Shown here: positions 1 through 64,000 of the stretch, piece after piece
Numbering within the stretch: the stretch's first letter is position 1
Layout of the letters: each line of letters begins with the position of its first letter
Source of the DNA: Candidatus Latescibacterota bacterium
GTDB lineage: Bacteria > Latescibacterota > UBA2968
Length of the DNA: 64,000 nucleotides
Direction of reading: 5' to 3'
Assembly (NCBI GenBank): GCA_965204745.1
Contig: OZ242010.1
Coordinates: 224,001 to 288,000, forward strand
Made by a program: the position numbers and the translations under genes
Notes under the pieces: model-generated
What the model was told of the DNA's origin: nothing
Database searches by the model: none
Seen by the model: only the letters and a program-made list of their open reading frames with translations

Positions 1-1367
1 CCGAGTGTCTTTTCCGCGGCCAGCGGCCGGATTTGCCCGACAACCGAATCGACTACTTCACGGATGGGATGGACGTGGATTTCGAGCGGGACCGTGCCGG
101 ATTCGATGCGGGACAAATCCAGAATGTCTTCGACCAGGTTGTGCAGGCGGTCCGCGTGGTTGTTGATCATCTGCACAAAGCGGCGCGCGGCTTCTTTGTC
201 GTCTAAGGCGCCGTCTGCCAGCGTGGCCGCACATCCCTTAATGGTGGTCAGCGGGGTTCGCAATTCGTGCGACACATTGGCGACGAAATCCTTGCGGACG
301 CGCTCTAGGCGGCGCAGTTCCGTGATGTCGTAGAAGATCGTGACCGAACCCGTGCAACTATTGTCGTCTTGCAAAATGGGTGCGACCTGCACGTCGAGAT
401 GGCGTTCTCGGTCGTCGGAGTGGATCAGGTCTAAAAACACCACTCGCCCGGTTTTCAGGGCTTGTTCTATCGCGTCTTGCACATCCCGATGGCGCACGAG
501 TTCGATGGGCATGCGCCCTTTGGTGGCCCGAGACGCGCCAAATAATTTTTCAAACGTGCGGTTGCCCATGAGGACGCGCCCGCTTTGATCTGTGACCAAA
601 ACCGCTTCTGTGATGCTCGTCAAAACCGCTTCCAACCGCGATTTTTCGAGGGTCATTTGCCCGGTGTGCATTTGGATTTGCCCGCGCATCTCGTCTAAGG
701 CCACGCCCAACTCGCGCAGTTCCCGCGTGCTGCCAAGGCGCGGCGCAGGGCGTTCATACATCCCCAACGCGACATTGCGGACGACGCCGATCACATCTAA
801 AATCGGGCGCGAGACATAGCGCGCAGTGCCATAAGCCACCAGCAAAGCCAAGCCCAAGCCGAGTAGGGATGCCATCCAAACGGCCCGGGAAATCAGGCGT
901 GTAAGATGCCCATCGCGCAAGGGCAGGGCCAGGCGCAGGACAAACTGACTATCGCCAAGTTCTGGCACCGCAGTCGCCACGTACAATATCTCGTCGCCGA
1001 GGTGAGACCGCACCTGGCTTCCGCTATCCTGTTGCCGTGCGGCCATAATCTCTGGGTGATCGGCGAAATTTTCCAATGCGGGATGATCGGCTTCGGAATC
1101 GCCCAATACCCGGCCCGAGGCGTCTATTAGGGTTGCGCGCACGCCCAAGCGCACGCCCACTTCATTGACGAGTGGGCCGAGGGCTTCGCCGGAACTCGCC
1201 GAGTCGCTGAACTGGGCGCGTGCAAGCCGCACTTCTCGCAAAAGCGTCTGCTCGAGGTGAGCGACCCAAAAGTCGCGCATGGCGCGGTTGAGATAGAGGT
1301 GAAGAGATGTGAGCACCAGGGCCAGTACACCGAGGCAGGCGAGCATCCCTTTCCAGTGCAAACGCAT
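1..1367 (-). CDS. phoR: PhoR-like sensor histidine kinase (3' end runs off window)
   Basis: Not in ORF track; ATG at 1367 abuts regulator stop; N-terminal TM (MRLHWKRMLACLGVLALV), H-box VRKDFVANVSHELRTPLTTIKG near 240-300. Confidence 0.8.
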   Translation of the reverse strand, partial: MRLHWKGMLACLGVLALVLTSLHLYLNRAMRDFWVAHLEQTLLREVRLARAQFSDSASSGEALGPLVNEVGVRLGVRATLIDASGRVLGDSEADHPALENFADHPEIMAARQQDSGSQVRSHLGDEILYVATAVPELGDSQFVLRLALPLRDGHLTRLISRAVWMASLLGLGLALLVAYGTARYVSRPILDVIGVVRNVALGMYERPAPRLGSTRELRELGVALDEMRGQIQMHTGQMTLEKSRLEAVLTSITEAVLVTDQSGRVLMGNRTFEKLFGASRATKGRMPIELVRHRDVQDAIEQALKTGRVVFLDLIHSDDRERHLDVQVAPILQDDNSCTGSVTIFYDITELRRLERVRKDFVANVSHELRTPLTTIKGCAATLADGALDDKEAARRFVQMINNHADRLHNLVEDILDLSRIESGTVPLEIHVHPIREVVDSVVGQIRPLAAEKTL

Positions 1368-2066
1368 CTATGCACGCCCCCTGCGAAAGCGATAGCCAAT
1401 GCCCCGCACGGTTTCGATCCAGTTGCTCGCGTCGCCGAGTTTTTCGCGCAACCGCCTGATATGCGTATCGACCGTGCGCCCGTAGCCGCTGTATTCATAT
1501 CCCCAAACCGTGTCGAGCAATTCGTCTCGCGTTTGCACGCGGCCCTTGCGCTCGATTAAGGTCAGGAGCAACCGAAACTCCGTGCCGGTCAATTCCAAGG
1601 GCGCGCCGTTTAGCAGGGCCTGATGCGCGCCCTTGTCTATTGAAAGTGGCCCTGAGCGCAACGAAACTTCGGCATGGGGCGGCAAGTGCCCGTTGCTCTG
1701 ACTGCGCTTGAGAATTGCACGCACCCGCAACACGAGTTCGCGGGGGGAAAAGGGTTTGACGACGTAGTCATCCGCGCCCAATTCCAATCCCACAATGCGA
1801 TCCACTTCCTCTTTGCGCGCGGTCAACATCAAGATGGGCACGGGGCGCGTCCGCGCATCTTGTTTTAATTGACGGCACATGTCCAGCCCATCGATCCCCG
1901 GCAACATCAGATCCAGGACGATCAAATCCGGCAACACATCTCGGATGTACTGGAGGGCAGACTCGGCGTCTTCTGCTGTCTCTATGTCCAACCCCGCCTG
2001 CGCGAGATTGTAGCGCACCATTTCCAAGATATCGGGTTCGTCTTCAACCACCAGAATTTTATTCAT
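1368..2066 (-). CDS. phoB: OmpR/PhoB-family response regulator
   Basis: MNKILVVEDE...LDLMLPG...KPFSPREL...RTVDTHIRRLREKL; upstream of PhoR-like kinase; start trimmed from ORF track. Confidence 0.85.
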   Translation of the reverse strand: MNKILVVEDEPDILEMVRYNLAQAGLDIETAEDAESALQYIRDVLPDLIVLDLMLPGIDGLDMCRQLKQDARTRPVPILMLTARKEEVDRIVGLELGADDYVVKPFSPRELVLRVRAILKRSQSNGHLPPHAEVSLRSGPLSIDKGAHQALLNGAPLELTGTEFRLLLTLIERKGRVQTRDELLDTVWGYEYSGYGRTVDTHIRRLREKLGDASNWIETVRGIGYRFRRGRA

Positions 2067-2090
2067 GGATTTCTCCTTTCTGCGATTCTG

Positions 2091-2132
2091 CTGACAACTG
2101 ACAACTGACAACTGACAACTGACAACTGACAA
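2091..2132. repeat. (CTGACAA)6 heptamer tandem repeat
   Basis: Six perfect units seen directly. Confidence 0.95.
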
Positions 2133-2229
2133 GCGCGGTGGCCTTCTCGCCTGTTGTACCACTTTTGTGCCTTTGAACTGTCTGTCGCCAGTTGTACCCC
2201 GCTCGTGCCTTTTGTGGCTAACCTCCATC

Positions 2230-3132
2230 TCACCTGTAGTTGATTGGCGTGCCGAACAGCGCGAACGCGAAATTCGGGGCGGGCGCGACCACGTCGGGTC
2301 TGTTTTGCAGATAGCGGTGCTGTTGTGCGTCGGCCGGGAGGGTTTCCATTTCGACGAAGCCGATGCGCGCCATCTCGTCATTCAATTCCTCGGGCGTGAA
2401 CTCGGAGACCATGGGTTCGCCGAGGCGGGCCACGAAGCGGTCCAACTTGTCGGCGAGGGGCAAGCCGCGTTCCGGGATGAGGTGTTTGGGGAGTTTGTAA
2501 TCAAAAACGAGGCGACTGCCCGGCGCGGCAACATCTGCAACACAGGCGAGGGTTTCTCGGATCGCGTCCTTTGTGAGGTAATACGTCGTCCCAAGCCAAG
2601 AAAAGAAGGCGGGTTGTTGCGGATCGAAACCCGCACGGGCAAGGACGTCGTTCAAGCGGTCCGTCTCAAAGTCGATGGGGACGAACACCAAGTTGGGCGG
2701 GATGTCCCCATGGGCGCGGCGCACGCGCACTCGTTTCATCGCTTGGGTCGCGGGATGGTCCAACTCGAAGATCCGCACGCGATCCGCGAGTGCCTTGTGG
2801 CGCAGGGAGAACGTATCGAGCCCCGCGCCGAGGATCGCGTATTGGCCGATGCCTTCGGCTATTGCCGCCAGCAGATGGTCTTCGGCATAGCGCGTCCGCA
2901 AGATGATCTCGGTGTGGATGGGGTGAAACGCGCCGAGCAGTTTGTGAACCACGAGCCAGTTGAGCGGTCGATTTTTCACGATGAGACGCCAAAAAAATGA
3001 CACCATATCAACCGCGTAATCATCGGCCAAGATCGGCGCGTTGTTCCACTGCCAATGGTGGGCGCGGATGCCGGCCGCGAGCGTCGCTGTCGCGCTCGTC
3101 CCGCGCTTCGATGTGGATTTGGTAGTAGCCAT
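2230..3132 (-). CDS. SAM-dependent methyltransferase, LCM (leucine carboxyl methyltransferase) family
   Basis: ILGAGLDT, FELDHPATQ, FVPIDF, WLGTTYYL motifs. Confidence 0.85.
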   Translation of the reverse strand: MATTKSTSKRGTSATATLAAGIRAHHWQWNNAPILADDYAVDMVSFFWRLIVKNRPLNWLVVHKLLGAFHPIHTEIILRTRYAEDHLLAAIAEGIGQYAILGAGLDTFSLRHKALADRVRIFELDHPATQAMKRVRVRRAHGDIPPNLVFVPIDFETDRLNDVLARAGFDPQQPAFFSWLGTTYYLTKDAIRETLACVADVAAPGSRLVFDYKLPKHLIPERGLPLADKLDRFVARLGEPMVSEFTPEELNDEMARIGFVEMETLPADAQQHRYLQNRPDVVAPAPNFAFALFGTPINYR

Positions 3133-3134
3133 CG

Positions 3135-4304
3135 TCACGCTGTTTTCTCGATGCCCTCTCGCGTTTCTGCGATCACCAAATCGACCACAGAGCGCAGGGC
3201 TTGCGCGTCTGTATCGCCCTCCAAACGGCGGAGGCGGAAATGGTCGATCTGTCGGTCTGCACCGCTGCCATTGCGGATGATGGACAAGGCGTGGCGCAAC
3301 TCTTTCTCACACCCCAGAGCGCGAGCGTCGCCGGATAATGCCTCCACGAGTTCAGCCGCGTAATCTTCGATGTCCATCCGCCCGCCATAGCGCGTGTCGC
3401 CGAAGAAGCCAAACACGCCATAGCGCTGGGCGATCCACCGGTTTTCGGCGATGATCTCGGTGTGCGGTTCGGGCGGCAACGCGCCTTCTCGGTCTCGCCG
3501 CAAAAGATAGCGAATGAGGGCGGCGTAGAGCGCCGCGATGCACAGTGCGTCCTCGATGCGCGGGCAGATGTCGCAGATCCGCAATTCGATAGTCGGATAG
3601 TCCTGAGACGGCCGGATGTCCCACCACAATTCGCTGCCATCATAGAGAAATGCCATGCGCTGGTAGTCGGTCAAGAGTCGGTCAAATTCCGCCCGCGACC
3701 ACAATGGGCCGGGCAGGCTGGTGCGCGGAAGGCTGCCGATGAGGTTCAGGCGGTAGGACTTGAACCCGGTCTCGCGCCCGTCATTGAACGGCGAGGATGT
3801 GGAGAGCGCGTGGAGCAGGGGAAGATAGCGCCGAAGCGCGGTCATGACCCGGATGCGCGAATCCGGATCCCCAAAGCCCGCGTGGATGTGCATGCCGCCG
3901 ATGAGGAAGCGGCGCAAGGTCTCTTGGTAGAGGACCACAAAGTGTTCGTAGCGTTCCTTGGGCGTGGTCAACTGCGCCCCCCATTCCGCAAAGGGATGGG
4001 TCGAGGCAGCCATCAGCGCGGCCCCGTACTGCTCGGCGGTGCCGACCACCAACCGCCGAGTCTCGCAGAGCACGGCGCGCAACTCGCCGACCGACTTGCA
4101 GACCCGGGTATTGGTCTCGATCTGGCTGCGAATGAGTTCCCGCATGACCTTGTGCGGCCCGCTGTTCTGTTCGCATGTCTCGAAAATGCCCATGTCGGGA
4201 TCGACGAGCAGGTCGCGGGATTCGGGATCGACGAGGAAAAACTCCTCTTCGATGCCGAGGGTGATCTCGCTGTCGCTCGGCATGTGCAGATGGTTGGATG
4301 CCAT
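3135..4304 (-). CDS. ybdK: YbdK/GCS2-family carboxylate-amine ligase
   Basis: TLGIEEEFFLVD, QIETNT, GMHIHAG, WWDIRPS, TIELRICD. Confidence 0.9.
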   Translation of the reverse strand: MASNHLHMPSDSEITLGIEEEFFLVDPESRDLLVDPDMGIFETCEQNSGPHKVMRELIRSQIETNTRVCKSVGELRAVLCETRRLVVGTAEQYGAALMAASTHPFAEWGAQLTTPKERYEHFVVLYQETLRRFLIGGMHIHAGFGDPDSRIRVMTALRRYLPLLHALSTSSPFNDGRETGFKSYRLNLIGSLPRTSLPGPLWSRAEFDRLLTDYQRMAFLYDGSELWWDIRPSQDYPTIELRICDICPRIEDALCIAALYAALIRYLLRRDREGALPPEPHTEIIAENRWIAQRYGVFGFFGDTRYGGRMDIEDYAAELVEALSGDARALGCEKELRHALSIIRNGSGADRQIDHFRLRRLEGDTDAQALRSVVDLVIAETREGIEKTA

Positions 4305-4340
4305 GTCCCACCTCTTGGGTTACGGGGGTTTGTAACTGCA

Positions 4341-5312
4341 TCAATCCTTCCAGACCAACACCACGGCCATTGCTTCGTGGAGGCGCGTGTAGAGTAGGTC
4401 AAATGCGGTTGCGGCGTCTTCAAAATCGAAGCGGTGCGTCACCATCGCCTCGGTTTGGATTTTTCCCTCCATCAACAGTTGAAGGGCCAAATCCGACCCG
4501 TGGGGACGGCGCGCCCTGTCCAGATACCCGCCCACCAAGCGTTTGCCCTGAATTTTTGACGAGTTCAAAGGCAGGGGTTCATCCTCGTACAAGCCCACAA
4601 CCTGTAACAACCCGCCTCGCCGCACCATGTCTTGGGCTTGCAAAAACGCCTGCACGCCTGCGCGCCCGCCCACGGCTTCAACCACGATATCCGCGCCTAT
4701 GCCCTCGGTGAGGGCGCGCACCGCGGCAATCGGATCGGTCTGGCTGGCATTTACCACGGCATCTGCGCCCAACTGCGCGGCCAACTCGCAACGCAGGGCC
4801 AACGCATCGACCGCAATCACGCGGCACTCGTGCAACTGTCGGGCGACTTGCATGCAACAACTGCCCACCAATCCCTGTCCCAGGATCGCCATTGTATCGC
4901 TCGGCCCCGCACTCGTTTCCCGCATCCACAATACCGAACTCGTGAGCAGGGGCCAAAAGGTCGCGGCTTCGGCTGTGATCGCGTCTGGCAACGAAACCAC
5001 GGAGGGCTCGTTGCGCGCATGGACGACTTCGACCGCCACGTACTCGGCGTGTGGCGCGAGCGCGGCGACCCGCTCGCCCATTGAAAACGCATCGACCTGC
5101 GCGCCCACTTGCACGATTGTGCCGGCCAGCGAATAGCCCATAATTCGCGGATCAATCGCTTCTTCCCGCACGTACCGCCGCCAAATTTCAGACCCGCGGC
5201 TGATCAGGGTGCGTTCCGTTTTGATGAGCACTTCCGTTTGTCGAATCTCTGGCAAGGGCACGTCTTCAATTTCGATGTGACACGCGCCTTCGGGTTTGAT
5301 CACGCGCTTCAT
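4341..5312 (-). CDS. MDR-superfamily oxidoreductase (canonical Zn ligands absent)
   Basis: GroES-like N-terminus, GQGLVG Rossmann motif; GYS in place of GHE. Confidence 0.8.
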   Translation of the reverse strand: MKRVIKPEGACHIEIEDVPLPEIRQTEVLIKTERTLISRGSEIWRRYVREEAIDPRIMGYSLAGTIVQVGAQVDAFSMGERVAALAPHAEYVAVEVVHARNEPSVVSLPDAITAEAATFWPLLTSSVLWMRETSAGPSDTMAILGQGLVGSCCMQVARQLHECRVIAVDALALRCELAAQLGADAVVNASQTDPIAAVRALTEGIGADIVVEAVGGRAGVQAFLQAQDMVRRGGLLQVVGLYEDEPLPLNSSKIQGKRLVGGYLDRARRPHGSDLALQLLMEGKIQTEAMVTHRFDFEDAATAFDLLYTRLHEAMAVVLVWKD

Positions 5313-5556
5313 TTTTTCTCCTAATTTTGTACAAACCAAAAATACCCACAGCGATCAATACGACCGCTATGGGACCCGCTCGATCCAGCCCCAACCAAAA
5401 GCCTTCTTCCCACTCGATGCTCTCGGTGCCGAACAAATCATCTACCACGACGACCTGTTGCTTGTTCTTCGTAAAAATCTGCGCGCCATCTATGGCCCAC
5501 CTCGCACCCACACCGATGACGAGGACAAATGCAACCGCGCTGATGATTTTCCACAT
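5266..5556 (-). CDS. small two-TM membrane protein, hypothetical
   Basis: SD GAGGG upstream, two hydrophobic segments. Confidence 0.65.
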   Translation of the reverse strand: MWKIISAVAFVLVIGVGARWAIDGAQIFTKNKQQVVVVDDLFGTESIEWEEGFWLGLDRAGPIAVVLIAVGIFGLYKIRRKNEARDQTRRRVSHRN

Positions 5557-5661
5557 GGCTCACCCCTCAACTATCGGCTGTTTTGAAAATGCCCTTGCCC
5601 ATCCGCAATCGAAATAGTAAATTAACCACGGGAATTTGCAAACATATCTCAAAGGGAATCC

Positions 5662-6075
5662 GTGATGCAGATATTTATCAGCCATTCTCACAATGACGAA
5701 AATGTTGCCCAAAAAGTCGCCTCTTGGCTTCGCGCTTATGGGTTGGATGTTTGGGAAGCGAGCAACGAGATTTTACCCGGCGACAACTGGGCCGCCAAAA
5801 TCTCTCAGGGATTGCAAGAATCCAATGCGATGGTTGTCTTGCTGACGCCTGAATCCCTGAAATCCACTTGGGTTCGGCGCGATATAGAATACGCTTTGGG
5901 TTCAAAAAGGTATCGCCAACGTCTGATCCCCGTGCTCGTTGATCCAGATCAAGCGATTGCAGAAACTGATATACCTTGGATTCTAAAGCGTTTGAACATC
6001 ATCAATTTGACCAAACACGAAACAGAAGAAGACGGCATTCGCAGAATTGCCGATACCCTCCTCGAAGTCGCCTAA
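5662..6075 (+). CDS. stand-alone TIR_2 domain protein
   Basis: IFISHSHND, PGDNW, VVLLTPESLKSTWV, RLIPV. Confidence 0.9.
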   Translation: MMQIFISHSHNDENVAQKVASWLRAYGLDVWEASNEILPGDNWAAKISQGLQESNAMVVLLTPESLKSTWVRRDIEYALGSKRYRQRLIPVLVDPDQAIAETDIPWILKRLNIINLTKHETEEDGIRRIADTLLEVA

Positions 6076-6186
6076 CGCCTCGCCAAACCAACGCTCCCAT
6101 CCAATATTCCATCAAAAAATGTAGATATGCACCGGCTCCCTGCATATCTTTCCCATACACGTTTCTTTTTTCGCAACCCATCCGGA

Positions 6187-6609
6187 ATGCCCTCCATGAT
6201 ACCCAAAGAAGTCTTTCTTTCCCACTCTGACCATGATCGAGAATTTGTTACACTATTAGCGCGTATCCTACGCAATCACGGTATTCCAGCGTGGTATAGC
6301 CGCACCGATATTGTAGGCGGGTTGCGATGGCATGACGAAATCGGTAGCGCGCTAAACCGATGCGATTGGTTTGTGCTCGTGCTCTCTCCATACTCTGTCA
6401 CATCGCGTTGGGTCAAATCAGAACTGATGTTCGCGCTCGATCAATCTCATTTTGAAGAAAGAATTGTCCCTTTGTTATACCGCGAATGTGACTATGTAGC
6501 ACTATCGTGGACATTGCCTAGCTTTCAAATGGTGGATTTTACGAAAAATTTTGATGATGGGTTTCGCAATTTGTTCCGCGTATGGGGTCTGGGATACAAA
6601 GACCCGTGA
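6187..6609 (+). CDS. stand-alone TIR_2 domain protein
   Basis: VFLSHSDHD, VLVLSPYSVTSRWVKSEL, IVPLLY; start may be 6196. Confidence 0.9.
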   Translation: MPSMIPKEVFLSHSDHDREFVTLLARILRNHGIPAWYSRTDIVGGLRWHDEIGSALNRCDWFVLVLSPYSVTSRWVKSELMFALDQSHFEERIVPLLYRECDYVALSWTLPSFQMVDFTKNFDDGFRNLFRVWGLGYKDP

Positions 6610-6641
6610 ATGATTCCAGTTACCAGCCTCTCTGCATCTTT

Positions 6642-6669
6642 GGGCGAGGCACAGGAGCATCGCCCCTAC
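6642..6669 (-). repeat. GTAG-type REP-like imperfect palindrome; relatives at about 19528-19556, 20202-20228, 20255-20277, 28304-28330, 48133-48158, 48238-48262, 51866-51892
   Basis: GTAGGGGCGATG...GTGC(C/T)TCGCCC-type units in intergenic positions. Confidence 0.7.
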
Positions 6670-6672
6670 GTT

Positions 6673-6877
6673 TCTTGCCTCTTGCCTCTTGCCTCTTGCC
6701 TTTCGCCTCTTGCCTCTCACCTCTTGCCTTTCGCCTCTTGCCTTTCGCCTTTCGCTTCTTGCCTCTTGCCTTTTGCCTCTTGCCTCTTGCCTCTTGCCTC
6801 TTGCCTCTCACCTCTTACTTGTGGATGGGTTGTTGGGCGGGGACTGACTACTGACAACTGACTACTGACAACTGACA
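6673..6877. repeat. degenerate (TTGCCTC)n array followed by TTGGGCGGGG core and (CTGACWA)5
   Basis: Seen directly between convergent genes. Confidence 0.9.
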
Positions 6878-6878
6878 A

Positions 6879-7556
6879 TTATGCTTGTATTCTGATTGCG
6901 ACGAGTTCCGTCGTCTTGCCCCCGGCCCATTCGTCTGCGCGGGCGATCAAATCCCCGAGTTGAGCCTGGGTCGTTTTTAACAAGACCACTGCCTCTGATG
7001 CTTCGCGCACGTCATCTCCCCTGCGGTAGATCGACCGCGTGCTCGGCGCGACGGTTCCGCCTGTCGCCAGATGTTCTGCGATGAGGAGTTGTCCGAGGTT
7101 GCGTGCCTGCGCTTCTGTGCGCGTGGCGATTAGCACGCCCAAGGGCGCGTCTGCGGAGTTTCCGCCCCTGCCCATCGCGCGAATCGCAGAGCGCAATGCG
7201 ATGAGGGCGACGAGGATGGCGATTCCAATGGCGATGTAGCTGGCGATGTTGACGATGGTCTCGTTTCGTTTTTGCCGCAATGCCTCTGCGCGCTGTTTTT
7301 GTGCTTCCAAAAAAGCCATGTCTCCGGCCAGTTGCACGGTTAGGCGTTTGACCAATGCCACTTGCTCGGCGGTGAGGGAATCCCCCTCTGTCAAGACCGC
7401 CCGCGCCACATGTCGCACCATGCCTTCGACCCGCTCGACTTTCACTTGCTCCTGCCCCGCAGCGGGCGTGGTGATGGCGACAAATAGAAAGACGAATGCG
7501 AGCGCGACTTTCGGATGTTTAGGCCACTGGTTCGGAGATGGGGTAAGGTTTGACAT
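6879..7556 (-). CDS. membrane-anchored protein with C-terminal degenerate CutA-like domain
   Basis: Signal peptide, coiled segment, TM, then EAQARNLGQLLIAEHLA...RSIYR...EAVVLLKT...ELVAIRI resembling CutA. Confidence 0.6.
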   Translation of the reverse strand: MSNLTPSPNQWPKHPKVALAFVFLFVAITTPAAGQEQVKVERVEGMVRHVARAVLTEGDSLTAEQVALVKRLTVQLAGDMAFLEAQKQRAEALRQKRNETIVNIASYIAIGIAILVALIALRSAIRAMGRGGNSADAPLGVLIATRTEAQARNLGQLLIAEHLATGGTVAPSTRSIYRRGDDVREASEAVVLLKTTQAQLGDLIARADEWAGGKTTELVAIRIQA

Positions 7557-7731
7557 ACACACAGAGTAACTCAAAATATTCCAAATGTCAACCAACCTAG
7601 TACACATCACAGCTATGCGTCTTGCCTCTGGCGATCAACACACTTTTCGCCCGCTTGACAGCGCGGGGTTTTATTTTATATTATCGCCTGACGCGACAAA
7701 TCCTCCACACTCCAACAGAAAGGGCTATGTT

Positions 7732-8364
7732 ATGGCATTGCAACTGGGCGATGTTGCCCCCGATTTTACCGCAGAGACCACAGAGGGGCGCATCCGGTTT
7801 CACGACTGGTTGGCCGATGATTGGGGCATTTTGTTTTCTCATCCGGCCGATTTTACGCCCGTGTGTACCACCGAATTGGGCGCGATGGCAAATATCAAGG
7901 GCGAATTTGAAAAGCGCGGCGTCAAGGTTTTGGCGATCAGCGTCGATCCCCTCGAATCGCACGAGGGCTGGATTCACGACATCAACGAAACGCAAAACGC
8001 CACCGTGAATTACCCGATGATCGCCGATCCCAACCGCGAAGTCGCCGATTTGTATGGGATGATCCACCCCAATGCAGACAATACCCTGACCGTGCGCTCG
8101 GTCTTTGTGATCGGCCCGGACAAGACGATCAAACTGATGCTGACGTACCCGGCATCCACGGGCCGCAACTTCGACGAGATTTTGCGCGTGGTCGATTCCC
8201 TGCAACTGACCGCCAAGCACAGTTTGGCGACGCCGGTCAACTGGCGCCCGGGCGAGGATGTGATCATCGCGCCCGCGGTTTCAGACGAAGAAGCCGCCGA
8301 ACGCTTCCCCGGCTACACAGCGGTCAAACCCTATCTCCGCGTGACCCAACAACCCGCCGACTAA
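7732..8364 (+). CDS. 1-Cys peroxiredoxin (Prx6)
   Basis: FSHPADFTPVCTTE, YPASTGRNFDE, ATPVNW. Confidence 0.95.
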   Translation: MALQLGDVAPDFTAETTEGRIRFHDWLADDWGILFSHPADFTPVCTTELGAMANIKGEFEKRGVKVLAISVDPLESHEGWIHDINETQNATVNYPMIADPNREVADLYGMIHPNADNTLTVRSVFVIGPDKTIKLMLTYPASTGRNFDEILRVVDSLQLTAKHSLATPVNWRPGEDVIIAPAVSDEEAAERFPGYTAVKPYLRVTQQPAD

Positions 8365-8385
8365 CCGCACCCGCAACCAAAACGC

Positions 8386-8423
8386 AAAAGGTCTGAGACG
8401 CGCATCGTCCCAGACCTTTTTTT
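8386..8423. terminator. intrinsic, probably bidirectional terminator
   Basis: AAAAGGTCTGAGACG/CGTCCCAGACCTTTT hairpin with T-tract between convergent genes. Confidence 0.8.
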
Positions 8424-8437
8424 GTACGAGTTTGACG

Positions 8438-10873
8438 CTATTCATGCCGCAGGGCTTCTACCGGGTTCGTCAGTGCGGCGCGGAAGGCGTGATAGCCCAC
8501 GGTGAGCAGGGCGATCAGCAATGTGACCGCGCCGCTCCCCGCGAATATCCACCACGAGAGGTCCGTGCGGTACGCAAAGCCGTCCAGCCAGTTTCGCATG
8601 GCAAAATAGGCGATGGGGCAGGCCAACACGCTGGCGATCACGACCATCGCGGCAAATGTTCTGCAAATCAAAATCGCGATTTGAAACGCGCTCGCACCCA
8701 AAACTTTCCGCACCCCAATCTCTTTCACGCGCTGCTCAATCGCAAAAGCCGACAAGCCGAACAGGCCCATACACGCCAGCAAAATCGCCATACCCGCCGA
8801 GACCGCGGTCAGGGCTTGCGCCCGTCGCTCTCGATTGTACATGTCTTCAAAATGCTGGTCCCACATGGCGTGCTCAAAGGGCTGATCCGCAGGGGCGAAT
8901 CGCTTCCAAGTCTTTTCAAAAAACGCGAGCGTCTCTTCTATGTTTTCCGCTTTGACGCGCACGCCCAAGTTGTAAAACTGCTGTGACCGCAGGGTCAGCG
9001 CGACCGGGCCGATCTTCTCCCGCAATGGGCTGTAATGAAAATCTCGCACGACGCCGATCACGGTTCCCTTGCGATTGCGGGATCGATCCACCCACTCAAA
9101 GGTTTTGCCGATGGGATCGTCCCAGCCGAGTTTGGCAACCGCTGTTTCATTGATGACAAAAGCTGTTGACGTGTCTGTGGGAAAGGCGATGGGGTCGAAT
9201 TTGCGGCCTTGTACCAGTTCGATTTGAAACACATCCAAATAGTCCTCATCCACCTCCAAAAGGGGCATGCGCCAGTCCGTGCCGGCGTGTCCCTCTGCCC
9301 GAATGGTTCGGAGGATGCCCCCGCCCCAGCCGACCCACCAGCGATAGGCCGTGGCTTCGAGTGCATTTGGATGCGCGAGGAATGCTCGTTTCACCGTGGC
9401 ATAACGCGCCGCGAGCCGTCGCCCCACATCCGGTTCCGTCTCTTGATCGAGCACGAATATCGGCATCAGCACCATCTGATCCACATTGAATCCCAGGCGT
9501 TTGTCGGCGAGGTAATCGAGTTGCCGATAGATCGCTCCGGTGCTCGCGAGCAAGATGATCGAGATAGCAAATTGCGCGACCACCAGGCCCTTGCGGATCC
9601 ATTGCCCACGCGACCCTGCGCGAAACGCCCCCTTGAGCGTTTCCGTGGCTTCGTACGCGGACAGGAAAAACGCGGGATAGGCGCCTGCCAACAGCCCGAC
9701 GAGGATGGCGATGCCGAGCAGGGCAAAGGCAAAACCGCCCGTCAACTCGAGCGCGAGTTGACGGAAAAAGAACGCATTGAACGCGGGCAACGCGACTCGC
9801 ACCGCAATCAGCGCGAGCGCCAGCGCGACCAGGGCCGTGAGCATGGCCTCGCCCAAAAATTGCCCCATCAGTTGCAGGCGGTGCGCGCCGACCACTTTTC
9901 GCAACCCCACCTCGCGCGCCCTGCCCGCGGCCCGCGCCGTCGTCAGATTGGCGAAATTGATACCGCCTATCGCCAGCACCAAAAACGCAACCGCGCCAAA
10001 TTGATAGACGCGGTCGATATCCCCGTACCAGTCCAAATTGTAGTCCTTGCCCGAATACAAGTAGATGCGATGGAGCGGTTGCAGGTGGTACGCATTGGTG
10101 CGCGCGATCTCCGCGCCCATGTGGCGGTCGATAAATTCGGGCAATTTGGCGGCCAGCGCTTTTGGATCGGCCCCCTTGCGAAGCAGAAAATACGTATTGA
10201 CGGGCCGCCAGCCATCGGTGGGGATCCAATCTTCCCAAGCGTATTTCGATTCTTCAGCGATGCCGCCCGTTGCGATATAATCAATTTGATCGAATCCGAG
10301 CGTGGAATTGCGGGGCACATCTTTCAATACCGCCGCGACAACGCGCTCCCCGCCGAGGTGGTTGCTATCTACTGTGAATGACTTGCCGATGGGATCGCCA
10401 TCCCCAAACAATTGCTTTGCCGTCGATTCGGTGATGGCAATGGCGTTGGGATTGGGAAACGCGGTTTTGTGGTTGCCCCGCACAAATGGCAAATCGAAAA
10501 TCTCAAACAGTTCCGGATCGACGATGCAGGCGGACACTTGGAACTTTTTTTGATCCACGCGCACGTCAACCTCTCCTTGCCATAAGCGCGTGGCCTTTTC
10601 CACTTCCGGAAAATCCCGTGCGAGTGCCCCTGCAAGCGCGCCCGACGTGAAGGGCAAATAATCCGAGTGCCCCCCGGCGCGGGTCTCCCGAAGAACCCGA
10701 TAGATCCGATCCCCTTTCGCATGCCACCCGTCAAAGCTCAACTCATTCTGAATGTAGAGCACGATCAAAATGCAGGTGCCCAACCCAATGGCAAGCCCCA
10801 AAATATTGATCGCCCCAAAGGACTTTTGCCGCTTCAGATTCCGCAACGCGACGACCCAATAATTCCAAAACAT
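8438..10873 (-). CDS. MacB/FtsX-family ABC transporter permease
   Basis: INILGLAIG, RAREVGLRKVVGA, KEIGVRKVLGAS, NPVEALRHE. Confidence 0.9.
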   Translation of the reverse strand: MFWNYWVVALRNLKRQKSFGAINILGLAIGLGTCILIVLYIQNELSFDGWHAKGDRIYRVLRETRAGGHSDYLPFTSGALAGALARDFPEVEKATRLWQGEVDVRVDQKKFQVSACIVDPELFEIFDLPFVRGNHKTAFPNPNAIAITESTAKQLFGDGDPIGKSFTVDSNHLGGERVVAAVLKDVPRNSTLGFDQIDYIATGGIAEESKYAWEDWIPTDGWRPVNTYFLLRKGADPKALAAKLPEFIDRHMGAEIARTNAYHLQPLHRIYLYSGKDYNLDWYGDIDRVYQFGAVAFLVLAIGGINFANLTTARAAGRAREVGLRKVVGAHRLQLMGQFLGEAMLTALVALALALIAVRVALPAFNAFFFRQLALELTGGFAFALLGIAILVGLLAGAYPAFFLSAYEATETLKGAFRAGSRGQWIRKGLVVAQFAISIILLASTGAIYRQLDYLADKRLGFNVDQMVLMPIFVLDQETEPDVGRRLAARYATVKRAFLAHPNALEATAYRWWVGWGGGILRTIRAEGHAGTDWRMPLLEVDEDYLDVFQIELVQGRKFDPIAFPTDTSTAFVINETAVAKLGWDDPIGKTFEWVDRSRNRKGTVIGVVRDFHYSPLREKIGPVALTLRSQQFYNLGVRVKAENIEETLAFFEKTWKRFAPADQPFEHAMWDQHFEDMYNRERRAQALTAVSAGMAILLACMGLFGLSAFAIEQRVKEIGVRKVLGASAFQIAILICRTFAAMVVIASVLACPIAYFAMRNWLDGFAYRTDLSWWIFAGSGAVTLLIALLTVGYHAFRAALTNPVEALRHE

Positions 10874-10960
10874 CGCATCCCTCCGTCAAAAGCAGTGCGT
10901 ATTGCCCGCCCATCGCCTATTGGACACATCCAAATCCCCCTGGGTTTCTCTCGCCTCTCG

Positions 10961-11280
10961 CCTCTTGTATCTTCCTCGTAGGCACAGGCGTAGCCTACAA
11001 CGAAGCGTAGCGAGTAACGGGGCCAGGGGGTAGGTTCCACCTCGCAAAACCTATCCCCCCGGCCCCCTTTCCTACAAGGAAAGGGGGAGCACATGGCTTT
11101 CTTAAAGGTTTGTATCCATGGTTGTTCTGATGGCTTTGAGCGAATGGATAATGCCATAGAAACCCAAACCCCGCTCGCGCAAGCCCTCGCAAGACCTATC
11201 GCCATTTCCCCCTTCCTCGTAGGCACAGGCGTAGCCTACAACGAAGCGTAGCGAGTAACGGGGCTAGGGGGTAGGTTCCA
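10961..11280. repeat. composite palindromic repeat block with two copies of a ~70-bp unit (10971-11039, 11212-11280)
   Basis: CTTCCTCGTAGGCACAGGCGTAGCCTACAACGAAGCG... duplicated; same family at 19620-20040, 51595-51850, 56715-57012. Confidence 0.85.
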
Positions 11281-11285
11281 ATTTC

Positions 11286-11328
11286 AAAAAGTAAAGCCCG
11301 AGTTCCCTGTGAACCCGGGCTTTACTTT
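11286..11328. terminator. intrinsic terminator of large surface-protein locus A
   Basis: GTAAAGCCCGAGTTC/GAACCCGGGCTTTAC stem with A/T flanks. Confidence 0.8.
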
Positions 11329-11349
11329 GTTTTTTGCGTCTTTCGTCGT

Positions 11350-11550
11350 TCAGCCTGTCGAGCCAAAGTCGGCGACGAAGATGAGGAAATCGGAGAATCC
11401 AATCTCGCCATCGCCATTGAGATCGCACCGGGCGTCATATCGCTCCTGTCCGAGCCGCGATCCAAACTTATCCGCAAAGGTCAAGAAGTCGGCGAAATTC
11501 ACATTGCCATCGCCATTGCCATCTGTGGCGGTCAAGGAATAGGCTTTCAT
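11350..11550 (-). pseudogene. dockerin/EF-hand-like C-terminal remnant ORF
   Basis: DGNGDGNVNFADFL and DLNGDGEIGFSDFL motifs; no signal peptide; ATGA overlap with upstream gene. Confidence 0.6.
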
Positions 11551-14500
11551 TGGAAGTGGGAGGCGGGATAGAGGCTTCGGATGTAGGGTTCAATTTCTTG
11601 AGCGGTCGTGCGCGTGGCAGTTGGCTCGATGACGTTCCCTCTGAGGAGGGCCTCGTTCCGGAAGAAGAGGACATATCGAATGATCAGGATTATATCCGAG
11701 AACAGCCTCACATCGCCATCGCCATCCACATCGAGAATGTTCTGACCGACCAACGTGTCGAGGTAGGGGGTAATGGTTTGCGGGGTCGTGCGCGTGGCAT
11801 CTGGCTCGATGACGTTCCCTCTGACGAGGGCCTCTTCCCGGAAGAAGAGGACGTATCGAATGACCAGGATTATATCCGAGAACAATCTCACCCGGCCATC
11901 GCCATCCACATCCAAGTTGGCACTCGGGGTTTCGTCATCGGTCAGGGTCAGGGTCACGGGTGCGGGTGCGGTGATGCCTTGGGCGTTGTTTGCGGTTGCA
12001 GACACCGTGACCGTCTTCTCGTCTGCCTGGTCGTTGTTGTCCTCTGCGGTGATCGTCACGGTGCCCGTGCTCGTTGTGGTCGTCACCGCGATGATCAGGG
12101 TGTCTGCACTCGATAGCGTGAAGTCGCTCGCAGTCGCAGGGGACACAGGCGTAGCAGAGACCGTGATCGTCGTGATCGCGCTCGATGGATGCGATAGGGT
12201 CGCCGTGATCGTGGAAACCTCGGCGTTTTCCGAGATGGACGAGGGCATCAGCACCAACGTCACGGTCGGCGCATCTTCATCGTCGGTCGTCGTCACTGGA
12301 ACATCCTCATCCGAAAGGGTGTTGTAGTTGGCATCGCCGCTTGACGAGGCGAGTCGCACCGTCCAGGTGACGTTCCCGTCGTCGATGATGTCGTCTTGCC
12401 CGGTCACGGTCACGGTTTGTGCCGTGTTATAGCCTGACGTCGTGAAGGTCAGCATCGCAGGCTCAACCCGCCCCTCGCTCGGGTCTTGGCTCGTCACCGA
12501 AATCGTCACCGCCGCCGTGGGTTGCGTCAGCAGGGCCACCGTGAAGGTCGCCGAGCCACCGGCCTCTGTGGCCTGCCCGGTCACCGCGCTGATGTCCAAG
12601 CCGAAATCGTTATCGCGGTTGACCATGTACACGATGATCGCGGAGAGCGCGTCGTAGTTGGTGTCCTGCGTATCCGTCTGGTTCACCGAAAGGGTGACCG
12701 TATAGTTCTGGTTGCCATCGACGTTGTTGGCGGGGGCATCGTCCTGTCCGGTCACGGTCACGGTTTGTGCCGTGTTCCATGTTGTCGATGAGAAGGTCAG
12801 CACCGAGGGCGATACAGTACCTTCCGTCGTGTCTGAACTGACCACCGAGAGTGCCACATTTCCGGTTGGCTCGGAGGCGAGCGTGACCGTGAAGGTCTCT
12901 GCCCTGCCCGACTCTGTCGTGTGGAGCCTGACCGTCGTCGTGGTCATCGCCGACACCTCAATCGCCGCCTCGTCGTCATCGGTGATCGTCAGCGTCACAG
13001 CCTGCACGGTGCCCGCGCCGTGGTCGTTCTCCACAGCAGCGGTCTGCACCATCACCGCGTTGTCTGATGCGTCTATGTCGTTGTCCACGGCGGTGAGTGC
13101 CACCGTGTCCGTCGCGTTCGCCGTGCTCCCAGCCGCGATGGTGATCGTCGAATCCGACCCTACGGTATAAGCATTCGCCACCGGGCGTACCGTGATCGTT
13201 GTCGCCGCGCTCGATGGGTGTGTCAGCGTCGCGCTCACCGTGCTCACGCCGCCGGCCTCCGAGATGGACGCGGGCGACAGCATTAGTGTCACGTCCGGCG
13301 CGGCGTCATCGTCTGTGATCGTCAAAGCCGTGCCGGTCACACTGCCTGCGCCTTGGTCATTGCTCACCGCAACAGACACGGTCACGTCGCGATTAGGCGC
13401 GTCTTGGGTGTTGTTCACCGCTGTAATGACCACGGTATCCGACGCGTTCGCCGTGCTCCCGGCCGCGATGGTGATCGTCGAATCCGACCCCACCGTGTAA
13501 GCACCGGTCACAGGGCGCACCGTGATCGTCGTTGCCGCGCTCGACTTGTGAGACAGCGTCGCTGTCACCGTCGAAACACCGCCGTTCTCTGCAATCGACG
13601 CGGGCGACAGCGTCAGTGCCACATCCGGCGCGGCCTCATCATCGGTGATCGTCAGCGTCACGTTAGACGATAGCACCGCCCCATTGCCACCTGCCACCGT
13701 TGCAGACACGGTCACGCGCTTGTCCGGTGCATCGGTCGTATCGTTCACCGATGTGATCGTCACGGTGCCCGTGCTCGTCGTCACATTCGCCGCGAAGGTC
13801 AGCGTGGTCGCGGTCGATAGCGTAAAATCGCCCGCAACCGCAGGGGCCACCGCGGTCGCTGAAACCGTGACCGTCGTCGCCATGTTTGTGATGCGATCCA
13901 GCGTCGCCGTGATCGTGGAAACCTGGGCATTCTCCGTAATCGACGAAGGAGTCAAAACCAACGTCACGTTCGGCACGTCGTCATCGGTCAGCGTCAGCGT
14001 CACATCAGTGACCGATCCCGTGCCTACGCTGTTGGTTAGCGTACTCGACACGGTCACCGTCTTGTTCCCCGTAGCATCGGCGTTATCCTCCCCTGTGATC
14101 GTCACGGTGCCCGCGCTCATCGTTTGCCCCGCCGCGACGGTCAGCGTGGGCGGCGTACTCAGCATGTAGTCGGCCGGAACCGCAGGTGACACAGGCGCCA
14201 CTGTCACCGTAATCGTCGTCGGATGGCTCGACGTGTGAGACAGCCTCGCGGTCACGGTCGAGACACCGCCGTTCTCCGTAATTGACCCATCAGACAAAAC
14301 CATCGTCACGTCCGGCGCAGCGTCGTCGTCCGTCAGCATTATAGTGCCGGTCACACTACCCGCGCCTTGGGCGTTGCGCGACACAGCGGATATGGTCACG
14401 GTGCGAGCAAGCTCGTCTCGGGTGTTGTCCAACGTTGTGATGACCACCGTGTCCGACGCGTTTATCGTGTCCCCGGCCGCGATAGTGATCGTCGTATCCG

Positions 14501-17500
14501 CCGATATCACCGCGTAAGCACCGGTCACCGAGCGCACCGTGATCGTCGTCGCCGCGCTCGATGGACGCGAGAGCGACGCCGTGACCGTCGCCGCCTCGCC
14601 GTTCTCCGAAATCGACGCGGGATTCGGCGTCAGCGTCACCATCGGCGCAAGGTCGTCGTCGGTGATCGTCAAAGTGCCGGTCACCCTGCCCGAGACTTGG
14701 CTGTTGTGCATCACAGCGGACATGGTCACGTCGCGATTAGGCTCGTCTTGGGTGTTGTCCACCGCTGTGATGACCACCGTATCCGACGCGTTCGCAGTGC
14801 TCCCGGCCGGTATGGTGATCGTCGAATCCGCACCCACCGTGTAAGCATCCGCCACTGGGCGCACCGTGATCGTCGTTGCCGCGCTCAACGACCGTGACAG
14901 CGTCGCGGTCACGGTGCTCATCCCACCGCTTTCCGAGATCGACGAGGGCGTCAGTGCCAACGTCACGACCGCGGGTTGGAGCTGAAATTGCACGGTGGTG
15001 TCCAGGCCGGCATACTTCAAGGCCGGATACTGATCCATCGCGCCAAAGGTCCACGGATCGTCGTTGCCGGGTTGTCCGTCTATGTTGGCGTTCCAGCCGT
15101 AGTAGGTGTCGTTGGTGGTGGCACCGTAGGTGGTGGGGCTCTGGAGCTCGCTGGTCGTCTTGCCCGCCGCGCCGCTACCGCCGAAGCTCGTTGGGCGCCC
15201 GCTGGTTGTGGTGTCCCAGTAGCTATCGGTAACCGTGCCCGTGCCGGCATTCGACTCGCCCAACAACCCGCCGATAGATGTCATCGACCCGCTGGAGAGG
15301 CTGACCGCGCCGGTGGAGTAGGAGTTTGTTATGGAGCCGGCGGCGGCTTTTGAGCCTACCAGCCCACCGAGGTTCTGAGTCGCGCTGACGGATGCGAGGG
15401 AGTAGCTTGTAGAAATGGAGCCTCCGGTCCAGCCGACCAGACCGCCGACGACATTGTCGCCCGTCATGCGACCGGTGGTGTAGCAGGCGACGATTTCGCC
15501 GCGATTGCCGCCGACCAGAATGGCACTAAAGTCGTCTGCCGTAACATCGGCGTCGGTTACGCCCAGCGACTCGATGCGGGAGTTGGTGCCGGTGCCGCCG
15601 AACAGTGCTTGGTAGCTAACGGTGTTGCGGCTGATGAACAGGTTTTGGACGGTGTAGCCGTTGCCTTTGAAATCGCCTGTGTATCGTAACGCTGGGCTGG
15701 CGTCGGAGCCGATGGGCATCCAGCCTTGGCCGCTATTCCAGTAGGCGGCGTCTGCTGAGGTGATTGCGCCATCGTTGTTCTCGTCAAAGTCCAGGTTGTT
15801 GAGCAGTTCGTAGCCAGTGCAACCGCTGGAAGGGCAACCCTTGCTCGCTGACAAGTTCCCGTTGGGAAAGGCGGCGTTGTAGGTGGTCGTATCGGCGGTC
15901 GTGGCACTTGAGTCTATGGCACCATCGCCATTGATATCCCAGCGCATGGCATGCAGTTGGGCCAAGGTCGAGACCTCGAGGAGGCCATCGCTATCCGTGT
16001 CGTAATTCACGGGTTGGGCAGCGTACTGCGCCGTGGTGTCCAGGCCGGCAAACGTCAAGACCGGATACTGCTTTGTCGTGCCAAAGGTCCAGGGATCATC
16101 ATCGTTGGTCCCCGAAGCATCTATGGTCAGATCGTCCCAGTTGGCATAGATGCCGCTCGCAGACGTGATCGATTGTAAGTCGGAGGTCAGCTTGCCCTCC
16201 GGCGCAACAGTATCGCTATCATCGGCAATGTCGCTTGTTTGCGTGTCCCAGTAGCTATCGGTCACTGTACCAGCCGAACTGCCCACCAACCCGCCTTTCG
16301 TGCCGGCACCCGTGACTGCGCCCGTCGCGTAACTGGCGGTCACGCCACCGCCGCTCGCGATTTGACCCACCAACCCGCCGGCCACCGCGTTGCTGTGTCC
16401 CGCGAACACAGAGCCCAGCGCGTAAGACGCCACCACCTCGGTCTGATCGGTCAGCCAACCCACCAAACCGCCGGCCAATCCGTCACTCGTCACATGTGCA
16501 GGAACCCGCACAGAGACGAGCGCGTAGCTGCTCACAATGCGATTAGTGCCCGAAGTGCGATAAGACCGACCAACCAAACCACCCACACCCCACCGCGACC
16601 CCGAAACGCGACCCGTCACATAACACGACGAGATGGTGCCCCCACCACCTTGATTACCGGTCAGACCACCCACGCGGTCAGCACCGGTCACATTCACATT
16701 CAACAACCCCAACCCCGAAACATCGCCATCAACCGCATGGAACAATCCTGTATTATGCCGAGACCCCCGGTTGATGTACAAGTGGGAGATCGTCTTGTTG
16801 TTGCCTTTGAACGTGCCGCCGTAAGGCCCCACAGGGTCCCAGCCGGCGCCGCCATTCCAGTAGGTGGCGTCTGCTTGGGTGATCGCGCCGTCGTTGTTCT
16901 CGTCAAAGTCCAAGTTGTTGAGCAACTCGTAGCCGATGCAACCTGTGGAAGGGCAACCCTTGCTCGCTGACAAGTTCCCGTTGGGAAAGGCGGCGTTGTA
17001 GGTCATGGCATCACTATCGGCGACGACCCCATCGCCATTGAGATCCCAGCGCATGGCATGCAGTTGGGCCAAGGTCGAGACCTCGAGGAGGCCATCGCTA
17101 TCCGTGTCGTAATGCACGGGTTGGGTAGCGAACTGCGCCGTGGTGTCCAGGCCGGCAAACTTCAAGGCCGGATACTGCTTTGTCGTGCCAAAGGTCCAGG
17201 GATCATCATTGTTGGTCCCCGAAGCATCTATGGTCAGATCGTCCCAGTTGGCATAGATGCCGCTCGCAGACGTGACCGATTGTAAGTCGGAGGTCAACTT
17301 GCCCTCCGGCGCAACAGTATCGCTATCATCGGCAATGTCGCTTGTTTGCGTGTCCCAGTAGCTATCGGTCACTGTACCTGAGTTTTCCGCCAGCCCATGC
17401 TTGTGCAGGCAGGCCCCCGTCACTGATCCCAGCGAGTAGCTCGACGCGATCGTCGCACCCGAACCATTGGCACCTACCAACCCTCCGCCAGTGCCCCACG

Positions 17501-19184
17501 GCCCCGACTGATTGCACACCACAGACGCCGTGGCGTAACTCGCCACGATGTACGACCCCCTCTGAGCGGCGCCCACCAACCCGCCGACATTGGTGTTCGC
17601 CGTGACCGACCCCGTGACGTAACTCGCCGCGATCCGACCCTTGTTCAGACCCACCAGCGCGCCCACCGTGCCCTGACCCGTATTGATCACCGCGTTGACC
17701 AACCCCAAAGAGCGGATGTGGGCAGTGGTATCCGTGCTTGCGAAAAATCCCGAATAGTTGGTGTAGCGGTTGATGTACAGGTGGGAGATCCTCTTGCCGT
17801 TGCCCTCAAATGTGGCGGTGTATGGGGCGGTGTTGCTACTGCCGATGGGTGCCCAGCCCGCGCCGCCATTCCAGTAGGTGGTGTCTGCTTGGGTGATTGC
17901 GCCGTCGTTGTTCTCGTCAAAATCCAAGTTGTTGAGCAACTCGTAGCCGGTGCAGGTCCCGGACGGGCAACCCATCCGGCCGCTACTGGTGGTGTCGTGG
18001 CTGGGAAAGGCGGCGGCATAATCGGCGTGGGTAGCGTCGCCATTGCCGTTGAGGTCGTGGCGAATGGCGTTGAGTTGCGCCAAGGTGGTGATGTCAATCA
18101 GGCCGTCGTTGTCGTCGTCGTAGTCAATCCCAACCACGGAAGGACTGACGTACTTCAGTACCGGGTACTGACTACTGGTGCCGAAGTTCCACGGATCGTC
18201 TCTGCCTTGGCTATCGCCGGTGGCAGTATTGCCATCCAAGTTCAGGTTCCAGTTGGCGTAGATGCCGGTGTAGCCAGTGGGATTTTGGAGATTGCTGGTG
18301 GACTGACCGCTACCTATTAAGATTGACCCTGAAGCTTTTGAGGAGTCCCAGTAGCTGTTCGACGCGCTACCTCCGGCTTCGTCCCCGACTAATCCGCCGG
18401 GAGAACCACCGGTGCTGAGGGTACCTGCGAAGTACGAATTTGTTATAGTGACATCGCCCCACACCTCGCCTACCAAACCGCCGATTGAGCTTTGGTTGTT
18501 GGTGGATGTAACGGATGCATGGGAGTAGCTAGTTGAGATACTTCCTGTGCCAGCCCGGCCGACTAATCCAGAAAGTCTTCCTCCGCCCGTCAGTGTGCCG
18601 GTGGTGTAGCAGGCGACGATTGTGCCGGAATTTTGGGATACCAGAATGCCGCCCCGGTTTTTTAACGTAACATTGGCGTTGATGATGCCGAGGGTTTCGA
18701 CGCGGGAGCTGGATCCAAATTGGGAGAACAGTCCGATATAGTTGGTGGAGCTACGGTTGATGAACAGGTTGTCGATAGTGTGGCTATTGCCCTTGAAATT
18801 GCCCGTGTAGGTACCACCTATGGGTAGCCATCCGGCGCCGCTGTTGTAGTAGGCGTCGCCGGAGTCTGTGCCGATGGTGCCGTCGCCGTCGGTGTCTAGG
18901 TCAATGTTGGCGGTGAGTTCGTAGCCGACGCAGGTAGTGAGGCAACCCATGCCTGTGGCGGCGTTGGGGAATGCGGCGTTGTAGTTCGCAGTATCCGTAG
19001 CGGCTACGACCCCATCGCCGTTGAGGTCCCAGCGAATGGCGTTGAGTTGGGCGTGGCCGGACACCTCAATGTAGTTGTCGTTGTCCGTGTCGTAGTCGAC
19101 GGTGGTTTGGGCAAAAGCAGGCCCTGATGCCACCAGCATGCCCAACGCGACCAGGGCCAACAAGCGAGCGTAGCGGGGCATCAT
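11547..19184 (-). CDS. giant secreted/surface protein: 4 GLUG-repeat modules, Calx-beta/Ig-like stalk repeats, C-terminal twin DVDGDG domain
   Basis: Signal peptide (AFA-Q), repeated GGLVG, YWD, QYPxLKY, TLTITDDD motifs; 2545 aa. Confidence 0.85.
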   Translation of the reverse strand: MMPRYARLLALVALGMLVASGPAFAQTTVDYDTDNDNYIEVSGHAQLNAIRWDLNGDGVVAATDTANYNAAFPNAATGMGCLTTCVGYELTANIDLDTDGDGTIGTDSGDAYYNSGAGWLPIGGTYTGNFKGNSHTIDNLFINRSSTNYIGLFSQFGSSSRVETLGIINANVTLKNRGGILVSQNSGTIVACYTTGTLTGGGRLSGLVGRAGTGSISTSYSHASVTSTNNQSSIGGLVGEVWGDVTITNSYFAGTLSTGGSPGGLVGDEAGGSASNSYWDSSKASGSILIGSGQSTSNLQNPTGYTGIYANWNLNLDGNTATGDSQGRDDPWNFGTSSQYPVLKYVSPSVVGIDYDDDNDGLIDITTLAQLNAIRHDLNGNGDATHADYAAAFPSHDTTSSGRMGCPSGTCTGYELLNNLDFDENNDGAITQADTTYWNGGAGWAPIGSSNTAPYTATFEGNGKRISHLYINRYTNYSGFFASTDTTAHIRSLGLVNAVINTGQGTVGALVGLNKGRIAASYVTGSVTANTNVGGLVGAAQRGSYIVASYATASVVCNQSGPWGTGGGLVGANGSGATIASSYSLGSVTGACLHKHGLAENSGTVTDSYWDTQTSDIADDSDTVAPEGKLTSDLQSVTSASGIYANWDDLTIDASGTNNDDPWTFGTTKQYPALKFAGLDTTAQFATQPVHYDTDSDGLLEVSTLAQLHAMRWDLNGDGVVADSDAMTYNAAFPNGNLSASKGCPSTGCIGYELLNNLDFDENNDGAITQADATYWNGGAGWDPVGPYGGTFKGNNKTISHLYINRGSRHNTGLFHAVDGDVSGLGLLNVNVTGADRVGGLTGNQGGGGTISSCYVTGRVSGSRWGVGGLVGRSYRTSGTNRIVSSYALVSVRVPAHVTSDGLAGGLVGWLTDQTEVVASYALGSVFAGHSNAVAGGLVGQIASGGGVTASYATGAVTGAGTKGGLVGSSAGTVTDSYWDTQTSDIADDSDTVAPEGKLTSDLQSITSASGIYANWDDLTIDASGTNDDDPWTFGTTKQYPVLTFAGLDTTAQYAAQPVNYDTDSDGLLEVSTLAQLHAMRWDINGDGAIDSSATTADTTTYNAAFPNGNLSASKGCPSSGCTGYELLNNLDFDENNDGAITSADAAYWNSGQGWMPIGSDASPALRYTGDFKGNGYTVQNLFISRNTVSYQALFGGTGTNSRIESLGVTDADVTADDFSAILVGGNRGEIVACYTTGRMTGDNVVGGLVGWTGGSISTSYSLASVSATQNLGGLVGSKAAAGSITNSYSTGAVSLSSGSMTSIGGLLGESNAGTGTVTDSYWDTTTSGRPTSFGGSGAAGKTTSELQSPTTYGATTNDTYYGWNANIDGQPGNDDPWTFGAMDQYPALKYAGLDTTVQFQLQPAVVTLALTPSSISESGGMSTVTATLSRSLSAATTITVRPVADAYTVGADSTITIPAGSTANASDTVVITAVDNTQDEPNRDVTMSAVMHNSQVSGRVTGTLTITDDDLAPMVTLTPNPASISENGEAATVTASLSRPSSAATTITVRSVTGAYAVISADTTITIAAGDTINASDTVVITTLDNTRDELARTVTISAVSRNAQGAGSVTGTIMLTDDDAAPDVTMVLSDGSITENGGVSTVTARLSHTSSHPTTITVTVAPVSPAVPADYMLSTPPTLTVAAGQTMSAGTVTITGEDNADATGNKTVTVSSTLTNSVGTGSVTDVTLTLTDDDVPNVTLVLTPSSITENAQVSTITATLDRITNMATTVTVSATAVAPAVAGDFTLSTATTLTFAANVTTSTGTVTITSVNDTTDAPDKRVTVSATVAGGNGAVLSSNVTLTITDDEAAPDVALTLSPASIAENGGVSTVTATLSHKSSAATTITVRPVTGAYTVGSDSTITIAAGSTANASDTVVITAVNNTQDAPNRDVTVSVAVSNDQGAGSVTGTALTITDDDAAPDVTLMLSPASISEAGGVSTVSATLTHPSSAATTITVRPVANAYTVGSDSTITIAAGSTANATDTVALTAVDNDIDASDNAVMVQTAAVENDHGAGTVQAVTLTITDDDEAAIEVSAMTTTTVRLHTTESGRAETFTVTLASEPTGNVALSVVSSDTTEGTVSPSVLTFSSTTWNTAQTVTVTGQDDAPANNVDGNQNYTVTLSVNQTDTQDTNYDALSAIIVYMVNRDNDFGLDISAVTGQATEAGGSATFTVALLTQPTAAVTISVTSQDPSEGRVEPAMLTFTTSGYNTAQTVTVTGQDDIIDDGNVTWTVRLASSSGDANYNTLSDEDVPVTTTDDEDAPTVTLVLMPSSISENAEVSTITATLSHPSSAITTITVSATPVSPATASDFTLSSADTLIIAVTTTTSTGTVTITAEDNNDQADEKTVTVSATANNAQGITAPAPVTLTLTDDETPSANLDVDGDGRVRLFSDIILVIRYVLFFREEALVRGNVIEPDATRTTPQTITPYLDTLVGQNILDVDGDGDVRLFSDIILIIRYVLFFRNEALLRGNVIEPTATRTTAQEIEPYIRSLYPASHFQ

Positions 19185-19371
19185 TTTGTCCCCCTCTCGA
19201 GGGGGGGGGGGGGGGGGGGGGGTACACTGTACTGATCATCCTAACAGACTGCTTTGCAATGAAATAGAAGCACACGCCAAGACGAGAATGGGCACCATGA
19301 ACCGCTCTTTTCGCGGAAAAAACATAGGACCAAATGAGGTTCAAACAGCGGCTGAAAATGGCGGTGATCAT
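19066..19371 (-). CDS. putative leader ORF containing the homopolymer tract
   Basis: AAGGAGG SD 6 nt before ATG; conserved in paralogous locus; translation unproven. Confidence 0.45.
   Translation of the reverse strand: MITAIFSRCLNLIWSYVFSAKRAVHGAHSRLGVCFYFIAKQSVRMISTVYPPPPPPPSRGGQNDAPLRSLVGPGRVGHAGGIRACFCPNHRRLRHGQRQLH
19201..19222. repeat. G22 homopolymer (C22 on coding strand) 16 nt upstream of main ATG
   Basis: Seen directly. Confidence 0.9.
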
Positions 19372-19457
19372 CCGGAGCCTCCTTTGCAAAAGCACTGTCG
19401 CACAGACCGGGCGCGGCTTTTCCTCCGCGCTCAAAATCGAAATAGCGAATGGGTAAA

Positions 19458-19486
19458 AAATTAAAAATTACGCTATTGTTTGTCAA
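19458..19486 (-). promoter_or_regulatory. sigma70-like promoter TTGACA-17-TAATTT
   Basis: Perfect -35, 17-nt spacer, conserved at 51935-51963. Confidence 0.65.
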
Positions 19487-19619
19487 GTGGTAAAATGACG
19501 ATGGGACCGGTGGCCAGTCAAGCGAGAAGGACAGGCACAGGGGCCTGTGCCTGCGACGGATGGCGACAGGGCGTGCGATTAGCCACAAAAGGCACAAAAA
19601 CACAAAAGGGCGATGGGTC

Positions 19620-20040
19620 TTCCGAGGGATTGTGCGAGGGGGGTTGGGGTTTCTATGGCGTGATCCATTCGCCCAAAGCCATCAAAACAGCCAGGGATAC
19701 AACCCTTTAAGAAAGCCATGCGCTCCCCCTTTCCTCGTAGGAAAGGGGGCCGGGGGGATAGGTCCTGCGAGGAAGGGGGAATGGCGAGAGGTTGTGCGAG
19801 GGATTGTGTGTAAGGGTTTTTGGATTTTCATGGCGTGATCCACTCGCTCAAAGCCATCAAAACAGCTAGGGATACAAACCTTTAAGAAAGCCATGCGCTC
19901 CCCCTTTCCGCGTAGGCACAGGCGTAGCCTACAATGAGCGAAGCGAATAACGGGGGCCGGGGGGATAGGTCTATGGCGGTAGGGTGGTGTGGGGTAATCC
20001 GCGCAATCCTCTAATCCGTTTAATCCGCGATTCAGACACG
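19620..20040. repeat. composite palindromic repeat block with internal ~115-bp tandem duplication
   Basis: ...GCCATCAAAACAGC..GGGATACA..CCTTTAAGAAAGCCATGCGCTCCCCCTTTCC twice, then TAATCCG motifs. Confidence 0.85.
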
Positions 20041-20470
20041 GGTGGCAGGGCGGCGAGGATGGCCACGCTCATCGCTCTAAAACAAAATGTCAACAGAACC
20101 TCGTTCATGTCTTTGGATGATGGGTTGCGGCTTGCTTCTTACTCGCTTTCTACTCTTAATTCGCATTGTCAGTTGTCAGTCCGCCCCGCCCAATCCCCGT
20201 CGTAGGGGCGATGCCCCCGTGCTCGCCCAAAGATACAAGACGGAGAGGGATTGGGCGGAAAGGGGGCCTGTCCCTACGATTCATTCCTCGCATTTTGGGG
20301 TAGTCGGGCGGCCCTCTTACCTCTCCCGTCTTACTTCTTACCCCCGGGCCGGGCGGCTGGGTGGGGACTGACCACTACCCCAAAAAAAATTTGACTTTTA
20401 GGCGGGAATTGTAATATATTGGCACGCAAACAAATCAACAGTCCCAACCTCACATCAGGAAATGGTACCT

Positions 20471-20800
20471 ATGGAGATCAAAACCGAACGACAAAACAGC
20501 ACTTTAATCGCAAAGGTGGAGGGCCGGGTTGACAGTGCCAATGCCCGCGAGTTCGAGAACGCCCTCAGCGCGACGATCACCGACGACGATACGTACGTGA
20601 TCGTGGATTTTGCGGGGCTTTCCTACATCAGCAGTTCGGGCCTTCGGGTCATTTTGCTGATCGCCAAAAACCTTCGGAGTCGCAACGCGAAATTCGCGCT
20701 CTGCTCGCTCTCTGGCCCAATTGGCGAGGTCTTCAAGATCAGCGGCTTTGACAAGATCATTTCGATCTACGGCTCGCAAGACGAGGCCCTCGCCGGGTAA
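20471..20800 (+). CDS. STAS anti-sigma-factor antagonist
   Basis: VDFAGLSYISSSGLRVIL. Confidence 0.9.
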   Translation: MEIKTERQNSTLIAKVEGRVDSANAREFENALSATITDDDTYVIVDFAGLSYISSSGLRVILLIAKNLRSRNAKFALCSLSGPIGEVFKISGFDKIISIYGSQDEALAG

Positions 20801-21148
20801 ATCCCGCTCGCCGGGCCAACAGCATCGCACACCTATCGCTGGCGAAAGTCGAGGTATGGATCTCGACCTTCGATGATCTGTTGGCCCAAGCGCAGACCGC
20901 CACCAACATCCCTTCAAAGAAGGCATTGGTAGAGCGGAAAAACGTGCGACTGCTTCTATACTTCGGTATGGATTGGGCGTTTGCCCAACAACGATCATTA
21001 TCCATCCCGAACAACTACCTTCCCGTCTCGCCCCGTGCTCCTCGCGTCGAAGCGAAGGGGCCGGGGCTTTCGTCCCTCAATACGCTCCGCTTCCAACCCT
21101 TCCCAAAATACCGTCCCCCTTTCATCCCACAAACCATTTGAGGAATCT

Positions 21149-22318
21149 ATGGCGCAAGCGCAATACAAAATCCTAGTGGTTGACGATGAACCCGACCTCG
21201 AACACTTGGTGCGGCAACGCATGCGCCGCTATGTGCGTGCCGGGCAGTACTTGTTCACCTTTGCCCACAATGGCATCGAAGCCCTCGAGAAACTCAATGA
21301 GGATTCCGACATCGACATGGTGCTCACAGACATCAACATGCCTCAGATGGACGGCCTCACCCTGCTCGAACAAATTCCAAAAGTCGATCCCAACATCCGC
21401 TCTGTCATCGTCTCGGCGTATGGCGACATGAAAAACATCCGCACGGCCATGAACCGGGGCGCGTTTGACTTTGTCACCAAACCCATCGACTTCAAGGATC
21501 TACAGATCACTATCGACCGCACCTTGCGCCACATGACCTTGTGGCGCGAGGCCCTGGCTTCGAGGGACAAACTGGTGGCATTGCAGAACGAGTTGCACGT
21601 CGCCAGCGAAATGCAGCAGTCGATTTTGCCGACCGAATTCCCGGATCGACCGAACTGTCAGTTGTTTGGCAACATGGCGCCTGCGCGCGAAGTGGGCGGC
21701 GACTTTTTCGATATCGTCAACTTAGAACAAGGGCGCATCGGCTTGGCTATCGCCGATGTCTCTGACAAAGGCGTACCGGCCGCTTTGTTCATGATGTCTA
21801 GCCGCACCCTGTTGAAGGGCACCGCCATTGGCAGCCCAAACCCGGGCGAGGTGTTGCAAGAAGTCAACGAACTACTCGAGCAAGACAACGAAGCGGCGAT
21901 GTTCGTCACCATGTTTTACGCGGTATTCAATCCGGAAAATGGGCGACTCATTTACGCCAATGGGGGGCATAACCCCCCGATCATCGTCCACCCAGATGGC
22001 AGTTCGACCGTGCTTCCGCAGACCGATGGGATCGCCTTGGGCATTATGCCAGACATCGACTTCACGCAGAACGAGATCACCCTGTCGCCCGGGGATATTC
22101 TCGTGTTTTACACGGATGGCGTTACCGAAGCCATGAACAGCCGCGGCGAGGAATTCGAAATGGATCGCCTGCGCGCCGTTTTTGCCGGCGCGCAATGGGA
22201 CGATGCCCGCCGCGCAAATCAAGCGGTTTTCGATGCCGTGCATGCGTTTGCGGGCGAAACGCCGCAGTTTGACGACATCACCTGCCTGACGCTTCTGTAC
22301 CGCGGGAGAGAGCCATGA
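21149..22318 (+). CDS. REC + PP2C (SpoIIE/RsbU-like) phosphatase
   Basis: ILVVDDE, TDINMP, VGGDFFD, ADVSDKG, YTDGVTEA, DDIT. Confidence 0.9.
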   Translation: MAQAQYKILVVDDEPDLEHLVRQRMRRYVRAGQYLFTFAHNGIEALEKLNEDSDIDMVLTDINMPQMDGLTLLEQIPKVDPNIRSVIVSAYGDMKNIRTAMNRGAFDFVTKPIDFKDLQITIDRTLRHMTLWREALASRDKLVALQNELHVASEMQQSILPTEFPDRPNCQLFGNMAPAREVGGDFFDIVNLEQGRIGLAIADVSDKGVPAALFMMSSRTLLKGTAIGSPNPGEVLQEVNELLEQDNEAAMFVTMFYAVFNPENGRLIYANGGHNPPIIVHPDGSSTVLPQTDGIALGIMPDIDFTQNEITLSPGDILVFYTDGVTEAMNSRGEEFEMDRLRAVFAGAQWDDARRANQAVFDAVHAFAGETPQFDDITCLTLLYRGREP

Positions 22319-22737
22319 GCGCGAAACGATTGTTGCGCTTTGCAACGCACCTCGACGAGTTGGCGCGCCTCAGCACAGCCATAGAGGAAATCGGGGAGGC
22401 GGAAGATTGGCCGCTCGACCTCGTCTTTCAAATCAATCTCGTTCTCGAGGAATTGGTCGTCAATATCGTCAACCACGGGCACGGCGGCGATCCCAACCAC
22501 GAGATCGAGATCGCATTCACCTCAGAGGCAGACGCCCTGACCATCGAATTGATAGACGACGGGCGCGCCTTCAATCCCTTGGACGACGCCCCGGAACCCG
22601 ATCTGGACTCGGAAGTCGAGGATCGGCCCATCGGCGGGCTCGGCGTCCATCTGGTGCGTACGGTCATCGACGCGATGATCTACAAGCGCGAGAACGGCAA
22701 GAACCACCTGACCATGATCAAGCGGAGGGATGGATGA
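22315..22737 (+). CDS. anti-sigma Ser/Thr kinase (RsbW-like)
   Basis: EELVVNIVNH, DDGRAFNP, GGLGVHLV. Confidence 0.9.
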   Translation: MSAKRLLRFATHLDELARLSTAIEEIGEAEDWPLDLVFQINLVLEELVVNIVNHGHGGDPNHEIEIAFTSEADALTIELIDDGRAFNPLDDAPEPDLDSEVEDRPIGGLGVHLVRTVIDAMIYKRENGKNHLTMIKRRDG

Positions 22738-23900
22738 GACGCTCCCTGTGCGCCATCGTGTTGGTCGCCATGGCGATAGCGGACCTCCGCGCAGAAGAAT
22801 CCGGCATTTCCGACCAGCGCATCCTGTTCGGGCAGTCCGCCGCCTTTAGTGGCCCGGTCAGCGAACTGGGCAAAAACATGCGGATCGGCATCAAAGCGGC
22901 TTTTCAAGAGGTCAACGATCGAGGCGGCGTCCACGGCCGCCGCCTGGAGTTGCTGTCTCTCGACGACGCGTATGAACCCGAAGTCGCCATTGCCAACACC
23001 GCCGAGTTGATCGACCGAGAAGGGGTTTTCGCGCTCATCGGCGCGGTTGGCACGCCCACCTCGCTCTCTGCTGCTCCCGTAGCCGCTGCCGCGCGCGTTC
23101 CCTATATCGCGCCTTTTACCGGCGCGGCTTTTTTGCGTGAACCCAAGTGGCAAAACGTGATCAACCTGCGCGCTTCCTACGACCAAGAGACCGAGGCGAT
23201 GGTCGCGCGCTTGACCGCGGACTTGGGCATCTCGCGCATCGCGGTGATGTACCAAGACGATTCCTTTGGTCGGGCCGGCTATCGGGGCGTGTTGCAAGCA
23301 CTCGAGCAGCGCGCCATGGCCCCTGTGGCCGTGGGGGTGTACCCGCGCAATACCACGGCTGTGAAAACCGGGTTGCTCGACATACGCAATGCGAATCCCG
23401 GCGCCGTGATCCTCATCGGCGCGTACCAGCCCGTGGCAACGCTGATCCTTTGGGCGCGGCACACGGGCCTCAATCCCGTGTTTATGACCCTCTCCTTTGT
23501 GGGGAGCAACGCGCTGAGCAACGCACTCGGGCGCGCGGGCGCGGGCGTTTTCGTCACCCAAGTCGTGCCCTTTCCAATGGGCAACGCACCCCGCGTCGTC
23601 GCGGCCTATCGCAGCGCATTGGCGGCCCACATGCCCAAAGCAATGCCCGGGTTCGTTTCCCTCGAAGGCTATCTGGCCGGGCGCTTGGCAATTGACGCCC
23701 TCCAACGTTGCGGCAGAGAGGTCACGCGCGCTCGGTTTCTCGACAGCTTGCGCGAGGCAGATGCCATCGATCTCGACGGCTTTCAACTGCGCTATGGCGA
23801 GCGCGACAATCAGGGTTCAGACGCCATCTTTCTCACCGTGATCGGCAACGATGGGCACTATCGCGCCATCGACACACTTCGGGATGTCATGCAGCCATGA
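22734..23900 (+). CDS. type I periplasmic ligand-binding protein (LivJ-like)
   Basis: GQSAAFSGP, LDDAYEP, GAVGTPT, NLRASY; signal peptide. Confidence 0.85.
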   Translation: MRRSLCAIVLVAMAIADLRAEESGISDQRILFGQSAAFSGPVSELGKNMRIGIKAAFQEVNDRGGVHGRRLELLSLDDAYEPEVAIANTAELIDREGVFALIGAVGTPTSLSAAPVAAAARVPYIAPFTGAAFLREPKWQNVINLRASYDQETEAMVARLTADLGISRIAVMYQDDSFGRAGYRGVLQALEQRAMAPVAVGVYPRNTTAVKTGLLDIRNANPGAVILIGAYQPVATLILWARHTGLNPVFMTLSFVGSNALSNALGRAGAGVFVTQVVPFPMGNAPRVVAAYRSALAAHMPKAMPGFVSLEGYLAGRLAIDALQRCGREVTRARFLDSLREADAIDLDGFQLRYGERDNQGSDAIFLTVIGNDGHYRAIDTLRDVMQP

Positions 23901-26029
23901 CCGATTTCTTAAAACGCCTCCTCGAAAGTCGCTTCCGAATCTCCTCGCAGCTCTATATGAGCATCGGCGGCGCAGTCATGCTCACGATGGGCGCGAGTTT
24001 GGTCGGTTGGTTTTCCTTCGACCGAGTGGGCGACGCCCAAAGCCGCGTGAACGAGGGCAGCGTGCCCGGGATGGCGGCCGCTTTCGGGGTCGCACAACAA
24101 AGCGGTGCATTGGTGGCCGCCGCGCCGCGCGTGGCCTCTGCTGTCTCGCCCGAAGCCTTTGCCCTCGTAACCGCTGAAATCGCCAAAGAGCGCGACACTT
24201 TTGAAGCGCAATTGGCCGCCCTGGCACAGCAAAGCGGCGACGAGGAACGCTTCAGTCGCATTCGCGCCCATGCCAACACCTTGATCTCCAATATCGCGGC
24301 CATCGAACAATCGGTGGCCGAGCGTTTTGTGCTGATCGAGCGCAGCGAAGCCCTGCGCGCAGAACTCGCCGAAGTCCGCGATGTGTTGGTCGGCGCGTTG
24401 GTGCCGGTCATCGACGATCAGTTGTTCTACGCCATGACGGGCTACCGCAGCTTGGGCGAAGTGCCCGCGCCGCGCGAGAAACACTTCTCGGAAGCGGAGT
24501 TTGACCGCTATCGCCATTTGTCCGAGTTGCAATCCGATGTGACTATCGCCATCCAACTTCTCGCAAGCGCGTTCAACCTGTCGGACGCGCCCCTCATCTC
24601 GCCCCTGCGCGAGCGATTCGAAGCGGCCAAGGGCAGAATTGAGCGGAGCTTGTCCGCACTCGAAACCGTTCCCTCGCGCGATCAAGTCGCCCAAATTTGC
24701 GCGCAGTTGTTCAAATTGGGCCTAGGCGAGCAAAGTGGCTTTGACCTGCGTGCCCGAGAACTCGAGTTGGTCGCGCACCAGCGGGAGTTGCTCGCCATGA
24801 ACAACCGCCTCGCCATCGACCTGATCGCAGATATCGAGGGGCTCGTGAGCGAGGCCCGCGTGAGCGTGCAGGAAGCCACGCAGGCTTCTACGCAAACCAT
24901 CAGCACGGGCCGCCGTTTTCTCCTCGCTTTGAATATCATCAGCATCGCTGGAGCCGTGCTGATCGCCTATTTGTTTGTGGGCAGGGTGTTGTTGCGCCGC
25001 CTCGAACGGCTCTCGGATCGCATGCGCGGCATGGCCGATGGCGATTTGGAGGCCAAAGTCGATATCGACGGCCGGGACGAGGTGGCAGATATGGCCGCGG
25101 CCCTCGAGGTTTTCCGCCGTCACGCCCTCGAGGTGCAACGCTTAAATCTGGTGGAAAAGTTGGCCGAAGAGTTGCAAGACAAGAACGCAGAACTCGAAAA
25201 TGTGCTGGCTGACTTGCAGCGCGCACAGGATCAGATCGTCATGCGCGAAAAATTGGCTGCGCTGGGCGAACTCACCGCGGGCGTGGCCCACGAGATCAAA
25301 AACCCGCTGAATTTTGTGAAAAACTTCGCGGAGGTGTCCGCGGAGCTCATCGAGGAATTGGGCGAGATTCTCGAAGAGACCGGCGAGGCCATCAGCGAAG
25401 ATCAGCGCGGTTGGATCGACGAAATCTGCCAAGACCTCACGGACAACCTCGGGCGCATCCGAGAACACGGCACCCGCGCGGACCGCATCGTTCACGACAT
25501 GCTCATGATGGGGCGTGGCGCGGGCGAATCACAGCTCACCAACATCAACAACCTGCTCGACGAACACGCCCGCCTCGCCTATCACAGCGCGCGCGCGGCG
25601 GATCCGAATTTCAATTTGACTATCGAGTCGAATCTCGATCCAAACGCGGGAGAGATCGATATCGTCCCGCAAGACATGGGCCGCGTCTTCCTCAACATGG
25701 TGAGCAATGCCTGCTATGCCACCGACGAGAAGCGGCGCGAATCGACCGCCTCGGGCAAGGCAGGCTACATGCCGATCCTGTCGCTTTCCACGCGGCGCGA
25801 AGATGATCGTCTCGAGGTCAGCATCAAAGACAATGGCAACGGGATTCCACCCGAGGTCGTGGATAAAATTTTCAACCCATTTTTCACCACCAAACCCACG
25901 GATCAAGGCACTGGGCTCGGCCTTGCCCTGTCCAACGACATCGTGCGCGAACACGGCGGAACCATCCACGTCACATCCGAACCCGGCGAATACACCGAGA
26001 TGACGGTTGAGTTGCCATTGAACAAATAA
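23897..26029 (+). CDS. sensor histidine kinase with TorS-like helical periplasmic domain and HAMP
   Basis: Two TMs, GRDEVADMA, AHEIKNPLNF, FFTTKP, GTGLGL. Confidence 0.85.
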   Translation: MTDFLKRLLESRFRISSQLYMSIGGAVMLTMGASLVGWFSFDRVGDAQSRVNEGSVPGMAAAFGVAQQSGALVAAAPRVASAVSPEAFALVTAEIAKERDTFEAQLAALAQQSGDEERFSRIRAHANTLISNIAAIEQSVAERFVLIERSEALRAELAEVRDVLVGALVPVIDDQLFYAMTGYRSLGEVPAPREKHFSEAEFDRYRHLSELQSDVTIAIQLLASAFNLSDAPLISPLRERFEAAKGRIERSLSALETVPSRDQVAQICAQLFKLGLGEQSGFDLRARELELVAHQRELLAMNNRLAIDLIADIEGLVSEARVSVQEATQASTQTISTGRRFLLALNIISIAGAVLIAYLFVGRVLLRRLERLSDRMRGMADGDLEAKVDIDGRDEVADMAAALEVFRRHALEVQRLNLVEKLAEELQDKNAELENVLADLQRAQDQIVMREKLAALGELTAGVAHEIKNPLNFVKNFAEVSAELIEELGEILEETGEAISEDQRGWIDEICQDLTDNLGRIREHGTRADRIVHDMLMMGRGAGESQLTNINNLLDEHARLAYHSARAADPNFNLTIESNLDPNAGEIDIVPQDMGRVFLNMVSNACYATDEKRRESTASGKAGYMPILSLSTRREDDRLEVSIKDNGNGIPPEVVDKIFNPFFTTKPTDQGTGLGLALSNDIVREHGGTIHVTSEPGEYTEMTVELPLNK

Positions 26030-26082
26030 ACGAGGTTAGCCACAAAAGGCACAAAAGCGACAGTCCGTTCAGGAGAGAACAA

Positions 26083-28308
26083 ATGACACAACAATCGGAT
26101 ATCATCCAAGAGATACTCAAAGACAGCGATTATCATCTCGACTTGTTCAGAGAACGGGAAATCGCCACCCTGCGGGAAAAGGTCTTTGTCAAAACGAGCA
26201 GAGGCAGAGAAGTCCCGCATGTGAAGTGCATTGTGCGGGACAAGGATATTCAACTCAAGCCCGAAGAAATCGTCCGCCAACTCTACGCGGCGCGGCTTAT
26301 TGAGCAGTACGGCTATCCCAAAAACCGGTTGGGCTTTGAATACTCGGTCAACTTTGGCAGAGAAAAGAAAAAGGCCGATATCGTCATTTTTGACAAAGAC
26401 CGTTTTGATGCGACCTATATCATCGTGGAGGTCAAAAAGCCCAAGCTCAAAGATGGCAAGGCACAACTCAAGTCCTATTGCAACGCCACGGGCGCGCCGA
26501 TAGGCGTGTGGACAAATGGCGAGCAAATTTCCCATTACCACCGCAAAGACCCCAATTATTTTGAGAACATCACCGACATTCCAAACCGGGATCAAAGCCT
26601 TGAAGATGTCCTCAACCAACGCTTTACCCTGAAAAACCTGATCCTCAAGGATAAGGTCGTCAATAATCAAAAACCTCTGAAAGACATCATTTTGGAAATG
26701 GAAGACGAAGTGCTGGCAAATGCCGGGGTGGATGTATTCGAGGAGGTTTTCAAACTCATATTCACCAAGCTATACGACGAATTTTGCAGTCAGCAGGACA
26801 AAATAGCCATCAATTCTATCGTGCGACAAAAGACAAAAACGGCTGTCAGTGAGCCAAGGTCGGACTATTCCAATGGACAGGATTACGAAGCGATCAAAAA
26901 AGAGGTCAAAAAAATTGACGACGAGGACTTTCGCCCCATGTCGTTTAGGAATACCGGGCAGACCGATGCGGAACTGAAAGCCAAAATCCAAGCCCTGTTC
27001 GATCAGGCCAAAAGCGAGTGGCCCGGGGTTTTTGGGAAAGACGCGACTTTTGAACTCTCCGACAGCCACTTGTCCATTTGCGTGTCCAGCTTGCAGGACG
27101 TGAAGTTGTTCAACTCCAATCTGCTGGTGGTGGATGAAGCCTTTGAGTATCTCGTCAGCAAATCCGCCAAAGGCGAAAAGGGGCAGTATTTCACGCCGCG
27201 CCATGTCATTGATATGTGCGTGCAGATGCTGAATCCCCAACCCGGCGAATACATGATCGACACCGCGTCCGGCAGTTGCGGTTTTCCAGTGCATACCATT
27301 TTCAAACTCACGGGCCATCTGTTCAGCAACGCGGAGATTAAGCCAGAGGAAAAGGCGCATGTCCTGAAAGTGTTCGGCATTGACTTTGATGAAAAAACCG
27401 TTCGCGTCGCCCGCACCTTGAACCTGATCGCCGGCGATGGCGAGACCAATGTGCTGCATTTGAACACGCTGGATTTTGAACGCTGGAGCGACAGAACAGA
27501 AAAAGACAAGCAGTGGATCAGAACTTATGGCGCTGGCTTTGAACGGCTGGAAGAACGGAGAGCCGAAAGAGGTCAGAACAAGCGGTTTAACTTCGATATT
27601 CTGATGGCAAATCCGCCCTTTGCCGGCGACATCAAGGATGGACGTATGTTGCATCAATACGAACTCGGGTTTAAGGCAAACGGCAAGGCGCAAAGCAAAG
27701 TCGGGCGCGACATTCTGTTTATCGAGCGCAATCTGGACTTTCTAAAGCCCGGCGGGCGCATGGCGATAGTGTTGCCGCAAGGCAGATTTAATAACACAAC
27801 CGACGAATACATCAGGGAATTTATCGCCGAGCGCGGGCGCATCCTCGCCGTGGTTGGGCTACACGGCAACACGTTCAAACCGCACACGGGCACCAAAACC
27901 AGCGTGTTGTTCGTGCAGAAATGGGACGATGAACTTTGCCCCCAAGTGGATGACTACCCCATCTTTTTTGCCGTGAGCGAACAGGGAGGGAAAGACAACT
28001 CCGGCGATTATATCCATCTCAAAAACGAGAAAGGGCGGGGCAAGCTGGACAAAAACGGCCATCTGATTGTGGAACATGATTTGCACAACCACGCTGGCGA
28101 ACTGCCCGACGGCATCGCCGAAGCCTTTATCGAATGGGCAAAGGATGAGGGATTGAGTTTTTGGAGAGGTGCAGAAGATGAGCAGAGAACTGATCGCCGC
28201 AACGCATGGCGGGACTTTGTTCGCAACAATCGCAAGCGGGAATTACATGTCGATCCAGATGCCGATATTACTCGTCTGTGCGATGAAGTGAACGTAGCAA
28301 CATCGTAA
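26083..28308 (+). CDS. fused HsdR_N-type nuclease / N6-adenine methyltransferase of an RM system
   Basis: ADIVIF..IVEVK nuclease motif, GQYFTPR, DTASGSCGF, NPPF. Confidence 0.9.
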   Translation: MTQQSDIIQEILKDSDYHLDLFREREIATLREKVFVKTSRGREVPHVKCIVRDKDIQLKPEEIVRQLYAARLIEQYGYPKNRLGFEYSVNFGREKKKADIVIFDKDRFDATYIIVEVKKPKLKDGKAQLKSYCNATGAPIGVWTNGEQISHYHRKDPNYFENITDIPNRDQSLEDVLNQRFTLKNLILKDKVVNNQKPLKDIILEMEDEVLANAGVDVFEEVFKLIFTKLYDEFCSQQDKIAINSIVRQKTKTAVSEPRSDYSNGQDYEAIKKEVKKIDDEDFRPMSFRNTGQTDAELKAKIQALFDQAKSEWPGVFGKDATFELSDSHLSICVSSLQDVKLFNSNLLVVDEAFEYLVSKSAKGEKGQYFTPRHVIDMCVQMLNPQPGEYMIDTASGSCGFPVHTIFKLTGHLFSNAEIKPEEKAHVLKVFGIDFDEKTVRVARTLNLIAGDGETNVLHLNTLDFERWSDRTEKDKQWIRTYGAGFERLEERRAERGQNKRFNFDILMANPPFAGDIKDGRMLHQYELGFKANGKAQSKVGRDILFIERNLDFLKPGGRMAIVLPQGRFNNTTDEYIREFIAERGRILAVVGLHGNTFKPHTGTKTSVLFVQKWDDELCPQVDDYPIFFAVSEQGGKDNSGDYIHLKNEKGRGKLDKNGHLIVEHDLHNHAGELPDGIAEAFIEWAKDEGLSFWRGAEDEQRTDRRNAWRDFVRNNRKRELHVDPDADITRLCDEVNVATS

Positions 28309-28427
28309 GGACAACCCCCTGTGCCTGTCCGATAGGAATCGGATGCACACAACCCGCGCAATTTTGACCGACTAGCAAGGCCAAATCTTCATAATTTAAG
28401 CACCGTCGTTTGAAAGATGGGGGAAGG

Positions 28428-29906
28428 ATGCGGTATTCAGTCGTCAACCTACAAGACATTTCTTTAGAATCGACCATATTTCGGTTGGACTCAGAATTTT
28501 TTCATCCAGAGATATTGAGCACAAAAAAATGGATACGCTCAAAGGCGCATTCTACTTTAAGAAAAATTGGGTCAACCATAATTCATCCATCAGAAGTTAA
28601 AAGAAAATACGAAGAAACGGGCATTCAGATTTTACTGGCCCAAAACATCAGAGATAATTTTCTGGATTTCTCTATCAGGGTCTTCATGGCTAAAAAATTA
28701 GAGAACCTGCTAAAAAAAAACAGACTCGAATATGGAGACATAGCACTCACGAGGTCAGGGGCAAATTATGGACAATGCGCGCCATATCTCGGGTTGCCAT
28801 CGAAAATATTTGCCTGTGCTGACGATTTGGTGATAAAAAATATAAAAATTCCCGGCACGTATTTATCCACTTACCTGAATACATCCTTTGGCAAAAATCT
28901 AATTGAAAGTTGTAAATACGGTGGTTCACAACCCCATATAGCACCGCAAACGCTCTACGATATTCCTATTTACACACCATCGGATAAACTGATTCGCAAA
29001 ATTGATAGGCAAATAAAAAACGCATTTGAGTTGACAAAAAAATCAGAGGCCACATATCGCCAAGCCCAAACCCTCCTCCTCTCTGAACTCGGCCTTGCCA
29101 ACTGGAAGCCCAAGCATCAACTGACCTTTGTCAGAAACTACTCCGATACCCAGCGAGCGGGGCGCATGGACGCCGATTACTTTCAACCCAAATACGAAGA
29201 AATCATCAATGCCATCCTAAGCTACTCCGGTGGATGGGATACGCTGGGGAATTTGGCTTACTTAAAAAACGAGAATTTCAAACCAAAAAGTAAAACAGAG
29301 TACAGATACATTGAACTTGCCAATATCGCAGGCAACGGAGAAATAACCGACTGCATGACAACACGAGGCCGAGATTTGCCAAGCAGAGCAAGACGCAAGG
29401 TGTCAGCGGGAGATGTGATTGTTTCATCTATCGAAGGTTCATTGGATAGCAGTGCCTTAATCAAAAAAGAATATGACGAAGCCCTTTGTTCTACGGGTTT
29501 CCATGTGATCAACTCAGGGGTGTTTAATTCCGAAACGCTGCTTGTGCTGATGAAAAGCATAGTTGGGCAGTTGCAACTCAAGAAGGGGTGTAGTGGTACC
29601 ATTCTAACCGCCATCAACAAGGACGAATTTACTCAGATCGTTTTACCGATAATTGCACAAGAAAAACAGACGCGAATCTCGGAAAAAGTGACCGAGTCCT
29701 TCAACTCGCGAAAGCAATCCAAGCACCTGCTTGAATGCGCCAAGCGAGCGGTGGAACTGGCGATAGAGCAGGACGAACAAACCGCGATTGACTGGTTGGA
29801 AAATGAAAGGAATTGTTATGTTCCGCAAAACCATTGCCGAACCCAAATGCACGCCCAAGGCACAGGTGCTTGCCAGAGCACAAAAGAAAATTTGGGCGAT
29901 CAATGA
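28428..29906 (+). CDS. restriction-modification specificity subunit (HsdS-like)
   Basis: RLDSEFF and RMDADYF repeats, two TRDs, PSRARR, STGF. Confidence 0.85.
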   Translation: MRYSVVNLQDISLESTIFRLDSEFFHPEILSTKKWIRSKAHSTLRKIGSTIIHPSEVKRKYEETGIQILLAQNIRDNFLDFSIRVFMAKKLENLLKKNRLEYGDIALTRSGANYGQCAPYLGLPSKIFACADDLVIKNIKIPGTYLSTYLNTSFGKNLIESCKYGGSQPHIAPQTLYDIPIYTPSDKLIRKIDRQIKNAFELTKKSEATYRQAQTLLLSELGLANWKPKHQLTFVRNYSDTQRAGRMDADYFQPKYEEIINAILSYSGGWDTLGNLAYLKNENFKPKSKTEYRYIELANIAGNGEITDCMTTRGRDLPSRARRKVSAGDVIVSSIEGSLDSSALIKKEYDEALCSTGFHVINSGVFNSETLLVLMKSIVGQLQLKKGCSGTILTAINKDEFTQIVLPIIAQEKQTRISEKVTESFNSRKQSKHLLECAKRAVELAIEQDEQTAIDWLENERNCYVPQNHCRTQMHAQGTGACQSTKENLGDQ

Positions 29907-30105
29907 AGATGTGCTCAACGCCGAGGGACTGACCGAAGATGAGGCTGACGTTGCAATTGAGGCAGGGCTAATCGACCCAGATCAAAAGTACTGGTGGCTC
30001 GAGGACTGGCAGAAGCGTCACCGCAAAGCTGAAGCGGATATTCGAGAAGGACGCATCCGTGCGTTTAATAGTCCCAAAGCATTCCTCGATGCCCTACCCT
30101 CATGA
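29818..30105 (+). CDS. putative antitoxin
   Basis: C-terminal IDPDQKYWWLEDWQ...AEADIREGR motif; ATGA overlap with toxin stub. Confidence 0.65.
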   Translation: MFRKTIAEPKCTPKAQVLARAQKKIWAINEDVLNAEGLTEDEADVAIEAGLIDPDQKYWWLEDWQKRHRKAEADIREGRIRAFNSPKAFLDALPS

Positions 30106-30200
30106 GATATATCCAGACCGACCAATTCAGGGAAGCATTTGCAAAGCTCCCGCAAAGCATCCAACGGCGAGCAAAAAAACAGAGAGAATCGGGAACTTGA
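30102..30200 (+). pseudogene. 5' stub of RelE/ParE-like toxin
   Basis: MRYIQTDQFREAFAKLPQSIQRRAKKQ; remainder found at 34005-34247. Confidence 0.75.
30117..30181 (+). repeat. 65-bp direct repeat R1 (copy at 34005-34069)
   Basis: 62/65 identical by manual alignment. Confidence 0.95.
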
Positions 30201-30212
30201 CAGGAGGAAGAG

Positions 30213-31154
30213 ATGAAAAATTTAATTGACTTGAAATCCTTAACCAAACCCGTAGAGATGCTGATCGAAAAAATCTCTAATGTCGTGGGGGTTCTCTATG
30301 AACCTAAGCGGATCGAAAGAGAAGCAGAGGCTCAGGCAAAGGCTGATGTAATAAAGGCTAAGTCTGAAAATGAGATAACTGCTTTACGACAAAGATCCGA
30401 GCACCGACGGATGATGGAGGAGATGAGACATCAAAAAAATATGGAAAGTATTACTGCTAAAGCATTGCCACAATTGAATGACAATGCAGATGCTAGCCAA
30501 ATGGATGATGATTGGCTAGCCAACTTTTTTGCTAAATGCCGTATTGTCTCTAACGATGAGATGCAAACCCTGTGGTCGCGTATTTTAGCTGGCGAAGCAA
30601 ATACCCCTGGTGCTTACTCAAAAAGGACTGTTAATTGTCTTTCGGAGATGGACAAAGACGAAGCTGAGTTCTTTAAGAAGCTTTGCGGGTTTTGCTGGAG
30701 ATGCAAGATAACAAAAGATTTTCTGCCAACAAATTCTTTTGCTATCTCAAATCAAGTGTATCAAGAAGTTGTAAATGATCCAGATTTAGTGTCTCCGCTG
30801 ATATTTGATTCTAGCGATGCGATCTACAACAAACACGGCATAAGATTTGAGATTTTAGAACACTTCGATAGTATTGGACTTATCAAATTTTTTATGTCGG
30901 TGGATGATAATTTTATATGGACATTTAACGAAGATATTGGAATTTTGGGGATATACCAGGACAAGACCTTTTTTCTCTCGCCAAGTTCTATCGAAAAAGC
31001 TCAGCGCACTGTGAGACTTGGGGTGGTCTCTTTTACAGCAGTAGGAGAAGAACTTGCGACCTTGTGTGAAACTGAACCTGTTGATGGTTTTTATGACTAT
31101 GTGAAAACACAGTGGAAAGAGTATTCGCCCCTGGATATTGCTATTGAATCCTGA
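30213..31154 (+). CDS. DUF2806-like protein
   Basis: DDDWLANFF..VSNDEMQTLWSRILAGE..PGAYSKRT; AT-rich. Confidence 0.75.
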   Translation: MKNLIDLKSLTKPVEMLIEKISNVVGVLYEPKRIEREAEAQAKADVIKAKSENEITALRQRSEHRRMMEEMRHQKNMESITAKALPQLNDNADASQMDDDWLANFFAKCRIVSNDEMQTLWSRILAGEANTPGAYSKRTVNCLSEMDKDEAEFFKKLCGFCWRCKITKDFLPTNSFAISNQVYQEVVNDPDLVSPLIFDSSDAIYNKHGIRFEILEHFDSIGLIKFFMSVDDNFIWTFNEDIGILGIYQDKTFFLSPSSIEKAQRTVRLGVVSFTAVGEELATLCETEPVDGFYDYVKTQWKEYSPLDIAIES

Positions 31155-31218
31155 CGTTACGCAGTATGTCAATCCCGAACAGGAAACGAAATGGCGACGA
31201 TTCACACCCAAAATATCG
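31134..31218 (+). repeat. 85-bp direct repeat R2 (copy at 34284-34368) containing a stop codon, RBS and MATIH start
   Basis: 82/85 identical by manual alignment. Confidence 0.95.
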
Positions 31219-32306
31219 AAGACGAGAGCGGTCTTGAAATTGAACGGGAAGATCCGGAAGAGAAGATCATACATCCATTCGATCCCGATCAGATCAAGAT
31301 CAATACGCGCCATATCCTCGTCGAGCAACTCGTCGCACGCATCAAGCACAGTGAGATTGATCTCGCGCCCGATTTTCAGCGTCACAGCAATCTCTGGAAA
31401 GATGAGAACAGGAGCCGCCTTATCGAGTCACTTCTGCTACGTATTCCCATCCCAGTGTTCTATGTCGCTGCTGACGAGGATGATAACTGGTCTGTCGTCG
31501 ATGGCGTTCAGCGTATGTCAACCATTTATGATTACGTGACGGGTGTGTTTCCCTTGACGCGACTTGAATACTTGAGACTGGACGGACAGAAGTACGATGC
31601 ACTTCGGCGACCCTTGCAGCGGCGAATCAGCGAGACCCAATTCATCGTCAACGTCATTGAACCGGGTACACCGCAGGAGGTTATGTTTAATGTTTTTCGC
31701 AGAATCAATACCGGGGGCATGATGCTGAACGCGCAGGAGATTCGCCACGCGCTCAACCCAGGTCACGTCCGGGATTACCTAAAAACACTCGCCGAATCCG
31801 CCGAGTTCATCACAGCTACAAAGGGGAATATCAAGCCAATCCGGATGGCTGACCGCGAGTGCGTGTTGCGCTTTTTGGCTTTTTATATCGATTCCCCAGG
31901 GGAATATACCACCGACGATCTCGATGGTTTTCTGGGAAATGCAATGCAAAAGATCAACAAAATGAGTCATGAGGAGCGCGATGCGTGTAGCGCGGCTTTC
32001 AAGAAAGCGATGCGTGCGGCGTTCGACATTTTCGGCGAGTACGCCTTTCGCAAGACCAGCAGGAGCGATAGAAAACGCCCGATCAGCAAGATACTGTTTG
32101 AGGTCTGGAGTGCTCAGTTGGCGCGCTGTTCGCCCGATCAGATTCGCGTCCTCGTCAAACGGCGCGAGGATGTTCAACGTCGTTTCATGGAACTAATCGC
32201 AAAAGACGATGAGTTTGAACGGGCGATCTCCTTATCGACCAATACGGTTCGGCGCGTGGAGAAACGTTTTCAAGCGGTTCAACAACTCATCGAGGAATTT
32301 ATCTGA
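31191..32306 (+). CDS. DUF262 (ParB-like) protein, Menshen NsnA-like
   Basis: PDFQR, IESLLLRIPIP, VVDGVQR, FRRINTGG. Confidence 0.8.
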   Translation: MATIHTQNIEDESGLEIEREDPEEKIIHPFDPDQIKINTRHILVEQLVARIKHSEIDLAPDFQRHSNLWKDENRSRLIESLLLRIPIPVFYVAADEDDNWSVVDGVQRMSTIYDYVTGVFPLTRLEYLRLDGQKYDALRRPLQRRISETQFIVNVIEPGTPQEVMFNVFRRINTGGMMLNAQEIRHALNPGHVRDYLKTLAESAEFITATKGNIKPIRMADRECVLRFLAFYIDSPGEYTTDDLDGFLGNAMQKINKMSHEERDACSAAFKKAMRAAFDIFGEYAFRKTSRSDRKRPISKILFEVWSAQLARCSPDQIRVLVKRREDVQRRFMELIAKDDEFERAISLSTNTVRRVEKRFQAVQQLIEEFI

Positions 32307-33424
32307 TGCTAAAAAAAATAAGCCTTGCGAATTTCAAATGCTTTGAGCAGTTGGACTTGGACTGCACCTCTCTCAACTTGCTGTGCGGCTTGAACGGGAT
32401 GGGCAAGAGCAGTGTTATTCAAGCGTTGCTGGTGTTGCGGCAATCGTTTGATACCGGGGAATTGCACAACGGCAGACTCGTTTTGGGCGGAGATCGGATA
32501 GACCTCGGCGCGGGTTCAGATGTGTTGTTCGAAGGTGCTGAGCGCGATATTGTGGGTTTTGTGCTTCAAGACGACGAAATGTTGCATGAGTGGTTCATGG
32601 CCTTTGCTTATTCGCGGGATGCCGACCAATTGAGCGTGGTGATCCCCGACAAACCTACCGATTACATATCCGCTGAATGGCAAAAGGCGTCGCTGTTCGG
32701 AGGCAGGGTCGTCTATGTGAATGCGGAACGGGTCGGCCCCCGGAAGTTTTATCCGCTCTCCGAGGTGCGGGCCAGGTACGGCGACTTTGGGGCAAGCGGC
32801 GAGTACGCGTGGAATTATCTGAATCGCCATCAGAACGATCTTTTGCCGGAGAACGACCCCCGTTGCATTGGCGCGAGGCGGCGACTGCTCGATGTCGTCG
32901 ATCAATGGCTACAGCATGTATGCCCAGGCGCGCACCTGCAACTTGAGGCAGTTGTGGACGCCGACGCGGTCATTGCGGGTTTCTCGTTTGACCGGCCAGG
33001 AGATATTGCGACGCGCCGATACCGTGCGACTAACGTCGGGTTTGGCTTGTCTTACGTGCTACCGGCCATCCTCGCTCTGCTCTCGGATCGCGGGACGCTT
33101 TGCTTGATAGAGAACCCGGAGGCGCACCTGCACCCACGCGGGCAGACGAAATTGGCGGAATTGGCGGCCCGAGCCGCGAGCGCAGGGATCCAAGTATTCG
33201 CCGAGACCCACAGCGATCATTTCATCGACGGCGTCCGCATTGCGGTCAGAGATGAACTCATCGCACCGGAGGACACGGCGTTTCACTACTTTGAACGCGA
33301 CGGGAGCGAGACGGTTGTCACTTCTCCCCAAGTAGATGCGGATGGTCGGCTGTCGCACTGGCCGGAAGGATTTTTCGATCAGCACGAAGAAAATTTGGCT
33401 CAACTGATCGGCCCGAGGTCGTAA
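32306..33424 (+). CDS. ABC/AAA ATPase with DUF3696, Menshen NsnB-like
   Basis: GLNGMGKS, NVGFG, IENPEAHLHP, ETHSDH, WPEGFFDQ. Confidence 0.85.
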   Translation: MLKKISLANFKCFEQLDLDCTSLNLLCGLNGMGKSSVIQALLVLRQSFDTGELHNGRLVLGGDRIDLGAGSDVLFEGAERDIVGFVLQDDEMLHEWFMAFAYSRDADQLSVVIPDKPTDYISAEWQKASLFGGRVVYVNAERVGPRKFYPLSEVRARYGDFGASGEYAWNYLNRHQNDLLPENDPRCIGARRRLLDVVDQWLQHVCPGAHLQLEAVVDADAVIAGFSFDRPGDIATRRYRATNVGFGLSYVLPAILALLSDRGTLCLIENPEAHLHPRGQTKLAELAARAASAGIQVFAETHSDHFIDGVRIAVRDELIAPEDTAFHYFERDGSETVVTSPQVDADGRLSHWPEGFFDQHEENLAQLIGPRS

Positions 33425-33425
33425 T

Positions 33426-34247
33426 ATGCGCGAAATGGTACTCAACCACGCGAGCCTTGGTTCGCCCGATCAACATACCGCCGTAGGGTGGCTGAAAGAG
33501 GTGACGGTCGGCATGAAGATGCTGGTTAGGGACAAAATCGCAAAACCTACTCTGAGAATGCGTCAGTCCCATGCTGAAATCCTTTGCCTGTCTAACTGGT
33601 CGCTGGGGGACGCGCTTCAGGAACTGCGGAAAGGTGGGGCGCGAGATGAGTACTTATTTTTTGCGCGCCTGACATCCAAGGTTCCACTTTTGTGCGACAT
33701 CGATCATGAGGTTGCAGATCGGTTTCGGGCGTGCGAGGCGACGACATTGCCGCCGGAAGATGGAGAGCCACTCGTTTTGTGCGCTATCACCGATGGCATA
33801 GCGGTTGGGTTTCCATCGGCTCCGGTTTGGGACTGCGATCAGCTAACGATCCATTTTGATGAACTACTGCCCGATGAAAGTATTGGGGAAGCGTCTGAAA
33901 TAATTGACAATCTCACGCGGTCCGCCCATGTTCAACCGATCTGTGAACGACATCGCGCTGGTCTCTGCGATCAATTCCCAAACGCCGCCGCATTGTGGAA
34001 TGGCACCGACCAATTCAGGGAAGCATTTGCAAAGCTCCCGCAACGCATCCAACGACTAGCAAAAAAACAACTCACCCTCTTTTTTCAAAACTACCGCTAT
34101 CCCTCTCTGCAAACCAAAAAAATGGAAGGTCACAATGATCTTTTTGAAGGCAGAATTACCAGAGGCTACCGCTTTATCTATCGCATGACTGGTGATACTT
34201 GTTATATCATCGACATTGGTACGCACGATGTTCTAAATCGGTATTAA
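33426..34247 (+). CDS. NsnC-position protein fused to C-terminal RelE/ParE-like domain
   Basis: Third gene of operon; last 80 aa (YPSLQTKKMEG..RITRGYRFIY..DIGTHD) RelE-like and begin exactly at repeat R1. Confidence 0.65.
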   Translation: MREMVLNHASLGSPDQHTAVGWLKEVTVGMKMLVRDKIAKPTLRMRQSHAEILCLSNWSLGDALQELRKGGARDEYLFFARLTSKVPLLCDIDHEVADRFRACEATTLPPEDGEPLVLCAITDGIAVGFPSAPVWDCDQLTIHFDELLPDESIGEASEIIDNLTRSAHVQPICERHRAGLCDQFPNAAALWNGTDQFREAFAKLPQRIQRLAKKQLTLFFQNYRYPSLQTKKMEGHNDLFEGRITRGYRFIYRMTGDTCYIIDIGTHDVLNRY

Positions 34248-34340
34248 AGGGCGAAGTGTAGGTAATCCTCCTCATCCTGGGGAGATGTTGCTATTGAATC
34301 CTGACGTTACGCAGTATGTCAATCCCGAACAGGAAACGAA

Positions 34341-34565
34341 ATGGCGACGATTCACATCCAAAGTATCGGTGAGAAAGTGTTGCTGCCACAAAGCGAACTC
34401 GAACGCCTCGTAGAATTGCACCGCGAAGATATCGTCTTGGACAGACGGGAAGACGGTGCGTCAACAGGACGTATCATGCACTTGGTGGCCCAAAGCGGCG
34501 CGTTTGACTTTTGGAAAGAGGAAGGAGAAGATATTTACTCCTTCGAGGACGGAGAACCGGTGTGA
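34341..34565 (+). CDS. putative antitoxin of PemK/MazF-type pair
   Basis: Acidic C-terminus AFDFWKEEGEDIYSFEDGEPV; GTGA overlap with MazF-like stub. Confidence 0.65.
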   Translation: MATIHIQSIGEKVLLPQSELERLVELHREDIVLDRREDGASTGRIMHLVAQSGAFDFWKEEGEDIYSFEDGEPV

Positions 34566-35773
34566 CGCGCCCAACGCTTTTTCGCGGTCAAGTGGTACTG
34601 ACGCGGTTTCCATTTACAAAACAAATTTTAAGGCCGCTTTACATGAATAATCTAGAAATTTTCACTCCTGAAGAACGAGAGGAAAACGAAAAACGAAAGC
34701 GTGAACTAATTGAACTTGTTGCTTCAAGAGAGTCTGTACTCATCGTTGGGGCTGGAAGTAGTGTTCGTGTGGGCTATGTGGATTGGTCTCGTCTTCTAAA
34801 AGAACTGGAGGATTTAGCCATCGCCTGGGGTGAAGATTTTGTGAAAGATGATAGAAAGCGCGAAAATGACCCATTAGAATACGCTGAAGATATCAAATCG
34901 CATATTGATAAAACAGGCAACTTAGCCAAATATCATGCGTTGCTCTATGACTTGTTTAAGCCCAAGACTCCTTCGTTTGATGATTTACACAAAACGCTGG
35001 TCGCGTTACCCTTCAGAGGAATTTTAACGACAAACTACGATACAGTGCTCGAAGCCGCGTTAGCTGAACAAGAACCGCTAACTGCTTTTGACAACTCATT
35101 GGTTATTGATAGCAGATCCGCCGCTCGAGTTGATGAATTTTTCAGGGCAATGATTGATAGCAACCTAACACGACGTATTGCACACTTACACGGAAAATTT
35201 GAGCCTCCAGATAGCATTATTCTAAGTATCAAAGACTACGAAAGGGCTTACGGTTTGAAGCTACCTATAAATCAAGTGCAGAAAGATAGAGATTTTGAAT
35301 GGACACTTCGCCGAAAATTTTTGTGGGCTGTATTCGCTACTCGCCGCGTCGTTTTTATAGGTTTCAGCATGAGAGACCCCTATCTTAACAAAATGTTGGA
35401 GACTGTCAGCACAGATTTGTGGAAATGGGGACAATCTACACACATTGCGATTATGAGTATCTCGCCCCAAAATGCCGATACCGACAAACAAGAGGCAGAA
35501 CTACTCAAAAACAAGTATGGTGTTGACACGGTATTCTACGAAGATTTAGATGGGTCGCATCTACGTTTAGACCATTTCGTCTCTGAAATCTCCAAAGTTT
35601 GTGAGAGTGAGCGTCAGTCAACCATTGCTCCAGCGATAAACCAGCCAAGTGCTAGAGATCGATCCGAATATGAAAAACCAAGACCCAATGAGAGTGCGTC
35701 TCAAGGTGTATTGAATTGGCTAGAACAAGTGAATGAACGTCTGGAAAGGGGCATTAACGACGATGAAAATTAA
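34562..35773 (+). CDS. SIR2_2-family NADase-like effector (own ATG at 34643; in-frame MazF-like 19-codon stub upstream)
   Basis: VGAGSS, LTTNYD, HLHG, FIGFSMRDP. Confidence 0.85.
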   Translation: MTRPTLFRGQVVLTRFPFTKQILRPLYMNNLEIFTPEEREENEKRKRELIELVASRESVLIVGAGSSVRVGYVDWSRLLKELEDLAIAWGEDFVKDDRKRENDPLEYAEDIKSHIDKTGNLAKYHALLYDLFKPKTPSFDDLHKTLVALPFRGILTTNYDTVLEAALAEQEPLTAFDNSLVIDSRSAARVDEFFRAMIDSNLTRRIAHLHGKFEPPDSIILSIKDYERAYGLKLPINQVQKDRDFEWTLRRKFLWAVFATRRVVFIGFSMRDPYLNKMLETVSTDLWKWGQSTHIAIMSISPQNADTDKQEAELLKNKYGVDTVFYEDLDGSHLRLDHFVSEISKVCESERQSTIAPAINQPSARDRSEYEKPRPNESASQGVLNWLEQVNERLERGINDDEN

Positions 35774-38700
35774 ACGAAAAAAATTGCTTGAGGACTTGCA
35801 GAGCTTTGCTTCGCAAGGAAATGGCGTAATTATCGGCAATCCTGGCGTTGGAAAAACATATCTACTGAAAGAACTTCGCCGAAGCCTAAAGTCCGAAGGA
35901 ACGCCTCATCTCCTTTTGCGGATTGACCAACTCGGTGATGGCACGGACAAAACGTTGCGGCAAGTGTTGTCGTACGAAGGTGATCTGATTGAAAAGTTGA
36001 AGTTCGTTCCCACTTCACACGAGAAATCAATTCTATTGTTTGACGCCTTTGACGCTGCTCGAAATGAACAGACGCGCAAACGCTTTCTGCACCTAATCCA
36101 ACGAGCAATCCATGAACTCAGCGAGTCGTGGAATGTCGTCGTTACGGTACGAACTTACGACGCAATGAAATCGCAAGAACTATTGGATATGTTTGGCAAT
36201 CCTTATGGCACCGATCTACCCCAATACCATAGCAAAGAGATTTTATGCCGACATTTCACAATTCCACCTTTGAATGAAGATGAAATTCAACAAGCCTTTG
36301 ACCAGATTCCGCATCTGGAGTCTATCTACAAATCTGGCTCTCAAGACTTTAAGTGCCTCCTTGCAAATCCATTCAATATCTGGCTATTGAAAAAAATCCT
36401 AAAGACCTCACAGAACATTCCCGATTTTAGTCACATTCATTCTGAAGTCCAATTACTCGGTTTGTTTTGGCAACGACGCATTGAGTCTTCAAGCGATGCA
36501 GATGCCCGTGGGTTTATCCTCACAAAGATCGCACGTCAGATGGTTGAGGAACGTTCACTGACCGTCAGGCAGGAAGACATTTATGAAAACCTACGCCTTG
36601 ACAAAGCAATGAGATGGACAGCATGGAATGGTCTCCTAAGCGATGAGATATTGTCCAAGGTTTCCTCAACAGGACAACGTATTGCTTTTTCTCACAACAT
36701 TCTCTTTGACTATGCAATCAGCGTCTTGCTCATTGAAGACGCCCCCAAAAAACTCGAAGTTTTTGTGCGTGAAGACCCATCGCGTCCGCTCTTTCTCCGC
36801 CCAAGCCTCACATATTTTTTTACTCGCCTCTGGTACTATGATGAGGCTCCTGAAAAATTTTGGAACGCTTTCTGGCATATTTTACCAAGCGATCAATCTG
36901 CACATTTGCGTCTATTTGCACGCTTGATTCCGACGAGTGTTGTCGCAAATGAGGCCCGCAAAATCACGCAGTTGAAACCAATTTTGAAGAAACTAAAGCA
37001 GAGAGAAGAACTCGCAAACGAAGCGACAATGCGGCTTTTGCAATCACTCCGTGCCCTACAGATCGAACGCGACGAACTTTGGATCGGGTTCTTCAACCAG
37101 GTTTCGGCACACTATCACGCCGACTTTGCCTGGGATTTGGCAACCCGCACTTCAGATATTCTTGAACGAGCGACAAACACCGATAACACGGCTATCATAG
37201 ACGCTTGTGGACGAGTTGGCCGTCGACTGCTCGGATGGGTATGGCAAGAAAGAGAGACAAGTGGTAATGATTGGTATAATCGGCTTGGTAGTTTTCGGGC
37301 GGTGCCGCTTGTCGCCAAAACGTATGGTACAAATGTCAAAGAATCGCGTCCTCTTCTCGAAAAGGTTCTCGAACTAACAAAAGAAGATAACTTCCCAATA
37401 AATTTTCTCACGCAGTTGGCCAGACATGTTGACAACATTTGGGGTTCTGATCCCGCGTTTGTCGCCTTGACCTATTGCACGGTATTCACACATTCCGAGA
37501 CGGGCGATGCACAGACAAACCTACCCATAAGTAGCCCCCTTTTAACTTTCACAAGCAATCGCCGCCAAGACTACGGCAGTTGTCAATATCTGTTGATAAA
37601 ACATTTCCCCGCCTTTCTTCAGGCAAATCCATTAGTCGCAACGCGAGCGGCGATCCGAAGTCTGATTTTTTTTGTTAAGAAAGAACATATTGACGGATAC
37701 CTCAAAGAAGGTGTGAAGGGTGAAGATTTGATAGAGACATTCGAGTTTCGTGGAAAAGACGCGTACTTTGTGCAAGACAATAGTTGTATATGGGATGAAC
37801 GAGAGTACCGCAATGAACCAATTGAAATTGCGGATAAGTTATTTCAATTCATCGCCGAAACGGCACGGTCAAACGGTTCGCTTCTCGATTCACTGCTCGA
37901 TGTTTTCCGTGATGAAGTGGGAGTCGCTTTTTTTTGGAAACGGCTCTTGAAGACAGCGGCTCAGTTTCCCGATGTTTTCGCACCGCACTTGTTTGAACTT
38001 TGTATAGCGAAACCGATACAAATAGGGGGCGATGCCCTTCATGAGCTCGGTCTATTTTTAGAAGCGGTTGCCTCTAAGTTTACGCCCGAACAACTGCGCC
38101 GGATTGAAGAGACCATTTTGGGACTTCCTTCGGAAGCAACGAGCGAAGATGACGCCAAAATCTTTGAACGACGGAGAAATCGGCTCATATCAAGGATATC
38201 GAGTGACTTGCTTCAAACGCGAGACGCCAAAGAGATCAAAAAAGAAATGGAGCGAACGGATCGAGTGCCCCCAAACGAGCCTTTATTCAGCTACAAATCT
38301 TGGTCAGAACCCTATACTGAAGAAAAGTGGCTTCGAGATCAAGGTGTTGACACCGCCACGCCGGAAAATCAAGAATTACAATGCTTTTTCGGGCCTCTCG
38401 ATAAATTCAGATTAGAGTGGTTAAATAAAATACCAACAGAGGAAGCCACCGAGTTGATTTTACCGCCATTACAGGAGGCATACGCCACCGTAAATGAAAA
38501 TAATAAAGCGACGAAAAAGATAATTGATTCTCTTTGGTATAAGTTGACTGCTTGCGTTGCAGTCCTCGGCCGAGTTACTAACCTTGAGAGCAAATGGTTC
38601 TCTTTTTGCCGTCAAGTGCTTCTACAAGCTGCAAAACATGAACTGCCCAAGCTAGATACAAGCGATGTTCAATCCGATACTCCTATGTATTCCCCATTTC

Positions 38701-39824
38701 CACGGCATGAAGCTGCCCAAGGACTACTAAGGCTCGCAACTCGCCAACCTGATGCGAAAATGTTAGACGCAATTGAGTCACTTGCCAGTGACCCTGTGCC
38801 ATCTGTTCGGACGGTGGCAGCGATGGAGTTGTTCCGAATTTACGACAAAAAGCCAGAAAGATTCTGGAACATCCTAGAGAATAGGGCAACGCATGAAACG
38901 ACTCACGTCGTACAAAAATACCTCTGCTATACATTGACTCAAGTGACCAAGAAAAAAAAAGAAAATGAAGATAAGACGACCCGTATCATGGATAAGATGC
39001 TCAAGCGTACACCGCCACCTAAAGAGAACGGAGAGCTAACAGATTCGTTTATTGATTTGTTGATGGAGTTGGCAATTGACCGCGAAAATTCATGGGCATT
39101 GAAAACTATAAAAGATACCCTTTTCGATGATCCAATCCGATTCGCTAACCCCTTGAGTCAGGCCGTGTCTCATGTTATGGAAGAGTATGTCGTCCCGAAG
39201 AACCTCGAAACACCTCAAAAAGAAAAAACTATTCAACGAGCTATTAAATGGTTGGAACAAGCGATTGATGCCACTTCTTCCGCAGTTCGGGAATTAGCCT
39301 GCAATAATACTGAGGAAAACAAAAAAAAATTGTGTGATGCCTACCAAGTGATTGATGAAGTGATCAAGCGTCTTTACTTTGAAGTTGCATACGAAAGCCA
39401 AACATCTGAGGAGTCCACAGAGAAAATTTCTGGTGAGTTGCGCTGTCGCTTCTATAACGAAGTAAAGTCGCTGATGAAACGGATCATCCATTTCGCATTA
39501 GACGGAGATAACGGCGTCATGTTTGCATCGACAGCACATTACTTCATGCAACTTCTAAGGAGTTTTCTAAGTTGTAATCCAAAAGAGGTCTTGCACTTAG
39601 CCGAAGGTGTCGCAAGGTCGAGTGAACCGTCCGGTTACAATCTCGATTCCCTTGCGGTTGCAGAGGTTGTCAAATTCGTCGAGATTGTCCTTGCCGACCA
39701 CCGGGACGCGGTGAGCGATGAACAAAGCTTGGAAGATATGCTGAATCTATTGGATATTTTCGCCAAAACAGGTTGGTCGGATGCACTTAGACTCGTTTGG
39801 CGTCTCGATGAGGTTTTTCGATAG
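35763..39824 (+). CDS. large STAND/NACHT-like ATPase with long helical C-terminus (Avs-like)
   Basis: Walker A GNPGVGKT, Walker B LLFDAFD, VTVR sensor, NPF, FSHNILFDY; 1353 aa; no N-terminal effector. Confidence 0.75.
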   Translation: MKIKRKKLLEDLQSFASQGNGVIIGNPGVGKTYLLKELRRSLKSEGTPHLLLRIDQLGDGTDKTLRQVLSYEGDLIEKLKFVPTSHEKSILLFDAFDAARNEQTRKRFLHLIQRAIHELSESWNVVVTVRTYDAMKSQELLDMFGNPYGTDLPQYHSKEILCRHFTIPPLNEDEIQQAFDQIPHLESIYKSGSQDFKCLLANPFNIWLLKKILKTSQNIPDFSHIHSEVQLLGLFWQRRIESSSDADARGFILTKIARQMVEERSLTVRQEDIYENLRLDKAMRWTAWNGLLSDEILSKVSSTGQRIAFSHNILFDYAISVLLIEDAPKKLEVFVREDPSRPLFLRPSLTYFFTRLWYYDEAPEKFWNAFWHILPSDQSAHLRLFARLIPTSVVANEARKITQLKPILKKLKQREELANEATMRLLQSLRALQIERDELWIGFFNQVSAHYHADFAWDLATRTSDILERATNTDNTAIIDACGRVGRRLLGWVWQERETSGNDWYNRLGSFRAVPLVAKTYGTNVKESRPLLEKVLELTKEDNFPINFLTQLARHVDNIWGSDPAFVALTYCTVFTHSETGDAQTNLPISSPLLTFTSNRRQDYGSCQYLLIKHFPAFLQANPLVATRAAIRSLIFFVKKEHIDGYLKEGVKGEDLIETFEFRGKDAYFVQDNSCIWDEREYRNEPIEIADKLFQFIAETARSNGSLLDSLLDVFRDEVGVAFFWKRLLKTAAQFPDVFAPHLFELCIAKPIQIGGDALHELGLFLEAVASKFTPEQLRRIEETILGLPSEATSEDDAKIFERRRNRLISRISSDLLQTRDAKEIKKEMERTDRVPPNEPLFSYKSWSEPYTEEKWLRDQGVDTATPENQELQCFFGPLDKFRLEWLNKIPTEEATELILPPLQEAYATVNENNKATKKIIDSLWYKLTACVAVLGRVTNLESKWFSFCRQVLLQAAKHELPKLDTSDVQSDTPMYSPFPRHEAAQGLLRLATRQPDAKMLDAIESLASDPVPSVRTVAAMELFRIYDKKPERFWNILENRATHETTHVVQKYLCYTLTQVTKKKKENEDKTTRIMDKMLKRTPPPKENGELTDSFIDLLMELAIDRENSWALKTIKDTLFDDPIRFANPLSQAVSHVMEEYVVPKNLETPQKEKTIQRAIKWLEQAIDATSSAVRELACNNTEENKKKLCDAYQVIDEVIKRLYFEVAYESQTSEESTEKISGELRCRFYNEVKSLMKRIIHFALDGDNGVMFASTAHYFMQLLRSFLSCNPKEVLHLAEGVARSSEPSGYNLDSLAVAEVVKFVEIVLADHRDAVSDEQSLEDMLNLLDIFAKTGWSDALRLVWRLDEVFR

Positions 39825-39922
39825 GTTTATCATAAGATTGACTTGCCCCCGGTTTGTTCTAAAATTGTGTCACCTCAATTATTTTTTGAATCCCATTCCT
39901 TACCACCCTCATTCACAGGAGA

Positions 39923-41317
<1,395 letters not shown>

Positions 41318-41469
41318 GTCGCCCCGTTGGCATACCACAACCCAAAACGCACACTCTGAAAGGCATGATTCAGACCATGGCAAAGACCATCCACAAGCCT
41401 GAACCGGAACGGTTGCAACCGCCGGACCAATCCCAAAAGCGTCGCATTCCACAACGAGAGGAGCGTATC

Positions 41470-41679
41470 ATGACCGTCAGGGAATTGAAAGAAGTGATGG
41501 ATCAGCGATTTGAAGCTCAAGACAAGCGCATTGATCAGGGGTTTGATGCCGTTAATCAACGGCTTGATGCCATTGACAAGCGGTTTGACGATTTGTGGAA
41601 GTTCGCGGCGATCATCGTCGCGCTGACGACGCTTTTTGTTTCCACTGTTGTCGGTCTTCTGGTGTATTTTAAGGGATAG
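41470..41679 (+). CDS. small coiled-coil protein with C-terminal TM
   Basis: GAGGAG SD; DQRF/DKRI/DKRF repeats then hydrophobic tail. Confidence 0.65.
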   Translation: MTVRELKEVMDQRFEAQDKRIDQGFDAVNQRLDAIDKRFDDLWKFAAIIVALTTLFVSTVVGLLVYFKG

Positions 41680-41702
41680 GCGTTTAGGCGTTGTGGTTTA
41701 AC

Positions 41703-41738
41703 AAAAAGGCCCTTCTGTTTTTGCAGAAGGGCCTTTTT
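41703..41738. terminator. bidirectional intrinsic terminator
   Basis: AAAAAGGCCCTTCTG/CAGAAGGGCCTTTTT. Confidence 0.9.
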
Positions 41739-42687
41739 ATATGCGCAGCAAATCGAGCATGTTTTGCATATCCTCGGGCGGCGGTGATTCAAATGTCAGT
41801 TCTCGTTTTGTGACGGGATGGACAAATGTCAACTGGGTCGCGTGGAGCATCTGGCGATTTGTTTGCGCGAGCAAGTGGGTTGCTCGTCGGCGAAACAGGG
41901 GGGCGATGCCATGCAACCGCTCCTCGCGCCCGCCGTATAATGGATCGCCAAACACCGGGCGATTGAGACGCGCCAGATGCACCCTGATCTGATGCGTGCG
42001 CCCGGTCTCTAGCGCGACGGACAGCAGGGAAAGAAAATCGCGACGCGCCCTGACGCGCCAGCGAGTCGCGGCAAATCGCCCAGCAGGCGAAACAGCCATT
42101 CGCTTGCGATGGTTGGGATGGCGTGCTATCGGGGCTTCCACGCGCCCCTCATCAACATCAAACCCGCCCCAAATCAGCGCGAGATAATGCCGCGCCATCG
42201 CGCGGGCCGCCAACTGCGCCGCCAACCCGCGATGCCCTTCATCGCTCTTGGCGACGACCATCAGCCCAGAGGTGTCTTTGTCCAGCCGATGCACGATCCC
42301 CGGTCGCAAAACTCCATTGATGCCCGACAACTGCGTGCAGTGCGCCAACAGCGCGTTGACGAGCGTGCCAGAAGTCACCCTCCCGGCTGGATGTGTGATC
42401 ATACCCGCGGGCTTGTCGAGCACCAGCAGATGGTCATCCTCAAAAAAAATACTTAGGGGAATAGCCTCGGGATCGATGGCACTTTTGGTCGGCGGTGGCA
42501 CATGGAGGGTAACGCTATCTCCTGCCATCACGCGATAGCTCGACCGCGTCGGCGCGCCATTGACGCAAATCGCGCCCTCGGCGATCAGCTTTTGAATGCG
42601 CGAGCGGGAAAGCGCGGGGCACTGATCGGCCAAATAGCGGTCCAGGCGCGCGCCTTCATGGGTCGGTGGAATTTGGAGATGTGTCAC
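41737..42687 (-). CDS. rluD: RluA-family pseudouridine synthase
   Basis: S4 domain, HRLDKDTSG, TGRTHQIRVH. Confidence 0.9.
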   Translation of the reverse strand: MTHLQIPPTHEGARLDRYLADQCPALSRSRIQKLIAEGAICVNGAPTRSSYRVMAGDSVTLHVPPPTKSAIDPEAIPLSIFFEDDHLLVLDKPAGMITHPAGRVTSGTLVNALLAHCTQLSGINGVLRPGIVHRLDKDTSGLMVVAKSDEGHRGLAAQLAARAMARHYLALIWGGFDVDEGRVEAPIARHPNHRKRMAVSPAGRFAATRWRVRARRDFLSLLSVALETGRTHQIRVHLARLNRPVFGDPLYGGREERLHGIAPLFRRRATHLLAQTNRQMLHATQLTFVHPVTKRELTFESPPPEDMQNMLDLLRI

Positions 42688-43144
42688 GGTTCTTGCGGGA
42701 GGTGGGCGCGATGCCCAAAATGAAAATTAAGAGGATCGTGCCCACGCTGACGCAGGCATCCGCGAGGTTAAACACCCACCAGCGCGTAGAGCCGATGCCA
42801 AAATCGAGAAAGTCGATCACCACGCCGAAGCGCACGCGGTCGATGATATTGCCTATCGCGCCGCCGAGCACCAGCGACAACCCAATGGCGATGCGCCGGT
42901 CTTCATGCGCGATACGCCACATGAACCCGCCAATCGCGATCAGCGCGACAAATGCCAGGGCCAGATGCAGAGACGGGTTGCCCAGTCGAATGCCGAAAAC
43001 CGCGCCCGGATTGTGAATATAGGTCAGTCGAAAAAAATCCCCCAACACCGAGACGGATTCGCCCAGGGCCAGGGTTTTCAACACCCACCACTTGGTCAGT
43101 TGATCCAGCACCACGGCAACGCCTGTAATCCACAAAAATTTCAT
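42656..43144 (-). CDS. lspA: lipoprotein signal peptidase
   Basis: DQLTK, NPGAVFG, GNIIDR, VIDFLD, FNLAD. Confidence 0.95.
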   Translation of the reverse strand: MKFLWITGVAVVLDQLTKWWVLKTLALGESVSVLGDFFRLTYIHNPGAVFGIRLGNPSLHLALAFVALIAIGGFMWRIAHEDRRIAIGLSLVLGGAIGNIIDRVRFGVVIDFLDFGIGSTRWWVFNLADACVSVGTILLIFILGIAPTSRKNRDTSPNSTDP

Positions 43145-43515
43145 TTCGTCGTCTCGTTTTCGCGCTCTTTGCACGGCACGCAAATTTTCGTGGTCGGCAC
43201 GGCCTCTAATCGCGGTCTGGGAATGGGGGATTTACACACGCGACACACGCCAAACGTGCGGTTTTCAATGCGCGCCAATGCAGCGTCAATCTGCTCGAGA
43301 TAAGCCCCGTCGCGCGACGCGAATAAAAACGCCTTTTCGCGCTCCATCGTCGCGCTGCCCAAATCGGGCATGTGATCCGAATACGTCAGATCGCCCGACG
43401 ATGCTGCTGCGGTGACTTTCATGGACTGGCTTTGCAACGTGCCCAAGTCCTGCAAAATCGCGGCGCGTTTGTCCTCTAAGAGATGTTTGAAATACGCCAA
43501 GTCTCGCTTTGTCAT
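43141..43515 (-). CDS. dksA: DksA/TraR C4 zinc-finger protein
   Basis: ALARI..FGVCRVC...RLEAVP...CVPC. Confidence 0.8.
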   Translation of the reverse strand: MTKRDLAYFKHLLEDKRAAILQDLGTLQSQSMKVTAAASSGDLTYSDHMPDLGSATMEREKAFLFASRDGAYLEQIDAALARIENRTFGVCRVCKSPIPRPRLEAVPTTKICVPCKERENETTK

Positions 43516-43516
43516 C

Positions 43517-43981
43517 TCATTCCTTTCCGCTCGCTATCTTCCAAATTAGACGTGCGTTTTCCCGGATGAGCGCGCGTTGTTCCGGCCAAAAAAACTCGGG
43601 CACTGGATCCAGCGGCGCCCAGGCCATGCTCACATGGTGTTTTGCGTCTGTTGGCACGGCTTCGATCTGATCCGTGACGTAGAGAAAATAATGCGTCACC
43701 TTCCACTCTTTCTTCTCAAAATCCAGCCGCTCTTTGACCCCGAGTTTTCCCACGAGTCGCAATTTCGACACGCCCACTTCTTCTTCGACCTCGCGTCTGG
43801 CAGCGCGCTCGAAGTCCTCGCCCGCCTCGACATGGCCTTTGGGCAACACGTAATCGTCAAACCCGCGCTCGCGTGCCAAGGCCAACCATACCCGTTCCCC
43901 ATCCCACCGCACGACCACACCGCCTGCGGCGTGGGTTTCGGGCAGTCCTTTGGGGCGGATGTACCAGGTGTTGTCTATCAT
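43517..43981 (-). CDS. NUDIX hydrolase
   Basis: PKGHVEAGEDFERAARREVEEEVG Nudix box. Confidence 0.9.
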   Translation of the reverse strand: MIDNTWYIRPKGLPETHAAGGVVVRWDGERVWLALARERGFDDYVLPKGHVEAGEDFERAARREVEEEVGVSKLRLVGKLGVKERLDFEKKEWKVTHYFLYVTDQIEAVPTDAKHHVSMAWAPLDPVPEFFWPEQRALIRENARLIWKIASGKE

Positions 43982-44045
43982 GGGTCAGTTGTCAGTTGTC
44001 GGTTGTCGGTTGTCAGTCCACCCCGCCCATGCCCCAAATGGCCCT

Positions 44046-44927
44046 TTATTTCCAATACTTCCCGTACAAAACATTCAGCCGTTCTTTTGCCGCTTGGGAA
44101 ATCGCGTCTGGCGCAGTGATGATTGCGAATTGCGCGGCATTGTGGCAAGCGCAAGCCGAGGTTTTGGGCAGGCGCTCGGTCAAGGCGCGGACGATGTGAT
44201 TGGCGCGGGCCGCATTGGCTTGGAGCACCGCGACCACGCTTTCTACGGATACGTCCTCCTCTGCCTCGTGCCAGCAATCGTAATCCGTGCCCATGGCCAA
44301 GAGCGCGTAACACATCTCGGCTTCTCGGGCGAGTTTGGCTTCGGGCAATGCCGTCATGCCGATCACGGTCGCATCGACTTCTCGACGGTAAAAATGGGAT
44401 TCGGCGCGCGTGGAAAACTGCGGGCCTTCCATGCAAACGTACGTTCCCCCTGCGTGCGTTGTGACGCCGACATCTTTGGTAGCGGCCAGCAAGACATGGC
44501 GCAGGTCATCGCAAAAGGGATCGGCAAAAGCCACATGTGCGGCGATGCCGTCGCCGAAAAACGTGCTCGGCCGGGCGCCGCGCGTGCGGTCGAAAATTTG
44601 GTCGGGCAACACCATATCCCCCGGTTGAATCGCCTCGCGCATGATGCCCACCGCGCTGATCGCCAACAGGTGGGTTATGCCCAGTTGCTTCATCGCATGC
44701 ACATTGGCGCGATAGGGCACTTCCGAGGGCAACAGCACATGCCCGCGCCCGTGCCGAGGCAAGAAGTACACGGGGCGATCCGCGATGCGCGTTTCCACAA
44801 TCGCGTCCGAGGGGTCGCCAAACGGCGTGTCCAAGCGGTGTTCCGCCACGAGTTCCACGCCGTCCATGCGATAAACGCCCGACCCACCAATCACGCCCAA
44901 CCGCACGATTTGTTCACCCATCTTCAT
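44046..44927 (-). CDS. mtnP: S-methyl-5'-thioadenosine phosphorylase
   Basis: GVIGGSG, PRHG, EGPQFSTRAES, TDYDCW. Confidence 0.92.
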   Translation of the reverse strand: MKMGEQIVRLGVIGGSGVYRMDGVELVAEHRLDTPFGDPSDAIVETRIADRPVYFLPRHGRGHVLLPSEVPYRANVHAMKQLGITHLLAISAVGIMREAIQPGDMVLPDQIFDRTRGARPSTFFGDGIAAHVAFADPFCDDLRHVLLAATKDVGVTTHAGGTYVCMEGPQFSTRAESHFYRREVDATVIGMTALPEAKLAREAEMCYALLAMGTDYDCWHEAEEDVSVESVVAVLQANAARANHIVRALTERLPKTSACACHNAAQFAIITAPDAISQAAKERLNVLYGKYWK

Positions 44928-45126
44928 CGGCCTTGAGAAGTCGTTTTCAATTTTTGAACCGTTCCTTCAAATCGAAAAAAATCGGCAATTATCGTATCGC
45001 ATCATGCGAAAGCAAACGACACTTGCACGCCGGTTGAATAGACGCTTCACTTCGACTATCCATTTCCCGATTTCATATACAGCGATCTGTTTCAAGCCCC
45101 GGTTACGCGCTCCGCTCGTTGTTAGG

Positions 45127-45657
45127 CTACGCCTGTGGGGGGGCGGGATCTCGTTCGCCTCGTTCTTCGCCTTCGGTTTCCGGAATGTCTTCTTGCACCA
45201 CATCGACGGTCGTGGCTTTGAACTGCGTCAGGAAATCCGCCTGAACCTGCACCAAAGATTGGAGTTTGGACGCGAACATGTCGCGCTGATTTTCCAGGGC
45301 CACGACCTCTGCCCGAATCGCATGCACATGCGTGCGCGCTTTTTCAATGGCCCGGTTGCCGCGGATCTCGGCTTCTTTCACGATCAACCGCGCTTCTTTG
45401 TGCCCGTTTTCTTTGACTTCTTCGGCGGTTTGTTGGGCCGTCCTGAGCATTTCCTGAAGGGTATTCTCCATCGCCCGATACCGGTCCACCTCTGATTGCA
45501 GGGTTTTTATGCGTTCTTTTTGTTGGATATTCTCGAGGTTGAGTTGCTCAAATTCTTCGGTGAGCATGTCGAGAAAGGTCTGCACCTCTTCCCGATCATA
45601 CCCGCGCAGCGACTTCTTGAAAACCTTTGTGCGAATGTCCAGCGGTGAGATGTTCAC
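45127..45657 (-). CDS. divIVA: DivIVA family protein
   Basis: ISPLDIRTKVFKKSLRGYDREEV + coiled coil. Confidence 0.9.
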   Translation of the reverse strand: MNISPLDIRTKVFKKSLRGYDREEVQTFLDMLTEEFEQLNLENIQQKERIKTLQSEVDRYRAMENTLQEMLRTAQQTAEEVKENGHKEARLIVKEAEIRGNRAIEKARTHVHAIRAEVVALENQRDMFASKLQSLVQVQADFLTQFKATTVDVVQEDIPETEGEERGERDPAPPQA

Positions 45658-45672
45658 GAGTTTCCTCCGAAG

Positions 45673-46266
45673 CTATGGGTACAACCCGAATACGCTTTGA
45701 ATCGCGCTTCGTACAAATTGCAGGAGCAAGATGAGCAAGATGGGCGACAAGTCGAACATGCCCAAGGGCGGGACGAGTTGCCGAAAAGGGCCCATCACCG
45801 GCTCGGTCAAGTTGTACAGCGTCCACATAAACCTGCCCCCGCGCACAAAGGGCAACCACGAAAACACGATGCGCGCAATGATTAAGACCAACAAAACCGC
45901 AACGGCCCCATAGAGCGACCATCCGATGATCTGCAACAAGTTGCCAGCCGCGACCCCGGTCAACAAGCCCACGAGCGCGGTCAACACGTCATTTGTCACC
46001 CACTTGAAAAAAAACGCCCCGATCAATGTCGCAATCAGCAAAATCAGCGGTGCTGCCGCGGCATTGTCGGGGAGGTGTTGGGCGATGGGCCACACGAGCG
46101 GGTCCGTTGCGCGGCGCACGTAATACGCGACCCATCCAAAGGGGTTGACGCGCAACAACACGGCGCGCAACAACAGCAATACCACTGTGCCGATCACCAA
46201 TGCAATGAGCAGCCAGTCAATGGCCTGCTGGATGAAAACGACCGCCTGAACGACCACATCGACCAT
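45673..46266 (-). CDS. yggT: YggT family membrane protein
   Basis: LTEPVMGPFR..PPLGMFDLSP. Confidence 0.9.
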   Translation of the reverse strand: MVDVVVQAVVFIQQAIDWLLIALVIGTVVLLLLRAVLLRVNPFGWVAYYVRRATDPLVWPIAQHLPDNAAAAPLILLIATLIGAFFFKWVTNDVLTALVGLLTGVAAGNLLQIIGWSLYGAVAVLLVLIIARIVFSWLPFVRGGRFMWTLYNLTEPVMGPFRQLVPPLGMFDLSPILLILLLQFVRSAIQSVFGLYP

Positions 46267-46269
46267 AAC

Positions 46270-46947
46270 CTATCCCACCCGCTGACCAAAAATTGCCGCG
46301 CCCACGCGCACCATTGTCGCGCCTTCTTCTATCGCCACTTCAAAATCGCCGGTCATGCCCATCGACAACGCCGATACATGGGGCAGGTGACGGGCGATGC
46401 GATCCCCGATTTCGCGCAACGCGACAAAATTGGATCGCACGGCTTTGGGATCGGGCGTGCCAATCGTCATCAGCCCTGCCACGTCGATGCCCGCCAATTC
46501 ATCGACTCGCCCGACCAAGTCTATCGCCTCGCAGGGCGACGCGCCGAATTTGGACGCCTCGCCCGAGGTGTTGACCTGCACCAACACGCGCACCGCGGTA
46601 TTTTGCCGCACGGCTTGTCGGCTGAGCTCATTTGCCAAGCGCAGGGTATCGACCGAGTGGATCAGGTCGAATAAGGGCAGGGCAATTTTGACTTTGTTGC
46701 GCTGCAAGTGCCCGACCAAGTGCCATGACACGGGGCCTGTCACTGCGTTGACCTTGTGCTGTGCCTCTTGCACGCGGCTCTCGCCCAAAACCCATGCCCC
46801 TGCATCTACGGCGTGCTGCACCACATCCGCGGGCCAGGTTTTCGTGACCGCGATCAATGTCACCGCATCTGCTACCCGCCCAGACCGCTGTGCTGCTTTG
46901 GCGATGCGGTCTTGCACGCGCTTGAGGTTTTCAGAGATGGCCCGCAT
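46270..46947 (-). CDS. yggS: PLP homeostasis protein
   Basis: AVTKT, GHLQRNK, LSMGMTGD, VRVG. Confidence 0.92.
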   Translation of the reverse strand: MRAISENLKRVQDRIAKAAQRSGRVADAVTLIAVTKTWPADVVQHAVDAGAWVLGESRVQEAQHKVNAVTGPVSWHLVGHLQRNKVKIALPLFDLIHSVDTLRLANELSRQAVRQNTAVRVLVQVNTSGEASKFGASPCEAIDLVGRVDELAGIDVAGLMTIGTPDPKAVRSNFVALREIGDRIARHLPHVSALSMGMTGDFEVAIEEGATMVRVGAAIFGQRVG

Positions 46948-47178
46948 GCATTTCAGCCTCGAGAATGGTAAAAAATAGCGTTTGTAATTTAGGCAAAAAT
47001 CAATGGCAGGGCAACAAAAACGGCATTGCACACGAGACAACCCGCACGCAACGCCGCCTTCACGAGGTATCAAAAAATCATTGACCCAATATGGTCATAT
47101 CCGCATGGTAAGGGACAAGAGGCGCAGTTGTCAGTTGTCAGCCGCTTTTATCTTTCTGATTTATCACTGGAGTTCCAA

Positions 47179-48009
47179 ATGCCAACACCTAATTCCCCCC
47201 AACGCCCTGAAATTTTGCCCAACGTGAAACACATCGTCGCGGTTGCCAGTGGCAAGGGCGGCGTGGGAAAGACGACGGTGAGCGTCAACCTCGCGGTCTC
47301 GCTCGCCAAACAAGGCGCGGCCGTGGGCCTGCTCGACGCGGATATCTACGGCCCCAACGTGCCCTTGATGATGGGCGCGATGGCGCAGCCCAAATCGCGG
47401 GGACAAAAAATTCTGCCCATTGAAAACCACCAGGTCAAATTCATGTCCCTCGGCCTGATTGCGGGCGAAAATGCCCCTATTATATGGCGCGGGCCTATCG
47501 TGGGCAGAATGATTCAGCAATTCATGATCGACGTGGTATGGGCCGCGCTCGACTATCTCATCGTGGATTTGCCCCCCGGCACGGGCGACGCGCCCCTCAC
47601 CCTCGTCCAAACCGTGCCCGTTGGCGGCGCGGTCATTGTCACCACGCCACAGAGTGTCGCGTTGGAAGATGTCTATCGCAGCATCGCGATGTTTCGCAAA
47701 GTGGAGGTGCCCGTTCTCGGCGTCGTGGAAAACATGAGTTATTTCCAATGCCCGTGTTGCGGGGACCTTGCGCCCCTGTTCGGCGAAGGCGGGGGGCAAC
47801 ACATCGCCGAGGCGTTTGGCCTGCCCCTGCTCGGTCAAATTCCCATTCAGCCCGATATTTGCGAACGCGGCGACGCGGGCCTGCCCATCGCCCTCGATGA
47901 CAACCCCAACGCGCACCCCATCAGCACCAGCTTTGCCGAGATCGCCACGCGCGTTGCCGAGGCATTGGGAGAACGCAAAAGCAATTTGCCGGAAATTACG
48001 ATTGTTTGA
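47179..48009 (+). CDS. mrp: Mrp/NBP35 Fe-S cluster carrier ATPase
   Basis: SGKGGVGKT, DADIYGP, DLPPGTGD, ENMS..CPCC. Confidence 0.92.
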   Translation: MPTPNSPQRPEILPNVKHIVAVASGKGGVGKTTVSVNLAVSLAKQGAAVGLLDADIYGPNVPLMMGAMAQPKSRGQKILPIENHQVKFMSLGLIAGENAPIIWRGPIVGRMIQQFMIDVVWAALDYLIVDLPPGTGDAPLTLVQTVPVGGAVIVTTPQSVALEDVYRSIAMFRKVEVPVLGVVENMSYFQCPCCGDLAPLFGEGGGQHIAEAFGLPLLGQIPIQPDICERGDAGLPIALDDNPNAHPISTSFAEIATRVAEALGERKSNLPEITIV

Positions 48010-48403
48010 AGAGCGCGGTCTGTGACCTGTGACCCCGCCCAACTCCCTTCGGTAAGACGTAAGACGGGAGAGGGGAGGCAACCCCGCCACAGCCTACCCC
48101 TTCGGCAAGAGGGGAGACGTAAGACGTAAGATGTAGGGGCGATGCCCCGTGCTCGCCCGAAGATACAAGAGGGGAGAAGACAACTGCGCTATTCCGATCA
48201 AGGGATCAAGTAGGGTCAGCCTCCATCTCCAAGCCCCGTAGGGATGGCTCTTGTGCCTGTCCTCGTACCCAGCGATGAGGGCGACCACCCAGCGGTCGAT
48301 AGCCAATCTTTGGGGCAGGGCTTGCAGAACGGGCAAAAATGCGTTACATTCAAAGGCAAGCGTCCAATGCCTGTCGTAACTTTAAACCAAAAGGAGAAGC
48401 ACG

Positions 48404-49078
48404 ATGATTGCGAATCTCGCTAGGGAAAAAGACAACTTTCGCATGGCGGTGTTCTGCGAGCCATCCGTGGGTGTGGTGAACGACAAGGGCGAGACGGGCC
48501 TGCACATTACAGCGCGTCTGAACCTGCCCGCACTGACCGAAGACCTGTTGGCGCAGGGGGCCAATGTCAACGTGCAGGCCCAATGGGGCATCACACCGTT
48601 GCACGTTGCGGCGGGGTACAACGCGCTTGAAACGACACAGGTCTTGCTGAACTACGGGGCAGATGTCCGTGCCAACGCGGAATTTCAGGGAACGCCGCTA
48701 CATGTTGCGGGAAAAAAAAATGCTTGTGAGATAGTTGCGTTGTTGTTGAAACGCGGTGTCCCTGTCCATGCGACAGCCAACGATGGCAAGACGCCGCTAC
48801 ACTATGCGGCGTGGCACAACGCGCTTAAGACAGCAAAATTGTTGTTAAATCAAGGTGCCGATGTCAACGTGAAAGACATAGCTGGCATGACGCCCCTGCA
48901 CTATGCGGCGGCGGTCAATGCTCATGAGATGGAAGCGTTATTGCTTCAAAAGGGGGCTGATGTCAACGCGGATGACAAGTTTGGAAATACACCCCTGCAT
49001 TTTGAGAGTCTGTTGGGGTCTGCCACGATCAAAATGACCACAGATGAAATCATGGCATTGACTCGGGGGGAAAAATGA
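48404..49078 (+). CDS. ankyrin-repeat protein with antitoxin-like C-terminal tail
   Basis: About 5 GxTPLH..A repeats; tail FESLLGSATIKMTTDEIMALTRGEK. Confidence 0.85.
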   Translation: MIANLAREKDNFRMAVFCEPSVGVVNDKGETGLHITARLNLPALTEDLLAQGANVNVQAQWGITPLHVAAGYNALETTQVLLNYGADVRANAEFQGTPLHVAGKKNACEIVALLLKRGVPVHATANDGKTPLHYAAWHNALKTAKLLLNQGADVNVKDIAGMTPLHYAAAVNAHEMEALLLQKGADVNADDKFGNTPLHFESLLGSATIKMTTDEIMALTRGEK

Positions 49079-49488
49079 ATGGTCTGCTGGTCGATTCCAA
49101 TGTCATTTTAGATGTCGCTAAAAACGATCCCGATTGGGCGACTTGGTCTTTACGAATGCTTGAACGATACCACGCGACTCACGAGTTGATCATCAATCCG
49201 ATCATTTATGCAGAAGTGTCAATCGGGTATGAAAATATTGAAGAAGTAGAGCGCGTGCTCAAAGAAGGTGGCTTTCACATGCGCCAAATTCCAAAGGAAG
49301 CCCTTTTTTTCGCTGGCAAGATTTTTTTGGCGTATCGCAAGCGCGGTGGAATAAAATGTTCGCCATTACCCGATTTCTTTATCGGCGCGCACGCCGCCGT
49401 TGAAAAATTATCTCTGTTGACGCGAGATGCAAGCTACAAAACAAATTTCCCGACAGTGAATCTCATTTCACCTAAAGAGTCATGCTGA
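49075..49488 (+). CDS. vapC: PIN-domain (VapC-like) toxin
   Basis: LVDSNVILD, YAEVS, PDFFIGAHA, LLTRD. Confidence 0.85.
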   Translation: MNGLLVDSNVILDVAKNDPDWATWSLRMLERYHATHELIINPIIYAEVSIGYENIEEVERVLKEGGFHMRQIPKEALFFAGKIFLAYRKRGGIKCSPLPDFFIGAHAAVEKLSLLTRDASYKTNFPTVNLISPKESC

Positions 49489-49549
49489 AGTCATTTGCTT
49501 TGGAGGCATAGAAATGGCAGACTTAATAACTGTGTCGGTTGATATGTTT

Positions 49550-49628
49550 AGCATCATCAAAAGGGCGGCCGAACAATCTCCGTACGGGGTTTAGAAGCCC
49601 CGACCTTTCAAGGCGGGGAGTGTATCAC
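49550..49628 (+). mobile_element. IS200/IS605-family right-end remnant
   Basis: TAGAAGCCCCGACCTTTCAAGGCGGGGAG hairpin followed by terminal TCAC; left boundary approximate. Confidence 0.55.
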
Positions 49629-49773
49629 AGCCGAAATACGGCGCGTTATTGATTATCCGCATATAGTTGATTCATTAAAAAATGTCGAAATTTGAAAAGG
49701 CTTCGCGGCAGTTGATAGACACATTCAAAACAGGCAAGGTCACCGGTTATCAGTGTCAAAGGGCGAGATACAA

Positions 49774-50100
49774 ATGAGCGAAATCACATTGCATATTCCG
49801 GACGCGCTGACGGGGTTGCCCAAACGGGAACAGGCCATTCTCATGGGCCGTGCGCTGAGAAGTGCTGTTGAGGAGCGCGTGATTCAGGTCGAGGAGGAAA
49901 TCAGGGAGGGGCAGGCTTATTTGGAACAGTACAAAAAGAAGTACGGCCTTTCGTTTGTAGCTTACGAAAAAAAAATCAATGACTTGGAATTTGTAGGAGT
50001 CGATTATCAAGAGGATTACAACGACTGGTATTTCTGGACTGAGTGCGTGCAACGCGCCCAAGGTGTTTTAATAAATTTACGCCAATTTTTGTCGCCGTAA
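49774..50100 (+). CDS. hypothetical antitoxin-like protein
   Basis: KKYGLSF..Y...DYNDW pattern; no intact partner downstream. Confidence 0.5.
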   Translation: MSEITLHIPDALTGLPKREQAILMGRALRSAVEERVIQVEEEIREGQAYLEQYKKKYGLSFVAYEKKINDLEFVGVDYQEDYNDWYFWTECVQRAQGVLINLRQFLSP

Positions 50101-50186
50101 TGAATCTCAATATCCCAAATCAATATCGAGGAGAGGATGGGGCGGAAGATGGGGCATCGTGAACCAGCAACTCGAGGAGACACGCC

Positions 50187-51359
50187 ATGAGCGCGACTTA
50201 TGACATGCTCGTCGCACGGGCAACGGCTATTACTACCGGGCTTTCTCCGGAACGCGCACAGGAGAAACTCCACGCCAATGGCACGTTGCTCATTGACGTG
50301 CGCGAGCGCGAACACTACATCGAAGGGTATATCCCCGGCGCGGAAAACGTGCCGCGTGGGTTTCTCGAACTTCGCATCGAAGGCATGGACAACGACCGTG
50401 ACCGCACGATTGTCGTCTATGGCGACAAGGGCCAAGGCGCGTTGGCCGCACAGGCATTGCAAGGCATGGGCTATGCCAATGTCGCGTACATCCAAGGCGA
50501 CATCGAGGCGTGGCAAAACGCCGGTTTGCACCTCCACCGCGACCGCGCGCTCAACAAGGCCGAAGTGCAACGGTTCTCCCGCCATCTGCTCATTCCCGAA
50601 GTGGGGGAACGCGGGCAGGGCAAATTGCTCGACGCGCGCGTGTTGCTCATCGGCGCGGGCGGATTGGGCAGCCCGACGGGCCTGTATCTGGCCGCGACGG
50701 GCATTGGGACGCTCGGCATTGTCGATGCCGACGTGGTCGACGTTACCAACTTGCAACGCCAGATCTTGCACGGCACGTCTGACCTGGGCCGCCTCAAAGC
50801 CATCTCGGCGTACGAGACCCTCAAAGAGATCAACCCCGGTTGCCAAGTGGTGCCGCACACGGACTACCTCACGTCCGACAACGTCATGGACATTCTTCCG
50901 GAATACGACATTATCGTCAATGGATGCGACAACTTCCCAACGCGGTATCTGGTCAACGACGCGTGCGTGTTCCTGAAAAAGCCCATCGTGGATGGCAGCA
51001 TTTTCCGATTCGAGGGCCAAGTCACGGTCTATACGTGCGACAGCGAGGGGCCGTGCTACCGATGCCTGTACCCCGCGCCGCCGCCGGCAGATTTGGCGCC
51101 GTCGTGAGACGAAGCAGGCGTGTTGGGCGTTTTGCCCGGCACGGTTGGCCTCGTGCAGGCCACTGAAGTCGTCAAACTCATTCTCGGTCAGGGCAACCCG
51201 CTCATCGGTCGCTTGCTGATGTACGATGCCCTGCAAATGAACTTCAACACGTTCAAAATCCGCCGCGACCCGACCTGCCCAGTCTGCGGAGACAATCCCA
51301 CGATCACGGAATTGATAGATTATCAAGCCTTCTGCTCGATGGATCACGGTGAGAAATGA
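50187..51359 (+). CDS. moeB: rhodanese-MoeB/ThiF adenylyltransferase, probable selenoprotein (UGA at 51105-51107)
   Basis: GAGGLG, NLQRQ, CYRC, PS*DEAGVLGVLPG continuing in frame to CPVC; SECIS-like hairpin. Confidence 0.85.
51119..51143 (+). promoter_or_regulatory. putative bacterial SECIS element
   Basis: 10-bp stem CGUGUUGGGC/GCCCGGCACG, loop GUUUU, starting 11 nt after UGA. Confidence 0.7.
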
Positions 51360-51383
51360 AAAAAGTAGTCAGTTGTCAGTTGT

Positions 51384-52231
51384 CAATGCGAATTGAGAGT
51401 AGAAAGCGAGTAAGAAGCAAGCCGCAACCCATCATCCAAAGACATGAACGAGGTTCTGTTGACATTTTGTTTTTGAGCGATGAGCGTGACCTCAAAATAG
51501 AGAAAGCCTCGATTCTCACCTCGCCACCCTGCCGCCCGTGCGTTCCTCGCCGCTCTACCCAACCGCCCGTGCGGCCTCACCGCGCCACCCAACCGTGTCT
51601 GAATCGCGGATTAAACGGATTAGAGGATTGCGCGGATTACCCCACACCGCCCTACCGCCATAGCCCTATCCCCCCGGCCCCCGTTATTCGCTTCGCTCAT
51701 TGTAGGCTACGCCTGTGCCTACAAGGAAAGGGGGAGCACATGGCTTTCTTAAAGGTTTGCATCCAGGGCTGTTTTTGATGGCTTTGCGCGAATGGATCAC
51801 GCCATGAAAATCCAAAAAACCTATCGCACAATCCCTCGCAAAACCGCTCACAGTTCCCCCTTCCTCGCAGGGACAGGACCCTGTGCCTGTCCTTCTCGCT
51901 TGACTGACCACCGATCCCATCGTCATTTTACCACTTGACAAATAATAGCGTAATTTTTAATTTCTTATCCATTCGCTATTTCGATTTTGAGCGCGGAGAA
52001 AAAGCCGCGTCTAATTTGTGCGACAACTTTTGCAAAGGAGGCTCCAGATGATTACCACCATTTTCAGCCGCTGTTTGAACCTCATTTGGCACTATGTTCA
52101 CTCCGCGAAAAGTGGCGTTCATATCGCCCATTCTCGTCTTGGCGTGTGGTTCTATTTCATTGCAAATCAGTCTGTTAGGATGATCAGTACAGTGTACCCC
52201 CCCCCCCCCCCCCCTCGGGAGGAGCGACAAA
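51384..52231. repeat. inverted homologue of 19185-20167 (upstream region of giant gene), including promoter 51935-51963 and C18 at 52197-52214
   Basis: Block-by-block reverse-complement similarity. Confidence 0.9.
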
Positions 52232-52344
52232 ATGACCTCCCGATCCGCTCACTTGTTGGCTCTGGTCGCGTTGGGCATGCTGATGGCATCAGGGCCGGCT
52301 TTTGCCCAAACCGACTACGATACGGACAACGACAACCTGATTGA
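52048..52344 (+). CDS. putative leader ORF containing C18 tract
   Basis: AAGGAGG SD; paralogue of 19066-19371. Confidence 0.45.
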   Translation: MITTIFSRCLNLIWHYVHSAKSGVHIAHSRLGVWFYFIANQSVRMISTVYPPPPPPREERQNDLPIRSLVGSGRVGHADGIRAGFCPNRLRYGQRQPD

Positions 52345-55300
52345 CATCACCTCCTTGGCGCAACTCAATGCCATTCGCTATGACCTCAACGGCGATGGTA
52401 CGGTACCGTAGCCACTACGGATACCATGAACTACAACGCCGCCTTTCCCAACGCCATGTCGGGCATGGGTTGCGCCGCTACCTGCACCGGCTACGAGTTG
52501 ATGAACAACCTGGACTTTGACGAGAACAACGATGACCAGATCACCTCAGCAGACGCCACCTACTGGAACAGCGGTGCCGGTTGGACGCCCATCGGTGTTG
52601 CGTCCACCGGTGCTGCAACCGTCTTCTCTGCCACCTTTGACGGCAATGACAACACCATTTCCAACTTGTTTATCAATTCCAACACCAGCACTGCCACCGG
52701 CGGCGGTTTCGTCGGTCTGTTCGGCGATGTCAGCGGCACGATTAGAGATGTGGGCTTGTTGGACGTGAATATCACCAACACTCGCACTTTCGTTACCACC
52801 GGTTTAAACTTTGGTCGAACCGGTGCCTTGGCGGCTCGCCTCAGTAGCGGCGGCGCGGTGCGCGGGAGCTACGTCGCCGGCGGCTCCGTAACCCACACCA
52901 CCGGCAGTGGCAATGTCGGCTATCTCGGCTGTCTATTGGGCTACGCCACTGCGCCCGTCAGCGATAGCCACGCCACCTGCAATGTGACCGGAGCGAGCGA
53001 CCTCACGATTTACTTAGGCGGCCTGATCGGTGGATCCGACGGTAACGTCGACTCCACCTACGCCACTGGGACGGTCACCAAAACCGGCTCCGGTGCCAGC
53101 CTCGGCGGTGGCCTGATCGGTTGGACCACGGGCCGGGTCAGCGTCAGCTACGCGACCGGGAATGTCACCGCCGCCGGCCGCGGCAGAGCGGGCGGCCTGA
53201 TAGGTTTTATGCAGGGTCCCAGCTACGCCAACTACGCGACCGGGAACGTTTCCGGCACCGGCACCGGTGACGGTTCCACCAACATCCAAAGCCTCAGAAT
53301 GGGCGGCCTGATCGGATCGATGGATCTCGGTAGTGGCGAATACCTGCGCTCCAGCTACGCAACCGGGAACGTTTCCGGCACCGGCTCCGGCGTCAAAGCG
53401 GGCGGCCTGATAGGTCAAGTGCAGGTCACTGACGCCAACTCGATAAGCGCCGTCTATGCTATCGGCGCTGTTTCCAACATCAGCACCGGCACCACAGCCA
53501 CCGGCGGCTTGGCGGGACAACAGACGGGTTCAGCCAACCCGATGACCAACAGCTACTGGGACAGACAAACCACCGGGCAGACCACCACCGCTGGCACCAG
53601 TAGTAGCACCACTGGCGCTCAAACCACCAGCGCACTCCAAACCCCCACAGGCTATACCGGCATCTACACCACCTGGAACCAGAATCTGGACGGGCAAACG
53701 GGCAACGACGATCCGTGGTACTTTGGCGCGACGAATCAGTACCCCGTGTTGAAGTATGCCGGCCTGGACACCACCGCGCAATTTACGTTGCAACCGCCGG
53801 GCAGGCCGGTTGTGGCAGTGACGTCCAATGGGGACACTTTGTACGTGGGCTGGAGTGCGGCGAGTCAAGCGACGGGATACACCGTGCAGTGGAAATCCGG
53901 CATGCAAAGCTACGACGCCTCGCGTCAGGCCACCACCACGGCTACGCGCTACAAGATTCCCTTGACGACGGGGACGACCTACACAGTACGTGTCCTTGCC
54001 ACCAAGACCGGTGCGCGCAACACAGCTTCGGTCGAGGTCATGCGCGCTCCAGGCCTCACCAATTACGATACCGATGGCGATGGCCTCATCGCTATCACCA
54101 CGCTAGCTCAGCTCAACGCCATTCGCCACGACCTAAACGGCAATGGCGACGCTACCCACGCCGATTATGACGCTGCCTTTCCCGGCTGCGACACCAGCAG
54201 CAGCGCCCGCATGGGCTGCCTCTCGGGATGCACCGGCTACGAACTGCTCAGCGACCTGGACTTTGACGAGAACAACGACGGCGCAATCACCTTAGCAGAC
54301 GCCACCTACTGGAATAACGGCGCAGGCTGGATGCCCATCGGAACCGACGCCGACACAAACGCTCCATACACAAGCCAATACCACGCCGTTTTCAAAGGCA
54401 ACGGCTACACCATCAACAACCTATACATCAGCCGCCCCAGCACTAACGACGTCGGGCTGTTCGGCGCAATTTCCTCCCCCGGCCGCATCGAGACCTTGGG
54501 CGTAATCAACGCCGACGTTACGGCGCAGTATTGGGTCGGCATTCTGGCAGGCACCATTCGCGGCGACGGCGATATTGTCGCCAGTTACACCACCGGCGAG
54601 GTTGCCGGCACCCAAAATGTTGGTGGATTAGTCGGCTACATGTTAGAAACAGGACCAGGAATCCACTCCAGCTACTCTACAGCATCCGTCAGCGGCAATC
54701 TGAACGTCGGCGGTCTATTGGGCCGCCAGGACAGCGGCGGCTCTATAACAAACTCATACTCCACCGGCAGGATTAGCGGCACCGGAAGCTCTCCCGTCCA
54801 AATCGGCGGACTATTAGGCCTCGGTAACCTGGGAAGCGTCGTGTCCAACAGCTACTGGGACACCTCCACCAGCGGGACTACCTCTAGCGAAGGCGGCACG
54901 GGCAAGACGACCCGCGAGCTCCTAAGCCCCACCACCTACGGTGCCACCAGTAGCGATCCCTACTACAACTGGAACGCCAACCTCGACGGACAAGCCGGCA
55001 ACGACGATCCGTGGACCTTTGGCGCGATGGATCAGTATCCGGTCTTGAAGTATGCCGGCATGGACACCACCGTGCAATTTCAGCTCCAACCTGCGGTCGT
55101 GACATTGGCACTGACGCCTTCGTCGATCTCGGAAAGCGGTGGGATGAGCACCGTGACCGCGACGCTGACACGGTCATGGAGTACGGCGACGACGATCACG
55201 GTGCGTCCTGTGGCCGGTGCTTACACGGTGGGGATGGATTCGACGATCACCATCGCGGCCGGGAGCACGGCGAACGCGTCGGACACGGTGGTCATCACAG

Positions 55301-56466
55301 CGGTGGACAATACCCAAGACGCGCCTAATCGCGACGTGACCGTGACCGTTGTATCAGACAACGACCAGGGCAGTGTGGTCCTCCCGACCGAGATAACGAT
55401 CATCGATGATGACGCGCCGCCGAGGCTCTCGATCAGTTCGCCGAGTGCGGTTGAGGGCACTGCCCTGACGTTCACCGTTAGATTGAATGCAGTGAGCGAC
55501 AAGGCGGTGACGGTGGCGTATGCAGACGCGGGCACGGGCACCGCGACTTCGGGTACCGATTACACCGCACTTACCGCAGGGACCCTGACCTTTGCGGCAG
55601 GCGTGACCAGCCAGACCATCGCTGTTTCTGTGACCGGCGACACGGATAATGAGCAGAACGAGACCGTGATCGTGACGCTGAGCAGTGCGACCAATGCGAC
55701 CATAAGCACGGCGCAAGGCACAGGGACGATTATCGATGACGATGGCATGCCTGCGCTGAGTATCGGTTCGCCCAGCGTGATTGAAGGCGCGACCGGCGCG
55801 ACCCTGACCTTTCAGGTGTACCTACGCCCAGCGCACACGGCACAAGTGACGGTGGCGTATGCAGACGCGGGCACGGGCACCGCGACTTCGGGAACCGATT
55901 ACACCGCGCTTACCGCAGGGACCCTGACCTTCGCGGCGAGCGATACCATCCAGACCATCCCTGTTTCTGTGACCGACGACTCGGATGATGAGCAGAACGA
56001 GACCGTGATCGTGACGCTGAGCAGTGCGACCAATGCGACCATAAGCACGGCGCAAGGCACAGGGACGATTATCGATGACGAAACCCCGAGTGCCAACTTG
56101 GATGTGGATGGCGATGGCCGGGTGAGATTGTTCTCGGATATAATCTTGGTCATTCGATACGTCCTCTTCTTCCGGAACGAGGCCCTCCTCAGAGGGAACG
56201 TCATCGAGCCAACTGCCACGCGCACGACCGCTCAAGACATTGAACCCTACCTCGACACGTTGGTCAATCAGAACATTCTCGATGTGGATGGCGATGGCGA
56301 TGTGAGGCTGTTCTCGGATATAATCCTGATCATTCGATACGTCCTCTTCTTCCGGAACGAGGCCCTCCTCAGAGGGAACGTCATCGAGCAAAATGCTACG
56401 CGCACGACCGCTCAAGCCATTGAACCCTACATTCGAAGCCTCTATCCCGCCTCCCACTTCCAATGA
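52232..56466 (+). pseudogene. paralogous surface protein (2 GLUG modules, FN3-like, Calx-beta, DVDGDG domain), frameshifted by GGTAC duplication at 52397-52406
   Basis: Signal-peptide frame stops at 52411; removing 5 bp rejoins it to the 52426-56466 ORF and restores alignment with locus A. Confidence 0.85.
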
Positions 56467-56654
56467 AAGCCTGTTCCCTGACCGCCACAGATGAAGATGG
56501 CGATGAGGCGACCTTGATGTTCACCCTCTCTGTGATGGTTGATCCGATGCCGACCTTCGGCGATACGAGTGTGGATACACTGGCCTATACGCGGAAGCAA
56601 GAGATCGAATCCCTTTTCCTCATCTTCGCCGCCGGCTTTGGCTCGACAGGCTGA
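56463..56654 (+). pseudogene. remnant ORF (Ig-like fragment + end of dockerin-like tail)
   Basis: Shares start MKAxSLTATD and end FLIFxAxFGSTG with 11350-11550. Confidence 0.6.
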
Positions 56655-56670
56655 ACGACGAAAGACGAAA

Positions 56671-56715
56671 AAAAAGTAAAGCCCGGGTTCACAGCGAACT
56701 CGGGCTTTACTTTTT
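56671..56715. terminator. intrinsic terminator of locus B
   Basis: AAAAAGTAAAGCCCGGGTTC/GAACTCGGGCTTTACTTTTT. Confidence 0.85.
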
Positions 56716-57150
56716 GGGACCTACCCCCCTGGCCCCCCTTCCTGCGAGGAAGGGGGGAATGGCGAGAGGTTTTCCGAGGGAATGGCGAGAGGTTTTTTGG
56801 GGTTCATTGATCCATTCGCTCAAAGCCATCAAAACAGGCCTGGATGCAAACCTTTCAGAAAGCCATGCGCTCCCCCTTTCCTCGTAGGCACAGGCGTAGC
56901 CTACAATGAGCGAAGCGAATAACGGGGGCCGGGGGGATAGGGCTATGGCGGTAGGGCGGTGGGTGGTAATCCGTGCAATCCGCGTAATCCGTTTAATCCG
57001 AGATTCAGACACGGTGGGGTGGGGAGGAAGGGCACGCATGGGTGGCAGGGAGGACGAAGCGGCGGTTGGGCGTTGGGTTGCCCTCTCGCCTCTTACCTCT
57101 CCCGTCTTACCTCTCCCGTCTTACCTCTCACCGAAGGGAGTTGGGCGGGG
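56716..57150. repeat. composite palindromic repeat block plus TCTTACC/TCTCCCG heptamers and TTGGGCGGGG core
   Basis: Similar to 19790-20040; heptamers at 57083-57130. Confidence 0.8.
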
Positions 57151-57165
57151 TGGCCGCGCCGCCCA

Positions 57166-57588
57166 CTACCACAAATGCACAAACACAGCGGGACGCACTT
57201 TTTGGCCGGTTGTCCCAGCGGACAGGAGCGAGTCCGCGTACGCCGCGTCATTGACCATCTGCTCGCGGCTGCCGCCTTTTAGGAACAAGTGTAAATTTTG
57301 ATCGGGTTTTGCGACCAAGCCCGCAACGGTTTTGCGAAACTCGCCCGGTGCCAATTCGCGCTTGGCAGACCGACCGTCTTCTGAAAACGCCAGCCCTTGG
57401 GCCGTGTATAAAATGACCACATCGCCGGGCTTGGGGTCGTGGTGGTGGACGCGCCACACGGGTTGCGACACGTTCAAAATCATGATGCCCAAGCAGAGCA
57501 TCAACATCATAATTCCCAAAAACAACTCTTTGCTCACGTCGTGCGCTTCGGCATCGGATACCGCGCGGTGTAAAAATCGTTGTCTCAT
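57166..57588 (-). CDS. divergent ExbD/TolR-like single-pass protein
   Basis: One TM + small periplasmic domain, downstream of ExbB-like gene. Confidence 0.5.
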   Translation of the reverse strand: MRQRFLHRAVSDAEAHDVSKELFLGIMMLMLCLGIMILNVSQPVWRVHHHDPKPGDVVILYTAQGLAFSEDGRSAKRELAPGEFRKTVAGLVAKPDQNLHLFLKGGSREQMVNDAAYADSLLSAGTTGQKVRPAVFVHLW

Positions 57589-58343
57589 GACCTGTTCTCC
57601 CCATCGCGCATGCCCAGCCAGTCGCGTTCCAAATCGGACATGCGCCGCAGCAACTCATCGTAGCCCTTGCGGAGCGGCAGATAGGCCAAGAGCGCGACGA
57701 GGGTGGTTTGAAATGCGAGCACCAATCCCCCCGCCATATCGCGCAACACTTTGAACGTTTCGGTGGCTTCGTCCAAGCGGGTCAGTTCTTCGGCCATCAG
57801 CAAGATGCCGCAAACAGTGCCCAAATACCCGTAAAACGGAATGCGGCTCAAGGCGCGTTGCGATGCCAATACCCGGTCGCCGAACGCGGCGATCAGGTCG
57901 TCTAAGGCGTCGTCGTCTCGCGCTTTGCGATCCGCGTAATTCTCGCGGCTGTGGTGGAACGCATCCACCTGTTGCTGCCGCTGTGCGGTCAACGCCCCGG
58001 CGCCTCGTTTTTCCATGTCTATCCGCTGATAGAAGTGAATCAGCGCGACCACATGCGTTGCGGAACTGCCCAAGATGAGCGCGTAAGCCGCCCGCCCGAC
58101 CCACTCGACCCAGCCCCCTGCGGGTGGGGCAAAAAAGTAAAAGTAGATGATCATGCCCGCCATGCCCGCGCCTGCCAAACCGCCGACAACAGGCCCAAGC
58201 CACGGTGACGCGGGCGGGGCGTACTGTTTTTCGCTTCGACAAACAGCATCTGCGTACTGCCTCAAAATCAGCGCGCCTGCCACCGCACACACGGCAAAAA
58301 AGAGAACCGCAGATACCATCTCGGCCCAGTGCAATCCGCCCAT
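57585..58343 (-). CDS. MotA/TolQ/ExbB proton-channel family protein
   Basis: IPFYGYLGTVCGI, GGLVLAFQTTLVAL. Confidence 0.75.
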   Translation of the reverse strand: MGGLHWAEMVSAVLFFAVCAVAGALILRQYADAVCRSEKQYAPPASPWLGPVVGGLAGAGMAGMIIYFYFFAPPAGGWVEWVGRAAYALILGSSATHVVALIHFYQRIDMEKRGAGALTAQRQQQVDAFHHSRENYADRKARDDDALDDLIAAFGDRVLASQRALSRIPFYGYLGTVCGILLMAEELTRLDEATETFKVLRDMAGGLVLAFQTTLVALLAYLPLRKGYDELLRRMSDLERDWLGMRDGENRS

Positions 58344-59536
58344 CAACCGCGCCCTCCGGTGAACAATTGACGACGTGTGATGACGTATAACGAGAGTCCC
58401 AACGCCAATGTCGGCAACAACAACCCCAATCGCGTGGCCCGGCCACTCGCGCCAGCGCGTCCCTCTCTCGGTTGGACCTTGGCCCCGCGGTCATCGCGTT
58501 TGCTATCGCGTTTGCCTGCCCCCCCGCGATCTTCGGGTGGGCGATAGGCTCGTTGGCGGGTGCCAGGGGTGTCCAAGACGGGTTTGCCATCGGATAAATT
58601 TGCCGCGCGTTCGCCCTTGAGTGCGCGAGGGGTTGGATAGATCAAGTGTCGTTGTTCTGCGGGCAGGTTCTCCGACCACGTCCGCAGTTTTTGTGCTTCG
58701 GGGGCCGATATGTCTTCGGTCAAGGGTGCGATTTTTCCCAATGTCAGGGCGGCTGATCGGCCGCGGTCTCGGTTGTAAAGCGGCACGTCGAGGTCGCGTT
58801 GTCGCGCCAAGGTCGCCGCGATGGTTTCCCGCCGGGCCTGCAAGGTGGCGATTTGTTGCGCGTAGTTGTGATAGTCCATTTCGCGTTGCCGCGCCGTTGT
58901 GGTACCTACGGATCGCGCCAATGCGCGGTCTATCGCCCCCATGTCAAAGGCGGTGCTCAGGTTCACAATCCCAAATGGGTGATCGCCCCAAATCGGCTCG
59001 GCGGCGGGAATGTCCGGCAGGGGATGGGCATAGACGATTTCCGATGCCTGCCCGGCATCTGCTTCCCACGCCGCGTTGGAAACCGCGATGGGGTACAACG
59101 CGCCCGCGGCGTCCTTGAGGTACAACCCGCCCAAAAAGCAACTTTCGACCCAATCCGTGTCCCAACATCGCACGCGCAAGCGGTTTTGTTCGTGAAAATA
59201 CAGGTCTGGGATGGACACTTCTACGGGCGTCAACCGGGTCTCGCCCACGGGAAAACCATTGAGCCAAACGCGGGCTTCGTCGTCTGCCCAGAAGATCATC
59301 ACAGCGGTCATACCCTCGGGCAAGACGCGATCCGGACGCGCTTCGGGCAGTTTGCCCAGCACATCGGCATCGGAGACGCGCATCAGGCTCACCAAGCTAT
59401 CTATGGCGGCGGACGCGTCGTTATACGCCCGGCGCAGGGCGAGTGTGTCGGCGTTTGCATGGGTGAAAAACAAAAGCAACCCCATAAGACCGCAACACAA
59501 CGCGTTAGTAATCCGCAAAGGCGCCGTCATCTTCAT
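58343..59536 (-). CDS. exported hypothetical protein with beta-sandwich-like segment
   Basis: Signal peptide, WADDEARVWLNG motif, C-terminal hydrophobic segment; start 59536 or 59530. Confidence 0.6.
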   Translation of the reverse strand: MKMTAPLRITNALCCGLMGLLLFFTHANADTLALRRAYNDASAAIDSLVSLMRVSDADVLGKLPEARPDRVLPEGMTAVMIFWADDEARVWLNGFPVGETRLTPVEVSIPDLYFHEQNRLRVRCWDTDWVESCFLGGLYLKDAAGALYPIAVSNAAWEADAGQASEIVYAHPLPDIPAAEPIWGDHPFGIVNLSTAFDMGAIDRALARSVGTTTARQREMDYHNYAQQIATLQARRETIAATLARQRDLDVPLYNRDRGRSAALTLGKIAPLTEDISAPEAQKLRTWSENLPAEQRHLIYPTPRALKGERAANLSDGKPVLDTPGTRQRAYRPPEDRGGAGKRDSKRDDRGAKVQPREGRAGASGRATRLGLLLPTLALGLSLYVITRRQLFTGGRG

Positions 59537-60629
59537 GCCAGAACATCCCGCGTAGGCGATGGGATTCATCGCGCAGTGCCATGAGTGCGTCCTCGTCCAT
59601 GTCCACGCCCAAGCCCGGTTCGGTGGGCAGTTCGATAAAGCCATCTCGAAACGCCAAGGGGGTGTGGAACAAGCCTTCCCCGCGGTTGTGCCCGCCCTCG
59701 CAGATCAGCAGATTGGGAACGGTCGCCATCACATGGACGGAGGCGGCCACGCCCACCGGCCCCGCGGCATTGTGTGGGGCAATCGCCATGTTGTGGATTT
59801 CGGCCATGCCCGCGATCTTTTTCATTTCCAGCATGCCCCCGCAATGGCGAATGTCGGGTTGCAAAATCGCGCACATTTCCCGCTCGATGAGTTCGCGGAA
59901 CCCCCAGCGCGTCAAGTGCCGTTCGCCCGTGGCAATGGGCACGGTGGTGCTTCGGGACAGGGCCAACAATGCCTCGTTGTTCTCGGGGTGGCACGGCTCT
60001 TCGGCAAACAGCGGGCGCAGTGGCTCTAATTCTTTGACGAGGATGGCGGCCATCGCGGGACTCAAGCGGCGGTGCAAATCGACCGCGATGTCGATGCCAT
60101 CGCCCACGGCATCGCGCACGGCGGCAACGCGGGACACCATGAAGTCGATGGTTTTGGGCGTATCCACAAATCGCACGGGACCGGGCGACGCCCCCATTTT
60201 GACAGCGCGAAAACCAGCGGCGACTTTTCGACATGCGTTTTCCGCACACTCCTCGGGCGTCGTCCCGCCGATGCCGGTGTACACGCGGATGCGGTCGCGC
60301 ACTTTTCCGCCTAGCAATTTCCACACGGGCATGCGGACCCATTTGCCAAATACGTCCCACATTGCCATTTCTATGCCACTGAGCGCGCCGAGCAAGATCG
60401 GCATGCTGCGGCTGTAACTCGACCGGTACATCGCCTGCCAGTGATCCTCGATGTTCAACGGGTCTTTGCCGACCAGATAGGCGGCCATGTCCTCTACGGC
60501 CCGCGCCACCACGCGCCCGTGCTCGTAATTCATCGGCTCGCCATATCCGACCAGGCCTTCATCCGTGAACATTTTCAAAATCATCGCCCGCCCACGAATG
60601 GGGATGGTCTCGAATTTTGTGATTTTCAT
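59505..60629 (-). CDS. dgoD: mandelate racemase/galactonate dehydratase-like enzyme
   Basis: SGIEMAMWD, VDLH, EEP, ATGER, QPD, APHN. Confidence 0.8.
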   Translation of the reverse strand: MKITKFETIPIRGRAMILKMFTDEGLVGYGEPMNYEHGRVVARAVEDMAAYLVGKDPLNIEDHWQAMYRSSYSRSMPILLGALSGIEMAMWDVFGKWVRMPVWKLLGGKVRDRIRVYTGIGGTTPEECAENACRKVAAGFRAVKMGASPGPVRFVDTPKTIDFMVSRVAAVRDAVGDGIDIAVDLHRRLSPAMAAILVKELEPLRPLFAEEPCHPENNEALLALSRSTTVPIATGERHLTRWGFRELIEREMCAILQPDIRHCGGMLEMKKIAGMAEIHNMAIAPHNAAGPVGVAASVHVMATVPNLLICEGGHNRGEGLFHTPLAFRDGFIELPTEPGLGVDMDEDALMALRDESHRLRGMFWHEDDGAFADY

Positions 60630-60640
60630 GGTTGGAATCC

Positions 60641-60745
60641 TTGTCAGTTGTCAGTTGTCAGTTGTCAGTTGTCAGTTGTCAGTTGTCAGTTGTCAGTTGT
60701 CAGTTGTCAGTTGTCAGTTGTCAGTTGTCAGTTGTCAGTTGTCAG
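60641..60745. repeat. (TTGTCAG)15
   Basis: Perfect array. Confidence 0.97.
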
Positions 60746-60770
60746 TCCGCCCCGCCCAACCGCCCTTCGG

Positions 60771-61078
60771 TAAGACGTAAGACGTAAGACGTAAGACGTA
60801 AGACGTAAGACGTAAGACGTAAGACGTAAGACGTAAGACGTAAGACGTAAGACGTAAGACGTAAGACGTAAGACGTAAGACGTAAGACGTAAGACGGGAG
60901 ACGTAAGACGGGAGACGTAAGACGTAAGACGTAAGACGGGAGACGTAAGACGGGAGACGTAAGACGTAAGACGGGAGACGTAAGACGGGAGACGTAAGAC
61001 GTAAGACGTAAGACGTAAGACGGGAGACGTAAGACGGGAGACGTAAGACGTAAGACGGGAGACGTAAGACGGGAGACG
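60771..61078. repeat. 44-unit heptamer array of TAAGACG and GGAGACG
   Basis: Counted directly. Confidence 0.97.
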
Positions 61079-61139
61079 ACCACCCAACCCCCTTCGCTTT
61101 TCGCCTTTCCCCTCTTGTATCTTGGAAGTAAGGGTTAAT

Positions 61140-61315
61140 TAGGAGTTGCGCCCTCGTATCGAGATAAGCCATCTTGATGCCCGGCTCGGGGAAGGCCGGC
61201 CCCTCTTGAAGGCGATGACCTTGTAGGTAAGATAGGCCCCCCGACCGCCGGGTCTATGCCGAAGAGTATCTAAGTCCCTTGAGGCTGCATATACAAGACC
61301 GGTAGACTTGGCGTC
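61140..61315 (+). ncRNA. predicted bridge RNA
   Basis: Guide matches to donor (AGAGTATCT 61263-61271) and target (AGGTAAGATA 61225-61234); closing stem 61246-61256/61303-61313; ends approximate. Confidence 0.75.
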
Positions 61316-61380
61316 AATGGTCGGGATCGAACTCGAGCGCACACCAGACCCCTTACAACCCCTCATCACAGGAGGCCCCC

Positions 61381-62388
61381 ATGTCGAAATCTCAACCCGC
61401 TTTCGCCGGCATTGATGTCAGTGCCCGCACGTTGTCTGTTGCCCTGTCCAGACCCGGACAAGCTGTCATGCAAGCGACCTTTGCCAATGATCCCCAAGCC
61501 CATAAGCGGTTGCTGAAGTGGCTCACCAAGGGCGGGCACATGGTCTCTGTGTGCCTCGAAGCGACCGGGCTTTACAGCTTGGGGGTGGCCTTGGCCTTGC
61601 ATCGGCATCGCCACACAAAGGTCATGGTCGTCAATCCCAAAGCGATGAGCAAGTACGGTCAAGCCCGCATGCAACGAGCCAAGACGGATGCGAAGGATGC
61701 GTTGTTGATCATGGATTATGCCGAGCGCATGCCGTTTGTGCCTTGGCAAGCGCCGAGTGAGCAACGGCTTCAACTGCAAGCCCTCACCAGACGCATTGAC
61801 CAACTCAAGCAGGTGATCATCAGTGAACAGAGCCGCAACCACGCGCAAAGCTACCACATCCTGAGCACACGGCGCATCGCACGCGATATTCAGGTGAATA
61901 TTCGACACCTCAAACGCCGGATTGCATACTTGGAAGACCAAGCCCTCGATCTCGTTTTGCACGATGAGACCCTCAAGCGCGCCTACCAACGCCTCTGCTC
62001 GACGCCTGGCATCGCACAAACGAGCGCCTTGCGGCTCTTGGCCGAGTTGACCCTTTTGCCTGAGGAGATGCAACCGCCCCAGTGGGTCGCACATGCAGGC
62101 CTGGATCCCAAACCCAAACAATCCGGAACCGCCAACCCACAAAGACGCATCTCGAAAACCGGGAATAAGTACCTCCGCCATGCCCTCTATATGCCTGCCT
62201 GGGTGGCCATCAGACACGAAGTCCATGTCAAAGCCTTCTATGACCAACTCATTGCCCGCGGCAAGAAACCTTTGCAGGCTATCGTTGCGGTGATGCGAAA
62301 GTTGCTCCATTCAATCTGGGGCATGTTGCGGCATGACCAAGATTTTGAGGGCGAGAAATTCTATCGAATCGCCCCGCAATCCCCTTGA
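61381..62388 (+). CDS. IS110 DEDD recombinase
   Basis: GIDVS, CLEATG, KTDAKDA, QSG, AVMRKL. Confidence 0.95.
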   Translation: MSKSQPAFAGIDVSARTLSVALSRPGQAVMQATFANDPQAHKRLLKWLTKGGHMVSVCLEATGLYSLGVALALHRHRHTKVMVVNPKAMSKYGQARMQRAKTDAKDALLIMDYAERMPFVPWQAPSEQRLQLQALTRRIDQLKQVIISEQSRNHAQSYHILSTRRIARDIQVNIRHLKRRIAYLEDQALDLVLHDETLKRAYQRLCSTPGIAQTSALRLLAELTLLPEEMQPPQWVAHAGLDPKPKQSGTANPQRRISKTGNKYLRHALYMPAWVAIRHEVHVKAFYDQLIARGKKPLQAIVAVMRKLLHSIWGMLRHDQDFEGEKFYRIAPQSP

Positions 62389-62439
62389 CCTTTAAGAGAG
62401 TATCTTACCTCTTGCCTCTTACCTCTTACCTCTTGCCTC

Positions 62440-63459
62440 TTACCTCTCACCTCTCCCGCTGTACTGCCGCTTGTAATATTCCCGATACCCCGCGCTGTTC
62501 CGAATTTTTCGCCACCAGTCTTCGTTGTTCAGATACCATTCCACGGTGAGGCGCAGGGCGTCTTCAAAATTGTACTTGGGCTTCCAACCCAGGGCCGCGA
62601 TTTTGGACGTATTCAGAGAATACCGCATGTCGTGGCCGGGGCGGTCGGTCACATGTTGGATGAGGTCTTGGGGCTTTTCTAGATACGCGAGAATTTTTTG
62701 CGCGACGGACAGGCCATCGGCTTCATTTTCCCCGCCCACATTATAGGCTTGGCCCGGCGTGCCCTCGTGAAGTGCCAGATCAATCGCCGCGCAGTGATCG
62801 GTCACGTACAGGTGATCTCGAACAGCCGTGCCCGCGCCGTACACGGGCAAGGGCATGTGGTCTAGGGCATTGGTGATGTAAATGGGCACGCGCTTTTCGG
62901 GATATTGAAATGGACCGATGTTATTCGCGGATCGCGTGATCACCACGGGCAGGCCGTACGTGATGGCAAATGCCCGCGCCATCATATCGCCGGACGCTTT
63001 TGCCACAGCGTAGGGATTGCGCGGCGCAATCGGGGCTTCTTCTGTCCATGGCTCCTCGCCTTCCGCCAACGCCCCATAGACCTCATCGGTGCTCACTTGC
63101 AAAAACCGCTCAACGCCACACGCACGCGCGGCGGCGAGCAGGGTGTACACCCCCAGCGCGTTGGTTTTCATAAACGCCTCGGCGCCCATAATGCTGCGAT
63201 CCACATGGCTTTCCGCCGCGAAATTCACCACGAGGTCAACCCGCTGCATCACCGCGTTCACCAACTCGGCATCGCAAATATCCCCATGCACAAATTCATA
63301 GCGGGGATCGTCCGCAATATCCAACACGTTGTCCAGATTGCCCGCGTACGTCAACTTGTCCAAATTGATGACGCGATAATCGCGGTACGCCTGGAGCATG
63401 TGCCGCGCAAAATGACTGCCAATAAACCCGGCACCACCGGTAATGAGAATGGTTTTCAT
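62440..63459 (-). CDS. rfbB: dTDP-glucose 4,6-dehydratase
   Basis: GGAGFIGS, AAESHVDRS, VSTDEVYG, DRPGHD. Confidence 0.95.
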   Translation of the reverse strand: MKTILITGGAGFIGSHFARHMLQAYRDYRVINLDKLTYAGNLDNVLDIADDPRYEFVHGDICDAELVNAVMQRVDLVVNFAAESHVDRSIMGAEAFMKTNALGVYTLLAAARACGVERFLQVSTDEVYGALAEGEEPWTEEAPIAPRNPYAVAKASGDMMARAFAITYGLPVVITRSANNIGPFQYPEKRVPIYITNALDHMPLPVYGAGTAVRDHLYVTDHCAAIDLALHEGTPGQAYNVGGENEADGLSVAQKILAYLEKPQDLIQHVTDRPGHDMRYSLNTSKIAALGWKPKYNFEDALRLTVEWYLNNEDWWRKIRNSAGYREYYKRQYSGRGER

Positions 63460-63588
63460 GGTGACTCCCCCTAGTTGCCAAAAAGCGATTGTGGAATAAA
63501 ATCAACACGACCTAACTAGCTTCTCTATTTCATAAAACACCTTTTTGTGGTCGGGGTTCAATTTCTTTTTTCTGCCTTGACGTCGTTG

Positions 63589-64000
63589 CTACAAAAACAA
63601 GTGCGCGGTGAGGACGAGGTAAATGGCGTAGAGGGCGAGTAGGACAATGCCTTCGCCGCGGGACAGGTGATATCGCGTCCGCATGATCGCCAGCATGGTG
63701 ACGACGATGATCAGCATTGCGGGAAAGGAAAAGTGGATTACGCGCTCTGGCACAATCAGGGGATTCACCAGGGCAGACGCGCCAGCAATCCAGCAAATAT
63801 TCAAAATATCCGCGCCCAAGATATTGCCCACCATCAACTCGCCGTGGCCCTTGCGCGCAGACGTCACCGCAGTGGCGATTTCCGGCAGGGATGTGCCAAT
63901 GGCGACGACGGTCAGCGCGATCACCGCGTCGCTAATGCCCAAAAACTCGGCGATAGCAGACGCGGAATTGACGATAAAATGGCTCGTCACCAACACCCCG
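63589..64000 (-). CDS. Ca2+/Na+ antiporter (5' part outside window)
   Basis: AIGTSLPE, GNILGADILN. Confidence 0.9.
   Translation of the reverse strand, partial: GVLVTSHFIVNSASAIAEFLGISDAVIALTVVAIGTSLPEIATAVTSARKGHGELMVGNILGADILNICWIAGASALVNPLIVPERVIHFSFPAMLIIVVTMLAIMRTRYHLSRGEGIVLLALYAIYLVLTAHLFL

Follow-up and report, generated by a model that had tools for sequence, protein, structure and literature searches.

Poly-C tracts placed between two candidate translation starts head genes for giant secreted proteins in a sponge-associated Latescibacterota bacterium

Main finding and proposed mechanism

In the 64,000-nt window analyzed here, from the genome of an uncultured sponge-associated bacterium, a gene encoding a 2545-residue protein (locus A) begins just 3′ of a run of 22 C residues, and a candidate translation start lies on either side of that run. 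We give slightly better than even credence to the reading that locus A is one of 24 dual-start simple-sequence contingency loci in this genome. At each of them, the poly-C run most likely allows the gene to switch at random among different modes of translation.

The mechanism that we propose uses both starts. The first (ATG1), which has a strong Shine-Dalgarno sequence (SD1), would open a segment of about 50 codons leading into the poly-C tract, and the second (ATG2), with a Shine-Dalgarno sequence of its own (SD2), would open the signal peptide. Replication slippage is expected to alter the length of the tract. Whenever the distance between the two ATGs is a multiple of 3, ribosomes that start at ATG1 would produce the whole protein, as a fused precursor consisting of the leader, several prolines, a short linker, and the signal peptide, in that order. 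In the other two phases, these ribosomes would yield only a peptide of 58 to 101 residues, and the protein would come from ATG2 alone. A leader stop at or beside ATG2 (an ATGA overlap) would favor re-initiation, and a stop 70 to 119 nt past ATG2 would favor occlusion of that start. Because the tract sets the frame of ATG1, it would turn synthesis by the strong ATG1 route on or off, and a lower residual level, which may depend on the frame, is probably supplied from ATG2.

Anatomy of locus A

Locus A is read from the minus strand. A TTGACA hexamer resembling a −35 element (positions 19486 to 19481) is followed, after a 17-nt spacer, by TAATTT (19463 to 19458). The initial annotation had placed a promoter here, a claim that holds in part: TTGACA, 17 to 18 nt, and an A/T-rich hexamer (TAATTT, TTAATT, or TATATT) are aligned in the 24-locus alignment despite differing flanks, but a strict sigma-70 consensus scan of positions 19000 to 19900 returned no promoter site, so the segment from 19458 to 19486 is regarded as promoter-like only. 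A hairpin in the 5′ untranslated region (UTR), at 19411 to 19430, has the arms GCGCGG and CCGCGC and the loop AGGAAAAG. SD1 (AAGGAGG; 19378 to 19384) is a perfect match and lies 6 nt 5′ of ATG1 (19371 to 19369). The leader, or N-terminal extension, comprises ATG1 and 49 further codons (MITAIFSRCLNLIW...FYFIAKQSVRMISTV; 19223 to 19371) and reaches the tract, which is C22 on the coding strand and G22 on the plus strand (19201 to 19222) and encodes prolines whichever frame is read. Sixteen nucleotides separate the tract from ATG2, and within them lies SD2 (GAGAGGGGGA; 19189 to 19198). ATG2 (19184 to 19182) stands within AAAATGA and overlaps a TGA (19183 to 19181) to form ATGA (19181 to 19184); the main open reading frame (ORF) extends from there to 11547 (11547 to 19184). 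These elements, from SD1 and the leader ATG through C22 and SD2 to AAAATGA and the main gene, had all been named in the initial annotation and are correct to the base on this strand, as is the leader-to-main ATG distance of 187 nt, which follows from coordinates 19371 and 19184.

That distance leaves a remainder of 1 modulo 3. As assembled, the leader ORF spans 101 codons (19066 to 19371), runs out of frame beyond ATG2, and stops at 19066, 119 nt (39 codons and the stop) past the main ATG, in agreement with the overshoot of about 40 codons described before. The fates foreseen for the two neighboring lengths are borne out as well. The 16-nt linker is open in phase with the main ATG (its translation is REGDK), so that one C fewer would join the leader to the main ORF without a stop, and the third frame, which corresponds to C23, terminates on the TGA of ATGA. 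The stop/start overlap is absent at the assembled C22 and would be created by one more C. A 22-nt homopolymer may be misassembled by at least one base, and the frame state of locus A is thus not secure.

The main protein has a predicted Sec-type signal peptide (MMPRYARLLALVALGMLVASGPAFA/Q; 19184 to 19107) and, behind it, an N-terminal domain (DYDTDNDN...LNAIRWDLNGDG). No Pfam or NCBIfam family matched the protein at an E value of ≤0.1, and its N-terminal 260 residues have 748 relatives at an E value of ≤1e-30, many with a GLUG motif. The family in this genome has about 43 members, which encode giant secreted proteins resembling adhesins; 24 of them are headed by the candidate contingency loci. 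A signal peptide standing behind some 60 residues that include a proline run would be an unusual candidate export signal, a point against the dual-start reading.

A family of modules with long tracts

Thirty-seven copies of the 5′ module are present in the genome, 24 with a tract of C12 to C25 and 13 in which the tract has collapsed. Where G/C runs of roughly 8 nt or more are taken as long enough to be hypermutable, both the C22 of locus A and the C12 to C25 of the 24 loci are of that length. Poly-C tracts at the module are far beyond chance: G/C runs of at least 12 nt number 30 in the genome against about 2.0 expected from base composition, and those of at least 15 nt number 26 against 0.05 expected, with 24 of the 30 located at the leader module. 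A second copy within the window, on the plus strand (locus B; 52035 to 52234), has SD1 at 52035 to 52041, ATG1 at 52048, C18 at 52197 to 52214, and ATG2 at 52232. Its ATG-to-ATG distance is 184 nt, an overshoot state, and it shares 87% mean column identity with locus A over an alignment of 852 columns.

The arrangement around the tract is consistent among loci. The SD1 position carries an (A/G)GGAG(G/A)-type motif in 23 of the 24 loci and AAGAGAG in the other, and a purine run containing GGAG or GAGG lies 5 to 9 nt before ATG2 in 23 of 24, as well as in relatives. Conservation of SD2 and ATG2 extends to diverged subfamilies and to the related species. The tract ends 14 to 19 nt before ATG2, and no stop interrupts the linker in the fusion frame at any of the 24 loci, with an encoded sequence that varies among subfamilies and species (REGDK, GRSDK, RRETK, EESD).

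All three frame configurations that had been proposed for locus A exist among these loci. As assembled, the 24 divide into 10 fused loci, 9 in which the leader terminates at the main start, and 5 with overshoot, a split that is best read as a sample of uncertain calls, since the lengths of 12- to 25-nt homopolymers are error prone in assemblies. The stop overlaps the start exactly as ATGA (relative position +4) in 7 of the 24 loci and lies 1 nt 5′ of ATG2 in 2 more, so that, at the level of the family, a stop overlapping or abutting the start, as in translational coupling, is present. Two congeneric species carry the same module at 13 loci, with tracts of C9 to C31 and with 4 fused, 5 stop-at-start, and 4 overshoot states. 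Judged from its placement, a change in tract length would be expected to alter gene expression, since the length sets the frame of ATG1.

A stronger version of the dual-start reading, which we regard as doubtful though worth stating, makes each of the 24 loci a three-level rheostat: strong expression of a long-precursor adhesin from ATG1, re-initiation at ATG2 through ATGA, and near-silencing by run-over, with the proline run encoded in every frame and the action of Rho on naked poly-C RNA sharpening the differences. If this were true, 24 independent loci would provide one symbiont lineage, within its sponge host, with an enormous combinatorial repertoire of giant surface proteins. To our knowledge, systems of this sort have so far been tied to host-adapted pathogens, and none has been reported from a candidate phylum of animal symbionts.

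Evidence that the leader is translated

The leader frame is open in all 24 tract-bearing copies. Of the other two sense frames, one is interrupted by stops in every copy and the second in 22; for the three antisense frames, the numbers of interrupted copies are 24, 23, and 10. Among 23 copies, a single 12-nt indel (shared by 5) occurs in the leader; the remaining copy lacks 4 nt beside the tract. Within the genome, pN/pS is 0.50 in the leader frame versus 0.98 and 1.32 in the other frames. Between species, the value for codons 1 to 12 is 0.27, and the constraint is limited to those codons; the middle of the leader is unconstrained (1.12), and over the whole leader pN/pS is 0.78 versus 0.83 and 0.84 in the other frames, which speaks against the dual-start reading. 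Taken as a whole, the pattern suggests that the leader is translated.

Searches with the leader are in line with this. A profile search of 1.84 billion proteins gave 26 matches, and in all 25 proteins for which a matched stretch was reported it begins at residue 1. Seventeen of the proteins are 36 to 122 residues long and nine are 306 to 2446 residues long, a division that matches what unfused and fused states would produce. The 57-residue leader has no Pfam family at an E value of ≤0.01, and an Atlas search returned no hit at or above 0.9.

Probable use of the two starts

The 13 copies with collapsed tracts bear on which start is used. Seven are in-frame fusions with intact ORFs of 1577 to 6938 residues. 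Two of these locked fusions, located at genome positions 183376 and 4580225, no longer have SD2 or ATG2, which leaves ATG1 as the only start that retains the signal peptide, so that the leader can serve as a protein N terminus; of the two genes, one has 6938 codons and one 1760. Five other genes have the arrangement SD1-ATG1-MITALFRSR-LLALVALG..., in which the first 8 codons of the leader form the n-region of the signal peptide, and similar direct fusions are found in other assemblies (P0013 and P0021). An ATG1 fusion thus can, on the evidence of these reading frames, be functional. The initial annotation had supposed that expression is tuned through the leader's frame rather than by frameshifting the gene itself, and this part of it does not agree with the paralogs: where the leader is the N terminus, the tract in one of the three states sits inside the gene, as in classical phase variation. 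The proportion of fused copies, 7 of 13, is not significantly above one third (binomial P of ~0.10), a result that counts against the dual-start reading. In the other six copies, the leader is either fixed out of frame or broken, yet the ORFs, of 1501 to 3773 residues, are intact, and one gene without ATG1 retains a 3′ remnant of the leader, C6, SD2, and ATG2 in front of a 1241-residue ORF. Since such copies keep intact ORFs, ATG2 probably works too.

The same genes weigh on a pure upstream-ORF switch, the model put forward in the initial annotation, in which the leader always remains separate, the protein always comes from ATG2, and the tract tunes output via coupling, run-over, or nonproductive fusion. 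The conservation of SD2 and ATG2, the position of the signal peptide directly at ATG2, the exact ATGA overlap in seven loci, and the six locked nonfused paralogs would all be expected of such a switch. So would the leader itself, which retains its length and open frame with a middle that is free to vary, as would follow if translation as such were all that mattered. Most loci also have a local hairpin that pairs SD2 with codons 2 to 4 (GGGG/CCCC or GGGAGG/CCTCCC, −10 to −14.7 kcal/mol). However, its mean z-score is only about −1, and in whole-UTR folds in silico SD2 is masked no more than SD1 (mean unpaired probability of 0.44 versus 0.35), so that these folds offer no structural reason for ATG2 to depend on translation of the leader. 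The two genes that can be started only at ATG1, the five in which ATG1 and the first leader codons begin the signal peptide, and the linker that is open in the fusion frame in 24 of 24 loci likewise argue against a leader that is always separate, and we consider this switch unlikely.

Slightly less likely again is a classical two-state ON/OFF switch, with ATG1 as the sole physiological start, the in-frame phase ON, both other phases OFF, and SD2 and ATG2 unused. The locked and direct fusions and the perfect AAGGAGG of SD1 are consistent with it, and its layout is similar to that of the G or C tracts in the signal-peptide-coding regions of Neisseria pilC. It does not account for the six out-of-frame or broken-leader paralogs and the one without ATG1, which keep intact ORFs of 1241 to 3773 residues, nor for the conservation of an ATG and of GGAG or GAGG at Shine-Dalgarno distance although the encoded linker varies.

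RNA structure and transcription signals

The tract could instead act through RNA or transcription and not through the frame, by Rho loading, pairing with SD2, a processing site, or a promoter initiating in the tract, with no 3-nt periodicity. The last 16 leader codons (48 nt before the tract) are conserved between species at the nucleotide level (pS of 0.27, pN of 0.25), which points to a cis-acting role in DNA or RNA that the dual-start model does not explain. The genome encodes Rho, and Rho attenuation dependent on upstream ORFs is described in a review (PMC12360218); in Haemophilus influenzae, according to another report (PMC12721329), the transcribed hmw repeat, paired with a G-rich region, is cleaved by RNase III. 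Pairing of SD2 with the tract is predicted here with a probability of ~0.6 in GGGGG-type loci but is absent in GGGAGGAG-type loci, and replacing the tract with C4 in silico barely shifts the accessibility of SD2 (0.36 versus 0.39). TACAGT or TACAAT lies directly 5′ of the tract, but no −35 element was seen at a workable distance from TACAGT on reading the 24-locus alignment. Action through RNA or transcription would also leave unexplained why the leader frame is open in all copies, and we hold it to be improbable. It is compatible with the frame model and could add polarity in the unfused states.

The arms of the 5′-UTR hairpin differ between subfamilies yet stay complementary when compared by eye (GCAGGC...GCCUGC, GCCGGU...ACCGGC). 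The RNAalifold consensus energy of the 24 loci is −2.9, and the sole Rfam match, to an lncRNA model, scores 25.1 bits where the gathering score is 80 (E value of 0.067).

Tract turnover

Tract length changes faster than the flanks, as judged from comparisons of paralogs. Pairs with 193 to 198 of 200 identical flanking bases have tracts that differ by 1 to 12 C, and lengths are equal in only 1 of the 25 most similar pairs. Collapsed and interrupted tracts coexist with long ones, which indicates turnover. No orthologue of locus A in another strain was found in sequence searches for relatives, and the sequencing runs gave only short contigs at locus A, breaking at 19187 to 19231.

Long homopolymers are known sites of RNA polymerase slippage, CCC-C is known for tRNA-Pro +1 shifts, and the tracts here are unusually long (C12 to C31). 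Transcriptional slippage or +1 ribosomal slippage could let each locus yield all frames, as constitutive frame mixing with no heritable switch. This is more improbable still: near-identical paralogs differ in tract length, a change at the DNA level, and the paralogs whose tracts have collapsed now stand in definite frames, their ORFs intact. It is very improbable that the lengths are assembly noise or the tracts stable and neutral, with no switching, although homopolymers this long are hard to call, because tracts recur at the corresponding site in three genomes that were assembled independently, public protein entries carry proline runs, tracts are at least 24-fold above expectation and concentrated at one module (24 of 30 runs), and collapsed and interrupted versions coexist.

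Comparison with known systems

In phase variation of the Neisseria pilC and opa types, the repeat lies in the signal-peptide-coding region. The poly-C loci have in common with these that a G/C homopolymer follows the start codon of a surface-protein gene, close to its 5′ end, and sets the frame, and that many paralogous or independent loci occur per genome. They differ in that a second Shine-Dalgarno sequence and ATG lie just 3′ of the tract, so that out-of-frame states need not be null. The tract also lies before rather than within the hydrophobic core, behind an extension of about 50 codons, and is much longer (12 to 25 nt), and the host is an uncultured Latescibacterota symbiont rather than a pathogen.

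The lic1 (licA) locus of H. influenzae is described (PMC2212159) as a CAAT-repeat translational switch with alternative initiation codons, in which the number of repeats brings start codons into or out of frame with the ORF. More than two expression states arise there, and would arise here by the dual-start reading, because different starts serve different frames. As described (PMC2212159), licA has three candidate starts, all 5′ of the repeat and in two frames, and a tetranucleotide repeat without a stop/start overlap; the poly-C loci have one start 5′ and one 3′ of a homopolymer.

For Streptococcus gallolyticus pil1, Danne et al. (2014, PMC3894217) report phase variation through a leader peptide and attenuation. 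A repeat within the leader ORF 5′ of the structural gene determines the distance that ribosomes cover toward that gene, and hence its expression. The repeat here likewise lies inside an upstream leader ORF that is probably translated, given the open frame in 24 of 24 loci, the strong SD1, and the pN/pS values. As reported (PMC3894217), pil1 requires a stem-loop terminator between leader and gene, which ribosomes destabilize. The gap between tract and ATG2 here is only 14 to 19 nt, no terminator-like site, and thus no intrinsic terminator of the pil1 type, was found in positions 19000 to 19900, and the leader can also fuse to the gene.

The 5′-UTR repeat of H. influenzae hmw1A, which acts with a hairpin and RNase III (PMC12721329), resembles the present tract in being transcribed 5′ of a gene for a giant adhesin and in having a G-rich partner downstream. 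Expression of hmw drops monotonically with repeat number via RNA structure, and no leader ORF is involved.

Extended signal peptides include the ESPR of autotransporters and two-partner-secretion proteins and the YSIRK type. The leader is like these in being a conserved N-terminal extension before an ordinary Sec signal peptide of very large surface proteins. Unlike them, it has an internal start and a hypervariable run of prolines, and neither the ESPR nor the YSIRK_signal profile matched its N terminus in a Pfam scan at an E value of ≤0.01. Its motif Y(S/F)IAKQ bears a loose resemblance to YSIRK.

Anatomy of locus A

The 5′ module of locus A, ahead of the gene for the secreted protein A, is best read from its sequence as a dual-start contingency locus. 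On the minus strand, a TTGACA hexamer resembling a −35 element (19486-19481) and a GC hairpin (19430-19411) are followed by the Shine-Dalgarno sequence AAGGAGG (SD1; 19384-19378) and by the leader start codon (ATG1; 19371), whose open frame enters a tract of 22 C residues (C22; 19222-19201). After the tract comes TCGAGAGGGGGACAAAATGA, with ATG2 (19184) as the start of the main open reading frame (ORF) (19184-11547), which encodes 2,545 aa; the N terminus of the product is a Sec signal peptide of typical form, MMPRYARLLALVALGMLVASGPAFA/Q. ATG1 and ATG2 are 187 nt apart. As assembled, the leader ends at 19066, 119 nt beyond the main ATG; the linker is open (REGDK) in the frame shared with that ATG, and in the third frame the stop is the TGA within ATGA. 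All of the numbers reported for this locus in the initial annotation were confirmed by re-reading the minus strand. Its promoter claim was borne out in part: the TTGACA and an A/T-rich hexamer 17 to 18 nt from it keep their positions among diverged paralogs, but a strict scan of 19000-19900 found no promoters; the same scan found no terminators. An internal promoter formed by TACAGT ahead of the tract was rejected, as the alignment has no −35 element 16 to 18 nt away.

In the proposed mechanism, the length of the tract would set whether ribosomes starting at the strong ATG1 translate the entire protein, yielding a precursor extended at its N terminus by a long segment (the fused state). When ATG1 is not in frame, the protein would be supplied from ATG2, which has its own Shine-Dalgarno sequence (SD2). 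By analogy with translational coupling, the two out-of-frame states may plausibly differ from each other, with reinitiation at ATGA when the leader stops at ATG2 and simple run-over when it overshoots. Because assembled homopolymer lengths are uncertain, the state assembled at locus A (overshoot) may be one base off. Of 20 public runs listed for the window, 19 contain part of it, the best with 0.46 of the sampled words; all are available as contigs, and none is from RNA. Contigs from such runs at this locus (four runs from four studies) are short and break at 19187-19231, and none of them spans the tract.

The module family and its tract lengths

The genome is a single 5.48-Mb contig with a G+C content of 56.5%. 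It contains 30 G or C runs of at least 12 nt, compared with about 2 expected from composition, and no A or T runs longer than 12 nt. Twenty-four of the 30 are preceded by a common ...GATCAGTACAGTGTA motif and followed by SD2 and ATG2. The leader profile matches 37 copies in this genome, 15 in the congeneric genome G018, and 3 (1 of them strong) in the congeneric G016, with no match in the remaining 28 family genomes searched, so that 3 of 31 genomes are positive.

Among the 24 tract-bearing loci, ATG1 is in phase 0, 1, or 2 relative to ATG2 in 10, 6, and 8 cases, respectively, although such counts overstate independence, since the paralogs are related by descent and possibly by gene conversion. 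By outcome, 10 are fused, 9 have a leader stop at or adjoining ATG2 (7 exact ATGA overlaps and 2 in which the stop ends 1 nt 5′ of the ATG), and 5 overshoot by 70 to 119 nt. The 13 loci of relatives, from two species and with tracts of C9 to C31, are similarly spread over the fused, stop-at-start, and overshoot states (4, 5, and 4). Paralog pairs with 193 to 198 of 200 flanking bases identical differ in tract length by 1 to 12 nt, and among the 25 most similar pairs, tract lengths are equal in just 1. The tract therefore changes far faster than its flanks, unless the assembler miscalls its length. Loss of mismatch repair was rejected as the origin of the long tracts, as the genome encodes both MutS and MutL domains.

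Another copy of the module, locus B, occurs in the window on the plus strand, with ATG1 at 52048, C18 at 52197-52214, and ATG2 at 52232; its mean column identity to locus A is 87% over 852 aligned columns. An in-frame TAG (52409-52411) interrupts the main gene of this copy after 59 codons from ATG2, and the ORF restarts at 52426-56466. Relative to locus A, there are two additional bases within the GGTACGGTACC stretch (52380-52430, plus strand). The break reflects a frameshift or, alternatively, an error in the assembly.

Conservation of the leader

The leader frame is open in all 24 copies, and the other two sense frames contain stops in 24 and 22 of them. An antisense gene beneath the leader was rejected, as the antisense frames have stops in 24, 23, and 10 of the 24 copies. 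Across 23 copies, the only leader indel is one of 12 nt, present in 5; the copy at genome position 5385980 lacks 4 nt beside the tract. Comparison of copies within the genome gives a pN/pS of 0.50 for the leader frame, lower than the values of 0.98 and 1.32 for the two other frames. Between species, the value for the whole leader is 0.78 versus 0.83 and 0.84 in the other frames, and it divides into 0.27 for codons 1 to 12, 1.12 for codons 13 to 33, and 0.90 for codons 34 to 49. From this pattern of frame, indels, and pN/pS, what is preserved in the leader is its start, its first dozen residues (M-I/L-T-A-I-F-R-R-C-L-N-L), its length, and its openness, and the middle is free.

In codons 34 to 49, pS is low (0.27 versus 0.46 to 0.55 elsewhere in the leader), which indicates nucleotide-level conservation between species. 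These codons are the 48 nt before the tract (19223-19270, minus strand; TTCTATTTCATTGCAAAACAGTCTGTTAGGATGATCAGTACAGTGTA), which are thus conserved as nucleic acid in comparison with loci L038 to L059 of G018. This stretch includes GATC and GTAC palindromes. A small hairpin is found in the middle of the leader (19290-19310, minus strand; e.g., CCGC-GAAAAGA-GCGG), and by alignment its arms appear to vary in a compensatory manner among paralogs (CCUG/CAGG, CUCCU/AGGGG, and CUCCUG/CGGGAG) around a constant GAAAA loop.

A Pfam scan of the leader matched no families, a search of the ESM Atlas with the leader was uninformative (top score, 0.79), and an Rfam search gave no match close to the gathering score.

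Collapsed tracts and the use of the two starts

Thirteen leader copies are without a long tract (C3 to C6, interrupted, or deleted). Seven of them are fused in frame and have intact ORFs of 1,577 to 6,938 aa; this proportion, set against the one third expected, is not significant alone (P ~0.10). In the fusions at genome positions 183376 and 4580225, the leader abuts the signal peptide's hydrophobic core. Because the deletion removed both SD2 and ATG2 there, ATG1 is the sole start that yields an exportable protein. Comparable direct fusions occur in other assemblies (protein-search matches P0013 and P0021). Five more family members have the arrangement SD1-ATG1-MITALFRSR-LLALVALGMLVASGPAFAQ, in which leader codons 1 to 8 form the n-region of the signal peptide. 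Because of the fusions without ATG2 and these five genes, the leader appears to be more than an upstream ORF and to form an N-terminal segment of the precursor that can expand. The three-state phase switch proposed in the initial annotation is therefore retained as to its open leader frame and its three states, but its view that tuning acts through the leader's frame and not by frameshifting of the gene is not supported in that form.

In the other six collapsed copies, the leader is locked out of frame or broken (two ATGA overlaps, two stops 8 nt before ATG2, one overshoot, and one deleted leader), and all six have intact main ORFs of 1,501 to 3,773 aa. One additional gene retains only a 3′ remnant of the leader, C6, SD2, and ATG2, with an ORF of 1,241 aa. 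Intact ORFs persist in the locked nonfused copies, and both a GGAG/GAGG motif and ATG2 are conserved across subfamilies and species; these two findings argue that ATG2 is also a working start.

Leader and adhesin proteins in public data

A search of 1.84 billion representative proteins with the leader profile gave 26 matches at an E value of ≤0.001. A matched stretch is reported for 25 of them and starts at residue 1 in each (P0025, the weakest long match, reports none). Seventeen of the proteins are 36 to 122 aa long and nine are 306 to 2,446 aa. The short ones mostly end in ...PPPP-x-ER(G/S)xK, corresponding to the ATGA stop, and the long ones continue via prolines and the linker into the signal peptide. 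Since both kinds occur, the alternative states are present in other assemblies too.

At its N terminus, the main protein has a domain that belongs to a large family, with 748 matches at an E value of ≤1e-30 among 8,000 scored, many with a GLUG motif. Protein A itself matched nothing in Pfam or NCBIfam at an E value of ≤0.1; the locus B protein additionally has Calx-beta and FN3 domains. Three proteins of this adhesin family that come from a different lineage (P0029, P0119, and P0120) have a different upstream peptide, 4 to 6 prolines, and a purine-rich linker, followed by MRTSRR..., and most of their relatives begin at the M of MRTSRR.... This layout looks like an analogous poly-C dual start. 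Because P0029 and P0120 (six prolines) show it with a different upstream peptide, the dual-start layout seems to have arisen or spread more than once.

The public data sets that partially contain DNA of the window are mostly sponge metagenomes. In metagenome contigs, an exact DNA pattern spanning the tract junction had no matches, and of 115 pattern matches to the leader-peptide profile, none was confirmed. Orthologs of protein A were also sought in other samples; the best match among shorter proteins reached 62% identity, with no strain-level counterpart.

RNA structure and possible polarity

Masking of SD2 by the tract or by a hairpin is suggested by local folds but was dropped as an argument, as folds of the whole untranslated region show SD2 to be no less accessible than SD1. 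In a local hairpin, SD2 pairs with codons 2 to 4, with apparent covariation (GGGG/CCCC versus GGGAGG/CCTCCC); the mean z-score of this hairpin is only about −1. Predicted pairing of the tract with SD2 is confined to GGGGG-type loci, and the consensus RNA structure of the 24 loci is weak (−2.9).

The tract reads as 4 to 8 prolines in every frame, and proline runs can stall ribosomes. Poly-C RNA is a classic Rho ligand, and because Rho is encoded in the genome, the unfused states could additionally suffer polarity over these 3- to 20-kb genes.

Relation to known contingency loci

Homopolymer contingency loci are textbook biology in Neisseria, Haemophilus, Campylobacter, and Helicobacter. In pilC-type and opa-type loci, the repeat lies in the export-signal region and is not known to be followed by a second start; the position is common to the module, which does have a start after its tract. 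The leader is placed outside ESPR/YSIRK because no Pfam family matched it. The pil1 leader-peptide system of S. gallolyticus has its repeat in the leader and requires a terminator (PMC3894217); the repeat-in-leader idea is common to both systems, but the scan found no terminator at locus A. The licA locus of H. influenzae is likewise a multistart translational switch, with every start upstream of the repeat (PMC2212159), whereas here there is one start on each side of the tract. The 5′-UTR repeat of hmw1A works via RNA structure (PMC12721329). The main texts of openly available papers yielded no leader- or upstream-ORF homopolymer switch of this arrangement and no contingency loci in sponge symbionts or in Latescibacterota/Latescibacteria. 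Loci of this kind have, as far as these searches reach, not previously been described in such a lineage or at such a scale.

Very long C tracts in the common 5′ module are found in about half of a family of ~43 giant adhesin-like proteins, which are secreted and reach 6,900 residues. The pattern suggests that an uncultured animal symbiont varies its surface stochastically as part of its lifestyle, perhaps to counter host phagocytes or phages. A repeat between two working starts would be an unusual design that goes beyond ON/OFF switching, allowing different precursors and different levels. Gene calls for this adhesin family alternate: either a large gene preceded by a short “hypothetical protein” or a single fused gene is annotated, depending on a base count that assemblers miscall.

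Other tracts and an upstream repeat

Six more long G/C runs (C13 to C21), at genome positions 732472, 1578675, 1833000, 3250395, 4295687, and 4540232, have flanks unrelated to the module and may be other contingency loci. Two of them have the common context ...GGGGAAATG-C13-GAAAATC. Three genomes from other species of the order (G010, G020, and G029) have tracts of C20 to C24 in the context ...AGTACTT(C/T)TA-Cn-GAAT... (loci L036, L034, and L035), which matched the query through the tract alone. Just upstream of the locus A module is a repeat of ~150 nt (19606-19760 and 19780-19916, minus strand), a candidate intergenic element resembling MITEs or REPs; it has dozens of genome copies, often in tandem pairs or triplets, with ~45 matches to query positions 1 to 155.

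Follow-up and report, generated by a model that had tools for sequence, protein, structure and literature searches.

The window, that is, the whole stretch of 64,000 nucleotides that was analysed, contains a 14-kb stretch between a histidine kinase gene and an ammonium transporter gene that probably represents a mosaic defence island. The features are given below; their ORF coordinates confirmed the gene order of an earlier note on this DNA (antitoxin, RelE stub, DUF2806, DUF262/ATPase/gene 3, remainder of RelE, antitoxin).

23708–26029, + strand: sensor histidine kinase, left core gene and left island border (Pfam HATPase_c/HisKA/HAMP)
26083–29906, + strand: type I-like restriction-modification module, with a methylase carrying an HSDR_N_2 N-domain (26083–28308) and a specificity subunit (28410–29906)
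29803–30105, + strand: antitoxin 1 (AT1), intact, 64–71% identical to antitoxins ahead of intact RelE in four relatives
30102–30200, + strand: RelE/ParE toxin stub of 32 codons (codons 1–27, then five foreign codons and a stop), with an ATGA overlap with AT1
30117–30181, + strand: R1, direct repeat of 65 nt, RelE codons 6–27
30213–31154, + strand: DUF2806/Abi_alpha-like gene (Pfam DUF2806 5e-39, Abi_alpha 1e-4), last six codons and stop within R2
31134–31218, + strand: R2, direct repeat of 85 nt, comprising the DUF2806 end, a MITE-end motif, a ribosome site and the first nine codons of antitoxin 2
31191–32306, + strand: NsnA, a ParB/DUF262 sensor whose start is borrowed (PADLOC NsnA 1e-141; Pfam GmrSD_N 1e-20)
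32306–33424, + strand: NsnB, ABC-type ATPase with DUF3696 (PADLOC NsnB 4e-105; Pfam AAA_15, AAA_21, DUF3696)
33426–34247, + strand: chimeric NsnC (gene 3), N-domain residues 1–193 (33426–34004) in frame with RelE residues 6–85 (34005–34244)
34005–34069, + strand: R1′, second copy of R1, within chimeric NsnC
34284–34368, + strand: R2′, native-context copy of R2, upstream of and into antitoxin 2
34341–34565, + strand: antitoxin 2 (AT2), native resident, flanked by the same core genes in the relative G018
34562–34618, + strand: PemK/MazF toxin stub (∼19 codons, by comparison with full-length toxins from relatives), its frame continuing into the SIR2 gene
34643–39824, + strand: defence pair of SIR2 (34643–35773) and STAND NTPase (35733–39824) (Pfam SIR2_2, NACHT)
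39923–41317, + strand: ammonium transporter, right core gene and right island border (Pfam Ammonium_transp 1e-97)

The GC content dropped at ∼25.9 kb from ∼0.60 to 0.40–0.50. The kinase gene was 90% identical to positions 1813–3818 of locus L022 in G018, with antitoxin 2 beginning 21 nt beyond there, and the ammonium transporter gene was 90% identical to positions 5569–7006 of the same locus. The methylase and specificity genes (Pfam N6_Mtase, HSDR_N_2; PADLOC MTase_I 1e-288, Specificity_I 1e-29) shared 87–90% identity with G018 locus L017 as far as window position 29806. DUF2806 directly follows hsdS in G018 and follows SIR2-STAND in G005 and G006; the SIR2/STAND pair here gave ThsA/LmuA-like and PDC-M54A (8e-195) matches in PADLOC. 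A Pfam scan of 50 of the 55 non-overlapping ORFs of at least 90 aa in the 64-kb window (the other five being short, ∼90–115 aa, and outside the island) revealed no integrase, and the sole transposase was of the IS110 type (61381–62388), 27 kb away, in agreement with the claim that neither enzyme is encoded nearby.

Both repeat pairs were reproduced where the earlier note had placed them. R1 and R1′ (65 nt, 95% identity) are spaced by 3888 nt and R2 and R2′ (85 nt, 96% identity) by 3150 nt, with the copies differing at three positions in each pair. When the 5,482,115-bp genome was queried with window 34005–34368, three matches were obtained (self; R2, E = 7e-34; R1, E = 1e-22), and blastn-short detected no further copies of either repeat longer than 22 nt across this genome. 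The gene order of the genome is scrambled relative to five relatives, and the contig terminates within a gene. A 24-nt piece of R2 yielded no matches among JGI metagenome contigs. R1 and R1′ have at least four derived substitutions in common relative to four orthologues, and the two pairs are true duplications that arose inside the present lineage. Apart from the end of DUF2806, R2 consists mostly of intergenic sequence; as had been claimed, it supplies the DUF2806 stop (31152–31154), the ribosome-binding site and the start codon of the DUF262 gene (ATG at 31191, MATIH...). In silico recombination also behaved as predicted. Joining R1 with R1′ restored an 85-codon ORF whose product shares 74–77 of its 85 residues with the intact 85-aa toxins from two relatives, and joining R2 with R2′ deleted 3150 bp while keeping the DUF2806 stop and the 74-aa antitoxin 2 (73/74 identical). 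The joints showed microhomology of 1–8 nt and no core common to all.

The DUF262/ATPase/gene 3 operon, previously called Menshen-like, matched the PADLOC profiles for NsnA, NsnB and NsnC and is, by these matches, a Menshen system. Homology to the Menshen operons of relatives ends at 31218/31221 and 33998/34005 in four loci (a fifth, L019, is a partial operon with homology ending at 32577), so each terminal gene has lost one end and is joined in frame to other sequence, which speaks against the discrete cassette envisaged earlier. NsnA homology starts at EDESGLEIE, and its ribosome site and initial nine codons derive from antitoxin 2. The PADLOC NsnC profile was covered over positions 1–192 of 316 here versus 1–311 in the G016 orthologue; NsnC is 312–313 aa long in four relatives, and alignment of the chimera fails past residue 193. 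Because the gene 3 frame stays open through R1′, the "rest of RelE" is no free remnant: the earlier note correctly placed the toxin remainder at R1′ but missed that it forms the in-frame C terminus of NsnC, where it would now be the effector domain. The RelE part retains 21 of 21 family-invariant residues, and Pfam ParE_like matched chimera residues 207–268 with 23.3 bits, slightly below the curated cut-off of 24.4; the relatives' toxin was classed as ParE_like/ParE_toxin.

A structure model of G016 NsnC (pLDDT 89.4) returned RelE/YoeB toxins as the only high-probability Foldseek matches (3g5o_B, probability 0.99, TMt 0.70; 2khe; 1wmi), over ∼110 columns with E values of only 0.06–0.4, and the native C-terminal domain is RelE-like according to this model. 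The fusion junction maps to the linker between its helices 166–182 and 187–192. The chimeric NsnC model was poor overall (pLDDT 68.4), with values of 82–94 in the RelE part. Each of the two fusions preserves the reading frame and coincides with a domain or start boundary. Judged from sequence, RelE/ParE residues 6–85 appear to replace the native RelE-like effector domain of NsnC, and we infer that the chimera is active. Among proteins of 150–478 aa, no other NsnC fused to the same toxin family was found (three matches, all ordinary NsnC). In its available part, the work of Li et al. (2025; PMC12065111) assigns the archetypal NsnC-C domain to the BECR/RelE superfamily, together with 9 of 15 NsnC-C families, and infers constant shuffling of this domain.

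AT1 and the dead 32-aa stub sit 3.9 kb upstream of the toxin remainder in NsnC. Alignment of AT1 with its relatives left 54 of 124 columns invariant, and one tblastn match in this genome (G000) indicated a single copy. An intact antitoxin-RelE pair was present in 4 of 20 same-genus genomes, lying just downstream of Menshen in G019 and G002 (Menshen-(VOC)-AT1-RelE); these pairs occupy a different locus and are therefore orthologues, not empty sites. The AT2 partner in G002 and G017 is a 117-aa toxin, the G017 copy being PemK/MazF (Pfam 1.6e-12). G018 has an empty site: between its copies of the two core genes lie only AT2 and ∼1.5 kb of further DNA with an ORF and REP repeats. The R2′ core begins there 21 nt past the kinase stop; R2′ from 34310 onward is homologous to L022 3840–4099 (86%), and the first 26 nt of R2 are missing.

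Unitigs from other samples carried the joints hsdS-AT1-R1, NsnC-R1′ (29–30 nt past the joint), R1′-to-R2′ (run X12) and R2-NsnA (run X5), and no other sample's unitigs contained the R1-to-DUF2806 joint (30181/30182); other DNA precedes DUF2806 in X5, X12 and another strain of run X10. In runs from other studies (coded P6 and P2), unitigs are interrupted at 30146 and 34034, which would be expected if R1 had two contexts there too; unitigs of these runs also carry the four joints listed above. Run X10 (86% of sampled words) contained unitigs identical to the window along with unitigs of other strains, two loose ends of which are absent from the genome. These other strains have different DNA directly after the RelE stub (30177) and directly before DUF2806 (30178), and one joint goes back from 31144 to 29856 (depth 46.9). 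That the same breakpoints recur with different partners in co-occurring strains could reflect an exchange more ordered than illegitimate recombination at random. A run X1 unitig from a divergent strain leads from DUF2806 through R2 into AT2. A single copy in a relative was found only in part: for R2 in this one low-depth unitig (7.4) and at the G018 site, and for R1 in intact genes at another locus. States resembling the two predicted deletion alleles exist (4/20 genomes; the X1 unitig), but the intact TA pairs are located elsewhere. The proposed swapping of cargo agrees with the alternative DNA at shared breakpoints; no other cargo lies next to R1 or R2 anywhere in the genome. The unitig data gave no sign of ongoing excision.

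A genome-wide census, a descriptive count, identified 61 isolated direct-repeat pairs, 28 of them strictly two-copy. The 17 two-copy pairs at least 2 kb apart, to which the census is confined (11 closer two-copy pairs being left out), comprise R1, R2 and 15 pairs in 13 other loci. Restriction-modification, CBASS, retron-type RT, DNA methylase or TA-like genes lie between or at the repeats in 11 of these 13. Each has its own unrelated repeat, mostly non-TA, and this, like the largely intergenic nature of R2, argues against TA genes as a general landing pad. At the CBASS locus a methylase gene contributes its 3′ end as the repeat; in G018 this 160-nt repeat occurs once, at the flank-to-flank junction, with a partial 50-nt copy ∼5 kb off. 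The hsdS end is duplicated (66 nt) around a DUF2806 remnant in G018, and an MNT gene is duplicated around unknown cargo at L041.

From direct observations, namely the repeats, chimeric frames, truncation points, empty site and genome-wide pattern, we infer an order of events. With a probability of roughly 0.6, the locus is a mosaic defence island built by repeated illegitimate recombination, the repeats being scars, in which Menshen was rebuilt with part of a RelE/ParE toxin as NsnC effector. The island would have grown around the resident antitoxin 2/PemK pair by microhomology events, at least two of which would have left R1/R1′ and R2/R2′, each the overlap of two partial copies of one local sequence. 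In NsnC, the N-terminal domain that docks onto NsnB (published as inPIN) would have been retained, and the original RelE-like (BECR) effector domain would have given way, in frame at the interdomain linker, to residues 6–85 of a type II toxin; AT1 may have been retained because it still restrains the borrowed domain. The repeats are by-products of recombination rather than recognition sites, and rare RecA-type deletions could occur between them. Because the two pairs are interleaved, two simple nested insertions are insufficient; on every path drawn, two or three events had to create three novel joints, and no intermediate of island assembly was seen whole. The pattern would correspond to the "insertion with long target duplication" published for restriction-modification systems, a class described in the available part of Furuta et al. 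(2010; PMC2853133) together with gene fusion during such insertions. The scars would show at the DNA level how Menshen-type effectors exchange killing domains.

The reversible, integron-like exchange of the earlier note, with TA genes as short-homology landing pads, cassettes with an R1 or R2 copy moving as circles and excision restoring the toxin, appears quite improbable. The restored 85-aa toxin and clean DUF2806-AT2 junction, the X1 unitig, the alternative partners at one X10 breakpoint (30177/30178) with the 31144-to-29856 joint, and TA genes broken or duplicated elsewhere (the PemK stub, the MNT gene at L041) are compatible with it. However, R1 and R2 are not reused in the genome or, for the R2 piece, in JGI contigs; the window encodes no recombinase, the joints share no common site, the cargo lacks ends of its own, other loci use unrelated repeats, R1 excision would destroy the NsnC effector, and the divergent origin of the X1 unitig points to an older state rather than fresh excision. 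Tandem duplication of a ∼4–5-kb block (e.g., DUF2806-Menshen-AT1-RelE(5′)) followed by two deletions, without insertion into the toxin, is unlikely but carries some weight. What survives would be two partial copies that complement each other, one with the antitoxin and the 5′ end of the toxin and the other with the toxin 3′ end on NsnC; R1 and R2 would be their overlaps. Duplication followed by loss would be expected to permute module order circularly among genomes, and such permutation is seen: Menshen-AT1-RelE (G019, G002) versus AT1-RelE′-...-Menshen′-′RelE here, SIR2-STAND-DUF2806 (G005, G006) versus DUF2806...SIR2-STAND, and AT2-hsdM (G006) versus hsdM...AT2. The 31144-to-29856 joint suits a DUF2806-AT1 adjacency, and repeat-flanked restriction-modification units amplify, according to the available part of Furuta et al. 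(2010; PMC2853133). Against this, three events are required, no tandem intermediate was seen, and duplication alone leaves the AT2 codons in the R2 copy unexplained; it overlaps the mosaic-island reading, differs in pathway only, and is inseparable from it on present data.

It is highly improbable that haplotypes of related strains were joined at common sequence during assembly of this single-contig genome. The mixture of window-identical and other-strain unitigs in X10, with its two absent loose ends, the scrambled gene order and the contig end inside a gene would fit such an artefact, whereas the three differences in each repeat pair, the P6/P2 breaks, the four joints recovered from other samples and the in-frame fusions at domain or start boundaries oppose it. 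We likewise give very little credence to a transposon-driven origin, in which a MITE terminal repeat in R2 acts as a transposase site and nicking seeds insertions to its left. The 14-mer CTGACGTTACGCAG (31151–31164 in R2) of a ∼100-copy MITE is perfect in R2 and R2′, with new DNA directly left of it at three joints (kinase end in G018, DUF2806 end in G000, spacer before R2′), and two more joints have a related diverged or partly read motif (hsdS end in G018 and in the X10 strain). Yet the copies share one orientation and form no inverted pair, the window has no matching transposase, the motif is missing at 11 of the 13 other repeat-flanked loci and from R1, and lone copies of similar motifs ahead of other genes point to an operator-like element.

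Compared with known systems, the locus resembles an integron in its promoterless-looking cargo behind a resident start region and its flanking repeats, but IntI, an attC-like common element, a cassette array and reuse of R1/R2 are absent, and the joints are of the microhomology type. As in type II RelE/ParE pairs, the antitoxin overlaps the toxin start by ATGA; unlike in them, the toxin is split, with codons 1–27 in a dead stub and codons 6–85 in NsnC. Insertion with long target duplication of restriction-modification systems was reportedly described by Nobusato et al. in 2000. The cases in the available part of Furuta, Abe and Kobayashi (2010; PMC2853133) likewise have a few kilobases of defence genes between direct repeats of more than 30 bp with no further copies in the genome, lack mobility genes inside, show gene fusion at the joint, and have a single copy of the repeat sequence where there is no insert. 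Their cargo is an R and M gene pair, in contrast to Menshen plus part of a TA gene here, where the duplications are interleaved and both cargo ends are truncated genes; beyond those restriction-modification cases, the same pattern in this genome surrounds CBASS, retron-type RT and TA modules. The operon agrees with Menshen, as far as the available part of PMC12065111 describes it, in its three genes in standard order, NsnA with ParB/DUF262, NsnB as an ABC ATPase with DUF3696, and NsnC with an N-terminal domain, a RelE/BECR superfamily C-terminal effector and a pattern of effector replacement. Unlike in the systems described there, the donor is identifiable here as a bona fide type II toxin gene, with a 65-nt duplication at the joint, and its antitoxin and 5′ stub persist in the same locus.

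The most interesting feature of this locus is an effector-domain swap in a Menshen operon for which the donor toxin gene, its antitoxin and the joint are all still visible. The operon lies in an island bordered by a histidine-kinase gene and an ammonium-transporter gene, with a GC content of 0.40–0.50 except for a stretch of 0.55–0.60 at 32.4–34.0 kb; the genome is at ~0.60. The modules occur in the following order.

26083-28308: methylase gene (hsdM) of a type I-like methylase and specificity pair (hsdM-hsdS)
29803-30105: AT1 (antitoxin 1), followed by a 32-codon RelE/ParE stub
30117-30181: repeat R1
after the stub: DUF2806/Abi_alpha-like gene
31134-31218: repeat R2
after the DUF2806 gene: Menshen genes NsnA, NsnB and NsnC (PADLOC)
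34005-34069: repeat R1'
34284-34368: repeat R2'
34341-34565: AT2 (antitoxin 2)
34562-34643: ~19 codons of a PemK/MazF toxin, the partner of AT2
last: SIR2 gene and STAND NTPase gene (PDC-M54A, 8e-195)

The truncated PemK/MazF gene reads in frame into the SIR2 gene without a stop and forms the third in-frame joint of the island. The methylase bears an HSDR_N_2 (nuclease-type) N-terminal domain, and a separate R subunit gene is not adjacent. The rest of the window (5662-6609, 11547-19184 and 48404-49488) contains two adjacent TIR-domain genes, an ankyrin-repeat gene, a PIN gene and a 2545-aa ORF that matched no Pfam family.

Both repeat pairs were found where the earlier note had placed them: R1 and R1' are 65 nt long, 95% identical and 3888 bp apart, and R2 and R2' are 85 nt long, 96% identical and 3150 bp apart. 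The gene order that it described, the ATGA overlap of AT1 with the toxin stub, and the DUF2806 stop and MATIH start within R2 were all reproduced. Joining R1 to R1' in a script yielded an open 85-codon frame whose product is identical at 74–77 of 85 positions to the full-length toxins in two relatives, and joining R2 to R2' retained the DUF2806 stop along with a 74-aa AT2. When 34005-34368 was used to query the whole 5,482,115-bp genome, the only matches were the query itself, R2 (E 7e-34) and R1 (E 1e-22), and short-word BLAST of the genome gave no further R1- or R2-like match longer than 22 nt. R1 and R2 are neither chance matches nor members of a repeat family. A 24-nt R2 pattern had 0 matches in the JGI metagenome, the DUF2806 protein gave 122 pattern matches there with no confirmed relative, and a promoter and terminator scan of 29600-34800 returned nothing exceeding shuffles. 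An origin of the left end of R2 from the 3' end of the kinase gene (GTTGCTATTGAA vs GTTGCCATTGAA) was set aside because the match is too short to claim.

NsnA carries a ParB/DUF262 domain (PADLOC NsnA, 1.1e-141 over residues 12-371; Pfam GmrSD_N, 1.2e-20), and NsnB is an ABC-type ATPase with a DUF3696 tail (PADLOC, 4.2e-105; Pfam AAA_15, AAA_21, and DUF3696 at 7.5e-17). The first nine codons of NsnA are derived from AT2, and homology to the relatives starts at EDESGLEIE; the relatives' NsnA proteins (383–501 aa) possess their own longer N-terminus. The NsnC gene passes through R1' without a stop, a point that the earlier note had missed. Its N-terminal part matches positions 1-192 of the 316-position PADLOC NsnC profile (E 1.3e-24), with an inactive-PIN domain predicted, and residues 207-268 match Pfam ParE_like at 23.3 bits, just under the cut-off of 24.4. 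The orthologue from the relative G016 matches the NsnC profile end to end. In four relatives NsnC comprises 312–313 residues, and its alignment with the window protein breaks after residue 193.

According to Li et al. 2025 (PMC12065111), NsnC consists of an inactive-PIN domain at the N-terminus, which docks on NsnB, and an effector domain at the C-terminus; they report a BECR/RelE-type RNase as the archetypal effector (nine of 15 effector families being BECR) and refer to "constant shuffling" of this domain. When an AlphaFold model of G016 NsnC (pLDDT 89.4) was compared with the PDB by Foldseek, RelE/YoeB toxins aligned to the C-terminal ~110 residues (3g5o_B, probability 0.99, TMt 0.70; 2khe; 1wmi); these were the only hits with both high probability and high target coverage, at weak E-values of 0.06–0.4. 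A RelE-like native C-domain, as indicated by the model and Foldseek, agrees with the published domain scheme. Because the break is predicted to fall in the interdomain linker (helices 166-182 and 187-192 of the G016 model), we conclude that residues 6-85 of a bona fide TA toxin have taken the place of the native RelE-like domain, in frame and at the equivalent position. None of the 21 residues that are invariant in a family alignment of 16 sequences is lost from this RelE-derived part, and its RelE/ParE domain belongs to the BECR superfamily named by Li et al. The model of the chimeric protein was poor overall (pLDDT 68.4), probably due to the mixed alignment, and was used for the fold of the C-terminal part only. 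Among the 150–478-aa proteins of a library of 5.8 billion clusters, no other NsnC joined to this toxin was found; the three hits were all ordinary NsnC.

The RelE/ParE toxin is split here into the 32-aa stub and the 80-residue part fused to NsnC. It is intact (85 aa) in four relatives, and the one orthologue scanned, from G019, matched Pfam ParE_like at 29.2 bits. AT1 is present in single copy and retains 54 of 54 invariant positions in a five-sequence alignment. The predicted complex of AT1 with the RelE-derived domain scored 0.24, with the mark at 0.32, a value that speaks neither for nor against binding.

The comparison set comprised 61 genomes, 20 of them of the same genus. The Menshen operon was present at 72–88% DNA identity in five same-genus genomes (only partially in G018), and G035 gave a partial match. 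In four of five fetched loci, the part homologous to the window runs from 31218/31221 to 33998/34005, which is precisely the interval separating R2 from R1'; the fifth (L019, from G018) has a partial operon that matches as far as 32577. An intact pair of AT1 and toxin occurs in four of the 20 same-genus genomes, and in G019 and G002 it follows Menshen on the same strand at a distance of 0.6–4 kb, within a hotspot to the left of a dioxygenase gene. Since this hotspot is broken up in the source genome (G000), the relatives' intact pairs are orthologues elsewhere and not empty sites. The oxidoreductase...dioxygenase-dehydrogenase-permease block, whose order is kept in five relatives, maps 0.04–2.8 Mb apart in G000, and the single G000 contig ends inside the dioxygenase gene (C1, 5481334-5482113); the scattering could be a real rearrangement or an assembly problem.

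An empty site for the whole island was found in G018: between its kinase and transporter genes, which are 90% identical, lie only AT2, an ORF and REP repeats. The stretch homologous to R2' (from 34310 on) begins there 21 nt past the kinase stop, and the first 26 nt of R2 are absent. AT2 and its upstream region are therefore native to this locus, and 26023-34309 is an addition. Genomes differ in module order by circular permutation, with SIR2-STAND-DUF2806-antitoxin in G005 (L046, C19, 4313-10641) and G006 (L047) versus DUF2806...SIR2-STAND here (30213-39824); AT2 is followed by an hsdM of the same type in G006, and here hsdM-hsdS lies upstream of AT2. In G018 the hsdS end is duplicated (66 nt, 86%) around a DUF2806 remnant with REP and RAYT. 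At locus L017 of that genome (C1:2931000-2942000), positions 4949-5781 hold a REP array of 126-nt tandem units and an ORF, which we take to be REP-associated tyrosine-transposase-like, in place of most of DUF2806. REP units also occur at the G018 empty site and, in another strain, adjoining window position 34613.

The read evidence consists of Logan unitigs, which cannot reveal circles or rare deletions. Run X10 (86% of sampled words) yielded unitigs identical to the window at a depth of ~54, together with unitigs of other strains that include two loose ends absent from the genome. Runs of other studies, read over the window parts with unitig cover, contained the hsdS-AT1-R1 joint (X12, 29659-30146), the NsnC-R1' joint (X12, 33178-34034, reaching only 29–30 nt past the joint), the R1'-to-R2' stretch (X12, 34025-34356) and the R2-NsnA joint (X5, 31189-33207); the R1-DUF2806 joint was not seen in the unitigs of these other runs. 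Unitigs end at 30146 and 34034, which is what two contexts of R1 in those runs would produce, and these breaks, along with the joints in other studies' runs, argue against an assembly artifact. Alternative joints were also observed at these same positions, with different DNA following the RelE stub at 30177, different DNA preceding DUF2806 at 30178, the native NsnC continuation past 34005, and the DUF2806 end leading into AT1 (31144 to 29856, depth 46.9). A unitig of run X1, from a divergent strain, runs from DUF2806 through R2 into AT2 (31209 to 34426, depth 7.4). Co-occurring strains hold the same modules in other arrangements.

The earlier note had viewed the TA genes as landing pads for defense cassettes that behave in an integron-like manner. 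Its statement that no integrase or nearby transposase is present held up: the Pfam scan covered 50 of 55 non-overlapping ORFs (at least 90 aa) in the window and detected neither Phage_integrase nor another recombinase family among them, and the nearest transposase, of IS110 type, is 27 kb away (61381-62388). The integron-like reading itself is not supported: no IntI-type recombinase was found among these ORFs, a repeat search showed no inverted pair at either end of the cargo, and R1 and R2 are mutually unrelated. The expectation that R1 or R2 would border other cargo also failed, each having two copies in the 5.48 Mb and no others. A MITE of ~330 bp with the terminal inverted repeat CTGACGTTACGCAG has ~100 genome copies (119 motif hits with at most two mismatches; e.g., G000:C1:142775-143061) and no Rfam family; its 14-mer occurs perfectly once in R2 (31151-31164) and once in R2' (34301-34314), and solo motifs resembling the MITE end lie upstream of other genes (G000 142676 and 2387858). 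A composite transposon or MITE pair was rejected, given that both motif copies are on the + strand rather than inverted and that the island contains no transposase.

At least four substitutions absent from four orthologues are common to R1 and R1', which are copies made within this lineage. The NsnC|RelE joint has ~1–2 nt of microhomology (the native continuation being known from a unitig), the RelE|DUF2806 joint has ACA, or up to 8 nt, and the R2|NsnA joint possibly has ATATCG; the novel joints have no common core. Short microhomology without a shared core points to illegitimate recombination, and not to a site-specific system, as the probable source of the joints. The interleaved arrangement of the repeat pairs requires a minimum of two or three events. 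A Menshen-TA1 block may have been inserted into AT2, with local transposition or deletion afterward, or the same result may have come from a tandem duplication and two later deletions; the circularly permuted module order favors duplication-and-loss as a likely part of the process. The locus is best seen as Menshen rebuilt from local parts by recombinase-free, repeat-leaving recombination.

For restriction-modification systems, Furuta et al. 2010 (PMC2853133) described "insertion with long target duplication," with repeats >30 bp, no mobility genes and occasional gene fusion at the insertion joint, a pattern to which this locus corresponds. As to single-copy repeats in insert-free genomes, R2 is represented by the G018 core from 34310 and by one divergent DUF2806-R2-AT2 unitig, and R1 by the intact toxin of four relatives at another locus. 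A genome-wide census of direct repeats of at least 40 nt, seeded by 16-mers occurring exactly twice and 300–12000 bp apart, returned 1624 pairs, mostly in giant repetitive genes. Sixty-one pairs were isolated and 28 of these were strictly two-copy by BLAST. The tally covers the 17 pairs at least 2 kb apart (R1, R2 and 15 pairs in 13 loci), with 11 closer pairs left out. Defense, restriction-modification or TA-like genes were located between or at the repeats in 11 of the 13 loci (Pfam, PADLOC), in a purely descriptive count: a type III system, a type I system, a type II enzyme with a Dcm methylase, a type ISP enzyme, a retron-type RT-Toprim with PDC-S19, a CBASS (cyclase with patatin), three DNA methylases, a PLD/HATPase/helicase set with an HSDR_N gene, a type I R-like gene, an MNT gene duplicated around unknown cargo, and an HTH/PIN set. 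The other two loci contained transposases (TnpB, DDE) and unknown small ORFs.

The direct repeats that enclose defense, restriction-modification and TA modules at L028, L029, L032, L036, L037, L039 and L041-L045 of G000 are unique, 41–190 nt long and 2–6 kb apart. Multi-copy (MITE-like) repeats at 5 of the first 12 census loci were dropped (the second L030 pair, L031, L034, with six copies, L035 and L038). At the CBASS locus, the flanks lie 348 bp apart in G018 and a single copy of the 160-nt repeat stands at their junction, with a partial 50-nt copy ~5 kb away. A genus-wide search gave no clean empty site for the DarTG locus L034 or the type ISP locus L036 because synteny is scrambled. Among the papers listed on long target duplication (since 2016) and on repeat-flanked defense hotspots, no extension to non-restriction defense systems was found, which weakly suggests that such an extension is not in print.

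Constant shuffling of the NsnC C-domain has so far been inferred by comparison, without a donor or a mechanism. This locus displays the donor (a neighboring RelE/ParE toxin gene), the joint (in frame, in the interdomain linker, with 1–2 nt of microhomology) and the leftovers (antitoxin, toxin stub and 65-nt duplication). It also extends the neglected long target duplications of restriction-modification systems to other defense types in one genome, opens the mechanism of such insertions to testing in a lineage in which they seem frequent, and raises the question of whether a TA antitoxin is kept to control a defense effector built from its own toxin. We tentatively assign a probability of roughly 0.3 to a joint reading in which type II toxins of defense islands would be a live reservoir for Menshen killing domains, the swap would use the same repeat-leaving recombination that moves whole systems (restriction-modification, CBASS, retron, Menshen) in this lineage, and the orphan antitoxin would act as a trans-acting brake on the chimera. 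If true, bacterial immunity would have, in insertion with long target duplication, a general way of moving systems and shuffling domains without a recombinase, and the locus would be a caught intermediate.

The locus resembles Menshen in its NsnA with ParB/DUF262, its NsnB ATPase with DUF3696 and its NsnC with an N-domain and a C-terminal effector. Unlike type II RelE/ParE TA systems, it has no intact toxin gene coupled to the antitoxin, and unlike an integron it has no IntI next to the array (50 of 55 window ORFs) and, by the repeat search, no attC-like inverted pair at the cargo ends. With the class described by Furuta et al. 2010 it shares repeats >30 bp (65 and 85 nt), an insert <20 kb (3888 and 3150 bp), no multi-copy element, and no mobility genes in or beside the insert by the Pfam scan of the window; it differs from that class in that the insert consists of Menshen and DUF2806 rather than R and M genes, and the restriction-modification module lies outside the repeats.

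Follow-up and report, generated by a model that had tools for sequence, protein, structure and literature searches.

An ankyrin-repeat protein ending in a VapB antitoxin tail, encoded upstream of vapC in a Latescibacterota genome

Type II antitoxins are commonly seen as built of two modules: a head that binds DNA and a tail that binds the toxin. VapB antitoxins of this type are typically small (about 70-100 aa) and labile, and in solved VapBC complexes their tails cover the active site of the PIN toxin. We take the VapBC2 of Rickettsia felis (PDB 3zvk) and the VapBC of Shigella flexneri to be solved examples of the AbrB/SpoVT type. CapRel-SJ46 is reportedly a sensor-type fused toxin-antitoxin. 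According to the part of PMC4803016 used here, type II antitoxins neutralise by means of an unstructured toxin-binding domain, which folds around the toxin and hides the active site, and the epsilon protein of the three-component omega-epsilon-zeta system is an antitoxin without a DNA-binding domain. The portion of Zhang et al. 2012 (PMC3482391) used here describes Imm-ank, the ankyrin-repeat immunity proteins of polymorphic toxin systems.

The locus lies in a 64,000-nucleotide stretch of contig OZ242010.1 of a sponge-associated Candidatus Latescibacterota bacterium (the window), and coordinates refer to the window unless stated otherwise. A preliminary description had reported ankyrin repeats that break off into a short tail and an overlap, by ATGA, with a PIN gene. 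Both ORFs, the break and the overlap are as described, judged from the ORF coordinates, Pfam matches (Ank and PIN) and a contig of another sequencing run (X2) that bridges the junction. The features are:

48010..50186, no strand: strain- or species-specific insert between mrp/apbC (47026-48009) and a moeB-like gene (from 50187), from comparison with congeners
48032..48221, no strand: short interspersed REP-like repeats, intergenic, upstream of the ankyrin gene, from blastn against the own genome
48404..49078, plus strand: chimeric ORF of 224 aa, with ankyrin repeats leading into the C-terminal tail of a VapB
48404..49004, plus strand: ankyrin-derived part, five repeats and helix 1 of a sixth, from identity to a paralogue and congeners and from contigs lacking the inserted segment
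49005..49628, no strand: inserted segment, made up of the truncated vapB, vapC and a 3' flank of 140 bp; polymorphic for presence in the population, from contigs without it
49005..49078, plus strand: 3'-terminal 24 codons of an AbrB-type vapB with the stop, presumed toxin-binding tail, from homology to congener vapBC
49075..49488, plus strand: vapC, PIN-domain toxin of 137 aa (PF01850, 2.9e-10)
49630..49695, plus strand: remnant of the native tail (PIN_3-antitoxin type, with AEIRRVID), cut off behind the insert, from a motif search
49753..50100, plus strand: ORF115, candidate orphan antitoxin in the mrp-moeB strain-specific insert, from the context of its homologue in congener G008

As in AbrB/SpoVT-type VapBC, a PIN toxin with four acidic residues is preceded by a co-directional antitoxin gene overlapping it by ATGA (ATG 49075-49077, TGA 49076-49078). 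The last 23 residues of the upstream product are identical to those of the VapB encoded upstream of the VapC homologue in all four congener loci compared (L002, L003, L004 and L007), each of which also has the ATGA overlap. Unlike these systems, the chimera carries ankyrin repeats in place of the AbrB DNA-binding and dimerisation domain, and operator binding and autoregulation are not expected. With omega-epsilon-zeta it shares the separation of neutralising and regulating parts, the neutralising part needing no DNA binding, but the separate regulator gene of that system is not evident here and the chimera adds a protein-binding repeat array. Imm-ank is similar in that a toxin gene neighbours one for an ankyrin-repeat protein with a presumed protective role; in the portion of PMC3482391 used, however, the repeats are taken to be the immunity domain, against secreted Tox-AHH nucleases, whereas here the protective element would be a grafted VapB tail and the target a cytoplasmic PIN RNase. 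The neighbour of the chimera is a stand-alone PIN protein of 137 aa, not a secreted multidomain Tox-AHH toxin, and the flanking genes are mrp and the moeB-like gene. The likeness to CapRel-SJ46 is conceptual only and lies in the idea that a trigger protein could be detected by a non-DNA-binding domain joined to the part that neutralises.

The chimeric ORF has AAGGAG 7 nt 5' of its ATG, and its product is an ankyrin-repeat protein. Pfam profiles (Ank_2, 8.4e-43; Ank, 1.3e-35 in five stretches), direct repeats spaced by 99 nt (at 48593, 48692, 48791 and 48890; this is the 33-aa ankyrin period) and the helix pairs visible in an AF2 model all agree. The model contains five full repeats, and residues 197-206 form the first helix of a sixth, with pLDDT above 90 at residues 30-199 and of 45-55 in the tail (200-224); antitoxin tails are likewise flexible before binding. 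With its 224 aa and confidently folded repeat domain, the protein is unlike the small antitoxins of about 70-100 aa. In Pfam, residues 1-199 match only ankyrin families and no DNA-binding antitoxin domain; an HTH_18 match at residues 157-187 is sub-threshold, scoring 19.6 bits where 33.6 are required, and was taken as chance. NCBIfam models of Legionella-type Dot/Icm ankyrin effectors (AnkY, AnkH and others) matched the repeats only, and the best score, 90 bits, is far below the cut-off of 600. The idea that the VapB tail forms a cap completing the sixth repeat is not supported: in protein P0161 a weak alignment places the tail on helix 2 of an ordinary repeat, but in the AF2 model the tail is undocked, at the low pLDDT given above.

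The tail, FESLLGSATIKMTTDEIMALTRGEK, comprises 25 residues encoded at 49001-49075. In BLASTP, the chimera has 23/25 identities with the 71-aa VapB of congener G004 (E 6e-14), and nucleotide homology to the vapBC of congeners begins at 49005, as do the DNA matches of L005 and L006. On this sequence comparison, a chance resemblance to VapB is ruled out, and the earlier suggestion that the tail is the C-terminus of an AbrB/MazE-type antitoxin was right. Since the Pfam AbrB/MazE domain is confined to VapB residues 2-44 and the chimera tail corresponds to residues 47-71, nearly the whole non-AbrB part has been retained. Over 23 codons, the tail differs from L002 by 8 silent and no replacement changes, while the dN of VapC is 0.156. 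The search with the tail alone, as earlier proposed, did recover antitoxin homologues: in the best 80 loci of a metagenome scan, KMTTDEIMALTRG is almost invariant and 76 of the ORFs carry the AbrB loop motif. In 66 cases the next ORF is 100 aa or longer, and those listed have an LVDSNV-like start. In the own genome, tblastn of VapB against the whole genome found neither a full vapB nor its AbrB half, only the tail (273001-273075 in genome coordinates) and one unrelated AbrB protein (39% identity). The preliminary description had the DNA-binding half replaced by ankyrins; the AbrB half is indeed gone from locus and genome, with ankyrins in its stead, but the event was the insertion of a 5'-truncated vapB-vapC segment, lacking a promoter, into a pre-existing ankyrin gene.

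The downstream protein matches Pfam PIN with 41.3 bits (cut-off 23.6) and the NCBIfam VapC model with 34.3 bits, under the cut-off of 80. It has 2816 relatives at E<=0.001 in a representative library, and in a 46-sequence alignment all four acidic positions are kept, of which D7, E47 and D100 are invariant and D118 is conserved in at least 90%. Its relationship to VapCs of solved structure is only distant, the family profile matching 6nkl at E 1.2e-4 and 3zvk at E 3.8e-4. The gene is single copy in the own genome, where no vapBC occupies the moxR site that holds one in G013 and G002; the closest known vapC is 79% identical.

The insert measures 624 bp (24 vapB codons, vapC and 140 bp) and lies within the ankyrin gene. 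One contig each of runs X10 and X11 joins 49004 to 49629, sharing the ankyrin sequence up to 49004, so the locus is polymorphic. The insert, present or absent among strains about 99% identical, is therefore probably recent, and the conservation of the tail could consequently predate the fusion. Its breakpoints fall at domain boundaries of both parents, past helix 1 of the sixth ankyrin repeat and 2-3 residues past the AbrB domain. The insertion took place at the repeat/tail boundary with the vapB fragment in frame, and the result is a single fused protein in which the flexible VapB tail follows five and a half ankyrin repeats.

The junction is genuine. An assembly or sequencing artefact joining unrelated genes might be suspected from the origin of the window in a single-contig assembly and from contigs of X11, which end at 48993 and begin at 49001, at the junction itself. 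However, an X2 contig of 2619 nt from a separate study spans 48253-49529 without a break; its 17 differences from the window mean that the two are not the same data. The break in X11 fits a branch between two alleles: the ankyrin contig has a depth of 38.6, nearly the sum of 31.2 for the contig with the cassette and 6.7 for the one with the joint. We regard an artefact as hardly credible.

A further point, newly seen here, concerns the native end of the ankyrin family, which is another antitoxin tail, that of the antitoxin of a PIN_3 toxin. The ankyrin part of the chimera is 82% identical in nucleotides and 74% in amino acids to an own-genome paralogue (G000:C1:1498761-1499357), with amino acid identities of 79% to G016 and 75% to G018, and all of these matches stop at residue 199-202. 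The tail of the G016 ankyrin protein has 26/44 identities with the PIN_3 antitoxin of G010 (E 8e-15), and the homologous sequences end in SEEIERVIDEARRAVRMRRS and SEEIEQIIGESRRAVRARGS, respectively. By its sequence, the window gene seems to have carried such a tail before the insertion: the motif E[IL][ERKQ]R[VAI]ID has only two sites in six frames of the 5.48-Mb genome, one in the remnant behind the insert and one in the tail of the paralogue. The remnant is one frame off if 49004 and 49629 are joined directly.

The PIN_3 modules of the congeners G010 and G011 (PF13470 / TIGR00305, with an antitoxin of about 80 aa that has no Pfam family) offer a second comparison. In G018, the ankyrin ORF occupies the antitoxin position and overlaps an intact PIN_3 gene (PF13470, 7e-23) by 4 bp. 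The window copy differs in toxin family and tail, having lost the native tail to the insert, and is without a PIN_3 gene. Of the three relatives with a native tail, two no longer have a whole PIN_3 toxin: it is truncated in G016 and gone beside the own paralogue. Such pairs therefore decay, and the ankyrin-tail protein can outlast its toxin. With regard to the suggestion that other ankyrin-antitoxin/VapC pairs be sought, no second fusion to VapB with VapC was found in the searches given below, and the overlap in G018, with a PIN_3 gene, is what the search did yield. Six congeners carry a DarT toxin (PF14487) fused to ankyrin repeats and adjoining a NADAR antitoxin (PF22397). Here too the genus fuses ankyrins to a toxin-antitoxin component, but it is the toxin that bears the repeats, and its antitoxin is an enzyme.

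The family has four members, in 3 of the 21 genomes of the genus. Across 24 loci of the genus, none of the 34 further ankyrin ORFs checked has an antitoxin-like tail, and no other ankyrin gene of the own genome (6 ankyrin loci, 12 PIN and 4 PIN_3 matches) adjoins a PIN gene. Chimera residues 185-224 were compared with a collection of 5.8 billion proteins. Among proteins of 123-392 aa there was 1 match in 7 candidates, in the ankyrin part only; among those of 393-2000 aa there were 11 in 40, mostly covering 38-63% of the 40 residues and read as the ankyrin part. P0161, with 100% query coverage, was considered as a second fusion and set aside when its tail match proved, once aligned, to be an ordinary repeat. 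The G016 tail (205-251) gave 0 of 25 candidates among proteins of 138-440 aa; the query protein itself was not recovered, so the genus seems to be missing from the collection. The best 80 metagenome loci match the VapB tail only, with no ankyrin-tail fusion among them, and no description of an ankyrin-antitoxin fusion was found in the literature searched, judged from listings and the openings of abstracts and covering non-subscription journals.

We consider that the chimera probably serves as a non-DNA-binding antitoxin for VapC and is held in frame by addiction. It would be the only cognate antitoxin, because the genome has no other copy of this vapB. Its tail, laid over the PIN active site, would neutralise VapC, and the ATGA overlap may couple translation of the two proteins. 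Without the AbrB domain, the chimera would be unable to bind a vapBC operator; with this binding lost, the pair would no longer be autoregulated and would rely on the expression signals of the ankyrin gene. Addiction would then keep the frame, as ending translation of the ankyrin ORF before the tail would free VapC. A model of the complex is consistent with this (ipSAE 0.53, 0.54 and 0.55, the best of three controls giving 0.00; partner pLDDT of at least 78; contacts agreeing by at least 86% between runs) and received the verdict 'weak support'. Among 157 solved complexes 116 attain this mark, as do 2 of 215 mismatched pairs, but only 18 of the 157, together with both mismatches, lie at an ipSAE of 0.60 or below, and VapBC complexes are known to the modelling program.

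A less favourable account is that the segment is a decaying relic, a recent neutral or slightly harmful insertion in a rearrangement hot spot, with VapC attenuated, dead or unexpressed and the frame obtained by chance (one in three) or needed only briefly. Presence and absence among near-identical strains would fit this. Over ank-tail-vapC, the window and X2 differ in eight codons, all replacements and none silent (T36A, G103A and S202L in the chimera; K94R, C95R, S113P, N124D and S136P in VapC), and the X2 residue is that of all four congeners at K94/C95 and N124 and of two of the four at S113. In addition, the window VapC is one codon short directly after D118 compared with X2 and X11. It is these five VapC changes, none silent, and the missing codon that make decay a live rival. 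The dN/dS of the window VapC against congeners, 0.20-0.24, exceeds the 0.11-0.18 among the congeners themselves, and the excess of replacements together with the missing codon looks like relaxed selection on this copy. The loss of PIN_3 partners noted above, the state of G002, where the same vapB is orphaned with an AAA_21 gene where vapC was, and the setting of the locus among REP-like repeats and an orphan antitoxin-like ORF point the same way. On the other hand, eight codons are too few to separate neutrality from selection (0.75^8 is about 0.10). Both ORFs are free of frame-breaking indels in three strain variants (for vapC, only a 3-nt insertion in the window, X2 and two X11 contigs abutting the junction), the acidic PIN residues and the ATGA coupling are retained, both breakpoints coincide with domain boundaries, and 22 of 23 tail residues show no replacement across variants, while S202 at the junction is L in X2 and R in X11. 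We rate decay as rather unlikely, yet serious.

More ambitious is the reading in which the ankyrins control the module, either as a sensor, where a bound phage or host protein alters how available or how stable the tail is and so frees the RNase, or as guarded cargo, the toxin punishing lost ankyrin expression. Two unrelated antitoxin tails and two PIN families on one ankyrin scaffold would suit it, as would the DarT-ankyrin fusions beside NADAR. Compared with G016, both G018 and the own paralogue have the last 17 or so residues still in frame, since two gaps, of 1 nt and 83 nt, compensate each other. The ankyrin dN/dS between species is 0.26-0.56, so these genes are constrained, and among the differences listed between the window and X11 there are 17 replacements and 4 silent changes (42 others lying outside this count). 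The PADLOC candidate defence protein PDC-M72A matches the ankyrin part (3e-33), over the repeats only. Nevertheless, no phage context was seen, the family is confined to the few members given above, with none in the protein-collection searches or the metagenome scan, and two of three native-tail members have lost the toxin. One old fusion and one recent insertion would fit all of this without a role for the ankyrins. Control by the ankyrins is improbable at present. The wider proposition, that ankyrin repeats are in this genus a reusable front end for toxin-antitoxin modules, with swappable tails and matching PIN RNases, with DarT toxins bearing such repeats as well, and with binding of a phage or host protein deciding toxin release, seems to us a similarly long shot.

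If the chimera does act as an antitoxin, a 24-residue VapB tail on a foreign carrier suffices for neutralisation and autoregulation is dispensable; the locus would also be a small two-gene system in which to ask whether a protein-binding domain controls toxin release. The DNA-binding head has been swapped for protein-binding repeats twice, on the same scaffold and with two unrelated tails. Were the front-end reading true, it would mean a protein-sensing, transcription-independent trigger of type II toxins. Should the chimera fail to neutralise, the locus would show clearly how a toxin-antitoxin pair decays within a hot spot of recombination. The coexistence of alleles with and without the insert in close strains is rare material on how addiction constrains gene fusion.

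As to the surrounding DNA, a DNA search found the mrp and moeB-like matches 62-180 nt apart in 14 of 15 same-genus genomes, the fifteenth (G007, in 280 contigs) giving a fragment only. By blastn, 48040-48090 recurs about 100 times and 48140-48180 about 140 times in the own genome, and contig depth over these REP-like repeats is very high in all four runs compared. A scan of 47950-50250 for promoters and terminators gave no terminator and one promoter-like site, on the minus strand, fewer than in shuffles and thus uninformative, and none upstream of the ankyrin gene. Among RNA runs, none was listed as covering 48700-49400. ORF115 has no Pfam, NCBIfam or PADLOC match and is missing from X2, where the contig jumps from 49529 to 50125; in G008, the gene immediately following the ORF115 homologue encodes a TumE toxin (PF20126, 6e-19). 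The window also contains a defence island at about 26-40 kb.

The locus consists of two overlapping ORFs: a chimeric ORF in which ankyrin repeats end in a VapB tail and, translationally coupled to it, an intact-looking vapC. The AbrB head of this vapB is absent from the genome (G000), a single contig of 5.48 Mb in which the window is C1:224001-288000. The features concerned are:

48032-48221: REP-like repeats, about 100 and about 140 copies in the genome
48404..49078, + strand: chimera ORF, 224 aa, ankyrin repeats and VapB tail
49075..49488, + strand: vapC ORF, 137 aa, PIN domain PF01850
49630-49695, in another frame: putative native-tail remnant, AEIRRVID, running to a stop just past the right end of the inserted cassette

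The ATG at 48404 lies 7 nt downstream of a Shine-Dalgarno sequence (AAGGAG), and an ATGA overlap joins the two ORFs. A Pfam search identified Ank_2 (8.4e-43) and Ank (in five stretches) in the chimera and the PIN domain in the vapC product (2.9e-10, above the cut-off); with the NCBIfam VapC model the latter scores 34.3 bits, under that model's cut-off of 80. The ORFs, their domains and the overlap are therefore as the preliminary description had them: an ankyrin ORF with an antitoxin-like tail, overlapping a PIN gene by ATGA. The ankyrin DNA has a visible repeat period of 99 nt. The AlphaFold2 model contains five complete helix pairs (residues 30-182, pLDDT >90) and helix 1 of a sixth repeat (residues 197-206); the tail is modelled with low confidence (pLDDT 45-55) and includes a short helix at 213-220.

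Homologues of the VapC were searched for in 41 genomes and found in 12, including G000 itself: at 77-79% identity in six of the 20 other genomes of the genus, and at 71%, 61% and 55% in three further genera. Upstream ORFs were compared in four congener loci (L002, L003, L004 and L007, but not L005 and L006, which have minus-strand orientation). In all four, a 71-aa protein is encoded ahead of the toxin, and the two genes again overlap by ATGA. This VapB carries an AbrB/MazE domain at residues 2-44 (PF04014 1.4e-13; TIGR01439 3e-12) and its last 25 residues are YKSLLGSATIKMTTDEIMALTRGEK. The tail of the chimera is FESLLGSATIKMTTDEIMALTRGEK, identical to the congener VapB end at 23 of 25 positions (pairwise BLASTP, E 6e-14); in another genus, the VapB of L008 reads FES at the corresponding place. 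DNA homology to the congeners' vapBC starts at 49005 and extends to about 49472. Compared with L002, the 23 shared tail codons show eight silent and no replacement differences, in contrast to VapC (dN 0.156, dS 0.65). We also scanned public metagenome contigs for the motif KMTTDEIM. The best 80 loci match the chimera in the tail only. The AbrB loop motif is present in 76 of these ORFs with a VapB-type tail (the remaining four comprise two truncated at contig ends, an apparently intact ORF with a variant motif, and one unclear case), and an ORF of at least 100 aa follows in 66, those printed starting LVDSNV-like. The resemblance to AbrB/MazE-type antitoxin C-termini, as originally proposed, is thus borne out both by the congener VapBs and by the metagenome ORFs with the AbrB loop motif. 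Together, these matches place the tail in a VapB family that is large, highly conserved and normally headed by AbrB. In G002 (L014 869-2211) this family is represented by an orphan antitoxin: an intact 71-aa vapB lies beside moxR, and its vapC is replaced by the gene of a 368-aa AAA_21/AAA_15 ATPase (PF13304 9e-30).

The ankyrin part has a different origin. Window positions 48389-48994 are 82% DNA-identical to a second ankyrin gene of the genome (G000:C1:1498767-1499371), located between trpB and an aldolase gene. The closest proteins are from G016 (79%, same trpB-aldolase site), G018 (75%) and this paralogue (74%), and all protein matches end at residue 199-202. The spacing between mrp and the moeB-like gene is 62-180 nt in 14 of 15 genomes of the genus searched with DNA (the 15th being fragmentary) but 2177 nt in the window, so that 48010-50186 represents a lineage-specific insert. 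Within it lie, in order, the REP-like repeats, the chimera, vapC and an ORF at 49753-50100 (+), ORF115, which has no family match. In G008 (L015 1683-2401), the gene immediately upstream of a TumE toxin (PF20126 6e-19) is an ORF115 homologue, and the pair occupies the trpB-aldolase gap in which G016 and G000 have the ankyrin paralogue. ORF115 resembles an orphan antitoxin, and the gap itself appears to be a hot spot of toxin-antitoxin cassettes. G016 has a second module at this site (L018 2783-3308, between trpB and its ankyrin gene), now decayed: an antitoxin-like small ORF, called at 123 aa, overlaps a 90-aa PIN_3 fragment (PF13470 6.9e-4).

Window positions 48700-49400 are present in 16 public runs of seven studies, several labelled sponge metagenome. 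Contigs were compared from four runs, one per study (X2, X6, X10 and X11). The REP-like repeats have very high depth in all four; a smaller repeat at the right end of the cassette (49554-49627) has a depth of 285 in X11. A 2619-nt contig of X2 spans 48253-49529 unbroken with 17 differences, thus bridging the ankyrin/tail junction, and then jumps to 50125, so that X2 has no ORF115. X10 and X11 each have one contig with a 49004-to-49629 joint that omits the 624 bp between (further letters between the two sides are possible). The inserted unit, given contigs with and without these 624 bp, is therefore 49005-49628, comprising the last 24 vapB codons, vapC and 140 bp. In X11 the depths, one figure per contig, are 38.6 for the ankyrin contig, 31.2 for the cassette contig and 6.7 for the joint contig, which fits two alleles with the ankyrin part in common. 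Being polymorphic, the insert is probably young.

The AEIRRVID stretch may be taken as a remnant of the ankyrin gene's native tail, severed by the insert. A six-frame search of the genome with the relaxed motif E[IL][ERKQ]R[VAI]ID gives two sites only, this one and the paralogue tail. A direct 49004|49629 join would leave the remnant one frame off. In G018, the orthologous ankyrin ORF overlaps a 144-aa PIN_3 gene by 4 bp (PF13470 7.3e-23; TIGR00305 1.5e-18). The closest homologues of this toxin (G010, 64%; G011, 62%) are each preceded by a protein of ~80 aa without a Pfam family; over its C-terminal 44 residues, 26 positions are identical to the end of the G016 ankyrin protein (E 8e-15). The native tail is shorter in G018 and the paralogue than in G016: gaps of 1 nt and 83 nt (sum 84) enclose a stretch in another frame, and the last ~17 residues are in frame. 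The G016 PIN_3 gene keeps its first 24 residues, then diverges and stops at codon 45; the paralogue has no PIN_3 gene. Since the native tail resembles the end of a PIN_3 antitoxin and the window tail that of VapB, one ankyrin scaffold bears two antitoxin tails that are unrelated, each coupled to a PIN toxin of a different family. The main addition to the first reading is that the ankyrin family had an antitoxin tail before the VapB graft. The tail-bearing family has four members in three of the 21 genomes of the genus; none of 34 other ankyrin ORFs inspected (24 loci) has an antitoxin-like tail, and in G000 the window gene is the only ankyrin gene adjoining a PIN gene. A distinct family of conserved ankyrin proteins (216-240 aa) with a hydrophobic, membrane-anchor-like end occurs at L140-L144 (G004, G014, G015, G007 and G013).

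The locus would work like a VapBC module, but its antitoxin lacks the defining DNA-binding head and the defining small size. The adjacent stand-alone PIN protein sets it apart from the Imm-ank immunity proteins of polymorphic toxin systems outlined in PMC3482391. In the portions of the literature covered by our search, we found no account of an ankyrin-antitoxin fusion, and the search for other examples suggested by the preliminary description returned none from the protein searches or from the best 80 loci of the metagenome scan. The significance of the locus lies in a design that recurs on one scaffold with two tails, and in an event caught as a polymorphism. In type II antitoxins, according to PMC4803016, an unstructured tail wraps the toxin and masks its active site; by analogy, the chimera tail would do so with VapC. 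Lacking AbrB, the chimera would not bind an operator, and the pair would be driven by the ankyrin gene's signals. Addiction would keep the chimera in frame. Speculatively, the ankyrin domain might sense a partner or be cargo protected by the toxin.

That the antitoxin half was kept on ankyrins holds as far as the graft is concerned, which is real (a chimeric ORF with a VapB tail); observations bearing on its function point both ways. VapC retains D7, E47, D100 and D118 and is single-copy in the genome, which has no second copy of this vapB, head or tail. The chimera keeps practically the entire non-AbrB part of VapB, in a tail predicted to be flexible. Neither ORF has a frame-breaking indel in the window, X2 or two X11 contigs, the sole indel among these variants being a 3-nt insertion in vapC. 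However, this is a codon directly after D118 that X2 has and the window VapC does not, and all eight codons changed between the window and X2 are replacements; the X2 residue is that of all four congeners read at K94/C95 and N124, and of two of the four at S113. A model of VapC with chimera residues 127-224 gave ipSAE values of 0.53, 0.54 and 0.55 versus 0.00 in all three controls, a result graded as 'weak support', within a range (<=0.60) that holds 18 of 157 solved complexes and both of the mismatched pairs that passed (2 of 215). The model had a partner pLDDT of at least 78, its contacts agreed to at least 86%, and the nearest solved VapCs are distant (E 1e-4), which also counts for function. 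Against it, the polymorphic insert is probably young, VapC dN/dS is 0.20-0.24 between the window and congeners and 0.11-0.18 among congeners, and the toxin has been lost from two of the three relatives with the native tail.

The genus also fuses ankyrin repeats to a toxin, in candidate DarT-ankyrin proteins (391-464 aa) of six loci: L148 (G014), L149 (G020), L153 (G015), L154 (G009), L156 (G011) and L157 (G004). Domains were scanned in L153 and L157, where ankyrin repeats make up the C-terminal part and the N-terminus is a DarT domain (PF14487, 2.7e-17 and 4.6e-20, respectively); the other loci were assigned by matching N-termini. A 225-aa ORF lies 34-39 nt downstream in all six and, in L153, where it was scanned, is a DarT1-associated NADAR antitoxin (PF22397, 2.8e-84).

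Elsewhere in the window, the moeB/thiF-like gene with an N-terminal rhodanese part (50187-51359) is split into two ORFs by an in-frame TGA (51108-51110), also found in congener G001. The TGA occupies what we take to be the position of these enzymes' cysteine before (A/D)EAGVLG, and ARAGORN finds a tRNA-SeC(tca) in the genome; the gene is a candidate selenocysteine enzyme rather than a broken gene. A 2545-aa ORF at 11550-19184 (-) has no Pfam family at E<=1e-5. Two adjacent TIR_2 genes are located at 5662-6606, and a defence island (26083-39821) includes an N6_Mtase/HSDR_N fusion, DUF2806, GmrSD_N, AAA_15 with DUF3696, SIR2_2 and a 1363-aa NACHT NTPase.
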